Source of the DNA: Candidatus Latescibacterota bacterium
GTDB lineage: Bacteria > Latescibacterota > UBA2968
Assembly (NCBI GenBank): GCA_965222605.1
Contig: OZ244960.1
Coordinates: 2,848,001-2,912,000, forward strand
Reading direction: 5' to 3'
Length of the DNA stretch: 64,000 nt
The translations under genes were made by a program, and so were the position numbers. Below, in pieces: positions 1 to 64,000 of the stretch; position 1 is the stretch's first letter; each line of letters begins with the position of its first letter. Under the pieces are notes generated by a model. It did no database searches. It was not told where the DNA came from and saw nothing but the letters and a program-made list of their open reading frames with translations.

Positions 1-2
1 CA

Positions 3-620
3 GTGCTCAGAGAAGCCGTAACAGCCTCGTTTGCCGCTGGAATGGCACCCGAAGCACTGATGACCATCGCGCCACAACCCTGGCTCGAGATTGTGCGGGT
101 TTCTCGCGCGCATCGCTGCGAGAGTTTGTTATTGGGTTTGAGCGATGTCAACAGCGCCCATTTAGAAGAACTCATCAGTTCTGTGGCGTGCGATGTGGTC
201 GTTTTGCACACGCCACCGGGCTGGCACTTAAAAAACGTGCATCGCGTACTGGTGCCCACGCGAAGTCTTGATGCCCACGACAAATTTCGCGCCCGCTTGC
301 TGGGCAGTTTGTGCCGCACGGGCAACCGCGAAGTCACATTTTTGCAGGTATTACCCGAGCATGCCACCGACTTTCAGTGTGACCGCGCACAGCGCAGACT
401 GGCGCAGTTTGCAAATGAAGAAGTTCCCACCAGAGCCGATGCCCTGGTGGTGCGCCACAACAAACCCCTCGAAGAAATTACGCGCCAGGCAAATAATTAC
501 GACCTGGCGATTTTGGGATTGGAGCGCGTGGGCAAAAACCGCAGACAATTTGGTCAACTCGCACCAGTTCTCGCACAAAATATCAATTGCGCCACCATCA
601 TGATCAGCAGACGAGGATGA
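3..620 (+). CDS. C-terminal part of a protein with universal-stress-protein (USP)-like domains, probably an amino acid permease-USP fusion; 5' partial
   Basis: ORF open at the window edge. USP-like motifs SVACDVVVL, RVLVP, YDLAILG and INCATIMI. Confidence 0.6.
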   Translation: MLREAVTASFAAGMAPEALMTIAPQPWLEIVRVSRAHRCESLLLGLSDVNSAHLEELISSVACDVVVLHTPPGWHLKNVHRVLVPTRSLDAHDKFRARLLGSLCRTGNREVTFLQVLPEHATDFQCDRAQRRLAQFANEEVPTRADALVVRHNKPLEEITRQANNYDLAILGLERVGKNRRQFGQLAPVLAQNINCATIMISRRG

Positions 621-633
621 AAGGAAAAACATC

Positions 634-1476
634 ATGGACGCGAAAAAATGGTTGCAACACTGCGCGACAGACGCGCAACTCAAACAGTTTAACGACGAGG
701 GATATTTGATCGTCGAAGACGCCCTATCTCCCGACCTGCTCGCGCGATTGAATGACGCCGTCGATCAGGTAGAAGCGCGGGAGCGCGCGGCAAAGGGGCT
801 GAAATCAGATGCTTTGTTGAGCAAATTCCGAACCGTTGTGGAAGACGATGCCTTTCTGGAATTGCTCGATAATCCCAAAACATTTCCCTTATTATGGGAT
901 ATTTTGGGATGGAATATCCAGCTCTATATTTCCCATCTGATCGTGTATCCCCCCGAAAAAAAGAAACGCGAGATTAACCCGGGCGGCTGGCATCAAGACG
1001 GCGGACGACCCGTGCCCGAGATGGAACGCCCCCACCCGCGCTTATCTCTGAAAATCAGTTATTGGTTAAGCGATGTTGACACGCCAGAACACGGCGCAAT
1101 GCAAATTGTGCCGCGCAGTCACAAACTGGACACAAAACCCGAAGGATGCGATGCCGGCAAGGGAGTGATGCCCGTATGTGTCAAGGCGGGAACAGCCGTG
1201 CTTTTTGACCGCAGAATGTGGCACCGGCGCGGGATTAACACATCCGATGTGACGCGCCGCGTACTATTCTTTGGCTACAGTTATCGCTGGCTGCGGGGGC
1301 TGGATTACAACCTCATACCCGAAGATATACTCAGCAAATGCGACCCCATCCGCCGTCAGCTACTCGGCGATGGCATAGACGTAAAAGGCTGGTGGCAACC
1401 CACAGAAGCCGATGTCCCCCTCAAAAGTTGGCTGCGCGAACACAGAGGCGAAGAATATCTCAAGGCACTGGGATAG
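634..1476 (+). CDS. Phytanoyl-CoA dioxygenase (PhyH) family Fe(II)/2-oxoglutarate dioxygenase
   Basis: FNDEGYLIVEDAL, HxD motif (WHQDG), GAMQIVPRSH, GTAVLFDRRMWH. RBS-like AAGGA upstream. Confidence 0.85.
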   Translation: MDAKKWLQHCATDAQLKQFNDEGYLIVEDALSPDLLARLNDAVDQVEARERAAKGLKSDALLSKFRTVVEDDAFLELLDNPKTFPLLWDILGWNIQLYISHLIVYPPEKKKREINPGGWHQDGGRPVPEMERPHPRLSLKISYWLSDVDTPEHGAMQIVPRSHKLDTKPEGCDAGKGVMPVCVKAGTAVLFDRRMWHRRGINTSDVTRRVLFFGYSYRWLRGLDYNLIPEDILSKCDPIRRQLLGDGIDVKGWWQPTEADVPLKSWLREHRGEEYLKALG

Positions 1477-1565
1477 CGATTGACCAGAATAACAGATTGA
1501 GCCATAACAGATAAATGTTATGGCTCTTTGCTTTATAATATTAAGGGAGAAATCCCACCAGATTC

Positions 1566-2390
1566 TCATCCGCGCTCATCAAAAGACCACAATTTGAGAA
1601 TCGTCTTACACAAAATCCATTCGAGATCGTCATCGGTAAAAAACATATGGTTGCGTATCAAGTCCAGAGACCCCCTGTACCCACAACTCCTGAACACATG
1701 GGGAAAGTCCGTCCCCCACATCAACCGCTCGGGGCCATACACATCGTATATGCGCTTGATCATATCATGCGTATCGCGGTGCGGATAGGGCATTGTGGAT
1801 CGCTGTTCCACATTGGAAATTTTGACATAAACATTGGGATATTGACCCCAGTTGAGCAAATTGGTGAGCAAGGGTTTGGGGTCGGGTTCATCCGCGGGGA
1901 TATTGGCAATGTGGTCAACCACAACATTGACCTCGGGAAATCGGGCAATAATGGGTTCGATAGGCTGATGATCCTCAGTTCCGCCAAACAGATTGAAGCA
2001 CAGACCGAGATCCCGGGCACGCGCCCACAGCGGATCTTTGTCAGATGCAGACAGACCCGCAGGATCTCCATAACGCGACAGATGAATGCGCATCCCGCCA
2101 AACCCCTCTTCTTTATGCAGGCGCTCCAACTCATCCGCTGCATCGGGTGATGTGGGATCCACAAGCGCCTGCGCCGCGAGTTTATCGGGATACCGTTTGA
2201 GACAGTCCGCGACATACCGATTGTCAAAAAGATAGTGGATCGGCTGAACAATAACCGCTTTATCCACCCCCGCTTCATCCATCGTCTCAAACAAAAGCTC
2301 GACCGAACCCGCCTCATTGGGACGACTGGGACCGTAGGGATAGGTTTCCTCGTCATCGCTCCACACATGGAGATGGGGATCAATAATCAT
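1566..2390 (-). CDS. Amidohydrolase_2 family protein
   Basis: MIIDPHLHVW (HxH), VVVDH, RLMWGTDFP. Start moved to ATG 2390 because the longer ORF reads through a REP-like palindrome. Confidence 0.85.
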   Translation of the reverse strand: MIIDPHLHVWSDDEETYPYGPSRPNEAGSVELLFETMDEAGVDKAVIVQPIHYLFDNRYVADCLKRYPDKLAAQALVDPTSPDAADELERLHKEEGFGGMRIHLSRYGDPAGLSASDKDPLWARARDLGLCFNLFGGTEDHQPIEPIIARFPEVNVVVDHIANIPADEPDPKPLLTNLLNWGQYPNVYVKISNVEQRSTMPYPHRDTHDMIKRIYDVYGPERLMWGTDFPHVFRSCGYRGSLDLIRNHMFFTDDDLEWILCKTILKLWSFDERG

Positions 2391-2403
2391 AATAAACCTC
2401 ATT

Positions 2404-2432
2404 GTTGGGGCGGGTTTAAAACCCGCCCGTAC
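2404..2432. repeat. REP-like palindrome
   Basis: GTTGGGGCGGGTTTAAAACCCGCCCGTAC: GGGCGGGTTT/AAACCCGCCC inverted repeat, intergenic. Confidence 0.65.
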
Positions 2433-2465
2433 GTTTCTTGGGAGGAATAAAAAACAAAACGCCAA

Positions 2466-3377
2466 TTACCGACCTTCTGGCGTATCTTGCAAAATCTTCT
2501 CAATGCGTTCCAATTCATCATCCGAAAACTCGACATCTGCTGCGCCCACGTGTTCTTTGACCTGATCGGGATCTTTCGCGCCAACGAGCACACAAGTAAC
2601 TTCCTCGCGTCGAAGAAGCCAGGCAATAGCGAATTGGACCATCGTGATATTTTTATCGGCAGCAACGGATTTTAATTCATCTGCCACTGCGAGATAACGG
2701 GCGAAAAGATCGCCTTGAAAGCGGGGCGAACCGGCGCGCTCGTCGTCTTCGGCGAAAATGTGGTCGGGCGCGTATTTGCCCGTGAGCAAACCTTTCCCCA
2801 GGGGACTATGGGCGAGAATACCAATACCCGTTTGTCTGCAAAAACCCAGATCTTCAGCTTCAATATTGCGGTCAAACATATTGTAACGCGGTTGATTCGA
2901 GTGAAATGGGGCAATATCGTACGCCGTTTGCATCTGTGCCGCATTGAAATTGGAAACCCCGATAAAGCGCGTTTTGCCCTGTTCTTGCAGCCGGGCCATA
3001 GTTTCCATACTCTCTTCAATGGGATATTGCGAGTTCCAACTGTGAATCTGGTACAGATCTACGCAATCGACATCGAGATTTCGCAGACTGTTTTCAATGG
3101 CATTTTCAATATCCCCACGAGAATATTGACGACTGACTTTTGTCGCGAGAAAGCACCGCTCGCGATAGCCGTCTTTGAGTGCCCTGCCCAACGTGGCTTC
3201 GCTGGTGCGATATGCCTGTGCAGTATCGAGCAGGGTAATACCGCTATCAATAGCAGTACGCACAGTATCAATACACTCCCTATCGTCCATATTGCCCATA
3301 CCGCCGCCAATGGGCCAGGCACCCAGGCCAATGACCGGGATGTCGGCACCGTCTTTGCCTAATTGTCGATACTTCAT
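2466..3377 (-). CDS. Aldo/keto reductase
   Basis: MKYRQLG, IGLGAW, LDTAQAY, LATKV, VDLYQIH, FIGVSNF, HSPLGKGLLTGKY. Confidence 0.92.
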   Translation of the reverse strand: MKYRQLGKDGADIPVIGLGAWPIGGGMGNMDDRECIDTVRTAIDSGITLLDTAQAYRTSEATLGRALKDGYRERCFLATKVSRQYSRGDIENAIENSLRNLDVDCVDLYQIHSWNSQYPIEESMETMARLQEQGKTRFIGVSNFNAAQMQTAYDIAPFHSNQPRYNMFDRNIEAEDLGFCRQTGIGILAHSPLGKGLLTGKYAPDHIFAEDDERAGSPRFQGDLFARYLAVADELKSVAADKNITMVQFAIAWLLRREEVTCVLVGAKDPDQVKEHVGAADVEFSDDELERIEKILQDTPEGR

Positions 3378-3478
3378 GAGACCTCCTTAAAGTTCTGTGC
3401 TTGATATTCAGCGTGTGATGTGATATGTTTTGACAGTTGGGAAAAGGACTTCCCTCTTACTTCACACCTGGATCTTTA

Positions 3479-4645
3479 ATGTCCCTAATCGATACACCCG
3501 ACGCACTCGAAACCCTTGTCAACCGCGCCTTGAACGCGCCCTGTGTGGGCATTGATACAGAATTTGTCTGGGAGCAAACCTATTATCCGCGCCTGGGCAT
3601 TATACAGGTGGGGCTTTCAGAAAATGATTGCCACCTGATAGACGCCGTCACATTGTCTGACCTATCGCCTCTGGGTGCGTTAATAGCAGACCCACACACA
3701 GTAAAAATTTTGCACGATGCACAGCAAGACCTCTGGATATTGAAACGGATAACAGATGCTGTCCCCTGTAATATATTTGATACGCGTTGTGCAGCGGGTT
3801 TTGCGGGCCTGGGTTCAACCCTATCGCTGGGCAATTTGTTGCGCCTGTGTCTCAATATACAATTGCCCAAAACAGAAACACGCACAAACTGGTTGAGGCG
3901 ACCACTATCGGATAATCAACGCGCCTATGCCCTGGATGACGTGCGATATTTGCCCGCCCTTCGCGAACATCTCCTGACCAACATTCATCGGCGAAGCCGA
4001 GAAAACTGGTTGGCAGAAGAACTCCGCAAATACGATATTGCCAAATTGTACGACGACCGCGCACCCGAAGAACAATATACACGCGTAAAAGGTACAGGGC
4101 GGCTTTCAAGACGCGATATGGCCATCGTGCGCGAACTGGCTACCTGGCGCGAACAAAAGGCGCGACAGGTAGATCGTCCCAGAAACCGCGTGATAAGCGA
4201 TGACGCCATCGTGCAAATTGCCCGGCGCAAACCGCAATCAATTCAGTCGTTAAAACGGTTGCGGGGCATTGCGAGGTCAACCATAAATCAGCACGGCAAT
4301 AGCCTCCTCAACGCCGTGCAGTACGGATTGGCAATCGACGAAAAAAATTGCCCTCCCATATCGCTACCTGTGCGTCCCAATCCCTTTGACGATGCGCGTC
4401 TCGATCTCGCCATGGCTTTTTTGCGCGGACAGTGTCTATCAGAAGAGATCGATATCTCAATGGTCGCATCGCGATCAGAAGTCAAAGCATTCATTTCTCC
4501 AAAAAAAAATACGACGGATAATCCGTTGCGTGCGGGTTGGCGATATGAATTTTCAGGCGCAGACCTGACCGCACTTCTGAATGGCAAACACGCCGTCGGC
4601 ATCAATCCCGACACGCGCTTGCCCTGGTTGCTGCGGGATGCGTAA
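3479..4645 (+). CDS. rnd: Ribonuclease D (DEDDy exonuclease plus HRDC domain)
   Basis: GIDTEF, TYYPRLGIIQ, KILHDAQQDL, NWLRRPLS, YALDDVRYL, WREQKARQVDRPRNRVISD. ATG 3479 preferred over the upstream TTG. Confidence 0.9.
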   Translation: MSLIDTPDALETLVNRALNAPCVGIDTEFVWEQTYYPRLGIIQVGLSENDCHLIDAVTLSDLSPLGALIADPHTVKILHDAQQDLWILKRITDAVPCNIFDTRCAAGFAGLGSTLSLGNLLRLCLNIQLPKTETRTNWLRRPLSDNQRAYALDDVRYLPALREHLLTNIHRRSRENWLAEELRKYDIAKLYDDRAPEEQYTRVKGTGRLSRRDMAIVRELATWREQKARQVDRPRNRVISDDAIVQIARRKPQSIQSLKRLRGIARSTINQHGNSLLNAVQYGLAIDEKNCPPISLPVRPNPFDDARLDLAMAFLRGQCLSEEIDISMVASRSEVKAFISPKKNTTDNPLRAGWRYEFSGADLTALLNGKHAVGINPDTRLPWLLRDA

Positions 4646-4693
4646 ACGACCACTTACTTTTTGCAGGTGGTGCATCCAGTACGAGCGATTTAT

Positions 4694-5050
4694 TTACTCT
4701 CGATCTGTGACAGCATCTGTTCCAAAAGCGTTACGAAGGGCATCGCGCCCTGGGCCGAATGCATTTTCGTGATCGAGAACCGCTACCTTGCGAGAGGCCA
4801 TTTCCTCTAAAAGAATAGCCACAGGTAGATGGGCAAGTTTTGCGGCAGTCCGCAGGTCAATATGATTTTCCTGATAAGCACGGACAGCTTCTGAAATTCT
4901 GAATTGTTTCATACCCTCCAATACCCACTGTCGCATAAGTGCGGCTTCAGAATAAGCGGTTTCTCCAACCAGTTCAGACAATTGCTTGGCTTCCTCTGAC
5001 GTGAGACGGACTGATTTCGTTACCCGTTTGGGAGAAGATATAGTATTCAT
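4694..5050 (-). CDS. Putative antitoxin/DNA-binding protein (RHH-like N-terminus plus UPF0175-like domain)
   Basis: KSVRLTSEE (RHH-like) and AVRAYQENHIDLRTAAKLAHL (UPF0175-like). No toxin ORF adjacent. Confidence 0.55.
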   Translation of the reverse strand: MNTISSPKRVTKSVRLTSEEAKQLSELVGETAYSEAALMRQWVLEGMKQFRISEAVRAYQENHIDLRTAAKLAHLPVAILLEEMASRKVAVLDHENAFGPGRDALRNAFGTDAVTDRE

Positions 5051-5189
5051 TTTTTTTATTTTACCTTTCATCGCGAATTTGATCGATAAACACGCGAGCG
5101 TCTTCTCGTGCCAGCGTATGCGCCAGAGTAGTAATAAATCGACTGCGCGTGATTACTCCCAACGGTAGAGCAGTTGGGCTTCTTGGCGG

Positions 5190-5796
5190 TCAAACCGCCT
5201 GACTTTGTAATCCCAAAGTCAATATGTTTATCGCAGCATTGAGGTCTCTGTCTGCTGTATAGCCACACTTTTTGCAATGATGCACACGATCAGAGAGTGC
5301 TTTCTTCTCGCGGTGTCCACAAGAAGAGCAATCTTGTGAGGTGTACTCAGGATCAACAGCCTTGAATCCAATACCAGCTTCTTCCGCTTTGTATTCGAGA
5401 CAACGCCTAAACAGTGACCACGCTGCGTCTGAGATGCTTTTTGATAAACGACGATTCTTTTGCATCTTTTTGGCGTCTAACTTTTCTGTTGCAACAAAGC
5501 CATACTTATTGACTACTTTCCGAGCCTCTTGATGCACAAAATCATTCCGTCTATTGTCGCGAACCACTTGTCCGTCGCTGTGCGCCTGAGCGTGCAAGAC
5601 TTAGGCATACCCTCAAGTGGTCTGTGAATGTCGCCTGTTGCTCATAGCGCGACAAACTTTCTTTATTCTTTTCCCATGCTTGGACTCTTGCACAGATAAG
5701 TTGATTATACAGCAAGCGACATTCTTCAATGTGCGCCAGTAGGATTTTCTCCTGTTTTTTCGTTGGGCGCAGTCTGTATTTGAAGGATTTAAGCAT
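5190..5796 (-). pseudogene. tnpB: tnpB (RNA-guided endonuclease) remnant, frameshifted with a large central deletion
   Basis: N-terminal HTH_OrfB_IS605-like MLKSFKYRLRPTKKQE. C-terminal part in another frame: SISDAAW, VDPEYTSQDCSSCG, CKKCG, DRDLNAAINI. RuvC-I (GxDxG) absent. Confidence 0.88.
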
Positions 5797-5802
5797 AATA
5801 AA

Positions 5803-5831
5803 AATATATACTTATGCACATATTTTGTCAA
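5803..5831 (-). promoter_or_regulatory. sigma70-type promoter of tnpB
   Basis: TTGACA-N17-TATATT on the minus strand, ending 6 nt before the tnpB ATG (probably leaderless). Confidence 0.6.
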
Positions 5832-6005
5832 CCTATTTTTCGTGGAACTATTGGACGAATCTCAATGACTCACCGCCCCATAAAACCGTAAGCCCTTCGC
5901 CATGCGACCCAAAGCTAAAGTATTTGGGACTTTCCGGCTATTTGTTAATTTCATCTTCCACGCGGCAGGTCTCTGCGGGAATGGGATAGCGATTGGACAT
6001 AAGAG

Positions 6006-7982
6006 CTACCACCCGTGAACAGAATGTCCATCTTCTGAAAAAAAGGTAAAATCGACAATAGAAGACACACCCACGCCGACGACATAACCGATCACAAGAC
6101 CAAAGAACAAAGGAATACAGCGCCGATAGAGTGAAATGCCACCGACGCGCAGAATAATGAGCTTGGACGCCCATGTCAGAAAAATACTGAAAGCATAGAC
6201 CCGAGAACCCGACATCTTTTGAAAAGCCAGACCTAGAGGATGCAAGGGCCACCACGGGACGCGATTGCGAAGAAGCATAAGCAGACCCGCTTGCCCAAGC
6301 CCAAAAATCCAGACCGCTATTTTACCCGGATCAAAAACCGTTTTATCCGCGCCAACAATAGCGGAAACCATGCGGTCGTACGTGCGAATATTGGACCCGC
6401 TAAAACCCGACAGCCCCAGGTTTTGACCCGCGTAGTTATATCCCAAATGGACAATAAAAAGACACGACCCAAAAAAACCCGAGGCAAAAGCCAGCAGAAC
6501 GATCCAGAAAACCCATCGGCGGCGGACGTCATCCCCTAAAAGTTTGAGATGATGAGGCAGCGCGGGCCATGCGGGAATGCGCGAATTTCCAAAAAATGCA
6601 CTCGAATTAATCACGCCCAATGCAACAGTATTTTGTTGCGTGAGCGTTGCAGTCCCCGTAAAAATCTCGACAATTTGACCCCCCTTGCCGCCAACCGGAA
6701 AAAGATAAGAAAAGCCACTCGCCGCGGTGTATTTTGCCACGGTAAAATACGCTGCATAGAGCAGTAAAAGGTGGAAGAGAGCGAGAAATGGAGACAAACC
6801 CACTGCGACAAACCAGCCGAAAACAAAAATAGTCGCCGCAATAAAACCGAGCATCGCCAGGCGATAAGATACGAGACCGTCATCCGCCTCTCCCGTCATC
6901 GCTGTGCGAAGAACATGCCGCAAATGGCCTCGCGCGACCCATACCGCCCACAAAGCGAGAAAGATGAAAGCACCATGAGATTCTAAAATCAGAATCTCAC
7001 TCGCTTCTGCCTGTTGCCCGGAAATCCCCACATTAAATCCCGTGCGAGCCATCACCCCTTCCTTGACAATGGCGATAAGACGAAAAGCCCAGAAACTGAA
7101 GAGGATATCCAGATTACACATATAAGTAAGCCCCAAAACAGGAGGCAGAATACGCAAATAGAACGATGGGAAATTGCGCGCAATGGGCACCTCTTTGGTC
7201 AAATAACCGTCGTAAATGCCAATTCGAGGCAAACTGATGGCAAAATAACCGAAAATATTCCAGATAAAAACACCGAAAACAATAAAAAACCCCACCCAAA
7301 AGAATTTATTCCGAAAAATGCCGGGTATAACGCGGCCCGGTTCATCAAAGCCCTCGGTCAATGCAATCGGAAAAGCCGCGAGTGGAAAAGTGAGACGCTC
7401 GTTTTCTTCCCATTGCTTTTGAAAAATGACCGAGAGACATAACCCGGCAACAACAAGGGCGATAGATACGGCAAACCACCAGTGCAGCGAAGCCAGCCAG
7501 CCGCGCCAGGGGATGCTTGCGCCATCGGGAAGGCCCTCGTAATACGTACGAATAATTTCGGGCGTTGCCTGGGGCAAACACCACCACGGCAAGATGTCAA
7601 AAAGGACTTCTTCCCATCGGTTTTCGGGCGAGGCGTAATAAAACGGCGTACTGACAATGCCGCCCCAATAGGTCGTCCACCCACTTGCCGAAACCGTACC
7701 CACAATCCACGACATACTGTAGATAACGAGAAGTTCTGTGCTGCGCAAAGCCATGCGAGGCCATGCGAGCTTCAAAATGAGATTGATCACGAGCCATGCG
7801 ACAAAGGGCAAGAGCATGGCCATAGACAATTGCGACTTGACCAGCGACGCAGACCCCAAAATCATGCCCGTGTAATCGCTGTAAATATTGAGCAACGCCG
7901 CAGTAGCCGCACCCAGGACAATGGATCGGACGGTAATACGCCGCGGGCGCGCAGGTTCGGGTTGTGATTTTGGAAGTGCCAT
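6006..7982 (-). CDS. Polytopic membrane protein, DUF6785/DUF6784-like (putative transporter)
   Basis: About 15 or more hydrophobic segments. YYASPENRW, QWEENERLTFP, WWPLHPLG, GGISLYRR..PLFFGL. Paralog at 25946. ATG 7982 preferred. Confidence 0.75.
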   Translation of the reverse strand: MALPKSQPEPARPRRITVRSIVLGAATAALLNIYSDYTGMILGSASLVKSQLSMAMLLPFVAWLVINLILKLAWPRMALRSTELLVIYSMSWIVGTVSASGWTTYWGGIVSTPFYYASPENRWEEVLFDILPWWCLPQATPEIIRTYYEGLPDGASIPWRGWLASLHWWFAVSIALVVAGLCLSVIFQKQWEENERLTFPLAAFPIALTEGFDEPGRVIPGIFRNKFFWVGFFIVFGVFIWNIFGYFAISLPRIGIYDGYLTKEVPIARNFPSFYLRILPPVLGLTYMCNLDILFSFWAFRLIAIVKEGVMARTGFNVGISGQQAEASEILILESHGAFIFLALWAVWVARGHLRHVLRTAMTGEADDGLVSYRLAMLGFIAATIFVFGWFVAVGLSPFLALFHLLLLYAAYFTVAKYTAASGFSYLFPVGGKGGQIVEIFTGTATLTQQNTVALGVINSSAFFGNSRIPAWPALPHHLKLLGDDVRRRWVFWIVLLAFASGFFGSCLFIVHLGYNYAGQNLGLSGFSGSNIRTYDRMVSAIVGADKTVFDPGKIAVWIFGLGQAGLLMLLRNRVPWWPLHPLGLAFQKMSGSRVYAFSIFLTWASKLIILRVGGISLYRRCIPLFFGLVIGYVVGVGVSSIVDFTFFSEDGHSVHGW

Positions 7983-8203
7983 AATGGTATTTTGGGTAAT
8001 GATATATCGCGCATTTGTCAAGAATGTATTGTAATGGTTATCGCTATAGTTGTTGTGGAGGGGTTTTATTTTCGACCAGATAATTTTCTGAAAGAGGCGA
8101 AAAATGGACCGCAACTTCGACCCAAATTGCGTTGGCTACTCAATAGATGGCGTCTTGATTTTACAAGAATTAAAACCATAGCTAATTGATCAGGTCAACC
8201 TTC

Positions 8204-8246
8204 AAAAAGCGCGTTCACTTATAGTGAGCGCACTTTGTATTTTTTA
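8204..8246. terminator. Terminator-like hairpin in a divergent intergenic region
   Basis: AAAGCGCGTTCACT-TAT-AGTGAGCGCACTTT flanked by A and T runs. Confidence 0.45.
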
Positions 8247-8488
8247 TCTTTCCTAAAAACGCGATATGTTCTACATTATCAGGCAAATGCTTCATTTCCC
8301 CCCAATATCTTGTATATCCTCCCCCTCTCAGTTTTTGTTATAAGAACTGTATTTCATCCATTGGTTATAAAAATTGGACGATATACCGCATAAACGGTAT
8401 GGAATTTCGTCTGCATTTTTCTTTTTCAATTATTCTATTTTAATTAAAAATAATAAGTTATGCGTATAATCGCCTGAACAGACTCGCA

Positions 8489-8505
8489 TTGGCACAGATA
8501 TTGCA
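8489..8505 (+). promoter_or_regulatory. sigma54 (-24/-12) promoter
   Basis: TTGGCACAGATATTGCA, with GG-N10-GC spacing exact; AT-rich region upstream. Confidence 0.75.
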
Positions 8506-8661
8506 AATAACTATCGGATCCTATCTTGAACAGCGTGATGGGACAGGCCTCAAACTTGCAGAGTATAACTGTCTGTGCCGCGCCATACTTGAGGATTGCG
8601 TGACATCAGTAAATTACTACAAGTTGCATAAAAAAATATGATGCTCAAAAGGAAAAAATAG

Positions 8662-9717
8662 ATGAGCACACAACCCAATGGCTTAATTGCCGTGGTTAAA
8701 GCCGCCCGGCGCATTGAAGTCGGCGCGCTCGAAGACGAAATAGAAACGTGTTTTGCACGCGGCTGGAGCGATGGCCTGCCCGTCGTCCCACCCACCGAAG
8801 AACGCATATTGCGCATGCTATCGGGAACAACCCGTGCACCCGACGAATTGGTGGGCATCGTCCCCCCCAATTACAACACCTGCACCGTTGAAAAAGTCGC
8901 CATCAACGCTGTCCTCGCCGGATGCAAACCCGAATACCTGCCCGTTGTACTCACAGCGGTTGAAGCGGCACTCACAGAGGCTTTTTGCATGCACGGACTG
9001 CTCGCCACGACATTCTTTGCAGGTCCCCTGATCGTCGTCAACGGACCGATCACACGCGAAATCGGCATGAACGCACGGGTCAACGCGCTCGGGCAGGGCA
9101 ATCGCGCCAACGCGACCATCGGACGCGCCCTTCAACTCGTCATCCGCAACATCGGCGGCGGCGTCCCCGGCGGCATTGATCGCGCCATGCTCGGCAACCC
9201 GGGCAAATACACCTTCTGCTTTGCCGAACGCGAAGACGATTCGCCCTGGGAATCCCTCGCCGTCGAAAGGGGATTTGAACCCGACGCATCCACCGTCTCA
9301 CTCTTTGCAGCCAGCGGCGTCACCCCCATCATGGATCAGGCTTCCCGAGATCCCGACGCGCTTTGCCGATCCATCGCCGCTTGCCTCAAAGCCGACAGCC
9401 ACCCCAAACACGCAAACAGCCCTCCCCCCGTACTCGTCATCTCCCCGGAACACACCCGCCGCTATGCCGACGCAGGCTGGTCAAAAACCCGGTTCCGCGA
9501 CACATTAAATCAGTATCTCCAAATCCCCGTCGCGGAACTGCTCTCAGGCGCGGGCGGCATCCCGGAAGGCCTGCGGGCAACAGACAAAGAAACAATACCC
9601 AAATTTCGAAACAACACATTGCACATCGTTCGCGCAGGTGGAGACGCGGGCTTATTCTCTGCCCTCATCAGCAGTTGGGGCGGTAGCCAATCCATCACAA
9701 AGGAGATCACGCCATGA
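8662..9717 (+). CDS. Conserved protein associated with UGSC selenoprotein genes (thiol-redox-linked family)
   Basis: GWSDGLPVVPPT, TVEKVAINAVLAGCKPEY, NRANATIGRAL, GNPGKY. ATGA overlap with the next gene. Confidence 0.7.
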   Translation: MSTQPNGLIAVVKAARRIEVGALEDEIETCFARGWSDGLPVVPPTEERILRMLSGTTRAPDELVGIVPPNYNTCTVEKVAINAVLAGCKPEYLPVVLTAVEAALTEAFCMHGLLATTFFAGPLIVVNGPITREIGMNARVNALGQGNRANATIGRALQLVIRNIGGGVPGGIDRAMLGNPGKYTFCFAEREDDSPWESLAVERGFEPDASTVSLFAASGVTPIMDQASRDPDALCRSIAACLKADSHPKHANSPPPVLVISPEHTRRYADAGWSKTRFRDTLNQYLQIPVAELLSGAGGIPEGLRATDKETIPKFRNNTLHIVRAGGDAGLFSALISSWGGSQSITKEITP

Positions 9718-10223
9718 AATTACTCGACCCCACATCCGAGCAAAAACCAGCACAGAGAGAACGGGTAAAACGCCCGCAATCACTCGACGGACTAACCATT
9801 GGGCTTCTGGACATTTCCAAAAGCCGTGGCGACGTATTCCTCGACCACATCGAAACGCATCTCACCCGGCGCGACCTCAAAGTCAACCGCTACATCAAAC
9901 CCACATTCACGCGCCCGGCACCCATCGAACTCCAGCAACAAATCGCCACCGAATGCGATGTGGTCGTCGAAGGCCTGGCCGATTGAGGGTCCTGTACAAC
10001 GTGCAGTGTGCACGACACGACCAACCTGGAAACGCGCGGTATTCCCACCGTCTTTGTCGCATCCGAGCCGTTCCGAGAAGCCGCCGATGCCCAATCGACC
10101 GCCCTGGGATTTAATCCCGCTCGCGTCTTTGTCGCCCATCCCATCCAGGATCGCACCGACGAAGAAATGCAGGCACTTGCCGATGGCGCTATTGAACGCA
10201 TCTTGAAAAGAATTAGTGAATAA
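9714..10223 (+). CDS. UGSC-family selenoprotein (169 aa, Sec at TGA 9984-9986)
   Basis: ORFs 9714-9986 and 10008-10223 are in the same frame. Read-through gives [16 protein letters not shown], and a hairpin follows the TGA. Confidence 0.85.
9988..10022 (+). promoter_or_regulatory. Candidate bacterial SECIS element
   Basis: GGTC-C-TGT-(ACAA)-CGTGCA-[GTG]-TGCACG-ACA-C-GACC. The apical loop starts with G, 19 nt after the UGA. Confidence 0.7.
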
Positions 10224-10240
10224 AAAAGGATCTACCCCCA

Positions 10241-10648
10241 ATGAACGACGAAAAAATCACCAAAACAAACGAAGAATGGCGGACGCAACTCACCCCCGAA
10301 CAATACTACGTCTGCCGTCAAAAAGGCACAGAACGCGCCTTCACCGGCATGTACTGGGACAGCCGTGAAGAAGGCGTATATCGCTGTGTATGCTGCAATG
10401 CCGAACTCTTCCGCTCAGACCAGAAATTCGACTCGCACTGCGGATGGCCCAGCTTTTTTGACGCCATTGAACCCGAACGAATCAACCAGCACGAAGACCT
10501 GAGCTTTGGCATGCGCCGCATCGAAGTCACCTGCGCCCGCTGCGATGCCCACCTGGGCCACATCTTCGACGACGGCCCCGCCCCCACGGGCCTGCGCTAT
10601 TGCATCAACTCCGTAGCCATTGATCTGGATCGCGATGAAGAATCGTAA
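10241..10648 (+). CDS. msrB: Peptide methionine-(R)-sulfoxide reductase
   Basis: [51 protein letters not shown], and two CxxC zinc sites. Confidence 0.96.
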
Positions 10649-13600
10649 AACACATTCTCCACAAGAAAGCCTCACGGATCTAAAAAAAATGTTCTCACAA
10701 ATTGCACAACTCTTCTCACATATCAGCCGCACCCGCCTGACAGCCTTCATTCTCATGCTTGCCCTGCCAATCGCGGCACGGGCGCAGACTGAGCCGGTCG
10801 TGACAATTAAGTCAAGTCCTACCAGCGTCATGGAAGGCAAGACAGCCCGCTTTATCATATCGGCGATCCCGGCCCCAACCAGCAACCTGACGGTGAACAT
10901 AGAAGTGACCAGCGGTGGACCGGTCCTCCCCAACAACTACACGCCGCCTACAACAATCACCGTCGGTACCTCTGGCCAAGCCACAATGACAGTGCCAACC
11001 GCAGATTTCACGGAGAATCCGGACGACAAAAACTGGGGCAAAGTTTTAGTAGATATAAAAAAAGGGAATGGCTACACGATCGGTGAACATGGAAGTGCAT
11101 CCGTGCAGGTGATTGACGAAGATGCGACCGCAGTTCCGACCTTGACACTTCACGCAGACCGCACGCGAGCCGCGGTAGGCGACGTGGTGACGGTCACAAT
11201 AAGGCGCACCGAACCTTACAACAGGCGGCATCGGGTGGATATCCGGATGGTCGGACATGGGGGACTGTTCAACGATCATGAAATTGATGAATGGGAACCG
11301 ATAGTAGAAATCCTTCATCCGGCTGCTCTCAACAGGCATCCGATGACCGAGAGATCAATTTCTATTACCGTGTGGCCAGAAAAGAACTGTCAAAGAACGC
11401 AGGGGCGCAAAATTGAAGCCTACCTCTTCGATGCCTACTACTATGGAGAAAACCTTCCAGAGAATACTGGAGATGTGGAATATAAAGTAGGCGACCCATC
11501 CTCGATAACCATAGATGTTTATTACCCCTCGAACCGGCAACCGACAGGTGCCCCAACAATCAGCTACTCGGGCGATCTTGAAGAGAATACAACACTCACA
11601 GCGGATGCCTCGAACATCCAGGATGCCGATGGCCTCAACAATGTGTCATATACCTATCAGTGGTACCGGGTAGCAAGCGGTTCGGCGACCCAGATCCCCA
11701 ATGCCACGAATTCGACGTACGACGTAGTCGAAGCCGATAATGGTTTCAAACTGAAAGTTCGAGCAGTCTTCACCGACGATTTGTGCAATCCCCAGATATC
11801 GGACAGCGCGTTGACACCAGTCGTGGGTGGCGCAGGTACACAAGTAACGCCAGTCGGGACAATTGAAGCGAATCCCCCAAGCATCACCGAAGGTCAGTCT
11901 AAGACATTCAAAATCACAATGACCCCTGCCCCGACGACCTCACTAAACGCAGAAGTGCGCATCAGCCAGATCGGCAATTTCATCATCGGCTCACCGGGCA
12001 CGGGCACGCACACAGTCACCTTCAACCCCAACCAAGCCACCACCACACTGACAGTCAATACTGAAGATGATCAAGTAGATGAATTAAATGGCGAAATAAG
12101 AGCGGTACTTCAGAGCATGCCAGCCTATACATTAGGCGACCCATCCTCAGCAACCGTTACCGTTGAAGACAACGACAATCCGCGGATGACAATCGAAGCG
12201 GATACCTCACCTATCACCGAAGGCACGCCTGCGACATTCACAATCACAGCGGACCCCGTACCGGCAACCCCACTAACCGTGACCGTAAGCGTCACCGAGA
12301 CCCGAGATTTCATCAGCGGCACACCGCCCTCAACCGTCAACTTCAGCGCCAACCAGACCTCCGCCACAGTGACAGTCGAAATGGATGACGATGATATAGA
12401 TGAGCTGGATGGTCAGATAAAAGCGCAACTACAGAACGGAACAGACTATGATTTAGGCTCTCCGTCCTCAGCAACTGTCACCGTTGAAGACAACGACATG
12501 CCAGAGCTATCAATCGGCGCGAACCAGAGCGCTGCAGAGAGCGCGGGCAGCATAGAATTCACGGTGACACTGGATGGACCGAATGCGCAGACAGTAACGG
12601 TGGATTATGCGACATCGGACGGCACGGCGACAGAACCTGGAGACTATACGCGGAGGAACGGCAGGCTGACATTCTCCCCGAGCGGAGCGCGCACACAGAC
12701 CATCCACGTGACGATCCGGGATGACAATATAGATGAGAACAATGAGAACTTCACCGTGACGCTAAGCAATGCGAGCAACGCGACGATGGGGACTGCCTCT
12801 GCGACCGGAACGATCACCGATGACGACACGCGCGGGGTCAGAGTGGAACCGACAGCACTGAACGTGCCGGAAAATGGCAGCAACACCTACAGGGTGGTGC
12901 TGACCTCGCAGCCGACCGAGAACGTGACCGTGACGGTGAATGTGCCATCGAACATGGATGTGTCGGTAAATCAGACGAATCTGATATTCACGACGAGCAC
13001 CTGGCGTAACCCGAAAACAGTGAGGGTGAATGCGGCGCAGGACGGTGACATGGACGCGGATCCTGCCGTGACGATCAGGCACACGGCGAGCGGCGGCGAC
13101 TACGGGACGGTACAGGCGGATGACGTGACGGTGACGATCATCGAAACCGGCGCGCCGACACTGAGCATTGACCCTGCAAGTGCGTCTGAAAACGCCGGGA
13201 CAATGTCGTTCACGGTAAGGCTGAGCTTGGCGAGTGCGACGGCAGTGACGGTGACTTATGCGACACCGGACGGCACGGGCACGGCGACAGCACCAGAAGA
13301 CTACACGGCGGTGACGAACAGCGTGACGTTCGCCGCGAATAGCACGACGCCGCAGCCGATCAGTGTGGCAATCATTGACGACAATATAGATGAGGAAGAC
13401 GAGACATTCACGATGAGGCTGAATAAACCACCGAATGCGATGCTGGCCGGTGGAGGCAACACCCTCTCGGCGACCGGGACGATACAGGACAACGACAGGC
13501 GCGGGGTGAGGGTGTCACCCACCACCCTGACGGTGAACGAGGGAAGCAACAATACCTACACGGTACAGCTCCTATCGGCACCGACGAACACAGTGGCGAT

Positions 13601-16600
13601 CGGAGTGTCAGCGACCGGCAACACGGACGTGTCGGTAGATAAACCACGTCTAACGTTCACAGCGAACACCTGGAACACAGCGCAGACGGTGACTGTGGAG
13701 GCGGTGCAAGACGAAGACTCAGCGAACGACACAGCCACTGTGCAACACACAGTGAGCGGCGGCGACTACGCCGGGGTGACGGCGGCCTCGGTAGCAGTGA
13801 CGGTGGACGACGACGAAAATCCGCAGCCACCCGTGCAGCCACCCGTGCAGCCACCCGTGCAGCCACCCGTGCAACCACCGCAGCCACCGATAGGGACACC
13901 ACAGGTGGTGACAATCACAGCGGATACTTCACCCGTCACCGAAGGCACGGCTGCGACATTCACAATCACAGCGAACCCTGCACCTACAACCGCAATAACC
14001 GTGAGCGTGAACACCAGCGAGGACGGCAATGTCATCAGCGGCACACCGGACGAAACCGTCACCATCGACGCCAATGAGACCACCGCCACACTGACAGTAG
14101 CAACGCACGATGATCAAATAGATGAGCCAAATAGCGAGGTGACAGCGCAATTACAAGGTGGAACAGGCTATGCAGTAGGCACACCGTCCTCAGCAACCGT
14201 CACCGTTGAAGACAACGACATTTCGCCGCCGGGAACCCCACAGGTGACAATCACAGCGGATACTTCACCCGTCACCGAAGGCACGGCTGCGACATTCACA
14301 ATCACAGCGAACCCTGCACCTACAACCGCAATAACCGTGAGCGTGAACACCAGCGAGGACGGCAATGTCATCAGCGGCACACCGGACGAAACCGTCACCA
14401 TCGACGCCAATGAGACCACCGCCACACTGACAGTAGCAACGCACGATGATCAAATAGATGAGCCAAATAGCGAGGTGACAGCGCAATTACAAGGTGGAAC
14501 AGGCTATGCAGTAGGCACACCGTCCTCAGCAACCGTCACCGTTGAAGACAACGACATTTCGCCGCCGGGAACCCCACAGGTGACAATCACAGCGGGGACT
14601 TCACCCGTCACAGAAGGTATAGCTGCGACATTTACAATCAGAGCGAACCCTGCACCTACAACAGCAATAACCGTGAGCGTGAACACCAACGAGGACGGCA
14701 ATGTCATCAGCGGCACACCGGACGAAACCGTCACCATCGACGCCAATGAGACCACCGCCACACTGACAGTAGCAACGCACGATGATCAAATAGATGAGCC
14801 AAATAGCGAGGTGACAGCGCAATTACAAGGTGGAACAGGCTATGCAGTAGGCACACCGTCCTCAGCAACCGTCACCGTTGAAGACAACGACATTTCGCCG
14901 CCGGGAACCCCACAGGTGACAATCACAGCGGGGACTTCACCCGTCACCGAAGGCACGGCTGCGACATTCACAATCACAGCGAACCCTGCACCCACAACAG
15001 CAATAACCGTGAGCGTGACCGTGACAGAGACAGAAGATATCATCAGCGGCACACCGCCCTCAACAGTCACCATCGGCACCACAGGTCAGGCCACACTGAC
15101 AGTAGCAACGCACGACGACGATGTAGGTGAAGACGACAGCGAGGTGACAGCGCAATTACAAGGTGGAACAGGCTATGCAGTAGGCACACCGTCCTCAGCA
15201 ACCGTCACCGTCAACGACAATGACATCCCGCAGGTGACAATCACAGCGAATACGTCACCCGTCACAGAAGGTATAGCTGCGACATTTACAATCAGAGCAA
15301 ATCCCAGACCGGCAACCCCACTAACTGTAAACGTGAACGTCACCCAGACCGGCGATGTCCTCAGCGGCACTCCACCTTCGACAGTCACCTTCCGCGCCAA
15401 TCAGACCACCGCCACCCTTACAGTAGCAACAGACGACGACGATGTGCGCGAAACCGATGGTACCGTAATGGCGCAAATAACTGCGGGTGTCGGCTACACA
15501 GTGGGATCACCATCCTCGGCAACCGTCACCGTTGAGGACAATGACACACCTCCCAATCATCCAGCCACAGGTGCCCCAATAATCATCGGCACACCCGAGT
15601 TGCGTGAAACACTAACAGCGGATGTCTCTAACATCCGGGATGCCAATGGCCTCGAAAATGTCACTTATGCCTATCAGTGGATCCGCGTAATGGGCAGTAT
15701 GGAGACCCAGATCCCCGGTGCCACAGCTCCGACATACGAAGTAGTAACAGACGATAGTGGTTACCGGCTAAAAGTTCGGGTGAACTTCACCGATGATCTG
15801 GGCTATCCCGAAGAATTGGAAAGCGCATTGACAGCGATGGTGGTCATACCGGGGGTAACACCGGTAATATCAATCACAGCGGACCCCCCAAGTGTCACCG
15901 AAGGCACGGCTGCGACATTCACAATCACAGCGACCCCTGCACCCACAATCACACTGACCGTGAACATAAGCGTGACCGAGACCGCCAATACCCTCAGCGG
16001 CACACCACCCGCAACCGTCACCATCAGCGCCGGCCAGACCACACTGACAGTAGCAACAGACGATGATAAGACAGACGAACACGCCAGTGTCGTAACCGCG
16101 CAAGTGCAAGCCGGAATAGGCTATGTAGTGGGCACGCCATCCTCGGCGAGAGTGCTCGTGCTGGATGATGATTTGCCACCATCGATAGACGCAACCCTGA
16201 GCAGCCTGACAATCAACCCCGGCGTTATGAACCCGACATTTGACTCAGCGACATTGTCCTACACTGCCCTATTGCCGAACGCGACCTCAACCGTAACAGT
16301 TACAGCAACACCCAATAACCCGGACGCAACCGTATCCATCAACGGTCAGAACGCGACCACATTGGACGTGCCATTTACCGGTGACACGATGGACATCACA
16401 GTAACAGTAACTGCCGTAGATAACATCACGCAATTGACCTATACCATCACAGTCAACCGTGCGCCAGCAGGGCTTCCACAAGTGACCATCACAGCAAATC
16501 CCACAACCGTCACCGAAGGCACGGCTGCCACATTCACAATCACAGCAAACCAGCCATCGGTAACCGATCTGATCGTGAACGTGAAGGTAACAGAGACCGC

Positions 16601-19600
16601 CAAAATGCTCAGCGGCACACCGCCCTCGACTGTCACCATCAGCGCCGGCCACACCACCGCCACACTGACAGTAGCAACAGACGACGATGATATAGATGAA
16701 CACGCCAGCATGGTAAAAGCGCGACTACAAGCCGGAACAGGCTATACAGTAGGCGATCCATCCTCGGCGAGCGTACTCGTGCTGGACGACGAAGTGACGA
16801 TATCTACAGACGCGACCCTGAACAGCTTGACAATCAACCCCGGTACACTGAACCCGACATTCGATCCGGAGACATTGGACTACACCGTCTCAGTGACAAA
16901 CGGGGTCTCGACCATAACGGTTACAGCAATAGGCAATAACGCGGGCGCAACCATATCCATCAACGGGCAGAACACCACCTCATTGGATGTTTCACTTGTC
17001 GAAGGCACAAATACCATCACAGTAACAGTAACAGCCGAAGACAACACCACGCAATTGACCTACACCATCACAGTAACCCGGCAAGAGCCTATCCCCAACC
17101 GCCCAGCCACAGGTGCCCCAACAATCATCGGCACACCCGAAGTGGGTCAAACACTCACAGCGGATGTCTCTAACATCCAGGATGCCGACGGCCTCGAAAA
17201 TGTAACCTATGCCTATCAATGGATACGCGTCAGAGGCGATGTGGAAACCGAAATCCCCAATGCCACAGGTACAACGTACGAAGTCGCAACAGCCGACATT
17301 GATCACCAGATAAAAGTTCGGGTGAACTTCACCGACGATGCGGGCAATGCCGAAGAATTGGAAAGCGCGTTGACCAGCGCCGTCGTTGCACCCGTCGTAA
17401 CACCCGTCTTGACCATCTCGGCAAGTGCTACAAGCATCACCGAAGGCACGGCTGCCACATTCACAATCACAGCAACCCCTGCACCCACAACCGAACTGAC
17501 CATGAACGTGAACATCACCGAAACTGGCAATGTCCTCAGCGGCACACCACCCTCAACCATCACCATCAGCACTGCCCAGACCACTCTCACAGTAGCAACG
17601 AACGACGACAATGTAGATGAAGAAAATAGTGTAATAACCGCAGCACTACAAGCCGGAACAGGCTACACAGTAGGCACACCATCCTCTGCAAGCGTCACCG
17701 TCAACGACAACGACGCGCGCCCCAACAATCCAGCGACAGGAGCTCCAATAATCATTGGCACACCTGAAGTAAGTGAAACACTCACCGCGGACGTCTCTAA
17801 CATCCAGGATGCCGACGGCCTCGAAAATGTCGCATATACCTATCAGTGGATACGAGTGATAGACGGTGTGGAAACCGAAATTGCCGGAGCGACAGGTACA
17901 ACATACGAAGTCGCAACAGCTGACATTGGTCACCAGATAAAAGTCCGGGTGAATTTCACCGACGATCTGGGCAATGCCGAAGAATTGGAAAGCGCGTTAA
18001 CAGCGGTCGTCGTTGCACCAGTGGTACCAGTCCTGACCATCTCGGCAAGCGCTACAAGCATCACCGAAGGCACGGCGGCGACATTCACAATCACAGCGAC
18101 CCCTGCACCCCTAACAGCACTGACCGTGAACATAAGCGTCACCGAAACCGGCAATACCCTCAGCGGCACACCGCCCTCAACCATCACCATCAGCGCCAAC
18201 GAGACCACCCTCACAGTCGCAACGAATGACGACAATATAGATGAAGAAGCCAGCGCGATAACCGCAGCACTACAAGCCGGAACAGGCTACACAGTGGGCG
18301 ACCCATCCTCGGCGAGCGTCACCGTTGACGACAACGACCTTCCCCCGAACTCGCCAGCCACAGGCGCCCCCACAATCATCGGCACACCCAAAGTGTTAGA
18401 AACACTGACAGCCGATGTCTCTAACATCCGGGATGCCGACGGCCTCACCAATGTATCATACACCTATCAGTGGATCCGTTTGGTAGGCAGTGTGGAAACC
18501 GAGATCATCGGAGCCACGGGTGTGACATACGAAGTCACAATAACCGATGTTGATCGCCAGCTAAAAGTTCGGGTGAACTTCACCGATGATCTGGGCAATG
18601 CCGAAGAATTGGAAAGCGCATGGACAGCTGTTATTGCAGCAGAGGAACCTCGCGTGGTGAAACTGGACGGATGGCTGGCGCGATTTGGGCGAACAGCATC
18701 GAATCATGTAATCGAGACAGTGCGCGAACGCGTGAGGGGGCACGTAGGCACCAACCATGTGGTGATCGGCGGATACAACCTGAATGAGATGAATTATAAC
18801 GGACTATTCTACAATCCGATATTGATGCCAGGCGAGTTCCCAATGAGATTTAGCATTGAGGCCGCGCAGAGTGCTCAAAGCAAAGAGATATTGAAGCAAA
18901 TAATATCGAGTACATCATTTGCTCTGTCCGGCACACTTGGGCCGTATAGCGAACCTCGATGGGCAGTGTGGGGTCGGGGCGCAACAACGCGCTTTAGTGG
19001 CACCGACGACGATCAGACAGTAGAAGGCGACGTAACATCGGTCATGCTGGGCATCGACTATGGAGATAACCGTTTCCAGGGTGGGCTTGTCCTATCCTAC
19101 ACCATGGGCGATGGGATACTGGGCACCATCGCCAATACCCGCGACGAATGGTCAGTAGAGACAACGCTGACAGGTATTTACCCCTGGACACGCCTCGCAG
19201 TGACAAACCGGTTCTCTGTATGGGGAATGCTGGGCTATGGAGGAGGCGACCTGCCCCTTTCGCGCGACGGCATCAAGAAATTAGAGACAGACGCAAACAT
19301 GGTGATGGGAGCCATTGGTACCCGCACCGATTTGGTCGGATCGACCTGGCATGACGGATTCTCATTATCACTGGCGTCAGATGCAGTGCTATCGCGTGCG
19401 AATGCGGATGATCTGGCGGATTTGTTGGAAAATAAGGGCACTGCGAGCCGTGTACGCGTGTTATTAGAGGGATCACACGTACTCTGGGTCTCCGGGGGAT
19501 CACTGCACCCATTGGCCGAGTTGGGAATGCGGTATGATGGCGGCGATGCAGACACGGGCATGGGGATAGAAATTGGTGCCGGGATGCGCTATGTGCTGAC

Positions 19601-20120
19601 CTCGCTGGGCCTGATGATTGAAGGTCGGGTACGCGGCCTCATAGCACACCAGGAAGGCAGTTATGAAGAATGGGGCGGTTCGGGCACAATCCGCCTGTCT
19701 CCAAATCCATCAGGCGAGGGACTATCGCTTCGGGTATCGCCAACATGGGGCAACGCATCTGGCAGCGTACGTGCCCTGTGGTCGAGGCCCGACATGAGCG
19801 ACATTGCATCTGGTCGCAACTCGGAACTCTACTCATCTAATCGCGTATCCGCCGAAGTGGCATACGGCGTGCCGGTATTGGGCGAAAAATTAGTTGCGAC
19901 GCCATTTGTCGGGCTACAAGACAGGCACAAACGGCTCGGCTTCGGCTTGCACAGAGGTTCGTTGTTCGGCCTTGCGGTCGAAGGCATGCAATACAACCGG
20001 GACCTTGCCCTGCGGGTTCGCGCGGGCATGCATACCCACAACTTCATCCTCCGCCTTGAAGGCAGCCTCGATACATATGGTCACCACGCCTATTTCAGAC
20101 TACAGCACAATATGGAATAA
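10635..20120 (+). CDS. Giant repetitive autotransporter/adhesin (Calx-beta-like, cadherin-like and Ig-like repeats; C-terminal beta-barrel)
   Basis: About 3160 aa. Signal-like [15 protein letters not shown], many TEG..ATFTITA...DDD.DE...[10 protein letters not shown] repeats, WLARFGRT linker, then barrel motifs ([21 protein letters not shown]). Exact start uncertain (10635 or 10689). Confidence 0.85.
13824..13889 (+). repeat. 12-bp tandem repeat encoding a QPPV linker
   Basis: CAGCCACCCGTG x4 perfect, followed by degenerate copies. Confidence 0.9.
13908..15215 (+). repeat. 336-bp near-identical tandem repeats (112-aa domain)
   Basis: Units start at 13908, 14244, 14580 and 14916; the fourth is partly diverged. 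Confidence 0.92.
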
Positions 20121-21130
20121 TGCCATTGATAATGACCCTCAAAACCCTGAAACACACCCTCTCCAAATTCCAAAACCTCGCCATCCTCGTCATCGGTGAC
20201 TACTTCCTCGACCGCTATCTCACCATTGACCCCGACCTCGCCGAAACATCCATCGAAACCGGCCTTGAAGCACGCCAAATCGTCGCCATTCGCAACCGGC
20301 CCGGCGCAGCCGGCACCATCACCTCCAACCTCTGCGCCCTCGGCATTGGACGCGTCTATGCCCTGGGCATAATCGGTCGCGATGGTCAGGGCTATGACCT
20401 CAAACAGGGGTTGTCCACCACAGGTGTGGATGTCACCCATCTCATCGAAACACCCGACCGCTTTACCCCGACTTATACCAAACCCATAAACAAAAAAACA
20501 GGCGCTGAAATGGAACGCCTGGACATAAAAAATCGAACGCCTTTACCCCTCGACCTCGAAAATCAACTCATCAAAACCCTGCACAACCTCCTCCCCAAAG
20601 TAGATGGCATCATAGCCCTCGACCAGGTACAGGAACCCAACTGCGGAGTGCTCACAGATCGCGTCGTCGCCGAACTCGCAAAACTCGCCAAAACGCATCC
20701 CAACACCATATGCTTCGCCGACTCCCGCACCCGCATCACCAACTTCAAAAATGTCATACTCAAAGCCAACCGCGACGAAGCCATTCAGGCCATTGGAGAG
20801 CGCGACCTCAACCGATGTGCCCGCATCTTTTCCCAGCGCACCGGCAAACCCGTCTTCATCACCCTTGGCCCCGACGGCATTCTCGTTGCCAACAACGAAA
20901 ACCTCACGCATATTCCCGGTATAAAAATTCCGCCCCCCATCGACATTGTCGGCGCAGGCGACAGCGTCTCCGCATCTGTTGTCTCCGCGCTTTGTGCCGG
21001 CGCATCATTACCCGAAGCCGCCCAACTCGGCGTATTGGCCTCATCCATCACCATACAACAAATCGGCACAACCGGCACGGCCTCGCCCGAACAGATCGCA
21101 AAACGATTTCGAGAAACCAAAACAGCTTAA
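20120..21130 (+). CDS. PfkB-family carbohydrate kinase, HldE/RfaE domain-I-like
   Basis: ILVIGDYFLDRY, PGAAG, ADSR, FITLGPDG, DIVGAGDS, GTTGTASPEQI. Confidence 0.82.
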   Translation: MPLIMTLKTLKHTLSKFQNLAILVIGDYFLDRYLTIDPDLAETSIETGLEARQIVAIRNRPGAAGTITSNLCALGIGRVYALGIIGRDGQGYDLKQGLSTTGVDVTHLIETPDRFTPTYTKPINKKTGAEMERLDIKNRTPLPLDLENQLIKTLHNLLPKVDGIIALDQVQEPNCGVLTDRVVAELAKLAKTHPNTICFADSRTRITNFKNVILKANRDEAIQAIGERDLNRCARIFSQRTGKPVFITLGPDGILVANNENLTHIPGIKIPPPIDIVGAGDSVSASVVSALCAGASLPEAAQLGVLASSITIQQIGTTGTASPEQIAKRFRETKTA

Positions 21131-21140
21131 AGGGAACCCC

Positions 21141-21335
21141 ATGTCTGACAAACCCAACTTCATCGTATTTATGAGTAGCGACCGATACAAACTCCTCCTC
21201 GACGGCAACGAAATACACCTCTCCAACCTCAACACCGACCCCAACGAAACCACCAACATCGCAGGCGACGAACCCGACCTGACCAACGACCTCCTCACCC
21301 GCCTCAACGCATGGCACACCTCCGTAACGCAATAA
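21141..21335 (+). pseudogene. Sulfatase remnant (N- and C-termini fused, core deleted)
   Basis: MSDKPNFIVFMS joined directly to RYKL...LSNLNTDPNETTNIAGDEPDL...LNAW. 64 aa, no CxPxR motif. Confidence 0.75.
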
Positions 21336-21344
21336 CCCCAGCCC

Positions 21345-22103
21345 CTATCCTCGCCCTCCCTTTACACTCCACACCGAACCCGTCGTATAAGTATTGCGCT
21401 CGGAACACAAAAACTCAATCACCTCAGCCACCTCCTCCGGATCCGAATACCGCCCCATCGCCTGACCCGGGGGACTGGCAATAAACTCGGGCGAAAACCT
21501 CGGCACCACCATCTCTGTCAACGCCCGCCCCGGTTCTACCCCATTGACAAACACCCCATCTTTGCAATACGCATTGCCCAACGCGCCGATAAACGAATAC
21601 ACAGCCCCCTTCGACACCGAATACGGCACCTGATTCGGGCTGCCATTGCGCGCACCCGAAGTAATCGTCACACAGCGCCCCCAACCGCCTGCGAGCATGT
21701 GGGGAATTGCAGCCTGATGAAAATGATAAACCCCGTACACATTGATTCGCATCACCTTATCAAACTGTGCCACGAGTTGCTCAAAAAACGACTTCTCCCA
21801 TCCCAAAATACCGGCACAACACACCAGAATATCCAGCCTTCCAAAATGCTCAACCGTCTGTGCCACGCACGCCTGAACAGCGGACTCATCCGTCACATCT
21901 GTCTCCACAAACATCGCCTGCTGTCCCAATGCCTCGATCTTCGCAACCGTTTCCGCACCCTCTTCTGTCAGAACATCGGCAACAACAATATCCCGCCCCT
22001 CCTTCGCAATCCGAACCGCCGTTGCCCCACCAATACCCCGCGCCCCGCCCGTAATAAGTGCAACTCGCCGCTCCTTTTCTGCTGCAAAACGCAAATTCGA
22101 CAT
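21345..22103 (-). CDS. Short-chain dehydrogenase/reductase
   Basis: TGGARGIG, FGRLDILV, YSVSK (YxxxK), VNGVEPG. Confidence 0.92.
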   Translation of the reverse strand: MSNLRFAAEKERRVALITGGARGIGGATAVRIAKEGRDIVVADVLTEEGAETVAKIEALGQQAMFVETDVTDESAVQACVAQTVEHFGRLDILVCCAGILGWEKSFFEQLVAQFDKVMRINVYGVYHFHQAAIPHMLAGGWGRCVTITSGARNGSPNQVPYSVSKGAVYSFIGALGNAYCKDGVFVNGVEPGRALTEMVVPRFSPEFIASPPGQAMGRYSDPEEVAEVIEFLCSERNTYTTGSVWSVKGGRG

Positions 22104-22198
22104 CTCACCCTCCTCATATTCTATTGCTCATTGTCGTTTCATCATTTAATATAACGCAGGTTGTGACCAATTTCATACCTGAATACAAGGAGAGGATC

Positions 22199-23326
22199 AT
22201 GAAAATCGACCAGGTCGAACACTTCCTGCTCGGCAACAGCTATGTCGTCCGCCTCACCACCGACACCGGCATCTCCGGCATTGGAACCTCCGCCTGCTGG
22301 GGCTATCCCGAAGCCATCCAATCCATCGCGAAAGTCTTCAAAGAATACCTCATCGGACAAAATCCCATGCGCATTGAACACCACTGGCAACACCTCTACC
22401 GCATGGCACCCTTTCGCGGCACCGCGCTTTGCGGCGCAGTCAGCGCAATGGACATCGCCCTATACGACATCAAAGGCAAACACTTTCAAGTCCCCGTCTG
22501 GGAACTGCTCGGCGGCAACTGCCGCGACAAAATTCGCCTGCACCTGCTCGCGGGCGGCCCCACACCCGAAAAAATGTATGAAAATGCAAAAGCCGCCGTT
22601 GCCGAAGGCTTTACCGCGATCAAATTTGATCCCATCACAGCCGGATACCAGAACCGAGCGCAATCGCGCATCATTCAAACCGCCGTCGAAATCGTCGCCG
22701 CTGCCCGCGAAGGCGCCGGACCCGATGTAGATCTCATCGTTGAAGTCCACCGCAAACTCACCCCAATGGTCGCCGTAGCCCTGGGCGAAGCCCTCGTGCC
22801 CTATCACCTCTACTTCATGGAAGACCCCATCCAGATAGACACCATCACCACCCAGGCTGAAATCGCCAAACGCATTCCCGTTCCCCTGGCCAATGGCGAG
22901 CGCTTTACCACAATATGGGAATTTCGCGAACTCCTCGAACACGGCGGTCCCCAATACGTGCGCCCAGACATAGCGCTGGCAGGTGGCCTGACCCACTGCA
23001 AAAAAATCGCCGCCATTGCAGAATCCTATCACTGCGCGGTCGTCACCCACAACTTTCTCAGCCCCCTTGGCACAGCCGCATCCCTTCACCTCGACGTTAG
23101 CATCCCCAACTTCATCACACAGGAATACTCCAAAAACGACGAAAGCGAACACAACGCCGTGTACAAATGCGCTCACAAACGCGAAGGCGGTTATATCCCC
23201 CTCCCCGGAGCCTCCGGCCTTGGCGTTGAACTCGACGACGCCAAAATACCCGACACGCCCTTTGCCCCTTTGACCAAAGTCAATACACCGAGACGAGAGG
23301 ACGGATCAATCGCGTATGCGGTGTGA
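22199..23326 (+). CDS. Mandelate racemase family acid-sugar dehydratase (galactonate dehydratase-like)
   Basis: DIALYDIKGK, AIKFD, VEVH, FMEDP, GERF, VRPD, GGLTHCKKIA. RBS AGGAGAGG before ATG 22199. Confidence 0.88.
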   Translation: MKIDQVEHFLLGNSYVVRLTTDTGISGIGTSACWGYPEAIQSIAKVFKEYLIGQNPMRIEHHWQHLYRMAPFRGTALCGAVSAMDIALYDIKGKHFQVPVWELLGGNCRDKIRLHLLAGGPTPEKMYENAKAAVAEGFTAIKFDPITAGYQNRAQSRIIQTAVEIVAAAREGAGPDVDLIVEVHRKLTPMVAVALGEALVPYHLYFMEDPIQIDTITTQAEIAKRIPVPLANGERFTTIWEFRELLEHGGPQYVRPDIALAGGLTHCKKIAAIAESYHCAVVTHNFLSPLGTAASLHLDVSIPNFITQEYSKNDESEHNAVYKCAHKREGGYIPLPGASGLGVELDDAKIPDTPFAPLTKVNTPRREDGSIAYAV

Positions 23327-24494
23327 AACAGATTACAAAACCGCCATACTCAATGCGGTATCAAACCCCGAGACCTTTCTCAGGCTTACCCTGAGCCATC
23401 CGCGTCGTGGCACAATCTGGACCAAAATCGCCGTCCGCGTGGTCCAGATCAAAAACGCGCCTCACCTCCAGATCGCGCGATATAGCCGCACACAAGACAT
23501 CACCGAAAACATCCCGCTAACCGACGCGGACACCGCACTCGATGAACTACTCGCCTTGCCCTTCACACAAATCCACGTACAAACCAGCCGCGAAGACCTG
23601 CACATTCGCATCACCAAAAAAGGCCGCGCATTATTCAACCGCGCAAAACCCTCGCGTCCAGATGCCCAACCCGCCCTATCGCACAACCGCGTCAAGCATC
23701 ATCCCCTATCCGACAACCGTCCAGATGCCTTTCTCCAGGGCCTCGGCATTATGGATCACAACGGGCGCGTACGCGCATCCATGCGCGACAAATTCAAACA
23801 GATCAACGCCTTTCTCGGCCACTTACAACCCGTCATACCAGAAACAAATCGCCCCCTCACCCTCATAGACTGCGGCTGCGGCAGCGCGTATCTCACATTT
23901 GCAGCGTATCACTACTTGAACAACATCCGGAACATCCCCGCGCAACTCATTGGCATTGACCACAACCCATCCCTCATCGCCAAATGTCGCACCCTCGCCA
24001 GTGATCTCGGCTGGACAGACCTCGCCTTTCACGAATCCAGCATCGCCAGCTACACACCCCAAACACCGCCCGACATCGTCTTTAGCCTTCACGCCTGCGA
24101 CACAGCCACCGACGAAGCCATTGCCCGCGCCGTGCAGTGGAACAGCCCCGTCATCCTCGCAGCGCCCTGCTGCCAGCATGAACTGCGCGCACAACTCGAC
24201 GCTTATGTCTTCGCACCCGTAACAGCACACGGCATCCTCAAAGGACGCACCGCCGACATCCTCACCGACGCCTGCCGCGCACAACTCCTGAGAATATTGG
24301 GCTATCGCACCGAAGTCATAGAATTTATCGACTCCAAACACACGCCCAAAAACCTCCTCATCCGCGCAAAAAAAACCGCCCGAACAAATGATCCAACCCT
24401 CATTCGGGAGTATCGCACCCTGCGCGACTTCTGGCACATCACCCCCAGCCTCGAGCGACTGCTCGCCCGCGATCTCGCGCCTCTTTTATCCTGA
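23316..24494 (+). CDS. SAM-dependent methyltransferase
   Basis: KFKQINAF, IDCGCGSAYLTF, SLHACDTATD, APCC, HTPKNLLI. Confidence 0.85.
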   Translation: MRCETDYKTAILNAVSNPETFLRLTLSHPRRGTIWTKIAVRVVQIKNAPHLQIARYSRTQDITENIPLTDADTALDELLALPFTQIHVQTSREDLHIRITKKGRALFNRAKPSRPDAQPALSHNRVKHHPLSDNRPDAFLQGLGIMDHNGRVRASMRDKFKQINAFLGHLQPVIPETNRPLTLIDCGCGSAYLTFAAYHYLNNIRNIPAQLIGIDHNPSLIAKCRTLASDLGWTDLAFHESSIASYTPQTPPDIVFSLHACDTATDEAIARAVQWNSPVILAAPCCQHELRAQLDAYVFAPVTAHGILKGRTADILTDACRAQLLRILGYRTEVIEFIDSKHTPKNLLIRAKKTARTNDPTLIREYRTLRDFWHITPSLERLLARDLAPLLS

Positions 24495-24533
24495 CAGACC
24501 CGTATCTCTGCCACATCACCCTGGAGAAACTGC

Positions 24534-25931
24534 ATGAGACACCTTATCCTAATCTGTATCTTGAGCGTATTGCATCACCCGGTATTTGCGCAGGATGGAA
24601 AAGCCCTGTACGCGACATATTGCGCGCAGTGTCACGGTCCCGACCTGAGAGGGGGCAATGCACCGAGCATGGTCGATGGCATCTGGAAATACGGAGACGG
24701 GCGCGGCTATCGCATCCGAAACATCAAAAACGGACTCACGGATTTGGGCATGCCGGGCTATGGAAAACAGCTCACAGACAGGCAGATTGCGATGATCGTA
24801 GAATTCATCGAACAGCAAGAAAAAGAAGTGGGCCAACCCAAACCCCCACCGCCCGACTTTATACAAACACTGGACTACGATATCAATGTCGATATCTGGA
24901 TCCAGGACCTGAAAATCCCCTGGGCAATCGACTTTATCGATCCACAAACAGCATTGATTACCGAGCGGCCAGGCTCGCTGCGAATGGTTAAAAACGGACA
25001 ACTCCTCCCCGACCCCGTTGCGGGAACACCCCAGGTCCTCCATGGCGGGCAAGGCGGATTGATGGACGTGGCAATAGATCCGAATTACGACGAAAATAGA
25101 TGGATTTACCTCGCCTATAGCCATGAAATCGCCCGCCTTGAAGGACGGCGCCGATCCCCAGCCATGACGCGCCTCGTGCGCGGTCACATCAGGGATAACA
25201 CCTGGGTCAACCAGGAAGTCATCTACGAAGCCCCACATGAAACCTATAGCACCACCCGGCATCACTACGGCTGTCGCATCGTATTCGACGCAGACGGATA
25301 CCTCTATTTTGCAATCGGAGACCGGGGCGCGCAAAACCAGGCACAGGATTTGACCCGGCCAAACGGCAAGGTTCACCGCATCCACACAGACGGACGCATA
25401 CCCAAAGACAATCCTTTTGTGGGACGAGATGGCGCACTCAAAACCATCTATTCCTATGGCCATCGCAATCCCCAGGGTCTGACAGTCAATCCAATCACAG
25501 GAAAAATATGGGACGGCGAACACGGTCCAATGGGAGGTGACGAACTAAATGTCGTTGCCAAAGGAAAAAATTACGGATGGCCCGAAATTACTTATGGCCT
25601 CAACTACAACGGCACAATCGTATCTGAACGCGTACACCAACAGGGAATGGAACAGCCAACCCTTTATTGGCGACCATCAATCGCCATCTGCGGCATCAAT
25701 TTTTATCGGGGTAACATGTTCCCCAAATGGCAAAATAAATTGCTCGTGGCATCTTTGAAATACGAAGATGTACGGGTCCTCTCCGTTCACGGAGATCGTG
25801 TGATACACGAAGAAGTCATACTGAAAAACGCGGGACGGGTGCGCGAGGCTATATCCGGACCAGATGGCGCAGTGTACGTGGTCCTCAACCAGCCCGATGC
25901 GATTTTGCGCTTAACGCTGAGTGAAGAGTAA
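24534..25931 (+). CDS. PQQ-dependent sugar dehydrogenase (GSDH family) with an N-terminal cytochrome c domain
   Basis: Signal peptide, CAQCH heme motif, GQGGLMDV, HYGCRI, YSYGHRNPQG, EHGPMGGDELN, NYGWP. Confidence 0.9.
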   Translation: MRHLILICILSVLHHPVFAQDGKALYATYCAQCHGPDLRGGNAPSMVDGIWKYGDGRGYRIRNIKNGLTDLGMPGYGKQLTDRQIAMIVEFIEQQEKEVGQPKPPPPDFIQTLDYDINVDIWIQDLKIPWAIDFIDPQTALITERPGSLRMVKNGQLLPDPVAGTPQVLHGGQGGLMDVAIDPNYDENRWIYLAYSHEIARLEGRRRSPAMTRLVRGHIRDNTWVNQEVIYEAPHETYSTTRHHYGCRIVFDADGYLYFAIGDRGAQNQAQDLTRPNGKVHRIHTDGRIPKDNPFVGRDGALKTIYSYGHRNPQGLTVNPITGKIWDGEHGPMGGDELNVVAKGKNYGWPEITYGLNYNGTIVSERVHQQGMEQPTLYWRPSIAICGINFYRGNMFPKWQNKLLVASLKYEDVRVLSVHGDRVIHEEVILKNAGRVREAISGPDGAVYVVLNQPDAILRLTLSEE

Positions 25932-25945
25932 CGGAACCACATCTC

Positions 25946-27931
25946 ATGGCACTCGCGCAACCCGTAAACAACACCGAAGCCCTGCCCAATCGCGACCGCG
26001 TAACCATGCGTTGTGTCTTGCTGGGTCTGGGACTGGTCATAACTGTAAATACATGGCCGATCTACGGACTCTATGTAATTCACATCAACCAGATGGTATT
26101 CAGCTACATGGCGATGGCACTCATGATCCCATTTGTACTGCTATCGCTGGGATTGAACGTATTATTGCGAAAATACTGGCCCCGTGCCGCGTTTTCCCCT
26201 CTCGAAATGGCCATCGTATTTTCCATGGGGCTGGTGGGCGCATTATTTCCCCTCATGAATTTTACCGGCCTGATCATGGGGCACCTGGCAACCCCCTATT
26301 ATTTTGCCTCCGCGCAAAACCGCTGGTCCGAATTTCTCCATCCCCATTTGCCGCGCTGGTTATTCCCCACAGATGAAAATGGGGCGATGCGCCTCTTTTT
26401 TGAAGGCTTACCGCCCGGCCATGCAATACCGTGGGAAGTGTGGGTAGTACCCCTATTCTGGTGGTTTGCATTTGCCGGTGCAATTACCTGGACATGCTTG
26501 TGCATCGCAGTGATTTTGCGACGACAGTGGTCCGAACACGAAAAGCTGCCATTTCCCGCGGCTCAGGTCGCGTTGGAACTCGTAAGGGAAGAAAACAAAA
26601 AAATATGGCCTCCTCTCGTAGGCCGCCCAGCATTCTGGATCGGCATGGCAATTCCACTAACTGTAATATGCTGGAATATCCTATCGTACTTCATGCCCGA
26701 TTTCCCAAAAATTCCAATCACGCGAGCGGGCGACGGCGTCACATTTTTGCATATCAGCCGATATATTCCAGATCGGTATTTTTATATCGGAATACAATTT
26801 TTTATCGCGGGATTTGCATACTGGACCAGCCTGGACGTATTATTTTCAATCTGGTTTTTTTATCTACTCGTCGTAGCCGAAGTCTATACCTTTAACCGAA
26901 TCGGATACACCATTGGAACGCCGGGATTGTGGTCCTCAACACACGCAGCCAATGCGTGGCAGGCATTTGGCGCACTCGCATGTATGCTGTGCCTGGGATT
27001 GTGGATGGGACGCGAACATCTCAAAGGCGTTTGGCATGCCATCAGGGGGCGAAAGAAATTAGACGACTCCGAAGAACTCATGTCCTACCGCACAGCGGGC
27101 ATAGGGGGCCTGGCCGGGCTGTTATTCATCATCGGATGGCTGCACACCTCGGGCATGGCATGGTATGTGATCGTACCCTTCTTGATCGGCATGGGAATAT
27201 TGTACATAGGCATAGCCCGGGTCATTGCCGAAAGCGGATTGGTCTATTTGCGCGGCTCCATGATGCCCCCCACCTTCGCGCTCTACACCCTCGGCTCGGC
27301 AAATACCCCGGCGGCGAGCATGGCAAATTTTGCATTTTCTTTTGCGTATTTTACAGACGCCAAAAGTCTCGCCATGGCCAGTATGGCGCATTGCTCGTGG
27401 ATTACAGCAGCCATAAAAGGACGCAAACGCATGGTGGCGACTGCTCTGGTATTGGCGGGCATTGCAGCGGCCATTTCATCGGTGGCATTTACACTGTATC
27501 TGGGCTATGAGACAGGCGCGTATAATTTCAGAGCATTTGAGTTTCGCACACATCCGCGGATCTTTGACTACTGGATCCGACAGATGCAAACCTTCAACCC
27601 ACCAGACTGGAAGCGAATTGGATTTTTCGGTTTTGGCGCAGCCGGAATGGCACTATTGACATTGTTGCGGTATCGCGTATCCTGGTGGCCCTTGCATCCC
27701 GTTGGATTTGCCATCATGGAAACACAAGCTGTGCGGGGAACGATCTTTACAATATTTCTCGTATGGTTGTGCAAATTGCTCATCTTGCAAATCGGCGGCA
27801 TCGCGCTATACCGCAAAGGCCAGCCATTATTTCTCGGTATCCTCGTTGGGTTCATCCTCGGCGTGGCAATCTCGGCAACAGTAGATACCATCTGGTTTCC
27901 CGGCAGCGGGCATTCGGTTCACCATTGGTAA
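25946..27931 (+). CDS. Polytopic membrane protein, DUF6785/DUF6784-like (putative transporter)
   Basis: PYYFASAQNRW, RQWSEHEKLPFP, WWPLHPVG, GGIALYRKGQPLFLG. Paralog of 6006-7982. Confidence 0.75.
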   Translation: MALAQPVNNTEALPNRDRVTMRCVLLGLGLVITVNTWPIYGLYVIHINQMVFSYMAMALMIPFVLLSLGLNVLLRKYWPRAAFSPLEMAIVFSMGLVGALFPLMNFTGLIMGHLATPYYFASAQNRWSEFLHPHLPRWLFPTDENGAMRLFFEGLPPGHAIPWEVWVVPLFWWFAFAGAITWTCLCIAVILRRQWSEHEKLPFPAAQVALELVREENKKIWPPLVGRPAFWIGMAIPLTVICWNILSYFMPDFPKIPITRAGDGVTFLHISRYIPDRYFYIGIQFFIAGFAYWTSLDVLFSIWFFYLLVVAEVYTFNRIGYTIGTPGLWSSTHAANAWQAFGALACMLCLGLWMGREHLKGVWHAIRGRKKLDDSEELMSYRTAGIGGLAGLLFIIGWLHTSGMAWYVIVPFLIGMGILYIGIARVIAESGLVYLRGSMMPPTFALYTLGSANTPAASMANFAFSFAYFTDAKSLAMASMAHCSWITAAIKGRKRMVATALVLAGIAAAISSVAFTLYLGYETGAYNFRAFEFRTHPRIFDYWIRQMQTFNPPDWKRIGFFGFGAAGMALLTLLRYRVSWWPLHPVGFAIMETQAVRGTIFTIFLVWLCKLLILQIGGIALYRKGQPLFLGILVGFILGVAISATVDTIWFPGSGHSVHHW

Positions 27932-27941
27932 AGGCTCCAAA

Positions 27942-28196
27942 ATGAAAGAACACAATACGGACAAATCCTCATCACTCGGTCAAGCCTATCGCAGTGTCGG
28001 ACCCTATTTAACCCTGGGCATTCAACTGATCGCGACAATATTGCTATGTATATTTGCCGGGCATTGGGCAGATGGCAAATTTGATACCTCGCCCCTATTG
28101 ACCTTAATCGGTGGTCTGATAGGCATTGCTGCGGGATTTTACCACTTCTTTAAAGCCGTCTTAAAAATGGACCGCAAATCGGAGGAAGATGCGTGA
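27942..28196 (+). CDS. atpZ: AtpZ/AtpI family protein
   Basis: Two TM helices, GHWADGKFDTSP motif, first gene of the atp cluster. Confidence 0.8.
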   Translation: MKEHNTDKSSSLGQAYRSVGPYLTLGIQLIATILLCIFAGHWADGKFDTSPLLTLIGGLIGIAAGFYHFFKAVLKMDRKSEEDA

Positions 28197-28582
28197 GGAA
28201 TTTTGTCAAACAAATTGCCGTGGTCTTGTTGGTCGCGTGGATCCTCGGAGGATACCCAATCTACCTGTGGAAAGGAACAGATGTGCTCATTGCCGCAGGG
28301 GTTGGCTGTGCGATTTGCACCCTGAATGCACTCGCTGGCGCATGGCTCGCATTGTGGGGCATGCGCCGGGACAACCGCACATTTATGACAGTCGTATTCG
28401 GCGGCATGGGGATTCGCCTTATTATTGTACTGGTTTTCTTTTTTGTCGCTCTAAAATTAGTCAAACTTCACGTTTTTAGCTTGACTCTTTCACTATTTTT
28501 ATTTTATGTAGTGTTTCAGATTTTAGAAATTCGGTTCTTCGTCGGGTGCCCGTCCGACAAAGCCAATAATTCAGGAGTCTGA
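28193..28582 (+). CDS. atpI: ATP synthase protein I-like membrane protein
   Basis: Four hydrophobic segments, GMGIRL motif, position before atpB. Confidence 0.7.
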   Translation: MRNFVKQIAVVLLVAWILGGYPIYLWKGTDVLIAAGVGCAICTLNALAGAWLALWGMRRDNRTFMTVVFGGMGIRLIIVLVFFFVALKLVKLHVFSLTLSLFLFYVVFQILEIRFFVGCPSDKANNSGV

Positions 28583-28585
28583 CGG

Positions 28586-29383
28586 ATGGCAGCACAGGCA
28601 GAGGAGCAAAGTGGCGGCAGTTTCATCCTCGAGCATATCACAGACCATCACGAGCTTCACCTCGGTCCACTCCATATTCCCCTTCCCCATTTTGATCTTT
28701 TTGGCATCGATATGTCAATTACCGGCCACCTGGTCATGATGTGGGTCGCCTCCCTATTACTCATTCTCACCCTGATCACTTCCACAAAACGACGCGGACT
28801 CATTCCTTCGGGCTTTGCCAATGCGATTGAGGCCATCGCCATATTTATCCGCGACGACGTCGCCCGGCCCAATCTGGGAGAGCGGGACGCCCCGAAATAC
28901 ATGCCGTTTCTAATGACGGTCTTTTTTTTCATCCTGTTCTGCAATCTCCTGGGCTTAATTCCCTTTGGACAAACCGCAACGGGCAATATCAATGTGACAG
29001 CTACACTGGCGGGTATTTCATTTGCGATGATGCTCGGCGCGGGAATCAAACACAATGGCTTATTCGGTTTTTTCAAGGGCCTGATCCCCCCCAATCTGCC
29101 AGTTGCATTGCTGCCCCTCATGATCCCGCTGGAATTTTTGGGCCTCTTGACCAAACCATTTGCACTGTGCATTCGTCTCTTTGCCAATATGCTGGCCGGT
29201 CATGTCGTAATATTGTCTTTGATCGGCATCATTTTTATTCTCGGATATCTTGTCGCCCCCATTGCCATTGCTTTTGCATTGGCAATGTACATGTTGGAAA
29301 TTTTCATCGCTTTTCTTCAAGCTTATGTATTCACGCTCCTGACCGCCCTATTTGTGGGCCTGTGTATGCATCAGGAGCATTGA
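28586..29383 (+). CDS. atpB: ATP synthase F0 subunit a
   Basis: NLLGLIP, TGNINVT, KPFALCIRLFANM, LQAYVFTLL. Confidence 0.96.
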   Translation: MAAQAEEQSGGSFILEHITDHHELHLGPLHIPLPHFDLFGIDMSITGHLVMMWVASLLLILTLITSTKRRGLIPSGFANAIEAIAIFIRDDVARPNLGERDAPKYMPFLMTVFFFILFCNLLGLIPFGQTATGNINVTATLAGISFAMMLGAGIKHNGLFGFFKGLIPPNLPVALLPLMIPLEFLGLLTKPFALCIRLFANMLAGHVVILSLIGIIFILGYLVAPIAIAFALAMYMLEIFIAFLQAYVFTLLTALFVGLCMHQEH

Positions 29384-29647
<264 letters not shown>

Positions 29648-29685
29648 ACCGCGCGAACAGAACGCGGTGAAAGAGAGACATAACA

Positions 29686-30186
29686 ATGGATTTGTTGAGT
29701 CCAAACCCGGGCTTGATCATCTGGACGCTCATCACATTTGTGTTCGTTTTGCTCGTTTTGAAGAAATTTGTTTGGGGGCCGTTGTTATCGGCACTCGACC
29801 AGCGAGAAACGCGCATCCGCGAAGCACTCGAGCAAGCTGATAAAGCGCGTGCCGAAGCCGAACGGTCCGCCGAAGAGAACAAACAGGCACTCGCACAGGC
29901 GCAGGCAGAAGCTCAGGCTGCGATTAACAAAGCGCGCGAAGACGCCGAACAGGTCGCTCGGGACGTGCAAGAACGCGCCGAAGCCGACGCCCAACAGCTT
30001 CTCGAACAGGCGCGTCGCACCATTCAACAAGAGCGCAATCAGGCTCTCCAGACATTGCGTCAGCAAACAGCCGAACTGGCGATTCTCGCTGCGGGACAAT
30101 TGCTGGAGGAAAATTTGGACGACGAGCACAACAAAAAAATCGTAGATGATTTCATCAACCGCATGCCAGATACACAGCAAAATTGA
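29686..30186 (+). CDS. atpF: ATP synthase F0 subunit b
   Basis: [13 protein letters not shown]...KFVWGPL followed by a coiled coil. Confidence 0.95.
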
Positions 30187-30218
30187 GTAGTCAGTAGTCA
30201 GCCCACCCAACTACCCCG

Positions 30219-30306
30219 TGGATCGCGGCTAAAACCCTGCCGCGATGACGTACGCATAGCTCATTAATGACAATTGTCACGCCTGCATGCTTTAAGCAGG
30301 CGTCCA
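30219..30306. repeat. Dispersed palindromic (REP-like) element, copy 1
   Basis: TGGATCGCGGCT...TGCCGCGATGAC...GTCACGCCTGCATGCTTTAAGCAGGCGTCCA. Near-identical arms at 58051-58124. Confidence 0.8.
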
Positions 30307-30341
30307 GAAGGGCGGGTTGAAAGCTGATAAAGGAATTTTTT

Positions 30342-30881
30342 GTGAGCCAGTCAGCCGTTTCCATCCGATATACCAGCGCATTGATCGATGCCGCGCAAGA
30401 CAGCGGGGTATTGGATCGGGTTGAAGCCGATGTGCAGGCATTATTGGACTTGTTGCACGCCTCGGAAGACCTGCGGAGATTTGTCGCAGATCCGATGATG
30501 CGATCTGAACAAAAGCGCGCGGTATTGAACGAGTTGCTCGCCGGAAAAGTCGAGGATGTGACCCTCAGGTTTCTACTGCTGCTTTGCGATAATCGCCGCG
30601 AGCGCGTATTGCCCGAGTTGCTGTCGGATTTCCTATCCGTATTGGAAGACCGGCGCGGTCAGGCCACAGCCCAGCTGACGGTCGCTGCGCCCCTGTCCTC
30701 TGAACAGGAAACGCAATTAATTGCAAAGCTCTCGACCTATTCTGGCAAGCAGGTGCGATTGGAAACGACAATAGACGAACAGTTAAAGGCCGGGTTTGTG
30801 GTGCGGCTCGGTGACCGTGTATTTGATGGCACACTGGCGACGCAACTCAATCGGTTGCGACAACGCCTCGTGTCTGATTAA
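30342..30881 (+). CDS. atpH: ATP synthase F1 subunit delta
   Basis: RYTSAL, FLLLLCDNRR, GFVVRLGDRVFDG. Confidence 0.93.
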   Translation: MSQSAVSIRYTSALIDAAQDSGVLDRVEADVQALLDLLHASEDLRRFVADPMMRSEQKRAVLNELLAGKVEDVTLRFLLLLCDNRRERVLPELLSDFLSVLEDRRGQATAQLTVAAPLSSEQETQLIAKLSTYSGKQVRLETTIDEQLKAGFVVRLGDRVFDGTLATQLNRLRQRLVSD

Positions 30882-30897
30882 GAGAAGGTAGGCAAAC

Positions 30898-32415
30898 ATG
30901 GCGACGAATTTACAGATTCGCCCCGACGAAATTTCGGCACTGCTCAAACAGCATATCCTGGATTCCAGGATTGAAATAGATGTCTATGAAAGCGGCACCG
31001 TACAGCAAGTGGGGGATGGCGTGGCCCGCGTGCAGGGATTGGGCAACGTGCAGACCAGCGAACTGGTCGAATTCCCCAACGGCATTATGGGGATGGCACT
31101 CAACCTCGAAGAAGACAACGTGGGCTGTGTGTTATTTGGCGATGACACATTGATCCGCGAAGGCGACGAGGCCAAACGCACCCAACGCATTGCCGAAGTA
31201 CCCGTGGGCGAAGCCCTCCTGGGCCGCGTGGTAAATCCACTCGGCATGCCAATAGATGGCAAAGGCCCAATTGACGCCGAAGCAACGCTTCCCATTGAAC
31301 GCAAGGCGCCCGGCGTCATTGACCGGCAGCCCGTAACCGAAGCCCTGATGACCGGATTAAAAGTAATCGACTCAACCGTCCCAATCGGGCGGGGACAGCG
31401 AGAATTGATCATCGGAGACCGGCAAACGGGCAAAACAGCCATTGGCGTCGATACCATCATCAACCAGAAAAACAGCGACGTAAAGTGCATCTATGTCGCC
31501 ATTGGGCAAAAGGCTTCGACAGTAGCCAAAGTCGTGGCCGAACTGGAAGCCAATGGCGCTATGGAATACACCATTGTCGTATCGGCTACAGCCAGCGAAC
31601 CCGCTCCGCTTCAATTTCTATCCCCTTATTCGGGCTGCTCAATGGGCGAGTATTTCCGCGACAAGGGCGAACACGCGATGATCATTTACGACGATTTGTC
31701 CAAACAAGCGTGGGCTTATCGCGAGATGTCACTGATATTGCGCCGCCCGCCGGGCCGCGAAGCCTATCCTGGCGACGTATTTTATTTGCACTCGCGTCTG
31801 CTCGAGCGCGCCGCCAAGATGAGTGATGCAGAGGGCGCGGGTTCGCTCACCGCATTGCCCGTAATCGAAATTCTGGAGGGCGATGTATCCACCTTTGTGC
31901 CCACCAATGTGATATCGATTACCGATGGGCAGATCTTGCTCAAACCCGAGTTATTTTACGCGGGTATCCGCCCTGCCATGGATGTGGGTGCGTCGGTATC
32001 GCGCGTGGGCAGTTCGGCACAGACGGGCGCGATGAAAGCCGTTGCCAGAACCATCAAAGCCGATATCTCCCGCTACAACGAAGTCAAAGCCTTTGCGATG
32101 TTCGGCACAGAAGGCCTGGATGCCTCAACTCAGAATTTGTTGAACCACGGCGAGAAGTTAATCGAAATTCTCAAGCAAGATCAATACTCGCCGATGTCTC
32201 TACAAGAACAGACCGTGGCACTTTTTGCCGCCAATCTGGTCGGTGATTTACCCACTGAAGATGTGCGTCGCTTTGAGCGAGAATTGTTGGCGCACATAGG
32301 CCACAGTGAGTTGATGGAAGAAATCCGCGAAAGCGAAGATCTGAGCGATGAAAATGCCGAAAAACTCACAGAAGCCATCGAGAACTTTAAGCGCGGCTTC
32401 CGCGTTTCGGTATAA
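30898..32415 (+). CDS. atpA: ATP synthase F1 subunit alpha
   Basis: [39 protein letters not shown]. Confidence 0.98.
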
Positions 32416-32433
32416 GAGAACAAAGGACCGGAT

Positions 32434-34670
<2,237 letters not shown>

Positions 34671-34677
34671 GAATCAG

Positions 34678-34746
34678 GTAAGAAGTAAGACGTAAAAGGT
34701 GAGAGGGCCACCCTACCTCTCTCACGTCTCACGTTTCACGTCTCAC
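34678..34746. repeat. Inverted pair of heptamer tandem arrays between atpD and atpC
   Basis: GTAAGAA GTAAGAC GTAAAAG GTGAGAG ... CTCTCAC GTCTCAC GTTTCAC GTCTCAC. Confidence 0.7.
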
Positions 34747-34757
34747 CGCCTTTAAAA

Positions 34758-35162
34758 ATGGCCTCTTTCCAATTAGACATCGTAACACCCGAAAAAACCG
34801 TGTACTCTGGCGAAATTGTGCATTTTCAAGCGCCGGGAGTTGACGGCAGTTTTGGCGTACTGGCGCGCCACCAGCCCCTGCTGGCCGCACTCGGCATTGG
34901 TCGGGTCGGTCTCCGAGAAGCAGATGGCACCGAGCGCACCCTCGCCATCAGCGGTGGATTCGCCAATGTATCGGGTGACGGTGCAACAATCCTCGCAGAA
35001 GCAGCCGAGTTTGGCGATGAGATCGACATAGAACGCGCGCGCGCCGCACGAGATCGGGCACAAGAGCGATTGGACAACCGCACACCCGACGTAGATGTAG
35101 AACGCGCACAAACAGCACTGGCACGGGCGTTTATACGGCTGCGCGTGACAGGTGCTGAATAG
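34758..35162 (+). CDS. atpC: ATP synthase F1 subunit epsilon
   Basis: LDIVTPE, GSFGVLARH, ISGGFA, EIDIERA. Confidence 0.96.
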   Translation: MASFQLDIVTPEKTVYSGEIVHFQAPGVDGSFGVLARHQPLLAALGIGRVGLREADGTERTLAISGGFANVSGDGATILAEAAEFGDEIDIERARAARDRAQERLDNRTPDVDVERAQTALARAFIRLRVTGAE

Positions 35163-35169
35163 TATTTTT

Positions 35170-35227
35170 AGAAATAGAAATGAGAAAGCACGCTCCGATT
35201 GATTAGAGCGTGCTTTTTTATTTTTTT
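35170..35227 (+). terminator. Intrinsic terminator of the atp operon (duplicated at 36366-36411)
   Basis: AAAGCACGCTC-loop-GAGCGTGCTTTTTT. Confidence 0.85.
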
Positions 35228-35236
35228 ATCTGACCC

Positions 35237-35274
35237 ACGGTTCGTTGACACCTTTTTGGCTCTGGACTATATTG
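35237..35274 (+). promoter_or_regulatory. Repeated sigma70 promoter module P, copy 1
   Basis: ACGGTTCG-TTGACA-N17-TATATT-G. Confidence 0.8.
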
Positions 35275-35334
35275 TGGATGATCGTGGGAGGGCAAGGGAG
35301 ATTGTATTCAGTATTGAAAGGATAAGAATTAAAC

Positions 35335-36360
35335 ATGACTGATGTTGCGCTGCGCGTACTCGTGACAGGTGCTGCGGGATTTATTGGATTTCATCTTTCC
35401 AAACTACTGCTCGAAATGGGTTATTCAGTAGTCGGATTGGACAATGTGAACGATTATTACAATACCCAGCTCAAAGAAGATCGCCTATCTATTCTAAAGC
35501 GGGAAGACGGATTCAAATTTGTTCGCATGCATCTCGAGGACGAAAAGGGAATCGCAGACCTTTTTCGCGCAGAGCATTTTTCTCATGTCATCAATCTCGC
35601 AGGTCAGACAGGCGTGCGTTACAGTCTGGAAAACCCTTTGGTTTATGTCAAAAGCAATGTGATGGGTTTTCTCAACATCCTGGAGGGATGTCGCCATTGC
35701 GATATCGAACATCTGGTCTATGCGTCGTCGAGTTCTGTTTATGGCTTGAACGCCACCACGCCTCATGGCGTCCGTCAAAACGTCGATCATCCGATCAGCT
35801 TGTACGCGGCGACAAAAAAATCAGATGAACTAATGGCGCATGTGTATAGCCATTTGCACGGCATTCCGACCACAGGATTGCGCTTTTTCTCTGTGTATGG
35901 ACCCTGGGGACGTCCGGATTTTGTCGCCTACTTGTGGACCAAAGCCATTTTGGAAGATCGACCGGTCAAAGTCTATAATCACGGCAAGATGCGTCGCAGT
36001 TTTACGTATGTCGGCGACATTGTCAAAGGGATAGTTCGCGTACTGTCAAATCCCGCAAAGCCAGATCCCGAGTGGACAGGACAATGTCCCGAACCGGGAT
36101 CGAGTTCCAGCCCCTATCGCATTTACAATATTGGCAATCCCAATGTCATAGAACTGGAGTATTTCCTCTCGCTATTGGAGGATTTATTGGGCAAAAAGGC
36201 TATCCGAAAAGATTTGCCCATGCAGCCCGGAGACGTACAGGATAATGCAGCAGATGTTTCGGAGCTAATGCGAGATGTGGGCTACAATCCCTCAACGCCC
36301 ATAGAAACAGGGCTTGCAAATTTTGTCGCGTGGTACAAGGACTATCACAATGTGAAGTAA
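35335..36360 (+). CDS. NAD-dependent epimerase, UDP-glucuronate 4-epimerase-like
   Basis: TGAAGFIG, DNVNDYY, ASSSSVYG, YAATKK, GLRFFSVYGPWGRPD, MQPGDV. Confidence 0.9.
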   Translation: MTDVALRVLVTGAAGFIGFHLSKLLLEMGYSVVGLDNVNDYYNTQLKEDRLSILKREDGFKFVRMHLEDEKGIADLFRAEHFSHVINLAGQTGVRYSLENPLVYVKSNVMGFLNILEGCRHCDIEHLVYASSSSVYGLNATTPHGVRQNVDHPISLYAATKKSDELMAHVYSHLHGIPTTGLRFFSVYGPWGRPDFVAYLWTKAILEDRPVKVYNHGKMRRSFTYVGDIVKGIVRVLSNPAKPDPEWTGQCPEPGSSSSPYRIYNIGNPNVIELEYFLSLLEDLLGKKAIRKDLPMQPGDVQDNAADVSELMRDVGYNPSTPIETGLANFVAWYKDYHNVK

Positions 36361-36365
36361 ATCGG

Positions 36366-36411
36366 AGAAACAGAAAGGAGAAAGCACGCTCTGTTTAGAG
36401 CGTGCTTTTTT
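36366..36411 (+). terminator. Intrinsic terminator, direct repeat of the atp terminator
   Basis: AGAAACAGAAAGGAGAAAGCACGCTC-TGTTTA-GAGCGTGCTTTTTT. Confidence 0.85.
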
Positions 36412-36643
36412 GTTTTCCTTTCAGGTCAAAACCCCAAGGTGGTATGGTGAAAGCTCAAGACGCATATAAGGAACAAATCTTCAGCCTATAAGTCTATGTT
36501 GTGGAAACAGATTACTTTGGGGAAATGATACATTAAGCAGATGATACAATGTATCCTTTAATGGCATTGTTCCAAACCAGATTGCCCTCTCCGCCTCTGA
36601 TGTACTCCTGTGGAATGCTGGCAGCCTTCCTTGAGGAGAAGAT

Positions 36644-37309
36644 ATGAAATACTTTATGAGTATCCTGGTCTTGTTGATAATGTCTTATTCTGCTCCTATT
36701 TTCGGACAGCACATCGTCGCTGTCCGGTGGGGTGGAAATATGACAAAAATCGGTGGTTTTGATCATCAGGGCACGCCGCGCAGAAGTATGAGGATAGGCG
36801 CCTCTGTAACCATTCCAATACAGAACCGCTTTAGCCTTCAAGCTCATGGCGACTATGTCCCAAAAGGAGCAAGAGAGGACGATTTTTATTATTATACCGG
36901 ATTATACATTGACTACATCGAACTTTCAGGATTGGGAGTTTTTACAGTCTTCGCTCCTTCTCGGGGACCCTCTTTGTCTATACTCGCCGGGCCTACGATA
37001 GCATTCAAGATCAAAAACCGAGGAGAAGAAATACTGGCAAAAAGATACGGGCAGGGCCAAAATCGCTTTGAATTCAAATCTATGGACTTTGGTTTTGCTG
37101 GCGGGATCGGTACACAGATAGCAATTTTCAAACCATGGATAGTCACAACAGAGATTCTATACACCAGGAGCATCCGATCTATCAACAAAACCACTTTCTA
37201 TATCATAGATTTTGATTCTCACACAGCAGAAAAACGTGGCCTGATGAACCACGCCCTTTCCTTCTCTGTTGGGCTCGGTTTTTCTTATGGCAGAAGAACG
37301 GGAGGTTAA
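36644..37309 (+). CDS. Outer-membrane beta-barrel (porin-family) protein
   Basis: Signal peptide, YVPKGA, YIDYIEL, LAGP, FKSMDFG, C-terminal SFSVGLGF. Confidence 0.7.
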   Translation: MKYFMSILVLLIMSYSAPIFGQHIVAVRWGGNMTKIGGFDHQGTPRRSMRIGASVTIPIQNRFSLQAHGDYVPKGAREDDFYYYTGLYIDYIELSGLGVFTVFAPSRGPSLSILAGPTIAFKIKNRGEEILAKRYGQGQNRFEFKSMDFGFAGGIGTQIAIFKPWIVTTEILYTRSIRSINKTTFYIIDFDSHTAEKRGLMNHALSFSVGLGFSYGRRTGG

Positions 37310-37310
37310 A

Positions 37311-38717
37311 ATGAACTCTGTCATGTCAACATATATTCGCAGGATCCTTGTGGTAGCACTGACTACTGGTGTGATGGGGAGCCCTATATGGGGGCAGGAG
37401 ATTGAGACGGCTGTAACCTCATTTGTGATAGGCGGCGTGACACTCCAGGAAGATGTGAAGAATCCACCCGTGCCGAGTGGCATGCAGAGATTTGAAATCA
37501 CAATGAATAAACCAGTCGTAACTTTTTACGAATTGAGGGAACCTGAAACTTTGCCCTATTTCGATGGCGACAGCATCACCCAGGTAACTATCACTAAGTA
37601 CTTTGATATTGACCGAGATGTTATTTCCTATCCTATTGACCTGCTTTTAGATATCACAATCGCGCAGGATCTGGCCATTAGTCCAGATAGCTTGACATTA
37701 ACAGGCACCATCAGCCTGCCAAAAGGTGCCACCTATCAAGTCCTTTTTGGTGAGTCAGACATAGATCCTATTGATGAACAGCAGCAGTATTTTTTTGGGA
37801 CCGCAGAACTGCCGAATGCTGTTGTTTCTGGTGTAGGCATTGTGGACACCTTACCTGATGGTTTTACAGTAAGCGGTGATCGTTCTGCTGGGGCTGCGCT
37901 CATTGACCCTGAGCGATTTAGACATATTTTCCCATTACTCGAAGAATTCGATGATTTTATTCTATGGTCTTTTGTCCGCATTACCGATTCCAATGAACAA
38001 ATGACATTTGATTTGAAACATGTGCCGGATGGATCTTACGCGATATTGATGGCACATCGTGCAGTGAACGAACAAACCGGCCAGGAGATTCAGATATTTG
38101 GGTATAAAGGGGTCAATCTCTTGACGGGCGAGGTCGATCCTACAGAATTGGTTCAGGTCGTCGATGGAAAAAGCGTGACAGATTTACAAATAGTGTTGCA
38201 AATACCACCAGAAGAACCAGATCCAGTAATTTCTGAAATTCTGGAGGTCAAGGTTCAAAGCGTCAATGCTGAAACAAAATCATTTGTCATTCAACCTGGC
38301 AACCAACAGATACAGATAGATGCTTCAGAGGCCCTGACAGTTTCCCCAGGCCAAATAAGTGCTGAAGAGATCCTCAAGATCTTTTTGTTTTATAATCCTG
38401 ATGATTTCGCACGCATCATTTTTCCTATTACCGACCTGATGGTAGGAGATACCGTTTCTCTCCTGGGAACATACACTTCTGAAACGATGTTCCAGGCCTT
38501 TATAGTAATCCGCCATGAATCGCCTCTGGCACGGAATGGTGATATGGATAGGGATGGGGATGTCGATTTCTCTGATTTTCTACTTTTTACTTCTGCCTTT
38601 GGCACGATGGAAGGAGAACTGGAATACAATCCCTCGGCAGATTTGGACGGGGATGGTGCGGTCGTATTCTCAGACTTTCTGATATTTGCCAGTGCCTTTG
38701 GCAAACCCGTGGGTTAG
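37311..38717 (+). CDS. Secreted acidic protein with a C-terminal EF-hand/dockerin-like pair
   Basis: Signal peptide; GDMDRDGDVDFSDFLLFTSAFG and ADLDGDGAVVFSDFLIFASAFG. RBS GGAGG. Confidence 0.75.
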   Translation: MNSVMSTYIRRILVVALTTGVMGSPIWGQEIETAVTSFVIGGVTLQEDVKNPPVPSGMQRFEITMNKPVVTFYELREPETLPYFDGDSITQVTITKYFDIDRDVISYPIDLLLDITIAQDLAISPDSLTLTGTISLPKGATYQVLFGESDIDPIDEQQQYFFGTAELPNAVVSGVGIVDTLPDGFTVSGDRSAGAALIDPERFRHIFPLLEEFDDFILWSFVRITDSNEQMTFDLKHVPDGSYAILMAHRAVNEQTGQEIQIFGYKGVNLLTGEVDPTELVQVVDGKSVTDLQIVLQIPPEEPDPVISEILEVKVQSVNAETKSFVIQPGNQQIQIDASEALTVSPGQISAEEILKIFLFYNPDDFARIIFPITDLMVGDTVSLLGTYTSETMFQAFIVIRHESPLARNGDMDRDGDVDFSDFLLFTSAFGTMEGELEYNPSADLDGDGAVVFSDFLIFASAFGKPVG

Positions 38718-38788
38718 GAGTATGGTATGACACACAATAAACATCCCAGAGGCTGACACCCTGGGCTGTTTTCTATTTCTCTAAAATG

Positions 38789-38822
38789 AAAGAGCGAGTC
38801 CTTTTTGGCTCGCTCTCTTTTT
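38789..38822 (+). terminator. Intrinsic terminator
   Basis: AAAGAGCGAGTC-CTTTTT-GGCTCGCTCTTTTTT. Confidence 0.75.
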
Positions 38823-38902
38823 ATTAAAATACTTCGTTGTACTGCGCGGGGCATAATTTTATACGGCTCGTTGACACCCCTTTGGGTTTGGGCTATATTG
38901 CA
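38821..38902 (+). promoter_or_regulatory. Repeated promoter module P, copy 2 (long form)
   Basis: TTGACA 38871-38876, N17, TATATT 38894-38899. About 76 bp nearly identical to 42566-42641. Confidence 0.8.
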
Positions 38903-38934
38903 AAATAAGAAGTGTGAATTGGAGGATTTAAGTC

Positions 38935-39195
38935 ATGAATACTTATCGCAGGCGTCTTGTAGTCCAAGACCCCAAACAGATTGTGCTTTCTGATGTTCCT
39001 TTTCAAACAGGTCAAGAAGTGGAAATTACCCTGCGTTCAATAGAGCAGCCCACAGTAGAGCGGAAGAATGAGTTACGCGCCCTGTTGAAGAAGACGCAGT
39101 CACTCTCTCAGATTCAAACTCTCACAGAAGAGGATATTCTCGCTGAAATTGAAGCCTATCGGAATTTTTCGTGTCAGCTAACTGCTGCTCGCTGA
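38935..39195 (+). CDS. Small hypothetical protein, putative antitoxin
   Basis: 86 aa with PFQTGQEVEI and a C-terminal LTEEDILAEIEAYR of the kind seen in PIN-associated antitoxins. RBS GGAGG. No toxin follows. Confidence 0.5.
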   Translation: MNTYRRRLVVQDPKQIVLSDVPFQTGQEVEITLRSIEQPTVERKNELRALLKKTQSLSQIQTLTEEDILAEIEAYRNFSCQLTAAR

Positions 39196-39247
39196 CCACT
39201 ATCCTACAGTTACATATGATATGAACTATAAAACAAAAGGCAGTACG

Positions 39248-39562
39248 ATGCTGGACCAATCAACCCTGAACGACATCATCCGGCGCATTGTAGAGGTCGC
39301 TCATCCAGAGAAGATCATTCTCTTTGGGTCCGCCGCGAGGGGCGACTTGAACCGCCATAGCGACGTTGATCTGCTCGTCGTAAAGGACGACAGTGATTCG
39401 TGGACTGTTATGGGAGACATCTACGGAAACCTGCGCGGCATTGGCGTAGCAGTCGATGCAATCGTGGTCACGCCAGCGCAGATGGAACGTTACAAGGATA
39501 GTCACGCACTGGTGATCAAGCCCGCACTGCAAGAGGGAAGGGTCATATATGAAGCAGCCTGA
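39248..39562 (+). CDS. Minimal nucleotidyltransferase (MNT antitoxin)
   Basis: PEKIILFGSAARGD...SDVDLLVV, EGRVIYEAA. Confidence 0.88.
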   Translation: MLDQSTLNDIIRRIVEVAHPEKIILFGSAARGDLNRHSDVDLLVVKDDSDSWTVMGDIYGNLRGIGVAVDAIVVTPAQMERYKDSHALVIKPALQEGRVIYEAA

Positions 39563-39683
39563 ACGCTTCCCGCCCGACGACCCTCGGGAATGGCTGAACC
39601 GCGCCAGAAGCAATCTGGTTCGCGCAAAAAACCGAATTCCCGGTGCCTATCTCGAAGACTTGTGTTTCGATGCCCAACAGGCG
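39549..39683 (+). pseudogene. HEPN-domain toxin, 3'-truncated
   Basis: PREWLNRARSNL...LEDLCFDAQQA. Homology stops where the expected AEK motif is replaced by a partial P module. Confidence 0.8.
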
Positions 39684-39704
39684 TTGGATTTGGGCTATAT
39701 TGCA
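39684..39704 (+). repeat. Partial promoter module P, copy 3 (-10 half only)
   Basis: TTGGATTTGGGCTATATTGCA versus copy 2 TTGGGTTTGGGCTATATTGCA. Confidence 0.75.
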
Positions 39705-39768
39705 CAAAATATCATCCGCAGAAGAAGGATCCTATACATTGACAGAGACACTATACGGAGACGCTGTG

Positions 39769-40140
39769 ATGACACAGGAACAAAATGAGAAAGTCCAAAC
39801 CATTGTCCGTGAGACCACTGCGGAACGTTTCTCGTCGGATGAGTTCGTGTTCGACCCCATTGTGGTGGTACCGACTGTTGACGAATACGGTTCTGACGCC
39901 AGCGGCGAAACGTATCTTCGCATCATTATTGTCTTCGATGGCGATCAGAAGCAACTCGACTCCAGTTGGACATCCAGCTTCATCAGACGCATTCGCCCGA
40001 AGCTGATTAAGGCAGGCATAGAAGAGTTCCCCAGCCCGTCATGGGTTGAGAAATCTGAGTGGTGGAGTCTGTATCCCAAATGGCGACAACAACACCCAGA
40101 GGTAACTATTGAAACCGCCCGTTACGTGGTAGGTCGATAA
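39769..40140 (+). CDS. Hypothetical protein, possibly a degenerate nucleotidyltransferase-like antitoxin
   Basis: 123 aa after a GGAG RBS. DEYG...YLRIIIVFD...FPSPSWVEKSE pattern. Family uncertain. Confidence 0.5.
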   Translation: MTQEQNEKVQTIVRETTAERFSSDEFVFDPIVVVPTVDEYGSDASGETYLRIIIVFDGDQKQLDSSWTSSFIRRIRPKLIKAGIEEFPSPSWVEKSEWWSLYPKWRQQHPEVTIETARYVVGR

Positions 40141-40155
40141 ATCTCGGTACAATAT

Positions 40156-40193
40156 AAAAAGCCCTCACATTTTGGGGGCTTTTGTATATTACT
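40156..40193. terminator. Terminator B, copy 1 (repeated at 42655-42694)
   Basis: AAAAAGCCCTCACATTTTGGGGGCTTTTGTATATTAC. Confidence 0.8.
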
Positions 40194-40219
40194 TCGTAAT
40201 GCGCAGGATGTAATATAAG

Positions 40220-40258
40220 ACGGTTCGTTGACACCTTTTTGGCTTTGGGCTATATTGC
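40220..40258 (+). promoter_or_regulatory. Repeated promoter module P, copy 4
   Basis: TTGACA 40228-40233, N17, TATATT 40251-40256. Confidence 0.8.
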
Positions 40259-40313
40259 TTGAAAGACCGCTCTAATTTTAAGAAATACGACCTTAGATAG
40301 GAATGACCCGAGA

Positions 40314-41273
40314 GTGAATGCAGGTAATTGGACATTTATTGATTTGTTTGCTGGTATTGGCGGGATGCGTATTCCATTTGAAGACTTAGGTGGCACCTGT
40401 GTGTTTAGTTCTGAGTGGGACGAACCGGCTCAACAGACCTATTATCATAACTTTGGTGAAATGCCAGCGGGCGACATTACGCAAATTGAGGAAGCTACGA
40501 TTCCGGAACACGATATTTTATTGGCGGGGTTCCCTTGCCAACCGTTTAGTATTATCGGCAACAAACAGGGGTTTGAAGATACGCGGGGCACGTTATTCTT
40601 TGATATAGAACGGATTTTGAGAGCAAAGCAACCACAGGCATTTCTTCTTGAAAACGTAAGACAGTTGGTGAGCCACGATAGTGGCAGAACTTTTCGGGTA
40701 ATCTGCGAACATCTTCAAGAACTGGGGTACACCATATACCATAAAATTTTGAACGCACTCGATTTCGGGGTGCCTCAAAAGAGAGAACGGATTTTTATTA
40801 TTGGATTTCGAGACCCCATCGCATTCACTTTTCCGACCGGTAACGGGGATTATAAGCCCCTATCAGAGATTATCGAGCCAGATAGCGAAGTAGATCCAAG
40901 TTTGTTTGCATCGGAGAGAATCCGAAAATCGCGTTTTGAAAAATGCAAAATTGAACCGTTTTATCCCTCTATCTGGCATGAAAATAAAGGCGGTAATATA
41001 TCAGTATTGCCGTTTTCATGTGCTTTGCGAGCCGGGGCATCTTATAACTATCTTTTGGTAAATGGCATTCGTCGCCTTTCAGGGCGAGAACTCTTGCGGC
41101 TACAGGGTTTCCCCGAAGATTTTAAGATTGTCGTAAATATCACACAACTTCGTAAGCAGACCGGAAATAGCGTGGCAATTCCCGTAATTCGCGCGATTGC
41201 CGAGAAAATGCAAGAAGCCTTAATACAACGAAAACGCCCAGAACTTCCCGCGAAACAACTCACACTTTTATAG
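40314..41273 (+). CDS. DNA (cytosine-5)-methyltransferase
   Basis: DLFAGIGG, GFPCQPFS, ENV, PQKRERIF, RLQGFP, KQTGNSV. Confidence 0.95.
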   Translation: MNAGNWTFIDLFAGIGGMRIPFEDLGGTCVFSSEWDEPAQQTYYHNFGEMPAGDITQIEEATIPEHDILLAGFPCQPFSIIGNKQGFEDTRGTLFFDIERILRAKQPQAFLLENVRQLVSHDSGRTFRVICEHLQELGYTIYHKILNALDFGVPQKRERIFIIGFRDPIAFTFPTGNGDYKPLSEIIEPDSEVDPSLFASERIRKSRFEKCKIEPFYPSIWHENKGGNISVLPFSCALRAGASYNYLLVNGIRRLSGRELLRLQGFPEDFKIVVNITQLRKQTGNSVAIPVIRAIAEKMQEALIQRKRPELPAKQLTLL

Positions 41274-41294
41274 AAACATCAGGGCTTATACTCA

Positions 41295-42353
41295 ATGGAC
41301 AATCGTGCTGCAAAACGAAGCCTGGATACCGTGATCAAAAAAGCCCGTATCCATCTCTACAAACCGATACAGATTGCAGAGATACTCCACAGGGATAGAG
41401 TGGTCGGCGACATTGAGCTTAAAGATTTGGAAACTTATCGAACGCAGTCAAGAAAATGGCGCGATGAGGTTTGTATGAGAATTTTGGGAAGATCTTCGAC
41501 CTCAAGCGCGCGATTCCAGGACAATCTTTTTGATTTAAATGCGACACCTCCACCCGTTCTGATGACATTGGGAGAGATAAATCGCAGATATAACGGCGCA
41601 GTAGAAGCCTACATTTACGAGGCTTTTAGACAGAAACACGCCCAAATGTCGAAATGGTTAGATTATGTGAGATATTCAGACCGAACGAGTTTCAAATTGC
41701 AGAACTTTATTGCGGGTTTCCGACGTGACCCCGGTTTGGCGAGAAGCGTCGATAAAATTTTTGAAATTGTGGTCTATGCCTTGTTCTCAACGCTTTTAGA
41801 AGCTCTTGAAGTAAAAGTCGGTGTGAAGATTGAGAATATTGAAAACGCGATTCTCCGGGAGTTTTCCGACTTCACGGAAAAAGTACTCGGATTGTCTCAA
41901 GCAATGCCCGAGACGTATCAAGATGCTAAGGTCTATAGAGTTGGCGTGACGAACGCCGCTGATAGAGGGCTTGATATGTGGGCGAATTTTGGCGTCGCTA
42001 TTCAAATAAAGCATTTATCCCTGACACCCGAAATGGCAGACGATATTTCTAATAACATTTCAGCCGATAGAATCATCATTGTTTGTAAAGCGTGCGAGAA
42101 AGACGTTCTAATTTCGGTATTGCGACAATTTGGTGGTGCAAACAGAATTCAAAGCGTAATAACAGAAGACGAGCTTGATGTATGGTACGAAAAAGCCTTA
42201 CAGGGAAGATCGGCAACACTAATAGGCGACAAAGTCCTGGAAAGATTGGAGAACGAAATCACAGTTGAATTTCCTTCCACGGTCGAGTTTGATAGGTTTT
42301 TTAAGTCGCGGAGCTACCATCAGTTGCCAATTCTCGATATTTGGCGCGATTGA
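41295..42353 (+). CDS. Type II restriction endonuclease, HaeII-like
   Basis: KARIHLYKPIQIAEIL, SSARFQDNLF, RVGVTNAADRGLDMWANFG..IQIKH recalled as HaeII-family motifs. Directly follows the m5C methyltransferase. Confidence 0.75.
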   Translation: MDNRAAKRSLDTVIKKARIHLYKPIQIAEILHRDRVVGDIELKDLETYRTQSRKWRDEVCMRILGRSSTSSARFQDNLFDLNATPPPVLMTLGEINRRYNGAVEAYIYEAFRQKHAQMSKWLDYVRYSDRTSFKLQNFIAGFRRDPGLARSVDKIFEIVVYALFSTLLEALEVKVGVKIENIENAILREFSDFTEKVLGLSQAMPETYQDAKVYRVGVTNAADRGLDMWANFGVAIQIKHLSLTPEMADDISNNISADRIIIVCKACEKDVLISVLRQFGGANRIQSVITEDELDVWYEKALQGRSATLIGDKVLERLENEITVEFPSTVEFDRFFKSRSYHQLPILDIWRD

Positions 42354-42407
42354 ACCTTTGTTGCCAGACCAACTCGGGATCATCCTATGTGGCCTGCCCA
42401 AGAATCA

Positions 42408-42560
42408 GTTACGCATGTCTCGCGTTTCTGTCATGCTGAGGAAGCCGTCAGGCTGACGAAGCATCTTTTACTTCTGAAGGTAATAGGTGATAGTAGATTC
42501 TTCGACTCCGCTGCGCTCCGCTCAGAATGACAGGCGCAGGATATTGTGCCTCTGCGTAAC
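42408..42560. repeat. Palindromic MITE/REP-like element
   Basis: GTTACGCA...TGCGTAAC ends enclosing TGTCATGCTGAG...CTCAGAATGACA. Confidence 0.65.
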
Positions 42561-42565
42561 GTCAG

Positions 42566-42694
42566 TTATTAAAATGCTTCGTTGTGCTGCGCGGGGCATA
42601 AGCTAATACGGCTCGTTGACACCCTTTTGGGTTTGGGCTATTCGGAATAAAATCAAAAAGCCCCCACATTATGCGGGGGCTTTTGTAGATTACT
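42566..42694 (+). repeat. Empty P module (copy 5) directly followed by terminator B
   Basis: TTGACA 42616-42621, N17, broken -10 (TATTCG), then AAAAAGCCCCCACATTATGCGGGGGCTTTTG with no gene between. Confidence 0.8.
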
Positions 42695-42724
42695 GCATCA
42701 TTCACGATGGATATCTTTTTCCAA

Positions 42725-43243
42725 CTACTGAGTCTTTACTGGCAACGTAAGTCGCATCCTGAATGTGGTGCTTTTGTCCTCGACGCTAAGATCAGTGCGG
42801 ATTTTTGGATTGTCTTTATTTTTGATTGATATATTGCAAGGGGCTGTAAATACCACCTGTCGGTGGGCTTGTTGGTTGATCTCAACGAGACCGGGAAAAA
42901 TATTAATCACTGCGCGTTGATTAATCTCGCGAACACTGTCAAAGGAACCGTACTCGCTTATGACGCTCTCAGCCAGGCCGCCCACTCGTTTACAGGTCTC
43001 GACAGCGGCTTTCACAGAGGAATATTGCTGCTTAACAGTAAATTTGACAAACTTTTGATCATTTTCAAACCTTGCAAAAGCATCCAAACCCCACAACTTC
43101 CCCTTATAGCTCCCCTTATCTGGTCCCACTTCTACTTTTTTCCATGTTTCCTCTGTTTCTTCTGTTTCCTCTGCTCGGATGGATGACGTATGCGACATCA
43201 CCCAAAAGAAACATATTGTTGCTAAAATCACACAAGCCCTCAT
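42725..43243 (-). CDS. Hypothetical secreted protein
   Basis: 172 aa, signal-like N-terminus, EET x3 microrepeat, RBS GAGGA. Confidence 0.55.
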   Translation of the reverse strand: MRACVILATICFFWVMSHTSSIRAEETEETEETWKKVEVGPDKGSYKGKLWGLDAFARFENDQKFVKFTVKQQYSSVKAAVETCKRVGGLAESVISEYGSFDSVREINQRAVINIFPGLVEINQQAHRQVVFTAPCNISIKNKDNPKIRTDLSVEDKSTTFRMRLTLPVKTQ

Positions 43244-43256
43244 AGCTTCCTCGCAC

Positions 43257-44984
43257 TTAATATTCTCGACACCGATTCGTAATAGGCAATCGCCTATCGC
43301 GACCGAATGCGCGGGGTGTAATCTTGATACCTGGCGGTGCCTGGCGGCGTTTGTATTCGTTGATATCTACCGTGCGGATAACCCGCGTGACGAGTTCCTC
43401 GTCATAGCCCAGCGCGATAATATCTTGCAAACTCGCATCGTCCTCCACATACGCTTTGAGAATCGGATCCAGCACCGGATAAGGAGGCAAGCTATCCGTA
43501 TCTTTCTGATCATCGCGCAACTCAGCCGTAGGAGGTCGCTCGATAATCGAAACGGGAATAACGGGATGATCAGACAGACCATTGCGATAATGCGCCAGAT
43601 CATAAACAAGCGTCTTGTAAATATCTTTAATAACCGCAAACCCACCAGCCATATCCCCGTAAAGCGTGGCATAGCCCATACTCAACTCGCTCTTATTCCC
43701 CGGCGCAAGCACGAGCGCGCGGAACTTATTGGCAAGCGCCATCAGCAAAGTCCCCCGAACACGCGGCTGGATATTCTCCTCCGCAGTATCAGAAGGCAAA
43801 TCGCCAAACTCGTCGGCAAGAAGACCCAGATATTGGTCGAACAACGCCTGAATCGGCAACGTCAGAATGCGAATATCGAGATTGCCCGCCATCTGCAGGG
43901 CGTCATTAAACGTGCCCTCTGACGAATACTGGGTAGGCATCGTCACACACACCACATTCTCTCTCCCCAGCGCATCGTGGGCAACAGCCGTGACAAGCGC
44001 CGAGTCAATCCCGCCGGACAACCCGATGAAAACCTTCTCAAATCCATTCTTCAAAACATAGTCGCGCGTACCCAGAACAAGCGCATCGTAAATATTTTTG
44101 AGGCGCTCATCTGGACGAGGAAAATCTGGTCTCTCAGGCGGAGAAAGACATACAGATTTGGGTTTCAGATCGGGCAGATCAATAGCGATAGGAGAAGAAA
44201 CATCGCGTTTTTCCTTGCGCCGACGCGAATCGTGCAGGCGGTTGCGAAAAACAGCCTCAACATCAACATCCGCCACCAGCAGGTCTTCCTCAAACCGGGG
44301 CGCCCGCGCAATAACGCGTCCTTCTTGATCGACAATCAGGCTACCCCCATCAAAAATCAATTCATCCTGCCCACCGACGAGATTGCAAAAAGCGAGAACA
44401 GCGCTGTTATCAGTCGCACGCGTAGCAATCATCTGCTCGCGCAACAACTCTTTGCCATCGTGGAAAGGTGAGGAGGAAATATTGATAAGCACCTCGGCAT
44501 CGCCGGCAAGTGCTTGCTCCCTGGCGGGACCGCCGGGATACCAGATATCCTCGCAGATCGTAACCCCAAAAGAAACCCCATTGAGGCGGTACACACCCGA
44601 GGTCTTGCCAGATTGGAAATAGCGGTCTTCGTCAAAGACGCCGTAATTGGGCAAATAGGTCTTGTGATAAACATCGATCAAGTGCCCGTCGCAAGCAATA
44701 GCTGCGGCATTGTAGATATCGTCGTGACGATCCACAAATCCGAAAATTGCAGCAACACCCTGCGTCGCCCGAACGAGTTCGTCCAGCACACTGAGGTTGG
44801 ATTGGATAAACCGGGGCTTAAAAAGCAAATCTTCGGGCGGATAGCCCGGAATCGCGAGCTCGGGAAAAACAACAATATGCGCCCCCAAATCGCGTGCTCT
44901 GTGAATATGGTCGAGAATTTTATCACGGTTGCCCGCAAGATCACCTACGGTGACATTGATTTGCGATAGGGCAAGGCGAATCAC
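43257..44984 (-). CDS. nadE: Glutamine-dependent NAD+ synthetase
   Basis: VVFPEL, GYPPEDL, LPNYGVFDE, ICEDIW, GLSGGIDS, NKSE, GYATLYGD, EYKRRQ. Confidence 0.97.
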   Translation of the reverse strand: MIRLALSQINVTVGDLAGNRDKILDHIHRARDLGAHIVVFPELAIPGYPPEDLLFKPRFIQSNLSVLDELVRATQGVAAIFGFVDRHDDIYNAAAIACDGHLIDVYHKTYLPNYGVFDEDRYFQSGKTSGVYRLNGVSFGVTICEDIWYPGGPAREQALAGDAEVLINISSSPFHDGKELLREQMIATRATDNSAVLAFCNLVGGQDELIFDGGSLIVDQEGRVIARAPRFEEDLLVADVDVEAVFRNRLHDSRRRKEKRDVSSPIAIDLPDLKPKSVCLSPPERPDFPRPDERLKNIYDALVLGTRDYVLKNGFEKVFIGLSGGIDSALVTAVAHDALGRENVVCVTMPTQYSSEGTFNDALQMAGNLDIRILTLPIQALFDQYLGLLADEFGDLPSDTAEENIQPRVRGTLLMALANKFRALVLAPGNKSELSMGYATLYGDMAGGFAVIKDIYKTLVYDLAHYRNGLSDHPVIPVSIIERPPTAELRDDQKDTDSLPPYPVLDPILKAYVEDDASLQDIIALGYDEELVTRVIRTVDINEYKRRQAPPGIKITPRAFGRDRRLPITNRCREY

Positions 44985-44996
44985 GTGTCCGACCCT

Positions 44997-46820
44997 CTAA
45001 TAATTGGAGTAGAAGAAGTGACGGTAATCGACAATATCGGCATTCTCTCGCAAATCGGCAAACCAGGCAGTGAAAACCTCCTGGCGTTTTTGTGAAATCA
45101 CCTGCTGCAATAACGTCCCTTTTGCCGATCCTAAACCCGTTTTATCAACAGATTGTTTTTCGTCCAAACGGAAAATATAAGCCCCGCGGTCAGTTTTGAC
45201 GATCTCACTGGTCTGACCTGTTGACAAACGAAATGCCGCGCCCACAAAAGCATTGCGACTCCCCACACTGGGAACAAAGCCCGTACGCGCAAAAGGCTGC
45301 GGTGTCTGAACTGTGAGATTGAAAAATCCGGCTGCCTCTTCGAGTGATTTGCCCGTCTTGATCTGCCCCATCACCTCGGCCAACCGACCGGCTGCAACCT
45401 CGACTTTCTTTTTCGTTTTCAGACTCGCCTCAATCTGCGGTTTAACTTCGTCCAAAGGCCGAGGACCCGCCTCGCGGATTTCGCGCAAAGCAAAAACGTG
45501 GATGCCCTGGTCATTTTCATAAACACTGGAAATGTCGCCGGGAGAACCGCGCAAGAATTTGTTCACCAGACCCGACGTGCTATTGCCCAACAGTGGGAAA
45601 AAGCTACCAGCGGTAATAAACTCCGAGTCCTGACTTTGCAAATCCCTCTGATTGATAGCTGCGTCAAACCCGACATCAGCGGCTATTTCTGCAAACTCTT
45701 CGACAAGCACGCGCAAACTATCGAGCGTATCGCGCCCGGGGCGCACCTCGACGAGGATATGCCGCGCGTGAACCTCAAGGCTATCAGCCGCACCTCTCGT
45801 CTCCTCCACCTTAATAACATGCCAGCCAAACTGCGTTTTGATGGGATCGGAGATTTCCCCCGCTTTGAGCGCGAAAGCCGCATCTTCAAAAGGCTTGACC
45901 ATGCGACCCCGCCCAAAAAAGCCGAGACCACCACCGCGCGGGCCACTTGGGCCATCGGAATACGCCCTGGCGAGTTCGGCAAAATCATCACCGGCTTTGG
46001 CCTCGGCGAAAACCCGATCAATTTCGGTTTTGGCTTCGGCCTCATCGCGTGCAGTTGCCGTTTTTGGCAACGAAACAAAAGCGACGCGCACGGCGGCATC
46101 TTCCTTGTATTCGTCCCGATGGTCTTCGTAATAAGTCTGAACCTCAGCATCCGCGACCAGCGCGAGCGAGTCGGGAATGGCATTGGCATCAAACCCGATA
46201 TAAGACACGCGCACTTTTTCGTTGCGTTCGATATACGATTGCTCGATCTCCGCGTCGGTAACTTTCACCGAACCTACAATGAACGTTTCGAGTTTCTGCG
46301 AAAGCAACTGGCTTCGCGCATTCTCTTCGGCAAACAGAACAAATTGCTTCATTCGAGGATCGCTGTACGTGCTGGGATCGTCGAGAAATTGGCTATATTT
46401 AGCGGGATCAAATGTACCATCAGTCTGGAAAAATTCTTGTTGTTGTATCCACTCGGCGGGTTGTGTGCGATTGATATGGTTGACTTCAGCATCGGAAACA
46501 GCAATGCCGTATTTCTCAATTTGTTGCCCAAACAGGGTTTGCGTAACCACGCGTTCCCAGGTCTGAGAAATAATCTGGCTCACGTCGGGGTCTTGATTGC
46601 CACGCGCCTTGGCCTGCTGAAGATCATTTTGGACTTCGGCTTCAAATTGCTTCACAGAAATGTCCTGACCATTCACAGAACCGACATTGTCACCAACAGC
46701 GGCAAAACCCCGACTGCTAAAATCAGCACCCCATTCAAACACCATCAGGCCCACAAAAGAAACCGCAACAATAATCATCATAGCCTTAATAAAAGTAGCA
46801 CTACGCATTTGGGAGAGCAT
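44997..46820 (-). CDS. SurA/PpiD-like peptidyl-prolyl isomerase
   Basis: N-terminal TM, SurA_N-like region, rotamase motif [11 protein letters not shown]...GG.LGFF...FEDAAF...TQFGWHVI. Confidence 0.88.
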
Positions 46821-47067
46821 TGAGACTTTTCCTCCAGATAGGATCAGGATAAACTTCTGTCGAAGTTGTACCCATTATACAGGATTGACAGGATTGTGCA
46901 GGATGCCAGCCAGCCACACCAGTTTTGTAATTTACTTGTTGGACTTTGTACTGGCAAGATTTTTTTCTATAAAAGCAAGCCAATCCAGTTTCTTGACGAG
47001 CGCGAGCAAAAGCCCTATACTGAGCTATTCTCTACTAACCCCTAACCACTTTTTCCTGAATTTTTTC

Positions 47068-49086
47068 ATGCTTCGCCTATCTACCATAAGTATTATCCTA
47101 TCCCTCATCATCACTGCACACGCAGAAAATTATCACTGGCCCATGGATGCCCCCCCGGCATTGACATCGACCTTTGGCGAATATCGGGGTGGGCGATTGC
47201 ACGCGGCCATCGACTTGAAAACCTGGGGCAAAGAAGGATATCCCATAACAGCAATTGCCGACGGGTACGTCTGGCGGGTTCGCACATCGCCCTGGGGATA
47301 TGGCCGGGTGGTATATGTTCAACTCGACAATGGCCAGTTCGCGCTCTGGGCGCATTTGTCGGGATTTTCCAAACGCATCGAAAAATACGTCCAGCAAGAA
47401 CAAGACCGCCGCGGAACATACAGCGTAAACCTGTATTTTCGCCTCGATCAAATCCCCGTCAAGCGCGGAGAGGTACTGGGATATTCGGGTAGCACAGGCA
47501 TTGGCGTACCGCATTTGCACTTTGAATTGCGCGACGCGAAACACCGCCCCATCAATCCCTTGCTCCATGGATTTGATATCAAAGACACGATACCCCCAAC
47601 CATACAGGCGGTCGGACTCGCGCCCTTAAACGCAGATGCACATGTCAATAGCGGACACAAACCAGTATCATATCGCCTCGCCTATCGAACACGAGAAAAG
47701 GTCTTTACACATCCCGATACCATAACAATCTGGGGTCGCATTGGTGTGGGCCTCAAAGCGTTTGACCGCGCAAATGACTCTCGGCTAACAAATCGATTGG
47801 CCCCTTATCGCATGCGACTCCTGGTAAATGGCGAAGAGATATTTCAAAAAACCTGTGGGCTGTTTGGATACGACGTAACGCGCCACGGAGAACTCGCTTA
47901 TGACTTTTTTATGAGCCGCCGCGGCCTGGGACGATTTCACAGCCTGTATCGCAAACCGGGCAATCGCCTGCCTTTTTACGGCGATTACGAAATGGGATCA
48001 GGCGTATTATTCGCGGGGACAAAGACCGACAATGCAGGGCATGAACTCTCGCCGGGCGTACATCGCCTGCAGATTATTGCCGAGGATGCGAAGGGGAATC
48101 GCGCAAAAGCAGTCGTGTTTCTGCGGGTGCGAGACACGAGCGGAACAGCTCGAACATTTGCCTCCCATAAAACCTCACCACAGCGCAACCCGAGAATAAC
48201 CAACAAAGTAACGTATTTCCCCACCTTCGCAGTTGTCCGTATCTCAACCAATCAGACACTGTCAGAAATGCCAACCGTGCGGGCACAATTTTCCAAACGG
48301 TCGATGCGATCCCTCGCGGTTCGGCAAACAGGTTTGCAAACATATCAGGTTGTCATTCCATTTGATAAAAAACACGCCGATGACATAGATGTGCAAATAG
48401 AGACAAATGGACAAAAACAAAATCTGCGGATCATCCAGAAAACCGCGACACAAGATGGCGGAGAAATGCGCTCGGATGACGGATTGGTGCGGGTGCGATT
48501 TGAGAAAGCGGGCGTTTACGAAACCCTATTTGGACGCATTGTGCCCGATAGCCTGATAAAGGATAAACGCATGGTGGGGACCGCGTTTCGGATCATGCCC
48601 GGGGATGTGGCATTCAAAGGGGCGGAGATAGCGTACATCTACCCTCCCGATCATCCCAGGATAGATAAACTCGGCATTTACAAATGGAATGGAAAAAATA
48701 GCTGGACTTTTGTCGATAAAGGACACAATTCAACACTGGGTGCTATAACGGGAAACGTGAGGAACTTTGGCGTATTTGCATTGCTTGCCGACACTGTACC
48801 CCCCAGAATTGCCAGCATAACCCCTGCCAACGGCACAGTACTCGCACAGCGCCAACCCAGAGTTGCTGCTTCCGTTTGGGATACATCTTCGGGTATTTGG
48901 CGAGAGGAGGATATGGTGATGCAAATTGATGGCAAAGCTCTAATTGTAGAATACGACCCGGAAGAAGATCGCATCTTTGCCAGACCGCGAAAACCCCTGA
49001 CGCCCGGAGCGCACAAGTTGGAAGTTATCGTGCGCGACTTATGTGGCAATGAATCGCGGCGCACCACCGCATTCAGGATACAATAG
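47068..49086 (+). CDS. M23 family metallopeptidase
   Basis: TFGEYRGGRLHAAIDLKT, WAHL, SGSTG..PHLHFELRD, INPL. ATG 47068 gives a signal peptide. Confidence 0.88.
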   Translation: MLRLSTISIILSLIITAHAENYHWPMDAPPALTSTFGEYRGGRLHAAIDLKTWGKEGYPITAIADGYVWRVRTSPWGYGRVVYVQLDNGQFALWAHLSGFSKRIEKYVQQEQDRRGTYSVNLYFRLDQIPVKRGEVLGYSGSTGIGVPHLHFELRDAKHRPINPLLHGFDIKDTIPPTIQAVGLAPLNADAHVNSGHKPVSYRLAYRTREKVFTHPDTITIWGRIGVGLKAFDRANDSRLTNRLAPYRMRLLVNGEEIFQKTCGLFGYDVTRHGELAYDFFMSRRGLGRFHSLYRKPGNRLPFYGDYEMGSGVLFAGTKTDNAGHELSPGVHRLQIIAEDAKGNRAKAVVFLRVRDTSGTARTFASHKTSPQRNPRITNKVTYFPTFAVVRISTNQTLSEMPTVRAQFSKRSMRSLAVRQTGLQTYQVVIPFDKKHADDIDVQIETNGQKQNLRIIQKTATQDGGEMRSDDGLVRVRFEKAGVYETLFGRIVPDSLIKDKRMVGTAFRIMPGDVAFKGAEIAYIYPPDHPRIDKLGIYKWNGKNSWTFVDKGHNSTLGAITGNVRNFGVFALLADTVPPRIASITPANGTVLAQRQPRVAASVWDTSSGIWREEDMVMQIDGKALIVEYDPEEDRIFARPRKPLTPGAHKLEVIVRDLCGNESRRTTAFRIQ

Positions 49087-49088
49087 CG

Positions 49089-49775
49089 ATGATGATTCCC
49101 CTCAAAGACGAACACCCTTCGGGTCAGGTCCCCGTATTGATGATCGGCATTTTGCTGAGCAACGTGGGCATATTTGTGTACGCGTGGTTGTTAGGCGACA
49201 TCGGATCTCATGTATTTAGCGCGCGGTATGGGGCAATTCCCTTTGAGATCATACACGGCGTTGACGCAATTTCCCCCACCCCCATCCCGATATATCTCAC
49301 GCTGTTGTCGTCGATGTTTATGCACGGTGGCATATTACATCTGGGCGGCAATATGCTGTATTTGTGGATCTTTGGGAACAATATAGAAGCCGCGCTGGGA
49401 CCTGCGCGGTTCTTATTTTTTTATTTATTCTGCGGCGTAATTGCAACGCTGGCACATGTGATTTCCGAACCGGAATCCACCATACCAATGGTGGGTGCCA
49501 GTGGTGCGATAGCGGGGATTTTGGGAGGCTATTTGGCGGCATTTCCCGGCACGCGAATTTTAGTACTGGTATTTTATTTCATCCTTCGCGTACCAGCACT
49601 GATCGTACTCGGTGGATGGTTTGTCATTCAGTTGCTCAACGCCTCAAGTGCCAGCGGCACAAACGACGTCGCGTGGTTCGCCCACATTGCCGGATTTATC
49701 GTGGGCTATATACTGATGCACCAATGGAAGAACAAGATCCCGGCCAAAAGAGTATATGAGCAGTGGGAATATTAA
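49089..49775 (+). CDS. Rhomboid family intramembrane serine protease
   Basis: SMFMHGG..HLGGNM, GASGAI, VAWFAHIAGF. Confidence 0.93.
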   Translation: MMIPLKDEHPSGQVPVLMIGILLSNVGIFVYAWLLGDIGSHVFSARYGAIPFEIIHGVDAISPTPIPIYLTLLSSMFMHGGILHLGGNMLYLWIFGNNIEAALGPARFLFFYLFCGVIATLAHVISEPESTIPMVGASGAIAGILGGYLAAFPGTRILVLVFYFILRVPALIVLGGWFVIQLLNASSASGTNDVAWFAHIAGFIVGYILMHQWKNKIPAKRVYEQWEY

Positions 49776-49794
49776 AAGCGGTAAGAGGTTAGCG

Positions 49795-49832
49795 AAAAAA
49801 AGGGGCGTGCTCTGTTTTCGGGCACACCTCTT
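49795..49832 (-). terminator. Intrinsic terminator between convergent genes
   Basis: Minus strand AAGAGGTGTGCCC-GAAAACAG-AGCACGCCCC-TTTTTTT. Confidence 0.7.
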
Positions 49833-49956
49833 GTCGTAATAGCGGGTCCAGCTCAATTATTGCGACAGTGTAGCAACAATTTCTCCTTCATTCGGCAGTC
49901 AATTGTCGTATCACTGATACGACAATCTCCTTTCCGTATTCAGCTCTCTTTATTTT

Positions 49957-52326
49957 TTAAGGCATAATAGATCCCACGCTATCTGCTTCTCTCGGCGTCG
50001 TCCCCCATTTCCATCTGTCTATAATCGCGTGTATATCTTCGGGATTTTCTATTGGCGGACCGAGGCGGAGCAGGTTTTCAAGAGCAGAAACAGCGCGAGT
50101 CACATCACCCGACTCGTAAAAATAGAGAGCCAGTTCGCGATAGTGTTGGCCAACGGGTTGCCATGTCTCCGGGAAATCGAGCGCGTAGGGAGGCACGCGT
50201 TTTTCAACCTCGGCGAGAACATCATACGCCTCCTCGTGCATACCCAATCGAATATAGGCGCGTACAAGCCCATCAAAAAGAATCAAATAATTGCTGAGCA
50301 GACGGCGAGCAACCGGGTCTTTGTGAACCGTACTATCCGCAACACCGGTGTACCGATAAACATCGAGCAAATTGCGTTTGATCTTTTCTTCCTCAAACTG
50401 CTCGTATCCACGGGTCTCAACCAGTTTATACGCCATACCCTCCATAGACAAATAGGGCTTCAAACCCGCCATATTGATATCGGGCACGGTCACGGCAAAA
50501 TAAATGGGCCGCTTTTCCCAGTTGTGTTTCACAACGCGCCATATCATTAAAGAGTGGGGCTCCAGAACGGGCACCGTCTCTCTACCTCTGCCCGTAGGAT
50601 ACTCGGCTATGGGGATATCCCCCGCCTCAAGTTTAAGACCTGCTACTTCTATGCCTCTGTCGTATTCCCATTGAAAGCCCCCCAGCGCCTCATCAATCTC
50701 ATCATCCTCAAGACCAACTTCAATACCGAGTCTTTTCAGTTGTTTAATGTACCACGAAGTCTTGATCAGACTGAGATTCACAATTTGAATATCGTTTCGC
50801 ACGCCCTCAACGCCCTGCAAAAACCACAAAGGATACGTGTCGTTATCCCCATTGGTAAACAAAATGGCGTTTTCGTCACAGGTTGCCATAATATTATAGG
50901 CATAATCATAAGGCACAAAGTCGCCCGTGCGATCGTGTACGTGATAATTTTCGACCAGAATACCTGCTGGCACCAGAAGCATGAGAGCCGCCGCGAGAAT
51001 TGCCAGCGATTTGTTTTGCATCCAGGCAATAAGACCCGCTGCACCAATGCCCATCCATATACCGAAAAATGTATAAGCCCCCACAAAGATATATTCGCGC
51101 TCGCGGGGTTCGGGATCGGGCATATTGAGATAGAGCACGAGCCCCACGCCCATCAGGGCAAACATGGCAAAAAGGGAAGCAAAGCGTTTCCAATCCTTAC
51201 GCAGGTGATACACGGCACCGCCGATGCCGAGCGCGAGTGTGATCAGAGAATAGTGAATGATCTCATATCGACCCATATAAACATCTACGGCGCGGCGAAA
51301 ATATGCGGAAATACCATCGAAAAACGGAAATTGCTGGAGAAAATATTTGATATGAATATTAAACTGAAACGCCCAGGGTTCGGCGCGGCGAGGAAAAACA
51401 AAGTGGATTCCGTATTGCTGACGCCCCATAAACGCTTTGAAATTTTCCCAGGTCTCGGGATCGTTCATATCAATCATGGGATTGAGACCCGACCGAATAA
51501 AAAGGGCGAAATACGTGGAAAAACCCAGCGCTCCGATGATAATTCCCAAAAGCCAGAATTGGGGATTGCGCCACTCAGGTCTCAAGATGAGCAACCCAAT
51601 GACGACAACACCCGTCAGGAGTGCAGCGACCTCAATGGGAAAAACAATAGACAAAAACGGATAGAGGGTGAGACCGACGACCACGAGCACCTGATGCTTG
51701 AGCGGTCGATCTTCCATCAAATCGGTAAAAAGCAGAATGAGAATGCCGGGAATGGTGAGCAAACACTGAAGATGTACACCCGCGCCAAGCCCAAAAAGAT
51801 AGGCAATAAAGAGCAAAAGACGATCGCTATTGTGGTCTTTGTGCGCGTCATCCCAGCGCAGAGCCACCCATACCGCCAGCATGGTAATACACATCGACAG
51901 GCCATAAACTTCGGCTTCTATGGCATTATTCCAAAAAGAAAAAGAGAAAGCCGTGCTGAGGGAAGCAACCACACCACCGACAAAGATGGCGAGTTGTTGG
52001 ACAGTATTATCGCGGTCGAGCCAGGTGGAGAGCAAACGGACAGTACACAAATAGATGAGAACCACTGTGGCAATACCAGCAGCAGCCGACAGGAGATTCA
52101 CGCGAAAAGCGATTTCCCCAAATGGCAACATGGAAAAGATACGCCCCAGCAAGGTATAAAACGGCGCGCCGGGGGGATGGGGAATGCCCAGAGTATAAGC
52201 AGTGGTAATAAACTCGCCACAGTCCCAAAATGCAACAGTAGGTGCCAGTGTTGAGAGATAGATAATAGTCGTGACAAAAAATACCAGACCAGCGACGATC
52301 TTGTTGCGCTGTCCAAATCCGTTCAT
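49957..52326 (-). CDS. DUF2723 / TMEM260-like membrane glycosyltransferase
   Basis: WDCGEF, HPPGAP, EAEVY, PREREY, LFTNGDNDTYPLW. Confidence 0.85.
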   Translation of the reverse strand: MNGFGQRNKIVAGLVFFVTTIIYLSTLAPTVAFWDCGEFITTAYTLGIPHPPGAPFYTLLGRIFSMLPFGEIAFRVNLLSAAAGIATVVLIYLCTVRLLSTWLDRDNTVQQLAIFVGGVVASLSTAFSFSFWNNAIEAEVYGLSMCITMLAVWVALRWDDAHKDHNSDRLLLFIAYLFGLGAGVHLQCLLTIPGILILLFTDLMEDRPLKHQVLVVVGLTLYPFLSIVFPIEVAALLTGVVVIGLLILRPEWRNPQFWLLGIIIGALGFSTYFALFIRSGLNPMIDMNDPETWENFKAFMGRQQYGIHFVFPRRAEPWAFQFNIHIKYFLQQFPFFDGISAYFRRAVDVYMGRYEIIHYSLITLALGIGGAVYHLRKDWKRFASLFAMFALMGVGLVLYLNMPDPEPREREYIFVGAYTFFGIWMGIGAAGLIAWMQNKSLAILAAALMLLVPAGILVENYHVHDRTGDFVPYDYAYNIMATCDENAILFTNGDNDTYPLWFLQGVEGVRNDIQIVNLSLIKTSWYIKQLKRLGIEVGLEDDEIDEALGGFQWEYDRGIEVAGLKLEAGDIPIAEYPTGRGRETVPVLEPHSLMIWRVVKHNWEKRPIYFAVTVPDINMAGLKPYLSMEGMAYKLVETRGYEQFEEEKIKRNLLDVYRYTGVADSTVHKDPVARRLLSNYLILFDGLVRAYIRLGMHEEAYDVLAEVEKRVPPYALDFPETWQPVGQHYRELALYFYESGDVTRAVSALENLLRLGPPIENPEDIHAIIDRWKWGTTPREADSVGSIMP

Positions 52327-52353
52327 AAGGTTTCTACTCGCAAGTATGGGTTC

Positions 52354-53004
52354 TCACTCCGGAAGATCTTCGGGACGCTCAATTTCAATATCGACAAATG
52401 TGCCATCAACTCGGGCCGTAACATAAAAAACTTCATCGCCCCGCAAGACCCATACTGCGCTACCTGTACCGTGCATAAGAACGGGTTCAGAGGGACCATA
52501 GTCATTGGGAGGCAGGTCTTCTGGTCCATAAATCTGCACATTCCCATACGAGGGATCCCATTTCAAAAAAAAGAGACTATCGCCCTTCAAAACCCAGACT
52601 CTGCTCCCGCCGCCAGCCATCATAACCGGTTCGGATCCTTCTGAATCCGGAAGTTCTTCAGGACGTTCTACTTCCATCCTGACAAATGTGCCTTCGCGTT
52701 TTGCAACGACAAAATAGACATCGTCGCCCCGCAGTATCCAGGCGAAATCGCCTGTACTTTGCATGAGCAGGGTCTCTCTGATCTCCTCGCTACCGATTTC
52801 CTGGGGACCATAAATCTGCGCTTGTTCAAATTCCCTATCCCACTTTAGATAGTAAATTTTATTCCCCTTCAAAATCCAGGTTGTCACTCCGCTACCGCCG
52901 ATCATCGCGGGTTCTGGCGCTTCTTCATCCTGCGCAAAAACAGACGCGGGTTTAGAAAGTAAAAACAGAGCAAGGAGTACGTAGATAAAACGCCGATTAG
53001 ACAT
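52354..53004 (-). CDS. Hypothetical secreted protein with an ABAB internal repeat
   Basis: Signal peptide, RBS GGAGG, four units of about 43 aa each containing W[IV]L[KR]G[ND]. Confidence 0.7.
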   Translation of the reverse strand: MSNRRFIYVLLALFLLSKPASVFAQDEEAPEPAMIGGSGVTTWILKGNKIYYLKWDREFEQAQIYGPQEIGSEEIRETLLMQSTGDFAWILRGDDVYFVVAKREGTFVRMEVERPEELPDSEGSEPVMMAGGGSRVWVLKGDSLFFLKWDPSYGNVQIYGPEDLPPNDYGPSEPVLMHGTGSAVWVLRGDEVFYVTARVDGTFVDIEIERPEDLPE

Positions 53005-53081
53005 GTGTGGTCCTCCGGGTTGAGTTAAAGAATAAATTTTTTTAGACGGACAAATGTATGGGTTATGGAAGAAACAGTCAA

Positions 53082-53132
53082 GTAGGGGACGGTCCCTGTG
53101 CCGTCCTGTAGCGGACGTCCCTGTGCCGTCTC
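53082..53132. repeat. GTAG-type REP-like doublet
   Basis: GTAGGGGACGGTCCCTGTGCCGTCC followed by GTAGCGGACGTCCCTGTGCCGTC. Confidence 0.6.
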
Positions 53133-53173
53133 ATTATTAACTATACACGCGAGCAAAGTAAAAGTTTTAAATA

Positions 53174-53216
53174 AAAAAGAATAGGCCACATCGGGCGAAC
53201 CCGTTTGTGGCCTATT
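53174..53216 (-). terminator. Terminator of the sigma factor gene
   Basis: AATAGGCCACA...TGTGGCCTATT hairpin followed on the minus strand by a T run. Confidence 0.75.
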
Positions 53217-53232
53217 GGGATAGCGGTCCGTG

Positions 53233-54090
53233 TTAATGCAAATAAGATTTCAGCGGACGGCTGCGCGAGGTATGTCGCAATCGCCGAAGTGCTTTCTCTT
53301 TAATCTGACGCACGCGCTCTCGAGTCAATCCAAAACGTTCACCAATTTCTTCGAGGGTAAGTGGCTGTTCGCGATTGATGCCAAAATAAAGTGTAATGAC
53401 TTCGGCTTCACGAGGGGTAAGGGTAGCGAGGGCTTTTTCTATTTCTCGTCTGAGTGCATCATCGAGAAGTGGATCGTCGGGTGGGGGTTGCATGCCATCG
53501 TCAAGCACATCGAGCAGGTTGTTGTCTTCGCCATCTTTAAATGGCGCATCCAGAGAAAGATGCCGGCTCGAAATTTTGAGCGTATCGCGCACTTCGAAAT
53601 CATTCATGCCGAGTTCATCGGCAATTTCACCCGGGCTGGGTTCGCGTCCATACTCCTGTTCGAGACCACTCGATGCCTTGCCGATTTTGTGGAGCGCGCC
53701 AACGCGATTTAGCGGCAAGCGAACAATGCGAGATTGCTCGGCCAGAGCCTGTAAAATCGCCTGTCGGATCCACCACACGGCATAAGAAATAAATTTGAAA
53801 CCCTTAGTTTCATCAAAACGCTTGGCGGCTTTGATGAGTCCAAGATTCCCTTCGTTGATCAGGTCACCCATCGAAAGGCCCTGATTCTGGTATTGTTTGG
53901 CGACGCTTACCACAAATCTCAGGTTGGCTGTGGTCAATTCTTCCAGGGCTCCTTGATCGCCCTTTTTTATTCGTTTGGCCAGCACGACTTCCTGATCTGC
54001 CGTAAGCAACGCGACTTCGCCTATTTCCTGCAAATACTGATCCAGTGATTCGTCTTCACGAGCATAAGGTCTTTTAGATAGTCTTGGCAC
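53233..54090 (-). CDS. rpoD: RNA polymerase sigma70 factor, RpoD/SigA family (no region 1.1)
   Basis: [50 protein letters not shown]. Probable GTG start at 54090 after GGAGAGG. Confidence 0.85.
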
Positions 54091-54292
54091 TTCGTCAACC
54101 TCTCCTTCTTTGCACAGGGGATTTGCGCAGGTAGATGACTCCTGCAAGGATAAAGGACAAAGGTCTAAGAAAACAACAAAGGGAGAATTTTACATGAATA
54201 CCTCCTGTCTTTACCCGATTATCAGTGCCAAATCCCTTCCCTTTCTCGACACTGTGACGGGCCTTAACTTCTGGGGTGGGGTGCAGAAGTTT

Positions 54293-54652
54293 CTAAGCTT
54301 CTGTCGTGCTGTCTGCTTCTGTCGTGCTGTCTGCTTCTGTCGTGCTGTCTGCTTCTTGTAATACTTTGAATTGCGCTTCCTGGTTTTGCAATTGATCTTC
54401 GAGCTTGCAAATGGTCGCGATGTGATCTTGAACCGCTTCAGTTTGTGCCTGAATGGCGGCTTCATGATCTTTGAGCTCCTCGTATATTTGTCCGCCAAGT
54501 TCAGTAAATGCATCGTGAATGGCGTGGCGGGTGCGCGCAATGTCAAGACGTGCGCGGCCGAGTTTGCCCAGATACTCGGCTTTTTCCGCTGCTGTGGTCG
54601 CGCCATCGCGAAGACCTTGCTTGATTTTTTCCCAAAGAGTTCCGGTGTTCAT
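54293..54652 (-). CDS. Small coiled-coil hypothetical protein
   Basis: MNTGTLWEKIKQGL...ELGGQIYE, RBS GGAG, tail of EADSTT repeats. Confidence 0.65.
   Translation of the reverse strand: MNTGTLWEKIKQGLRDGATTAAEKAEYLGKLGRARLDIARTRHAIHDAFTELGGQIYEELKDHEAAIQAQTEAVQDHIATICKLEDQLQNQEAQFKVLQEADSTTEADSTTEADSTTEA
54297..54356. repeat. 18-bp tandem repeat x3.3
   Basis: GCTTCTGTCGTGCTGTCT x3 plus GCTTCT. Confidence 0.92.
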
Positions 54653-54668
54653 TGTGTTTGCTCCAGCA

Positions 54669-55124
54669 TTACGCGTCGGTTTGATCTCTTTTTGCAGCGC
54701 GAAGTTCGGATAGCAATTGCGCTCGATTTGCGCGTGAAATTTCCCGCCCCTGAATGCTAACGCCCGGCGTTTCACGAGCAATCTGCCGCAGGCGATATAC
54801 TGGCAGTCTTTCGAGATCCGCTTCGTTCGTTTCGCCCGTTTCACCCGTTTTTTTTATCAATCCAAAAACATGGACGAGGTCCTCGTGTGGATTGGGAATC
54901 ACGTGATGTGCCACCAGAGTGCCCACCTGTTGCGCTGCGTGCACCCCTGCTTCGACCGCGGCCTGCACCGCGCCAACATCGCCTAAAACACGAATCGAAA
55001 TAATACCACCTTCTATTTTTTCAACAGCAGATAACTCAACGGCCGCTGCTTTGGTTGCTGCATCGGCCGCTTCGGTAACGCCGACAAAGCCCAGCATTTC
55101 AATGAGTCCGAGGGCAGGTTTCAT
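54669..55124 (-). CDS. Bacterial microcompartment hexamer (BMC-H) shell protein with a C-terminal helical extension
   Basis: ALGLIE.GF...AADAATKAA.V, GDVGAVQAAVEAG, HVIPNPH; tail LERLPVYRLRQIARE...ISRANRAQLL. Confidence 0.9.
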   Translation of the reverse strand: MKPALGLIEMLGFVGVTEAADAATKAAAVELSAVEKIEGGIISIRVLGDVGAVQAAVEAGVHAAQQVGTLVAHHVIPNPHEDLVHVFGLIKKTGETGETNEADLERLPVYRLRQIARETPGVSIQGREISRANRAQLLSELRAAKRDQTDA

Positions 55125-55142
55125 AGATACTTATTTCCAAAC

Positions 55143-55208
55143 AAAGAAAAACGGCTACTCAAACGCCATATGCGTATAGAACAGCCGCTGAACGAATCAA
55201 CTCAACGG
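55143..55208 (-). promoter_or_regulatory. Leader terminator with an overlapping alternative hairpin (possible attenuator)
   Basis: Minus strand CGGCTGTTC...GAGTAGCCG-TTTTTCTTT ends about 18 nt before the ATG. CCGTTGAG/TTCAGCGG stem shares CGG with it. Confidence 0.5.
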
Positions 55209-55426
55209 TATGTATTTTTGGCAGAGAAAATGAAAACAGTGCTGTAATCCAACGGAAGGTTCATTAGACTTGCCAATCCACTAATGTGTTGATTTATATG
55301 GATACCGCAGAAGTCAAAAGTAACAAATTTAAGGTCGGATGTCACGCATTTTTTTACATATGAAAGTTGTTCTAATGTTATTTATTGTAATATAGTTACA
55401 CAGCTTATAAAGTGTGTCTCCGTAAG

Positions 55427-56869
55427 TCACCAGAGAAAACGGCTGAGTCCTTCAGCCGTACCAAACCAGACATATCTGCCATCTCGAAGAACAACCTGTA
55501 CCCGCGTGTGTGCGAGACCATCGTACATCGTGTAATGTGTCCAGAGGTGGCGCGGCACATCGAGAAGAAAGGCTCCTGCGCCCGTGGCAACCCACACCCC
55601 ATTGCTATCGGCTTCAATTGAGACGCGGTCTCTCCCGCCTATTTCGGTGAGGGGATATTCGCGCCAGGTATTATCTCCCGGGCGGTATCGCACGGCTGCA
55701 GATGGGGCTTCTGTGGCAAGCCACAGATCGTCATTGTACATCGCCAACGCGCGTACCTGGCGTTTGGCAATATTATGGGCTACAGGCCGCCAGGTGCGAT
55801 CCCCTCGGGCACATTGAAAAAGACCGCTTTCGGTGCCTGCCCATATATAATTGGGACCTGCAACCATGGCATGAATAATCGCGTATTCGCTTCCCTGCAC
55901 ATAGTCGAGCGAGTCGGCTTTGATATCCAGCATTGCCAAACCGCGTTCCGATCCGATCCAGAGGATGTCGTTGTCGCGTGCCAGTGCCTGCACCTGTCCC
56001 CAGCGGCGCGTATCGCGATATGTAAACCATTGTCCAGTGCGTCTGTAATACCTCATCAGACCATTGTGAGTGCCAAACCAGACATTTTCTTCACCGGGTA
56101 ATATGGTAACAATCTGGGGATCATCCAGACCGATAATGCGATTGGCTTCAAAATATTCCCACGTATTTGTGGCAGGACGATATCGGGTAATGCCGCGCGC
56201 AGGTGCGCGATAGGTATCCGCGCCCCCAATCCACAAAACATCGCCATCGCGTGCAATAGCAGTGACATTTTCTTCCAGCGGACCATAAGTGAGGAATGAA
56301 AGCTGACCATCGAGGAGTTCGGCCTGCCCAACGCCCAGGCCCCATGTGGCGATCCAGAGGTGGCGCCACGAATCAATCAACACATCTGTAATAGCATAAT
56401 TGCGCCGAGGACCTATGACCTGGCGATCATCGAGATAATAACCAAAAGGCGGAAAAACTGGAGGAATTTGGGAAACTGACCGGGGATTGTGGAGATGTGC
56501 AGGAGGCCTGCCGCCCGGCATGACGCTTTGTACACCGGTGAGCCATCGGCCCACACCCGAGGGCGTTTCAAACCACAGGTCGCCTGTGTCGCTATCATAA
56601 GCAATCCGCTGTACCCGGTTGTCGGGCAGACCATCGCGGGTTGTCAGCGGAGTCAGCCAGGTTTTGGCAAACCGGTCATAGCGGCGAATGCCCCCGGTCG
56701 TCGCCACAAAAATAACTGTCGGACTTTCCACTATTGAAGTGACGTAGTTCATGCTGGTAAAATTTTCCCAGCGATCGCGGTCATAGGCGGATGAAGGAGC
56801 AAAAATTAAGACGGTCAGAAGTGCGATAGAAAATTGCACTGCACGTCGGTGAATAACAAGCTCAAACAT
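55427..56869 (-). CDS. Secreted beta-propeller protein (two-component regulator propeller-like)
   Basis: Repeated LW.GT..GL and DGLPDNRV blades. Start at 56869 gives a signal-like segment. Confidence 0.7.
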   Translation of the reverse strand: MFELVIHRRAVQFSIALLTVLIFAPSSAYDRDRWENFTSMNYVTSIVESPTVIFVATTGGIRRYDRFAKTWLTPLTTRDGLPDNRVQRIAYDSDTGDLWFETPSGVGRWLTGVQSVMPGGRPPAHLHNPRSVSQIPPVFPPFGYYLDDRQVIGPRRNYAITDVLIDSWRHLWIATWGLGVGQAELLDGQLSFLTYGPLEENVTAIARDGDVLWIGGADTYRAPARGITRYRPATNTWEYFEANRIIGLDDPQIVTILPGEENVWFGTHNGLMRYYRRTGQWFTYRDTRRWGQVQALARDNDILWIGSERGLAMLDIKADSLDYVQGSEYAIIHAMVAGPNYIWAGTESGLFQCARGDRTWRPVAHNIAKRQVRALAMYNDDLWLATEAPSAAVRYRPGDNTWREYPLTEIGGRDRVSIEADSNGVWVATGAGAFLLDVPRHLWTHYTMYDGLAHTRVQVVLRDGRYVWFGTAEGLSRFLW

Positions 56870-58016
56870 TACATGGGACCTCGAACATAACCCTCGCTGC
56901 CTCAAATTCGGGTATAGATGTCTTGCCATTGAGGCTGAGTTCAGACAAGATGCGCCCCGTGAGCGGCCCGAACTTGAAACCGTGCCCTGAAAAGCCCGCC
57001 CCGATGACCACATTGGGATTGTCGGGATGGATATCCAGAATAAAATCCTCAGTGGCCGTATTGGTATAAAGACAGGTTTCCCAACCGAGAAAACGCTCAA
57101 CAGGTGGAACAAATTGCTCTTTAATAAATATGCGAAGATCGTCAATCGCGTCTTCCGGCATCTGCGCGGGCACATCGTCGGGATCATCGTCAACACCGCT
57201 GACAATATGTTTGGCGAGCTTGATCCCATCGCGCCCGAATTGCGGAAGACCGTAATAACTCATATCGCCTTTTCTCAGAAGATAACCCCAGACGGGAAAT
57301 GCGCCGGGTTGAAATAGTTCCTGCGATCCCTCAAGTTGGAAATAACCAACGGTTTGGCGAGACACTGCAACGCGCGATTTGAGAACCGGAAGCAAGCGAG
57401 ACACCCAGGGACCAGCCGTGACGATCAGACGTTCCGTTTCAAAATCTCCCGCAGAGGTCTCGACGCGAATGGGATCGCGGGTGATGTCAACGCGCTCGAC
57501 AGTCGTATTTTCGCGGATTTCCCCATCCTGGTTGCGAATCAGGTCAATAAGAGATTGAACCGTCTGCGCGGCAGCGACAAGCCCGGCCGTGCGGTCATAG
57601 AGAACGCCAGCGGCATTTTTAAAGCGAAAGAGCGGAAAGCGTCTTCGGCCCTCTTCGGGAGTAAGGGGTTCAACATCGACACCGACCTCTGTCACAGCTT
57701 TGGCATAGCTCGTGTATTTCCCCCAAGGTGGACCAAAAAAACAGCCGGGCGTGGGATAGATGAGTTGCTCGTCTGCATCGCGCTCGAGCTGGGGCCACGA
57801 TTCGCCGTGTGCAATTTGCATGAGACGCACATAATGTGCATTCACATAAGCACTGCGGGTAATGCGCGATTCCCCGTGTGAACTGCCCCGGCCATGAGCG
57901 AGTCCAAATTGTTCAATCAGGCCAATATCGCATAAGCCCTGACGCAAGAGATGATAACCTGTACACAGGCCATTGATACCCGCGCCGATGATGAGTGTAT
58001 GATATGTAGAAGACAT
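56862..58016 (-). CDS. solA: Monomeric sarcosine oxidase / N-methyltryptophan oxidase family FAD oxidase
   Basis: IIGAGING, GSSHGESRITR, TAGPW, CLYTNT, GFSGHGFKF. Confidence 0.85.
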   Translation of the reverse strand: MSSTYHTLIIGAGINGLCTGYHLLRQGLCDIGLIEQFGLAHGRGSSHGESRITRSAYVNAHYVRLMQIAHGESWPQLERDADEQLIYPTPGCFFGPPWGKYTSYAKAVTEVGVDVEPLTPEEGRRRFPLFRFKNAAGVLYDRTAGLVAAAQTVQSLIDLIRNQDGEIRENTTVERVDITRDPIRVETSAGDFETERLIVTAGPWVSRLLPVLKSRVAVSRQTVGYFQLEGSQELFQPGAFPVWGYLLRKGDMSYYGLPQFGRDGIKLAKHIVSGVDDDPDDVPAQMPEDAIDDLRIFIKEQFVPPVERFLGWETCLYTNTATEDFILDIHPDNPNVVIGAGFSGHGFKFGPLTGRILSELSLNGKTSIPEFEAARVMFEVPCNV

Positions 58017-58050
58017 AGTAGTTAGCCATTAGTGGTTAGCAAAAACTTCC

Positions 58051-58124
58051 TGGATCGCGGCTCAACATCATGCCGCGATGACAAAGGCACTCGTCACGCC
58101 TGCATGCCTTAAGCAGGCGTCCAG
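58051..58124. repeat. Dispersed palindromic (REP-like) element, copy 2
   Basis: TGGATCGCGGCT...TGCCGCGATGAC...GTCACGCCTGCATGCCTTAAGCAGGCGTCCAG. Confidence 0.8.
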
Positions 58125-58326
58125 GAGGGAGGTGCTTTTAACTCTTACCGCACAAATATAGCGAAACCCGCAATGCGTTTCCAGCGTGAAATAACATCAG
58201 GTGAGCGTGACACAACTGCCATTATGACGGGGATCGGGTAGCAAAATCGGCAACTATCGGATTAAATATTGGAACAAAAATTGGTATTTTGTTGTAAATA
58301 AAGTAATTAGCTGAATTCATGCTTTC

Positions 58327-58342
58327 AGGCACGGATATTGCT
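58327..58342 (+). promoter_or_regulatory. sigma54 (-24/-12) promoter upstream of lon
   Basis: AGGCACGGATATTGCT, GG-N10-GC, 48 nt before the ATG; AT-rich region upstream. Confidence 0.68.
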
Positions 58343-58390
58343 TAAAATAATGCAAAGTTAAAATACCACCATTCCAAGGAGCATATAATC

Positions 58391-60793
58391 ATGGCAAATG
58401 ACAACCCCCTGACAAGCGTAAACGCAATCGAAGCGTATAGCATCCCATCCGAATTACCCATGCTGGTGACATCAGACGTGGTGATTTATCCCCTGATGGC
58501 TGCCCCCTTGTTATTAGAAGACGAACGCGCAGTAAAAGCCGCACAAGCGGCAATAGACGCCGGGCACAAGGTACTCGCCATTTTTGGAGAACTGGAAGAA
58601 AGCGATGCCGAGAAAGACATCCGCCGAGAGTCCCTGTATCCGGTAGGCACGGCAATCTACATGGCGCGATCGGCGGAAATGCCCGATGGCCGCATGCAAG
58701 TACTCGTACAGGGCATGGCGCGACTGGCACTCGTAGATGTGTTGCAATCGCAACCTTTTCCCGTGGCGCAAATTGAAAAAATAACATCAGATATAGAACA
58801 CAATACAGAACTGGAAGCCCTATCGCGCAATATATTCGGCCAGTTCAAAAAAGCAGTGGCACTCGCCCCCAATGTACCCAGAGAAGTCGGGGCAGCCTTA
58901 GACGCCCTCTCAGAAATATCCCACAAGGCAGACTTCATCGCCTCACAACTCAATGTGGGTTTTGAAGAGCAACAAAAAATACTAACCGAGCGCAATCTAT
59001 ATCGGCGATTGGAAGCCATCAACCAATTCTTAAATCGCGAAGTCGAAATTTTGGAACTGCGAGAAAAGATCAGTTCGGAAGCCGCGGGATCCATGGAAGA
59101 TGCACAAAAAGAATATTTTTTGCGCCAGCAACTGCGGGCAATTCAAGATGAACTGGGCGAAGGAGAGGATATCGGCGCCGAGATTGAAGAACTGCGCGAA
59201 AAGATCGAAGCCGCTGGCATGTCCAAAGAAGCAAAAACAGAAGCCGAGCGCGAGCTAAAACGCATGGCGCGCATGCCCGAAGCCTCTGCCGAATACACCG
59301 TATCGCGCACCTATCTGGACTGGCTCGTCGAACTTCCGTGGAATAAAAAAACAAGCGACCAATTGGATATTAAAAAAGCCGAGCGCATTTTAAATGCAGA
59401 CCACTATGGGCTGGAAAAACCCAAAGAGCGCATTCTGGAGTACCTGTCTGTGCGCCATTTGAAAGACGACATGCGCGGGCCTATCTTATTGCTGGTTGGA
59501 CCGCCGGGAACGGGCAAAACATCACTGGGCAAATCCGTGGCGCGGGCACTCAACCGCGAATTTGTCAGAATGTCATTGGGCGGCGTGCGCGACGAATCGG
59601 AAATTCGAGGGCATCGCCGCACCTATATCGGCGCATTGCCCGGACGCATCATTCAGGGACTGCGACGCGCCGGCACAAAAAATCCCGTATTTATGCTGGA
59701 TGAGATCGACAAACTCGGCTCAGATTTTCGCGGCGACCCTTCCGCAGCTCTGCTGGAAGTCCTGGATCCGGCGCAAAACAATACCTTTGTGGACCACTAC
59801 CTCGACGTCGCCTTTGACCTGTCTGAGGTCTTATTCCTCGCCACCGCCAATTCACTCCACACAATACCACCGGCACTGATGGACCGGATGGAAGTATTGG
59901 AAGTCTCGGGATATACCGAAGCCGAAAAAATGGAGATCGCGCGTCGGTATCTGGTCAAACGGCAGATTCCAGAACACGGTTTGACCCAAAAAAATGCGTC
60001 GTTCGACAAAGCGGCCCTGCAAGAAGTGATCCAGCACTACACCCGCGAGGCCGGGGTGCGAAATCTGGAGCGCGAAATTGCAACCGTGGCACGCAAAGTA
60101 GCGCGCAAATTTGCTCATGGTCGCAAGCGGCGCGTGCACATTCAACAAAAAAACGTGGCCGAATATCTGGGACCGCAAAAATTCCGCCACGAAGTAGCCG
60201 AAGAAGATCACGAAGTGGGGGTCGCCGCCGGGCTGGCCGTAACATCTACCGGTGGTGATGTATTGTTTGTCGAGGCAACAGTCGTCCCCGGTAAGAGCGA
60301 GTTAAATCTAACCGGGCAGGTTGGCGATATAATGAAGGAATCTGCACAGGCAGCGATGACTTATGTGCGGTCGCGCTGGCATGAACTGGGGCTAAACGCG
60401 CAGTTTAACGAAAACAAAGATGTACACGTTCACGTACCCGCAGGAGCCGTGCCCAAGGATGGCCCCTCGGCAGGCATTACCATGGCAACAGTGCTCGCAT
60501 CGGTATTTACCAATCGGCCAATCCGCAAAGACGTGGCAATGACAGGCGAAATTACACTGCGCGGCAAAGTGCTACCCATCGGCGGCGTGCGCGATAAAGT
60601 CCTGGCAGCACACCGCGCAGGCGCGAAAACAGTGATCTTACCCGAAGAGAACCGCAAAGACGCACACGAAATCCCCGACACAGCGCGCAAAGACATACGT
60701 CTGGTATTTGCTTCGCATATGGATCAAGTTCTGGAAACCGCCCTCATGAAACGCCCCCGCAAACCAATGGTCGATATGGTAAGTATGAATTGA
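58391..60793 (+). CDS. lon: ATP-dependent protease La
   Basis: [49 protein letters not shown]. Confidence 0.97.
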
Positions 60794-60797
60794 TCTC

Positions 60798-61289
60798 TCA
60801 CGTCTCAAAATACTCAACAAATTTCTCAAAAACAGGTTCCGGAACATAGCGTCTCACAACATCTTGCCAGCCATCGGGACCCACCAGCCCTTTGATAAAG
60901 CTGGAACTGATTTCGGCAATCTCTCGCGGGGGCATCAAAAAGATGGTCGCAATAGTATCGTCGAGGTCGCTATTGATATAGCGCATCCTGCGTTCAAACT
61001 CATAGTCGCTTTGCGTGCGAATACCCCGCACAATATAACCCGCTCCAATACCGCGTGCGTAATTGACCAGGAATTGATTTTCGTAACTGGAGACCGTGAC
61101 ATTATCGAACTGCGATGTGGTTTCACAAAGCAGATCGAGCCGTTCCTCAAGTGAAAACGTATAGTCTTTGTCCGGATTAATCCCAATGGCGACAACGAGT
61201 TGATCGAAAAGCCGCGCAGCCTCCTGAATAACCCACAGGTGACCGTGAGTAACGGGATCAAAGCTGGCGGCATAAACGGCTTTTTTCAT
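60798..61289 (-). CDS. coaD: Pantetheine-phosphate adenylyltransferase
   Basis: [38 protein letters not shown]. Confidence 0.92.
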
Positions 61290-61306
61290 AAAAATCCCCT
61301 CCATCC

Positions 61307-62761
61307 TCATTGAGATCGGACCGTGAAGCGATCTTCATTGAGTAAGTTGCCATCCACTCCAAAATGGCGGAAAATGAGAACGGGAATATTGTTTTCGCGC
61401 TCCACCACGCCTTCCAGAAAACCACCAATGACATTGAGATAGCGGTGCTCCGGCAGGCGCTTATCATTGGACCATCCGCCGGCGTGTCCATCGCTGGCAG
61501 GCCCACAGGAATATTCTCGCACACCTGTTTCTCCATCAACAGAGACGTATTGCCAGTGTCGGTCACCGCAAACAACGACCATATTTTTTTGCTCGGCGAT
61601 AAACTGGCGCAATTCATCCCCTTCATGAGTAAACCCCTCGTTGGCGTGGTTGTCATTTTTCTTTTCGCGGTCGGGACCAACCACTGGCGTAGGACTGATG
61701 AGAATGCGGAACGCGGCATCGGAAGCCCGCACAGTCTCTTTGAACCAGGCCTTTTGCTCTTTTCCCCAGATGGTCTTTTCAGGACCATCTGCCATCGGGT
61801 TGGAACTTCGAAAATCGCGGCCCTCAACCATCCAGATCTGCAAATCTTTTCCCCAACGGACCGTTCGATACGTGCGGTCGCCCATCCCAACCTGCTCCCG
61901 GAAAACAGCCAGACCCTGCTCAAACGTAAATTCGCCCATGAATAGTGTCTGTTGACCAGGCCAACAATCGTTCATCCATGTATCGTGATCGTCCTTAATA
62001 AAATAACTGGCGACCTCCCGGTGGAATGCGACATTGGTCGGCAGGCTGTACATCCGCGCCCAGTGCCAACGCGCCAGAGGCAGGGTTTTCGCTCGGCTGT
62101 CGTAATAGACGATATCGCCCGTGTGCACAAAGAAATCGGGATCGCGCTTTAATATACTCGCGTAAATGCGATAGCCCCCCTCAGGTGCGTCTTGATCGCC
62201 ATAAGCTTGACCCGTGGAAACGTGAAAAACAACACGGGCAGATCGATCTTTGGAAGGCGCCGTGCGGAAACGCCCCGAGACCGTTTGCCCATCTGTCTCT
62301 GCGCGAGACTGCATCTCAATTTGATAGCTCGTACCGGGCTTTAGATCAATCAGCTTAATTTGCCGCGTAAAATCGCGATCGGGATCCACAGGTTGCCAGG
62401 GCGTACTCTTCCAGTCGTCAGACTTTTCAATAGCATACCGCACGCGCACATCCCCCAGCGTACCGGAAACCGCGCCCTCAATCGTGTGGATATCGGCATT
62501 ATCGGAAAATAGAACAACGGGTTTCAGACTGCGTCGGCCCCTGCGCGGTTCCAACTCGCCCGTTTCGGGATTTCGATAGCGCACAGTGGGCTTGGGATGG
62601 CTTTTGTCCATCCGTTGGGAATTCTTGGTCAAACGCGCCCAGACAATAGCACTGGTCTGATCCACTTCACAAATTTTAATCCCCGTTGCCTGATAAGGAC
62701 CGCTACCATAGCTATTGGCAAACAGTGCCAATATACAAAAACCAATAAATAGCGTCTTCAT
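61307..62761 (-). CDS. phoD: Alkaline phosphatase D family metallophosphatase
   Basis: [42 protein letters not shown]. Confidence 0.82.
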
Positions 62762-63087
62762 GCTTTTTCTCCTGTGAATTACCTCGCTGCCTGAGACAAC
62801 GTATCCATTGCCCTTTGAACACCTGATGGTTCAATAAGCACCGTAGCATCGGATACGCGATGGCGTTTGCGGCCTACGGTAAGCGTCGGCAAAACACCTG
62901 ACCTGCGGCAATGCCCTAAACGAACGCGGATGCGCGGTTGGGCGTGGATGACTCTCATAAAATGGACTCATAATTTTTGGTGATCACTCAGGTAGCGCTT
63001 GACATAATAATCGGCACATAGAAGTAATACAAGAAGGAAATAAAGTCCCACATTGACCAGCCATATCGATTGTGGTATATTTTTTTT

Positions 63088-63333
63088 ATGAAAGTCCAGA
63101 AATTCACTCTGATTATCGCGCCCGATCCGACAGAAGAAGAAGCAGATAAACTCTACAGCATTATTGACGATGGGACACTTGCCACTATCGCCGATATTCC
63201 TCAAATTCATTTTCATCGAGAAGCGACAACAATGGATAGTGCAATTCGGTCAGCAATAGCCGATGTGACGTCTCTAGGTCTGGATGTTCTGCGTGTTGAA
63301 ATTGAGCCAGAAGCTATCGCGTCACTGGCATAA
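63088..63333 (+). CDS. Small hypothetical protein, putative antitoxin-like
   Basis: FTLII...EADKLY...DDGT...HFHREA...AIRSAIADV. ATG at 63088. Confidence 0.5.
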   Translation: MKVQKFTLIIAPDPTEEEADKLYSIIDDGTLATIADIPQIHFHREATTMDSAIRSAIADVTSLGLDVLRVEIEPEAIASLA

Positions 63334-63349
63334 AAATAGAGAGAATAGC

Positions 63350-63382
63350 AAAAGCCGATGTCTGAGAGACATCGGCTTTTTT
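63350..63382. terminator. Bidirectional intrinsic terminator
   Basis: AAAAGCCGATGTCT-GAG-AGACATCGGCTTTTTT between convergent genes. Confidence 0.85.
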
Positions 63383-63404
63383 ATTTTTGGGCATCGCGCA
63401 AATC

Positions 63405-63818
63405 TTACTGCGTCTGGTACATCACAAAATCACTATCGGGAGAGACAGCCTTCAGAAGTTGGTCGAATTTTTCGAGCGTAGGCACTGACGTGCCCTGTTC
63501 GTAACGCGCATAAGCATTGCGGGATTGGACACCGAGGCGTTGGGCAACTTCAGATAATGACAGACCGCTTTTTTCGCGCTGTCGGCGGAGCATAAGGCTA
63601 ATCATTGCGCGTGTATCCGAAGAACTGACTTCGAAAGTGCCGTGTTTTACAGGATGAACTTCGACTGAAAATTCTGGGCGATTGATCAGCGTCTCTATCA
63701 GATCTTTGACCATAACACATGCTTCTTTTTTCGTATATCCCTGAGTCATAGCGTCGAGCATTGGGATTTCCGCAAGCCAAAATTTTCCATCCTTATAAAC
63801 TTTACCTTGAAATCGCAT
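63405..63818 (-). CDS. HicB-like antitoxin with an XRE helix-turn-helix
   Basis: FWLAEIPMLDAMTQGYTKKEA (HicB) and REKSGLSLSEVAQRLG...YARYEQG..PTL (XRE). Confidence 0.82.
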   Translation of the reverse strand: MRFQGKVYKDGKFWLAEIPMLDAMTQGYTKKEACVMVKDLIETLINRPEFSVEVHPVKHGTFEVSSSDTRAMISLMLRRQREKSGLSLSEVAQRLGVQSRNAYARYEQGTSVPTLEKFDQLLKAVSPDSDFVMYQTQ

Positions 63819-63832
63819 GTTAATTTCTCTTT

Positions 63833-64000
63833 TTAAAACCTCAGAGTAAAAACAGTTTCTTCTTCCGGCCTAGATTGAACGCTGATCGTCCCGCGATGGA
63901 CGCGCATAATCTGGCGTGAAAGCGCGAGGCCAATGCCCGAGCCATCGCGTTTGGTAGTAAAAAAGGGAATGAAAATCCGTTCCTGCACATCTTCTAAAAT
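63833..64000 (-). CDS. C-terminus of a sensor histidine kinase (5' partial, not in the ORF track)
   Basis: Manual translation: ILEDVQERIFIPFFTTKRDGSGIGLALSRQIMRVHRGTISVQSRPEEETVFTLRF* (HATPase F and G2 boxes). Confidence 0.92.
   Translation of the reverse strand: MLEDVQERIFIPFFTTKRDGSGIGLALSRQIMRVHRGTISVQSRPEEETVFTLRF

Follow-up and report, generated by a model that had tools for sequence, protein, structure and literature searches.

A repeated terminator-promoter module bounding a putative array of exchangeable gene cassettes downstream of the atp operon in a Latescibacterota genus

Gene organisation of the locus

The window, i.e. the whole stretch of 64,000 nucleotides that was analysed (contig OZ244960.1 of a Candidatus Latescibacterota bacterium), carries the following features downstream of the atp operon.

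34758..35162, +, atpC (ATP synthase epsilon); Pfam ATP-synt_DE_N, ATP-synt_DE
35170..35231, +, terminator type B copy 1; hairpin 35185-35216 and T-run; inverted repeat I5
35237..35278, +, module copy 1, variant with ...GGCTCTGGAC ahead of TATATT; 11/12 promoter match; predicted epimerase promoter
35335..36360, +, NAD-dependent sugar epimerase/dehydratase; Pfam Epimerase 9.7e-52
36366..36422, +, terminator type B copy 2; I9, I12; type-B linker remnant without promoter core
36644..37309, +, outer-membrane beta-barrel protein; Pfam OMP_b-brl_2, under its cut-off; without module
37311..38717, +, c3, dockerin/EF-hand-like secreted protein; Pfam Dockerin_1 (weak), NCBIfam dockerin_GC
38791..38816, +, terminator type A, ends c3; 10-pair stem and T-run; opens a 125-bp repeat unit
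38821..38907, +, linker and module copy 2; 76-bp repeat 38821-38896, core 38863-38907; repeat family D12
38935..39195, +, 86-aa gene, first of its cassette, putative antitoxin
39221..39562, +, minimal nucleotidyltransferase (MNT); Pfam Polbeta, NTP_transf_2; PADLOC PDC-S09
39549..39788, +, truncated HEPN gene; Pfam HEPN profile positions 2-37 of 117
39684..39709, +, half module, right side (spacer end and -10); nhmmer profile positions 20-45; fused to the broken HEPN gene
39769..40140, +, hyp123, 123 aa, no assigned family; recurrent cassette gene
40156..40184, +, terminator type C copy 1, behind hyp123; 87.5% like 42655-42694
40192..40264, +, short linker and module copy 3; core 40220-40264
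40314..41273, +, C5 cytosine DNA methyltransferase; Pfam DNA_methylase 1e-94; PADLOC MTase_II
41295..42353, +, HaeII-type restriction endonuclease; Pfam RE_HaeII 1.7e-133; PADLOC REase_II
42408..42572, +, unrelated MITE-like repeat, 165 nt; sits where relative G017 has terminator A
42566..42641, +, linker and module copy 4, terminal, without cargo, -10 box cut; D12, 92%
42642..42706, no strand, terminator type C copy 2: 65-nt insert with two-way terminator; hairpin 42656-42684
42725..43243, -, hyp172 (c4), convergent gene at the right border of the array
43257-44984, nadE, next after hyp172; NAD_synthase and CN_hydrolase

The gene calls of a preliminary description of this DNA were upheld by domain search, as was its statement that the porin (outer-membrane beta-barrel) and EF-hand (c3) genes lack the module. 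In the set that it had called antitoxin plus MNT/HEPN, the MNT stood, but the HEPN gene proved to be truncated, its match ending at residue 48 (about 39692), where the half module starts, and the 86-aa gene was of no known family, with nothing above threshold in Pfam, PADLOC or NCBIfam. The downstream neighbour of the 86-aa gene in relatives was MNT, PIN_3, hyp123 or a different small gene, and homology stopped ca. 30 nt ahead of the stop codon of the 86-aa gene. The HEPN copies in relatives G019 and G020 were truncated at two different points, and a complete module precedes the same gene in relatives as the half module at 39684 does here. Neither hyp172 nor hyp123 had a family match (for hyp123 in Pfam, PADLOC and NCBIfam). 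The 108 homologs of hyp123 were all unnamed or called hypothetical, and its structural model (pLDDT 87) gave only middling matches to KH/RbfA-like folds (Z 7-9).

Structure of the module

Pattern and profile searches confirmed the full module copies reported to begin at 35237, 38863, 40220 and 42608 and the right-half copy at 39684, i.e. 4.5 copies within 7.5 kb. The repeated unit has a sigma-70 consensus promoter core of 39-45 bp, which an AT-rich linker and an upstream terminator extend to 76-125 bp. A 16-mer from its left part was matched exactly at four places in the window, where chance would give 0.04. The top three sigma-70 matches in 34700-43300 were the three intact modules, each 11/12 with a 17-nt spacer, which agrees with the consensus-like promoter described earlier; copy 4, however, has lost its -10 box (TATTCG in place of TATATT). 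The ca. 76 bp said to be shared by this copy and copy 2 (the fifth and second when the half copy is counted) were 92% identical across 76 nt (38821-38896 and 42566-42641), and 40178-40253 was 71% identical to 38821-38896, all within family D12.

Hairpins followed by T-runs were located directly upstream of copies 1 to 3, as had been noted, at 35185-35216, 38791-38816 and ca. 40160-40184. The first two came from scans and the third was read by eye; 40156..40184 was not among the terminators listed by the terminator scan. The duplication of terminators was also recovered, the pair at 35170 and 36366 being 85% identical over 55 nt (I5, I9 and I12) and that at 40156 and 42655 87.5% over 40 nt. Type-B copy 1 follows atpC in 9/9 aligned genomes, a full module stands behind type-B copy 2 in three relatives (G004, G005 and G008), and the type-A terminator recurs behind each of the four cassettes of G020. 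The 65-nt insert at 42642..42706 is missing from G005-type genomes, and a contig of run X21 joins 42641 to 42707, bypassing it. The neighbouring MITE-like repeat has about 15 other whole or partial copies genome-wide, the full-length ones being 75-88% identical. The best explanation of the repeated unit appears to be a module of intrinsic terminator, AT-rich UP-like linker and sigma-70 promoter (TTGACA, 17 nt, TATATT), whose promoter and terminator activities are predicted from sequence.

Variation of the interval among relatives

Gene content at the locus differed strongly between relatives, as the preliminary description had supposed: the interval from atpC, its left anchor and the final gene of the atp operon, to hyp172 ranged from 2.3 to 46 kb across 11 genomes. 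The array had been placed after the atp operon, and it does lie downstream; however, the array proper is located between the same two convergent genes, the dockerin-like c3 as left border and hyp172, and not directly behind atpC. It holds 0 to 4 or more cassettes stacked head-to-tail in one direction, and 32/32 modules in 13 intervals were on the atp strand. The c3 and outer-membrane protein genes were present in 11/14 and 5/14 intervals, and orthologs of atpC and hyp172 in 19/20 and 13/20 genus-mates, respectively. Four modules and three cassettes were counted in the genome under study (G000), two modules and one cassette each in G005 and G017, one module and no cassette each in G014, G011 and G007, and neither in G013 (0 modules at 98% completeness). 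Orthologous terminal modules adjoin hyp172 in G005, G011, G014 and G006, with half copies in G007 and G017, and the array ends without a terminal module in G009, G019, G020 and G002.

The cargo is mostly concerned with addiction or defence, comprising type II, IV and VII toxin-antitoxin pairs, a type II restriction-modification (R-M) pair, and a small protein with an HNH nuclease. Recognisable toxin-antitoxin, R-M or HNH pairs were headed by 15 of the 26 cargo-bearing modules, hyp123 by four, a 62-aa ORF by two and ordinary genes, including the epimerase, heparinase, iPGM and GWxTD protein genes, by five. The epimerase had been listed among the cargo genes, but it was present in 13/13 intervals and belongs to the core genes, its promoter allele having been swapped, and is not variable cargo. 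Among nine aligned atpC-epimerase spacers, two carry the module and seven an unrelated 52-nt spacer, and the module takes the place of the 52-nt allele with limits precisely at the T-run and the RBS region.

Distribution of the module

In the whole 6.3-Mb genome, seven full copies and one half copy were counted. Of the three that lie outside the window, one precedes AbiEi/AbiEii, one MNT+HEPN and one a small unknown gene next to an HNH remnant, and thus the module was not found scattered before ordinary genes genome-wide. Solitary cassettes are also present in a few further gaps where the flanking genes converge. The module is specific to one Latescibacterota genus: it was present in 17/20 genus-mates, in 0/4 other genera of the family, and in 1/16 genomes of the sister family, there with three mismatches. 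Exact-pattern matches across 185,579 species amounted to 17 loci, all in Latescibacterota/Latescibacteria MAG records and none in a different genus.

Junctions and signs of exchange

The breakpoints were related to the module, in line with the earlier proposal, since blocks start or end at its edges and the same cargo stands behind different left flanks. The R-M pair has three types of left flank, hyp123 and the HNH pair at least three each, and the 86-aa gene two, the last being also fused without a module in two genomes; every left flank occurs with several cargoes. Left flanks and cargoes are thus re-assorted, which places the junctions in the module. Homology blocks end at module edges, e.g. 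38906 and 40180-40220, and at 38906 in G019 nothing separates the R.HaeII stop codon from the leader of the 86-aa gene. Breakpoints away from the module edges were located in the HEPN interior (three points), in the R.HaeII interior and in the promoter spacer. Contig joints from other samples were ambiguous because modules are repeats, with mostly ca. 30 nt on one side.

Identity between species was 92-98% for cassette genes and 85-93% for flanking core genes, and in 13/14 comparisons the cassette genes were closer than atpC from the same two genomes (89-93%), which may be a sign of exchange between species. Modules were no more alike within a genome (similarity 0.665) than between genomes (0.658; permutation p about 0.38, 29 full copies); therefore, homogenisation within the genome, as frequent gene conversion would give, was not seen.

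Proposed mechanism and alternatives

The PeSLs (promoter-early stem-loops) of T4-type phages, also the subject of Comeau et al. 2014 (PMC4122927), are regulatory cassettes reported to mediate shuffling through recombination (Arbiol et al. 2010, PMC2839356), and that 2010 paper states that there was at that time no evidence of such plasticity in cellular organisms. As the 2010 paper describes them, PeSLs resemble the present module in their composite make-up, a repeated terminator stem-loop with an AT-rich stretch and a sigma-70 consensus promoter, in being concentrated before small non-essential genes of hyperplastic regions, and in bounding insertions, deletions and replacements between relatives, with no dedicated recombinase identified in either. 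Unlike the PeSLs described, the module resides in a 6.3-Mb bacterial chromosome, it heads toxin-antitoxin, R-M and HNH pairs and not phage ORFans, and its promoter does not overlap the terminator, which is 30-50 nt further upstream. Mini-circles are a feature of the PeSLs, and the likeness is drawn on architecture, with no sequence homology claimed. The locus had been put forward as a candidate for an undescribed system; a genus-specific chromosomal array it is, but its design appears, by analogy, to have a precedent in these phage cassettes (PMC2839356).

We consider it fairly probable that the module is a portable regulatory cassette heading small self-contained gene cassettes, a bacterial analogue of the PeSLs. 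Its terminator would halt read-through from upstream, and its promoter would then express the next cargo. Since the same 39-125 bp are repeated at every boundary, the module may act as a homology patch for general recombination of the host, by which cassettes could be deleted, duplicated, reordered and exchanged, within the chromosome and between related species, with the neighbours intact. Illegitimate deletions would add to this, repeatedly losing the toxic partner (HEPN, restriction enzyme). The comparison of genomes shows shuffling of the cassettes, the comparative junctions suggest that recombination takes place at the module, and general recombination is the enzymology that we infer. The proposal of a hotspot of cassettes exchanged by recombination at the module is, to this extent, supported by the sequences compared. 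The solitary cassettes at other loci have only the 39-45 bp core in common, with no second homology patch, so that their first arrival there would not be explicable by homologous recombination alone.

This last feature would be expected if the 39-nt core were the target of a dedicated, trans-encoded site-specific recombinase, integron-like or dif-module-like with a new site, and circles of cargo and one module inserted at a resident module. The uniform orientation of the modules, their excess of one over the cassettes in six genomes, and the conservation of the spacer (0.9-1.0 over 54 full copies used of 59 unique contexts), which a promoter does not need, are also in its favour. At one spacer point, CTTTTG/G, two or three half modules have broken independently (39684 in G000, and the terminal ones in G007 and G017), but G007 and G017 may share one ancestral deletion at 6-7 nt of microhomology. 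No integrase or transposase domain was found from atpC to the M23 peptidase gene (34.7-49 kb), as had been reported, and the closest tyrosine recombinase gene is 145 kb from the array. No recombinase gene adjoins any of the 14 intervals, except for an IS110 transposase (G019) and broken IS fragments (G020). The search for IntI gave at best 88 bits against a cut-off of 265 and attC was not found, in keeping with the likening of the locus to an integron without attC sites. The core has neither inverted-repeat half-sites nor a hairpin, and the junctions fall at the 5' edge, the 3' edge and mid-spacer instead of at one point. Such a recombinase is thus distinctly unlikely.

Alternatively, the module could be merely a shared strong or co-regulated promoter with no role in recombination, at a locus that varies as a generic defence island through illegitimate insertion between convergent genes and allelic replacement via conserved flanks. 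The long, ca. 90% identical flanks (atpC, epimerase, hyp172 and nadE) would be enough for allelic exchange, the MR_MLE-SSF gap is also variable and holds toxin-antitoxin pairs without a module in five genomes, and both the modules heading ordinary genes and the lack of homogenisation fit this explanation. However, one 39-nt sequence is common to at least nine unrelated cargo families, which would require joining events at the module, and terminal modules stand without cargo in seven genomes. Together with the re-assortment of flanks and cargoes, with the junction inside the module, and the ends of homology blocks at its edges, these observations make a promoter without such a role rather improbable. 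That the repeat is a MITE or IS remnant with an outward promoter, scattered by a transposase, is disfavoured and has very little probability. A true MITE-like repeat adjoins copy 4, and mobile promoters on MITE-like elements, e.g. Correia elements, are mentioned in a commentary (PMC3575422), but neither terminal inverted repeats nor, between filled and empty sites, target-site duplications were found. Moreover, there are just 7.5 copies, all preceding genes and co-oriented with them, and the atpC-epimerase spacer shows replacement by the module and not insertion.

Comparison with other known systems

In integrons, sedentary chromosomal integrons and CALINs, small unrelated cassettes are similarly arrayed in one direction at a fixed site, and the arrays vary between relatives and include many toxin-antitoxin cassettes. 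The present array differs in having neither IntI nor attC-type imperfect palindromes at its cassette ends, and each cassette has its own promoter, whereas integron cassettes rely on a common Pc. The dif modules of Acinetobacter plasmids are small units, including toxin-antitoxin units, with a short repeated site and no recombinase within the unit, and their sites are XerC/XerD-binding palindromes of alternating orientation. Small cargo including toxin-antitoxin pairs is bounded by a short repeat here as well, but all repeats are direct and without dif-like half-sites.

In the minimal mobile elements of Neisseria, variable cargo, often R-M, lies between conserved genes and is exchanged homologously without mobility genes of its own, with one cargo per site and no known repeated internal module. 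Variable cargo including R-M likewise lies between conserved flanking genes at the present locus, but a repeated internal module is present in the array. We know of no natural transformation in this Latescibacterota organism. The Neisseria elements are treated in PMC3787668 and PMC3082526.

Putative mobile promoters (Matus-Garcia, Nijveen and van Passel 2012; commentary PMC3575422) are, as the commentary presents them, upstream regions of high similarity (80% or more across 50 nt or more) before unrelated genes of one genome, whose route of movement is likewise undefined. The module differs from them in including terminators, in forming tandem arrays at a hotspot and in its addiction and defence cargo, and its junctions were located by comparative data.

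Module copies and their anatomy

The array lies downstream of atpC, and its cassettes are headed by a repeated module that consists of a terminator, an AT-rich linker and a core of 39–45 bp (TTGACA, 17 nt, TATATT). The features needed here are listed below in window positions.

35170 and 36366: duplicated terminators
35237, 38863, 40220 and 42608: module copies 1, 2, 3 and 4
37311..38717, + strand: dockerin-like gene (c3)
39684: half copy of the module
39769-40140: gene of a hypothetical protein (hyp123)
40156 and 42655: duplicated terminators
42725..43243, - strand: hypothetical gene (hyp172)

The left 16-mer of the module matched the window exactly at copies 1 to 4, where 0.04 matches were expected by chance, and the right part was present again at 39684, confirming the four full copies and the half copy of the preliminary description. 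Its claim of an identity of about 76 bp was also reproduced by repeat finding (38821-38896 vs 42566-42641, 92%; 40178-40253, 71%), as were the terminator duplicates at 35170 and 36366, while BLAST recovered the pair at 40156/42655 (87.5% identical). Copy 3 was 90% identical over 60 nt to a copy at genome position 1130610. The best three sigma-70 matches in 34700-43300 were the three intact module copies (TTGACA, 17 nt, TATATT; 11/12). From copy 4 the -10 box is missing. The gene identities at the array were borne out by Pfam.

Conservation was evaluated on 54 full copies out of 59 unique contexts, five partial copies having been dropped. The 39-nt core, spacer included, was conserved at 0.9-1.0 at nearly all positions, the upstream AT-rich stretch and GC-rich box at 0.5-0.8, and conservation was at background level beyond about +10; an AT-rich run lay directly 5' of the core in the consensus. 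Predicted terminators of three types occur directly 5' of modules. Type A follows c3 and, in the genus-mate G020, every cassette, and forms a repeat of about 125 bp together with linker and core. Type B follows atpC, the epimerase gene, panE and other genes with a linker of variable length, and type C follows hyp123 and also abuts hyp172. Folding of 57 linkers gave no common hairpin besides the terminators and nothing attC-like or IS200-like. An RNA family was rejected since Rfam scans of the region and three other loci returned sub-threshold amino-acid leader matches on terminator hairpins only.

Between the R.HaeII gene and the last module, at a place where the genus-mate G017 has terminator A, lies a MITE-like repeat of 165 nt (42408-42572), whose terminal inverted repeats are short. 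The genome holds about 15 further whole or partial copies of it, the full-length ones being 75-88% identical.

Distribution of the module

The genome is a single contig of 6.34 Mb, of which the window covers positions 2,848,001-2,912,000, and in which a search with the copy profile, all filters off, gave seven full copies and one half copy and nothing further below E = 1. Outside the window, copies stand ahead of AbiEi/AbiEii (again with a type-B terminator 5' of the module), ahead of an MNT and HEPN pair, and ahead of a 126-aa gene followed by an HNH gene remnant. These few copies with their addiction and defence cargo show that the module is rare, clustered and tied to its cargo and is not a general type of promoter. 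The genome-wide scatter ahead of ordinary genes that the preliminary description had named as counter-evidence was not found.

With up to three mismatches, a module 31-mer was found in 17 of the 20 other genomes of the genus (1-9 copies each) and was absent from all four genomes of other genera in the family. One of 16 sister-family genomes contained it, as a single match with three mismatches ahead of a Band7 gene; a reversed-pattern control gave 0 matches. Of 185,579 species genomes searched with the exact degenerate pattern, only MAG records titled Candidatus Latescibacterota or Latescibacteria matched, at 17 loci, and five short contigs matched among 241 million metagenome records scanned. 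Concerted evolution was rejected, as homogenisation was not seen, modules within a genome being no more alike than modules of different genomes.

The atp-linked locus in relatives

Of 20 genus-mates, 19 had an atpC ortholog and 13 had hyp172. The two genes were convergent on one contig in 11 genomes, the present one included, with spacings of 2.3, 4.0, 4.7, 5.1, 7.6 (this genome), 8.4, 11.3, 13.3, 24.1, 31.8 and 46.3 kb; the spacing in G004 was about 226 kb. A second, partial atpC-like stretch outside the window (G000:C1:2998776-2998991, in this genome; 78% over residues 58-133) contains a stop codon.

Fourteen intervals were fetched, and the ORFs called in them by a crude script formed 150 clusters, of which 146 were compared with Pfam by a representative and four were dropped as spanning joins between fetched pieces. 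Searched with the profile, the 14 intervals yielded 32 modules, every one on the atp strand; 13 intervals had at least one, and that of G013 had none. The backbone of the locus is atpC, the epimerase gene, a variable stretch (two-component systems, polysaccharide genes and OMPs) and c3, followed by hyp172 and nadE on the opposite strand, and the array proper lies between c3 and hyp172. Identical gene content in relatives, another piece of counter-evidence named beforehand, was not found, and the number and type of cassettes differed between genomes (see table).

Table. Content between c3 and hyp172 in this genome (G000) and its genus-mates
G013: 0 cassettes, 0 modules
G014, G011, G007: 0 cassettes, one terminal module (in G007 a half copy)
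G017: one cassette (R-M)
G009: one cassette (86-aa gene + PIN)
G005: one cassette (126-aa gene + HNH)
G000: three cassettes
G020: four cassettes
G019: more cassettes, blocks duplicated

Exchange between species

DNA identity between this genome and its relatives was 88.6-92.8% for atpC, 85-91% for the epimerase gene and 90-92% for hyp172, whose match in G011 was partial and 95.6% identical. For the cassette genes it was 89.6-95.7% (86-aa gene with MNT), 95-98% (hyp123), 92-95% (methylase) and 94-97% (R.HaeII), and in 13 of 14 comparisons it exceeded the identity of atpC for that pair of genomes. G000 and G019 were 98.6% identical in the 3' part of c3. The product of panE, which lies beside the AbiE cassette (locus L007, G000:C1:2368000-2381000), was 100% identical to that of G019:C1:685305-686285 although panE was found in only 4 of 21 genus genomes, so that this region looks recently transferred. 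Taken together, these sequence identities point to recent transfer within the genus.

The spacer between atpC and the epimerase gene is an unrelated 52-nt sequence in seven of nine aligned genomes and a module with leader in G000 and G008, and the exchange covers exactly the stretch between the terminator T-run and the RBS region. Blocks of homology shared by G000 and its relatives start at the module start for the 86-aa cassette (G020) and the R-M cassette (G019, G020), and further blocks stop at the module 3' edge. At the position that comes after TATATTGC in G000, G019 has the R.HaeII stop codon fused directly to the 86-aa gene leader. Left flanks and cargo are re-assorted among genomes: the R-M pair is preceded by type C and a short linker in G000, by type A in G017, G019 and G020, and by a fourth type in G019 that heads the 86-aa cassette in G020, while hyp123 and the HNH pair have at least three left-flank types each. 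In six genomes, modules outnumber cassettes by one, and the last, cargo-less module abuts hyp172.

Four observations speak against this simple picture. The terminal module is absent in four genomes, toxin genes are interrupted internally at differing points (HEPN at three sites, R.HaeII inside), three half modules break within the spacer, and modules are not homogenised within a genome. The claim that recombination occurs at the module is supported by block ends at module edges and by the re-assortment of flanks and cargo. The case for a fixed crossover point, built on the half modules, was weakened by the truncation of HEPN at three different places in three genomes (G000 39549-39700, G019 and G020); in addition, G007 and G017 may share one event, and a microhomology of 6-7 nt explains their junction.

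A second hotspot

The convergent gap between the MR_MLE and SSF genes (locus L008, G000:C1:505000-518000) was variable among the 11 genomes compared. It was empty (10-28 nt) in four, contained a module-headed MNT-HEPN cassette in three (G000, G014 and G011) and reverse-strand TA-like DNA without a module in five; the gap of G019 held a 3.3-kb insert. No target duplication was seen on comparing filled with empty sites. The cassette at this gap has only the core in common with other module copies.

Cargo

Among the 32 interval modules, 26 bear cargo and the remaining six are terminal and without cargo. Fifteen of the 26 head recognisable TA, R-M or HNH pairs, four hyp123, two a 62-aa ORF and five ordinary genes (epimerase in three cases, a GWxTD protein and c3). 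Outside the intervals, where 36 of 67 clusters were scanned with small or duplicate ORFs omitted, the cargo included HigB + HTH, Phd, DUF433 + DUF5615, MNT + HEPN, iPGM, a pentapeptide protein, a TPR protein and, in four genomes, a heparinase.

The commonest cargo is a gene for a 126-aa protein followed by one for a 142-aa HNH nuclease (L015:582-1010, - strand, in a fetched locus, and orthologs), whose HNH domain resembles those of PtuB and IscB. This pair, which has a conserved home locus in at least eight genomes, also occurs in three of the atp-linked arrays. Decay has left a remnant of the HNH gene in G000, at L006:7150-7260, in another fetched locus.

The Pfam match of the HEPN gene in G000 covers only profile positions 2-37 of 117, indicating that the gene ceases to be HEPN where the half module begins. 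R.HaeII is internally deleted in G019 and G020. The broken partner was repeatedly the toxic one (HEPN, R.HaeII), with MNT and the methylase intact. The model of hyp123, a confident one (pLDDT 87), has an alpha/beta fold with a middling likeness to type-II KH and RbfA domains (Foldseek E of at least 0.009, VIA Z 7.6-8.9), and all of its 108 homologs are named only 'hypothetical protein'. The 86-aa protein, a putative antitoxin by gene order, was modelled poorly as a whole (pTM 0.30) and had no match by fold.

Mobility genes and contig joints

The array had been described as integron-like but without attC sites. In agreement with this, an integron integrase was not found genome-wide (best TIGR02249 match 88 bits against a cut-off of 265), and no pair of core and inverse-core motifs was seen in the module consensus. 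All ten PF00589 matches in the genome are at least 145 kb from the array, the nearest at about 145 kb. No recombinase was found beside the arrays of relatives; the exceptions are one IS110 transposase (G019) and, within the polysaccharide part of the G020 locus, IS fragments.

Twenty-four public runs were listed and four were examined, all four being assembled contigs; in most of the others the shares were small. The joints 42641 to 42707 (terminal module without the 65-nt terminator insert), 39164 to 39760 (86-aa gene towards hyp123) and 36411 to 40222 (epimerase terminator to module) match arrangements in relatives, and the joints 40062 to 42655 and 38823 to 42569 fit such arrangements as well. 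The sole joint that goes back, 42407 to 38789 in the public run X23, is equally explained by a relative's R-M cassette ending in terminator A. Such boundaries consist of repeats, and many joints extend for only about 30 nt on one side; we therefore read the joints as variation among co-occurring relatives and not as excision.

Comparison with known systems

In integrons, an IntI-type tyrosine recombinase adjoins the array, each cassette ends on its 3' side in attC, an imperfect palindrome that contains core and inverse-core motifs, and the cassettes are mostly promoterless and expressed from a common Pc. Unlike integrons and CALINs, the present array has no IntI beside it, its boundary repeats are a perfect-stem terminator, a linker and a promoter, and its cassettes are each headed by their own predicted 11/12 consensus promoter; no attC core and inverse-core pair was seen in the 54-copy consensus. 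The array fails all the defining integron features that could be tested. MITEs carry terminal inverted repeats and target-site duplications, whereas the module has no terminal inverted repeats and no target-site duplication at filled compared with empty sites. In dif modules, the flanking XerC/D sites are in inverted or alternating orientation, whereas 32 of 32 modules here are direct repeats.

Promoter-early stem-loops (PeSLs) of T4-type phages are reported to combine a consensus promoter with an AT-rich region and a stem-loop terminator, to be concentrated in hyperplastic regions, and to bring about insertions, deletions and replacements through recombination for which no dedicated enzyme had been identified (PMC2839356). 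Their discoverers stated in 2010 that there was then no evidence for such shuffling in cellular organisms (PMC2839356). The module resembles PeSLs in its predicted consensus sigma-70 promoter, whose -35 box follows an AT-rich stretch, in its adjacent predicted terminator stem-loop, and in bounding indels and replacements between close relatives. Circular excision products (mini-circles) are a further feature of PeSLs. In contrast to PeSLs, the array belongs to a 6.3-Mb chromosome, where the atp operon lies on one side of it and nadE/surA on the other, and not to a T4-type phage genome, and our claim is therefore that it works like a PeSL system, not that it is a member.

By their operational definition, putative mobile promoters are at least 80% identical across 50 nt or more and stand upstream of genes of one genome that are not homologous (PMC3575422). 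The module falls within this definition, with 92% over 76 nt (38821/42566) and 90% over 60 nt (copy 3/1130610). Literature searches found no published description of the array, and among the best 20 of 536 matches the term PeSL was used in this sense only in two papers on T4 phages.

Interpretation

Since the parts and behaviour of the array match PeSLs, the mobile-promoter definition applies and the integron features fail, we favour, with some reserve, the reading that the array is a chromosomal, genus-specific PeSL-like system with addiction and defence cargo. That the module is a promoter merely travelling with its cassettes seems rather unlikely; the lack of homogenisation and the modules ahead of ordinary genes are consistent with it, and the block ends at module edges and the re-assorted flanks argue against it. 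We regard as unlikely that a dedicated site-specific system acts on the module core, for which the conservation of the core and spacer may speak; against it stand the junctions at both module edges and in the spacer, and the microhomology at the G007/G017 junction. Still less probable is that the invariant 39-nt core, promoter spacer included, also serves an undescribed system of gene capture as its attachment site, on which a trans-acting enzyme would work. Candidates for such an enzyme would be the small free-standing HNH nuclease that is the commonest cargo, driving homing-like double-strand-break repair, or an unlinked recombinase. If such gene capture did occur, recombination in an integron-like system that lacks IntI and attC would take place at a promoter sequence itself.

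If the PeSL-like reading is correct, regulatory-cassette shuffling, so far described for T4-type phages, would operate in a cellular chromosome, and addiction and defence genes would move between species of an uncultured phylum without a dedicated mobility gene. It would also give a simple answer to how integrase-free defence hotspots are organised, one short element providing insulation, expression and portable homology. With its predicted terminator, UP-like stretch and consensus promoter, the module may also serve as a natural, compact part in a phylum that, to our knowledge, lacks genetic tools.

Elsewhere in the window, 11480-18640 is a very long coding region with diverged tandem repeats of ~300-340 nt (7-12 copies per family, 60-100% identity), and its product is probably a giant repeat-domain surface protein.
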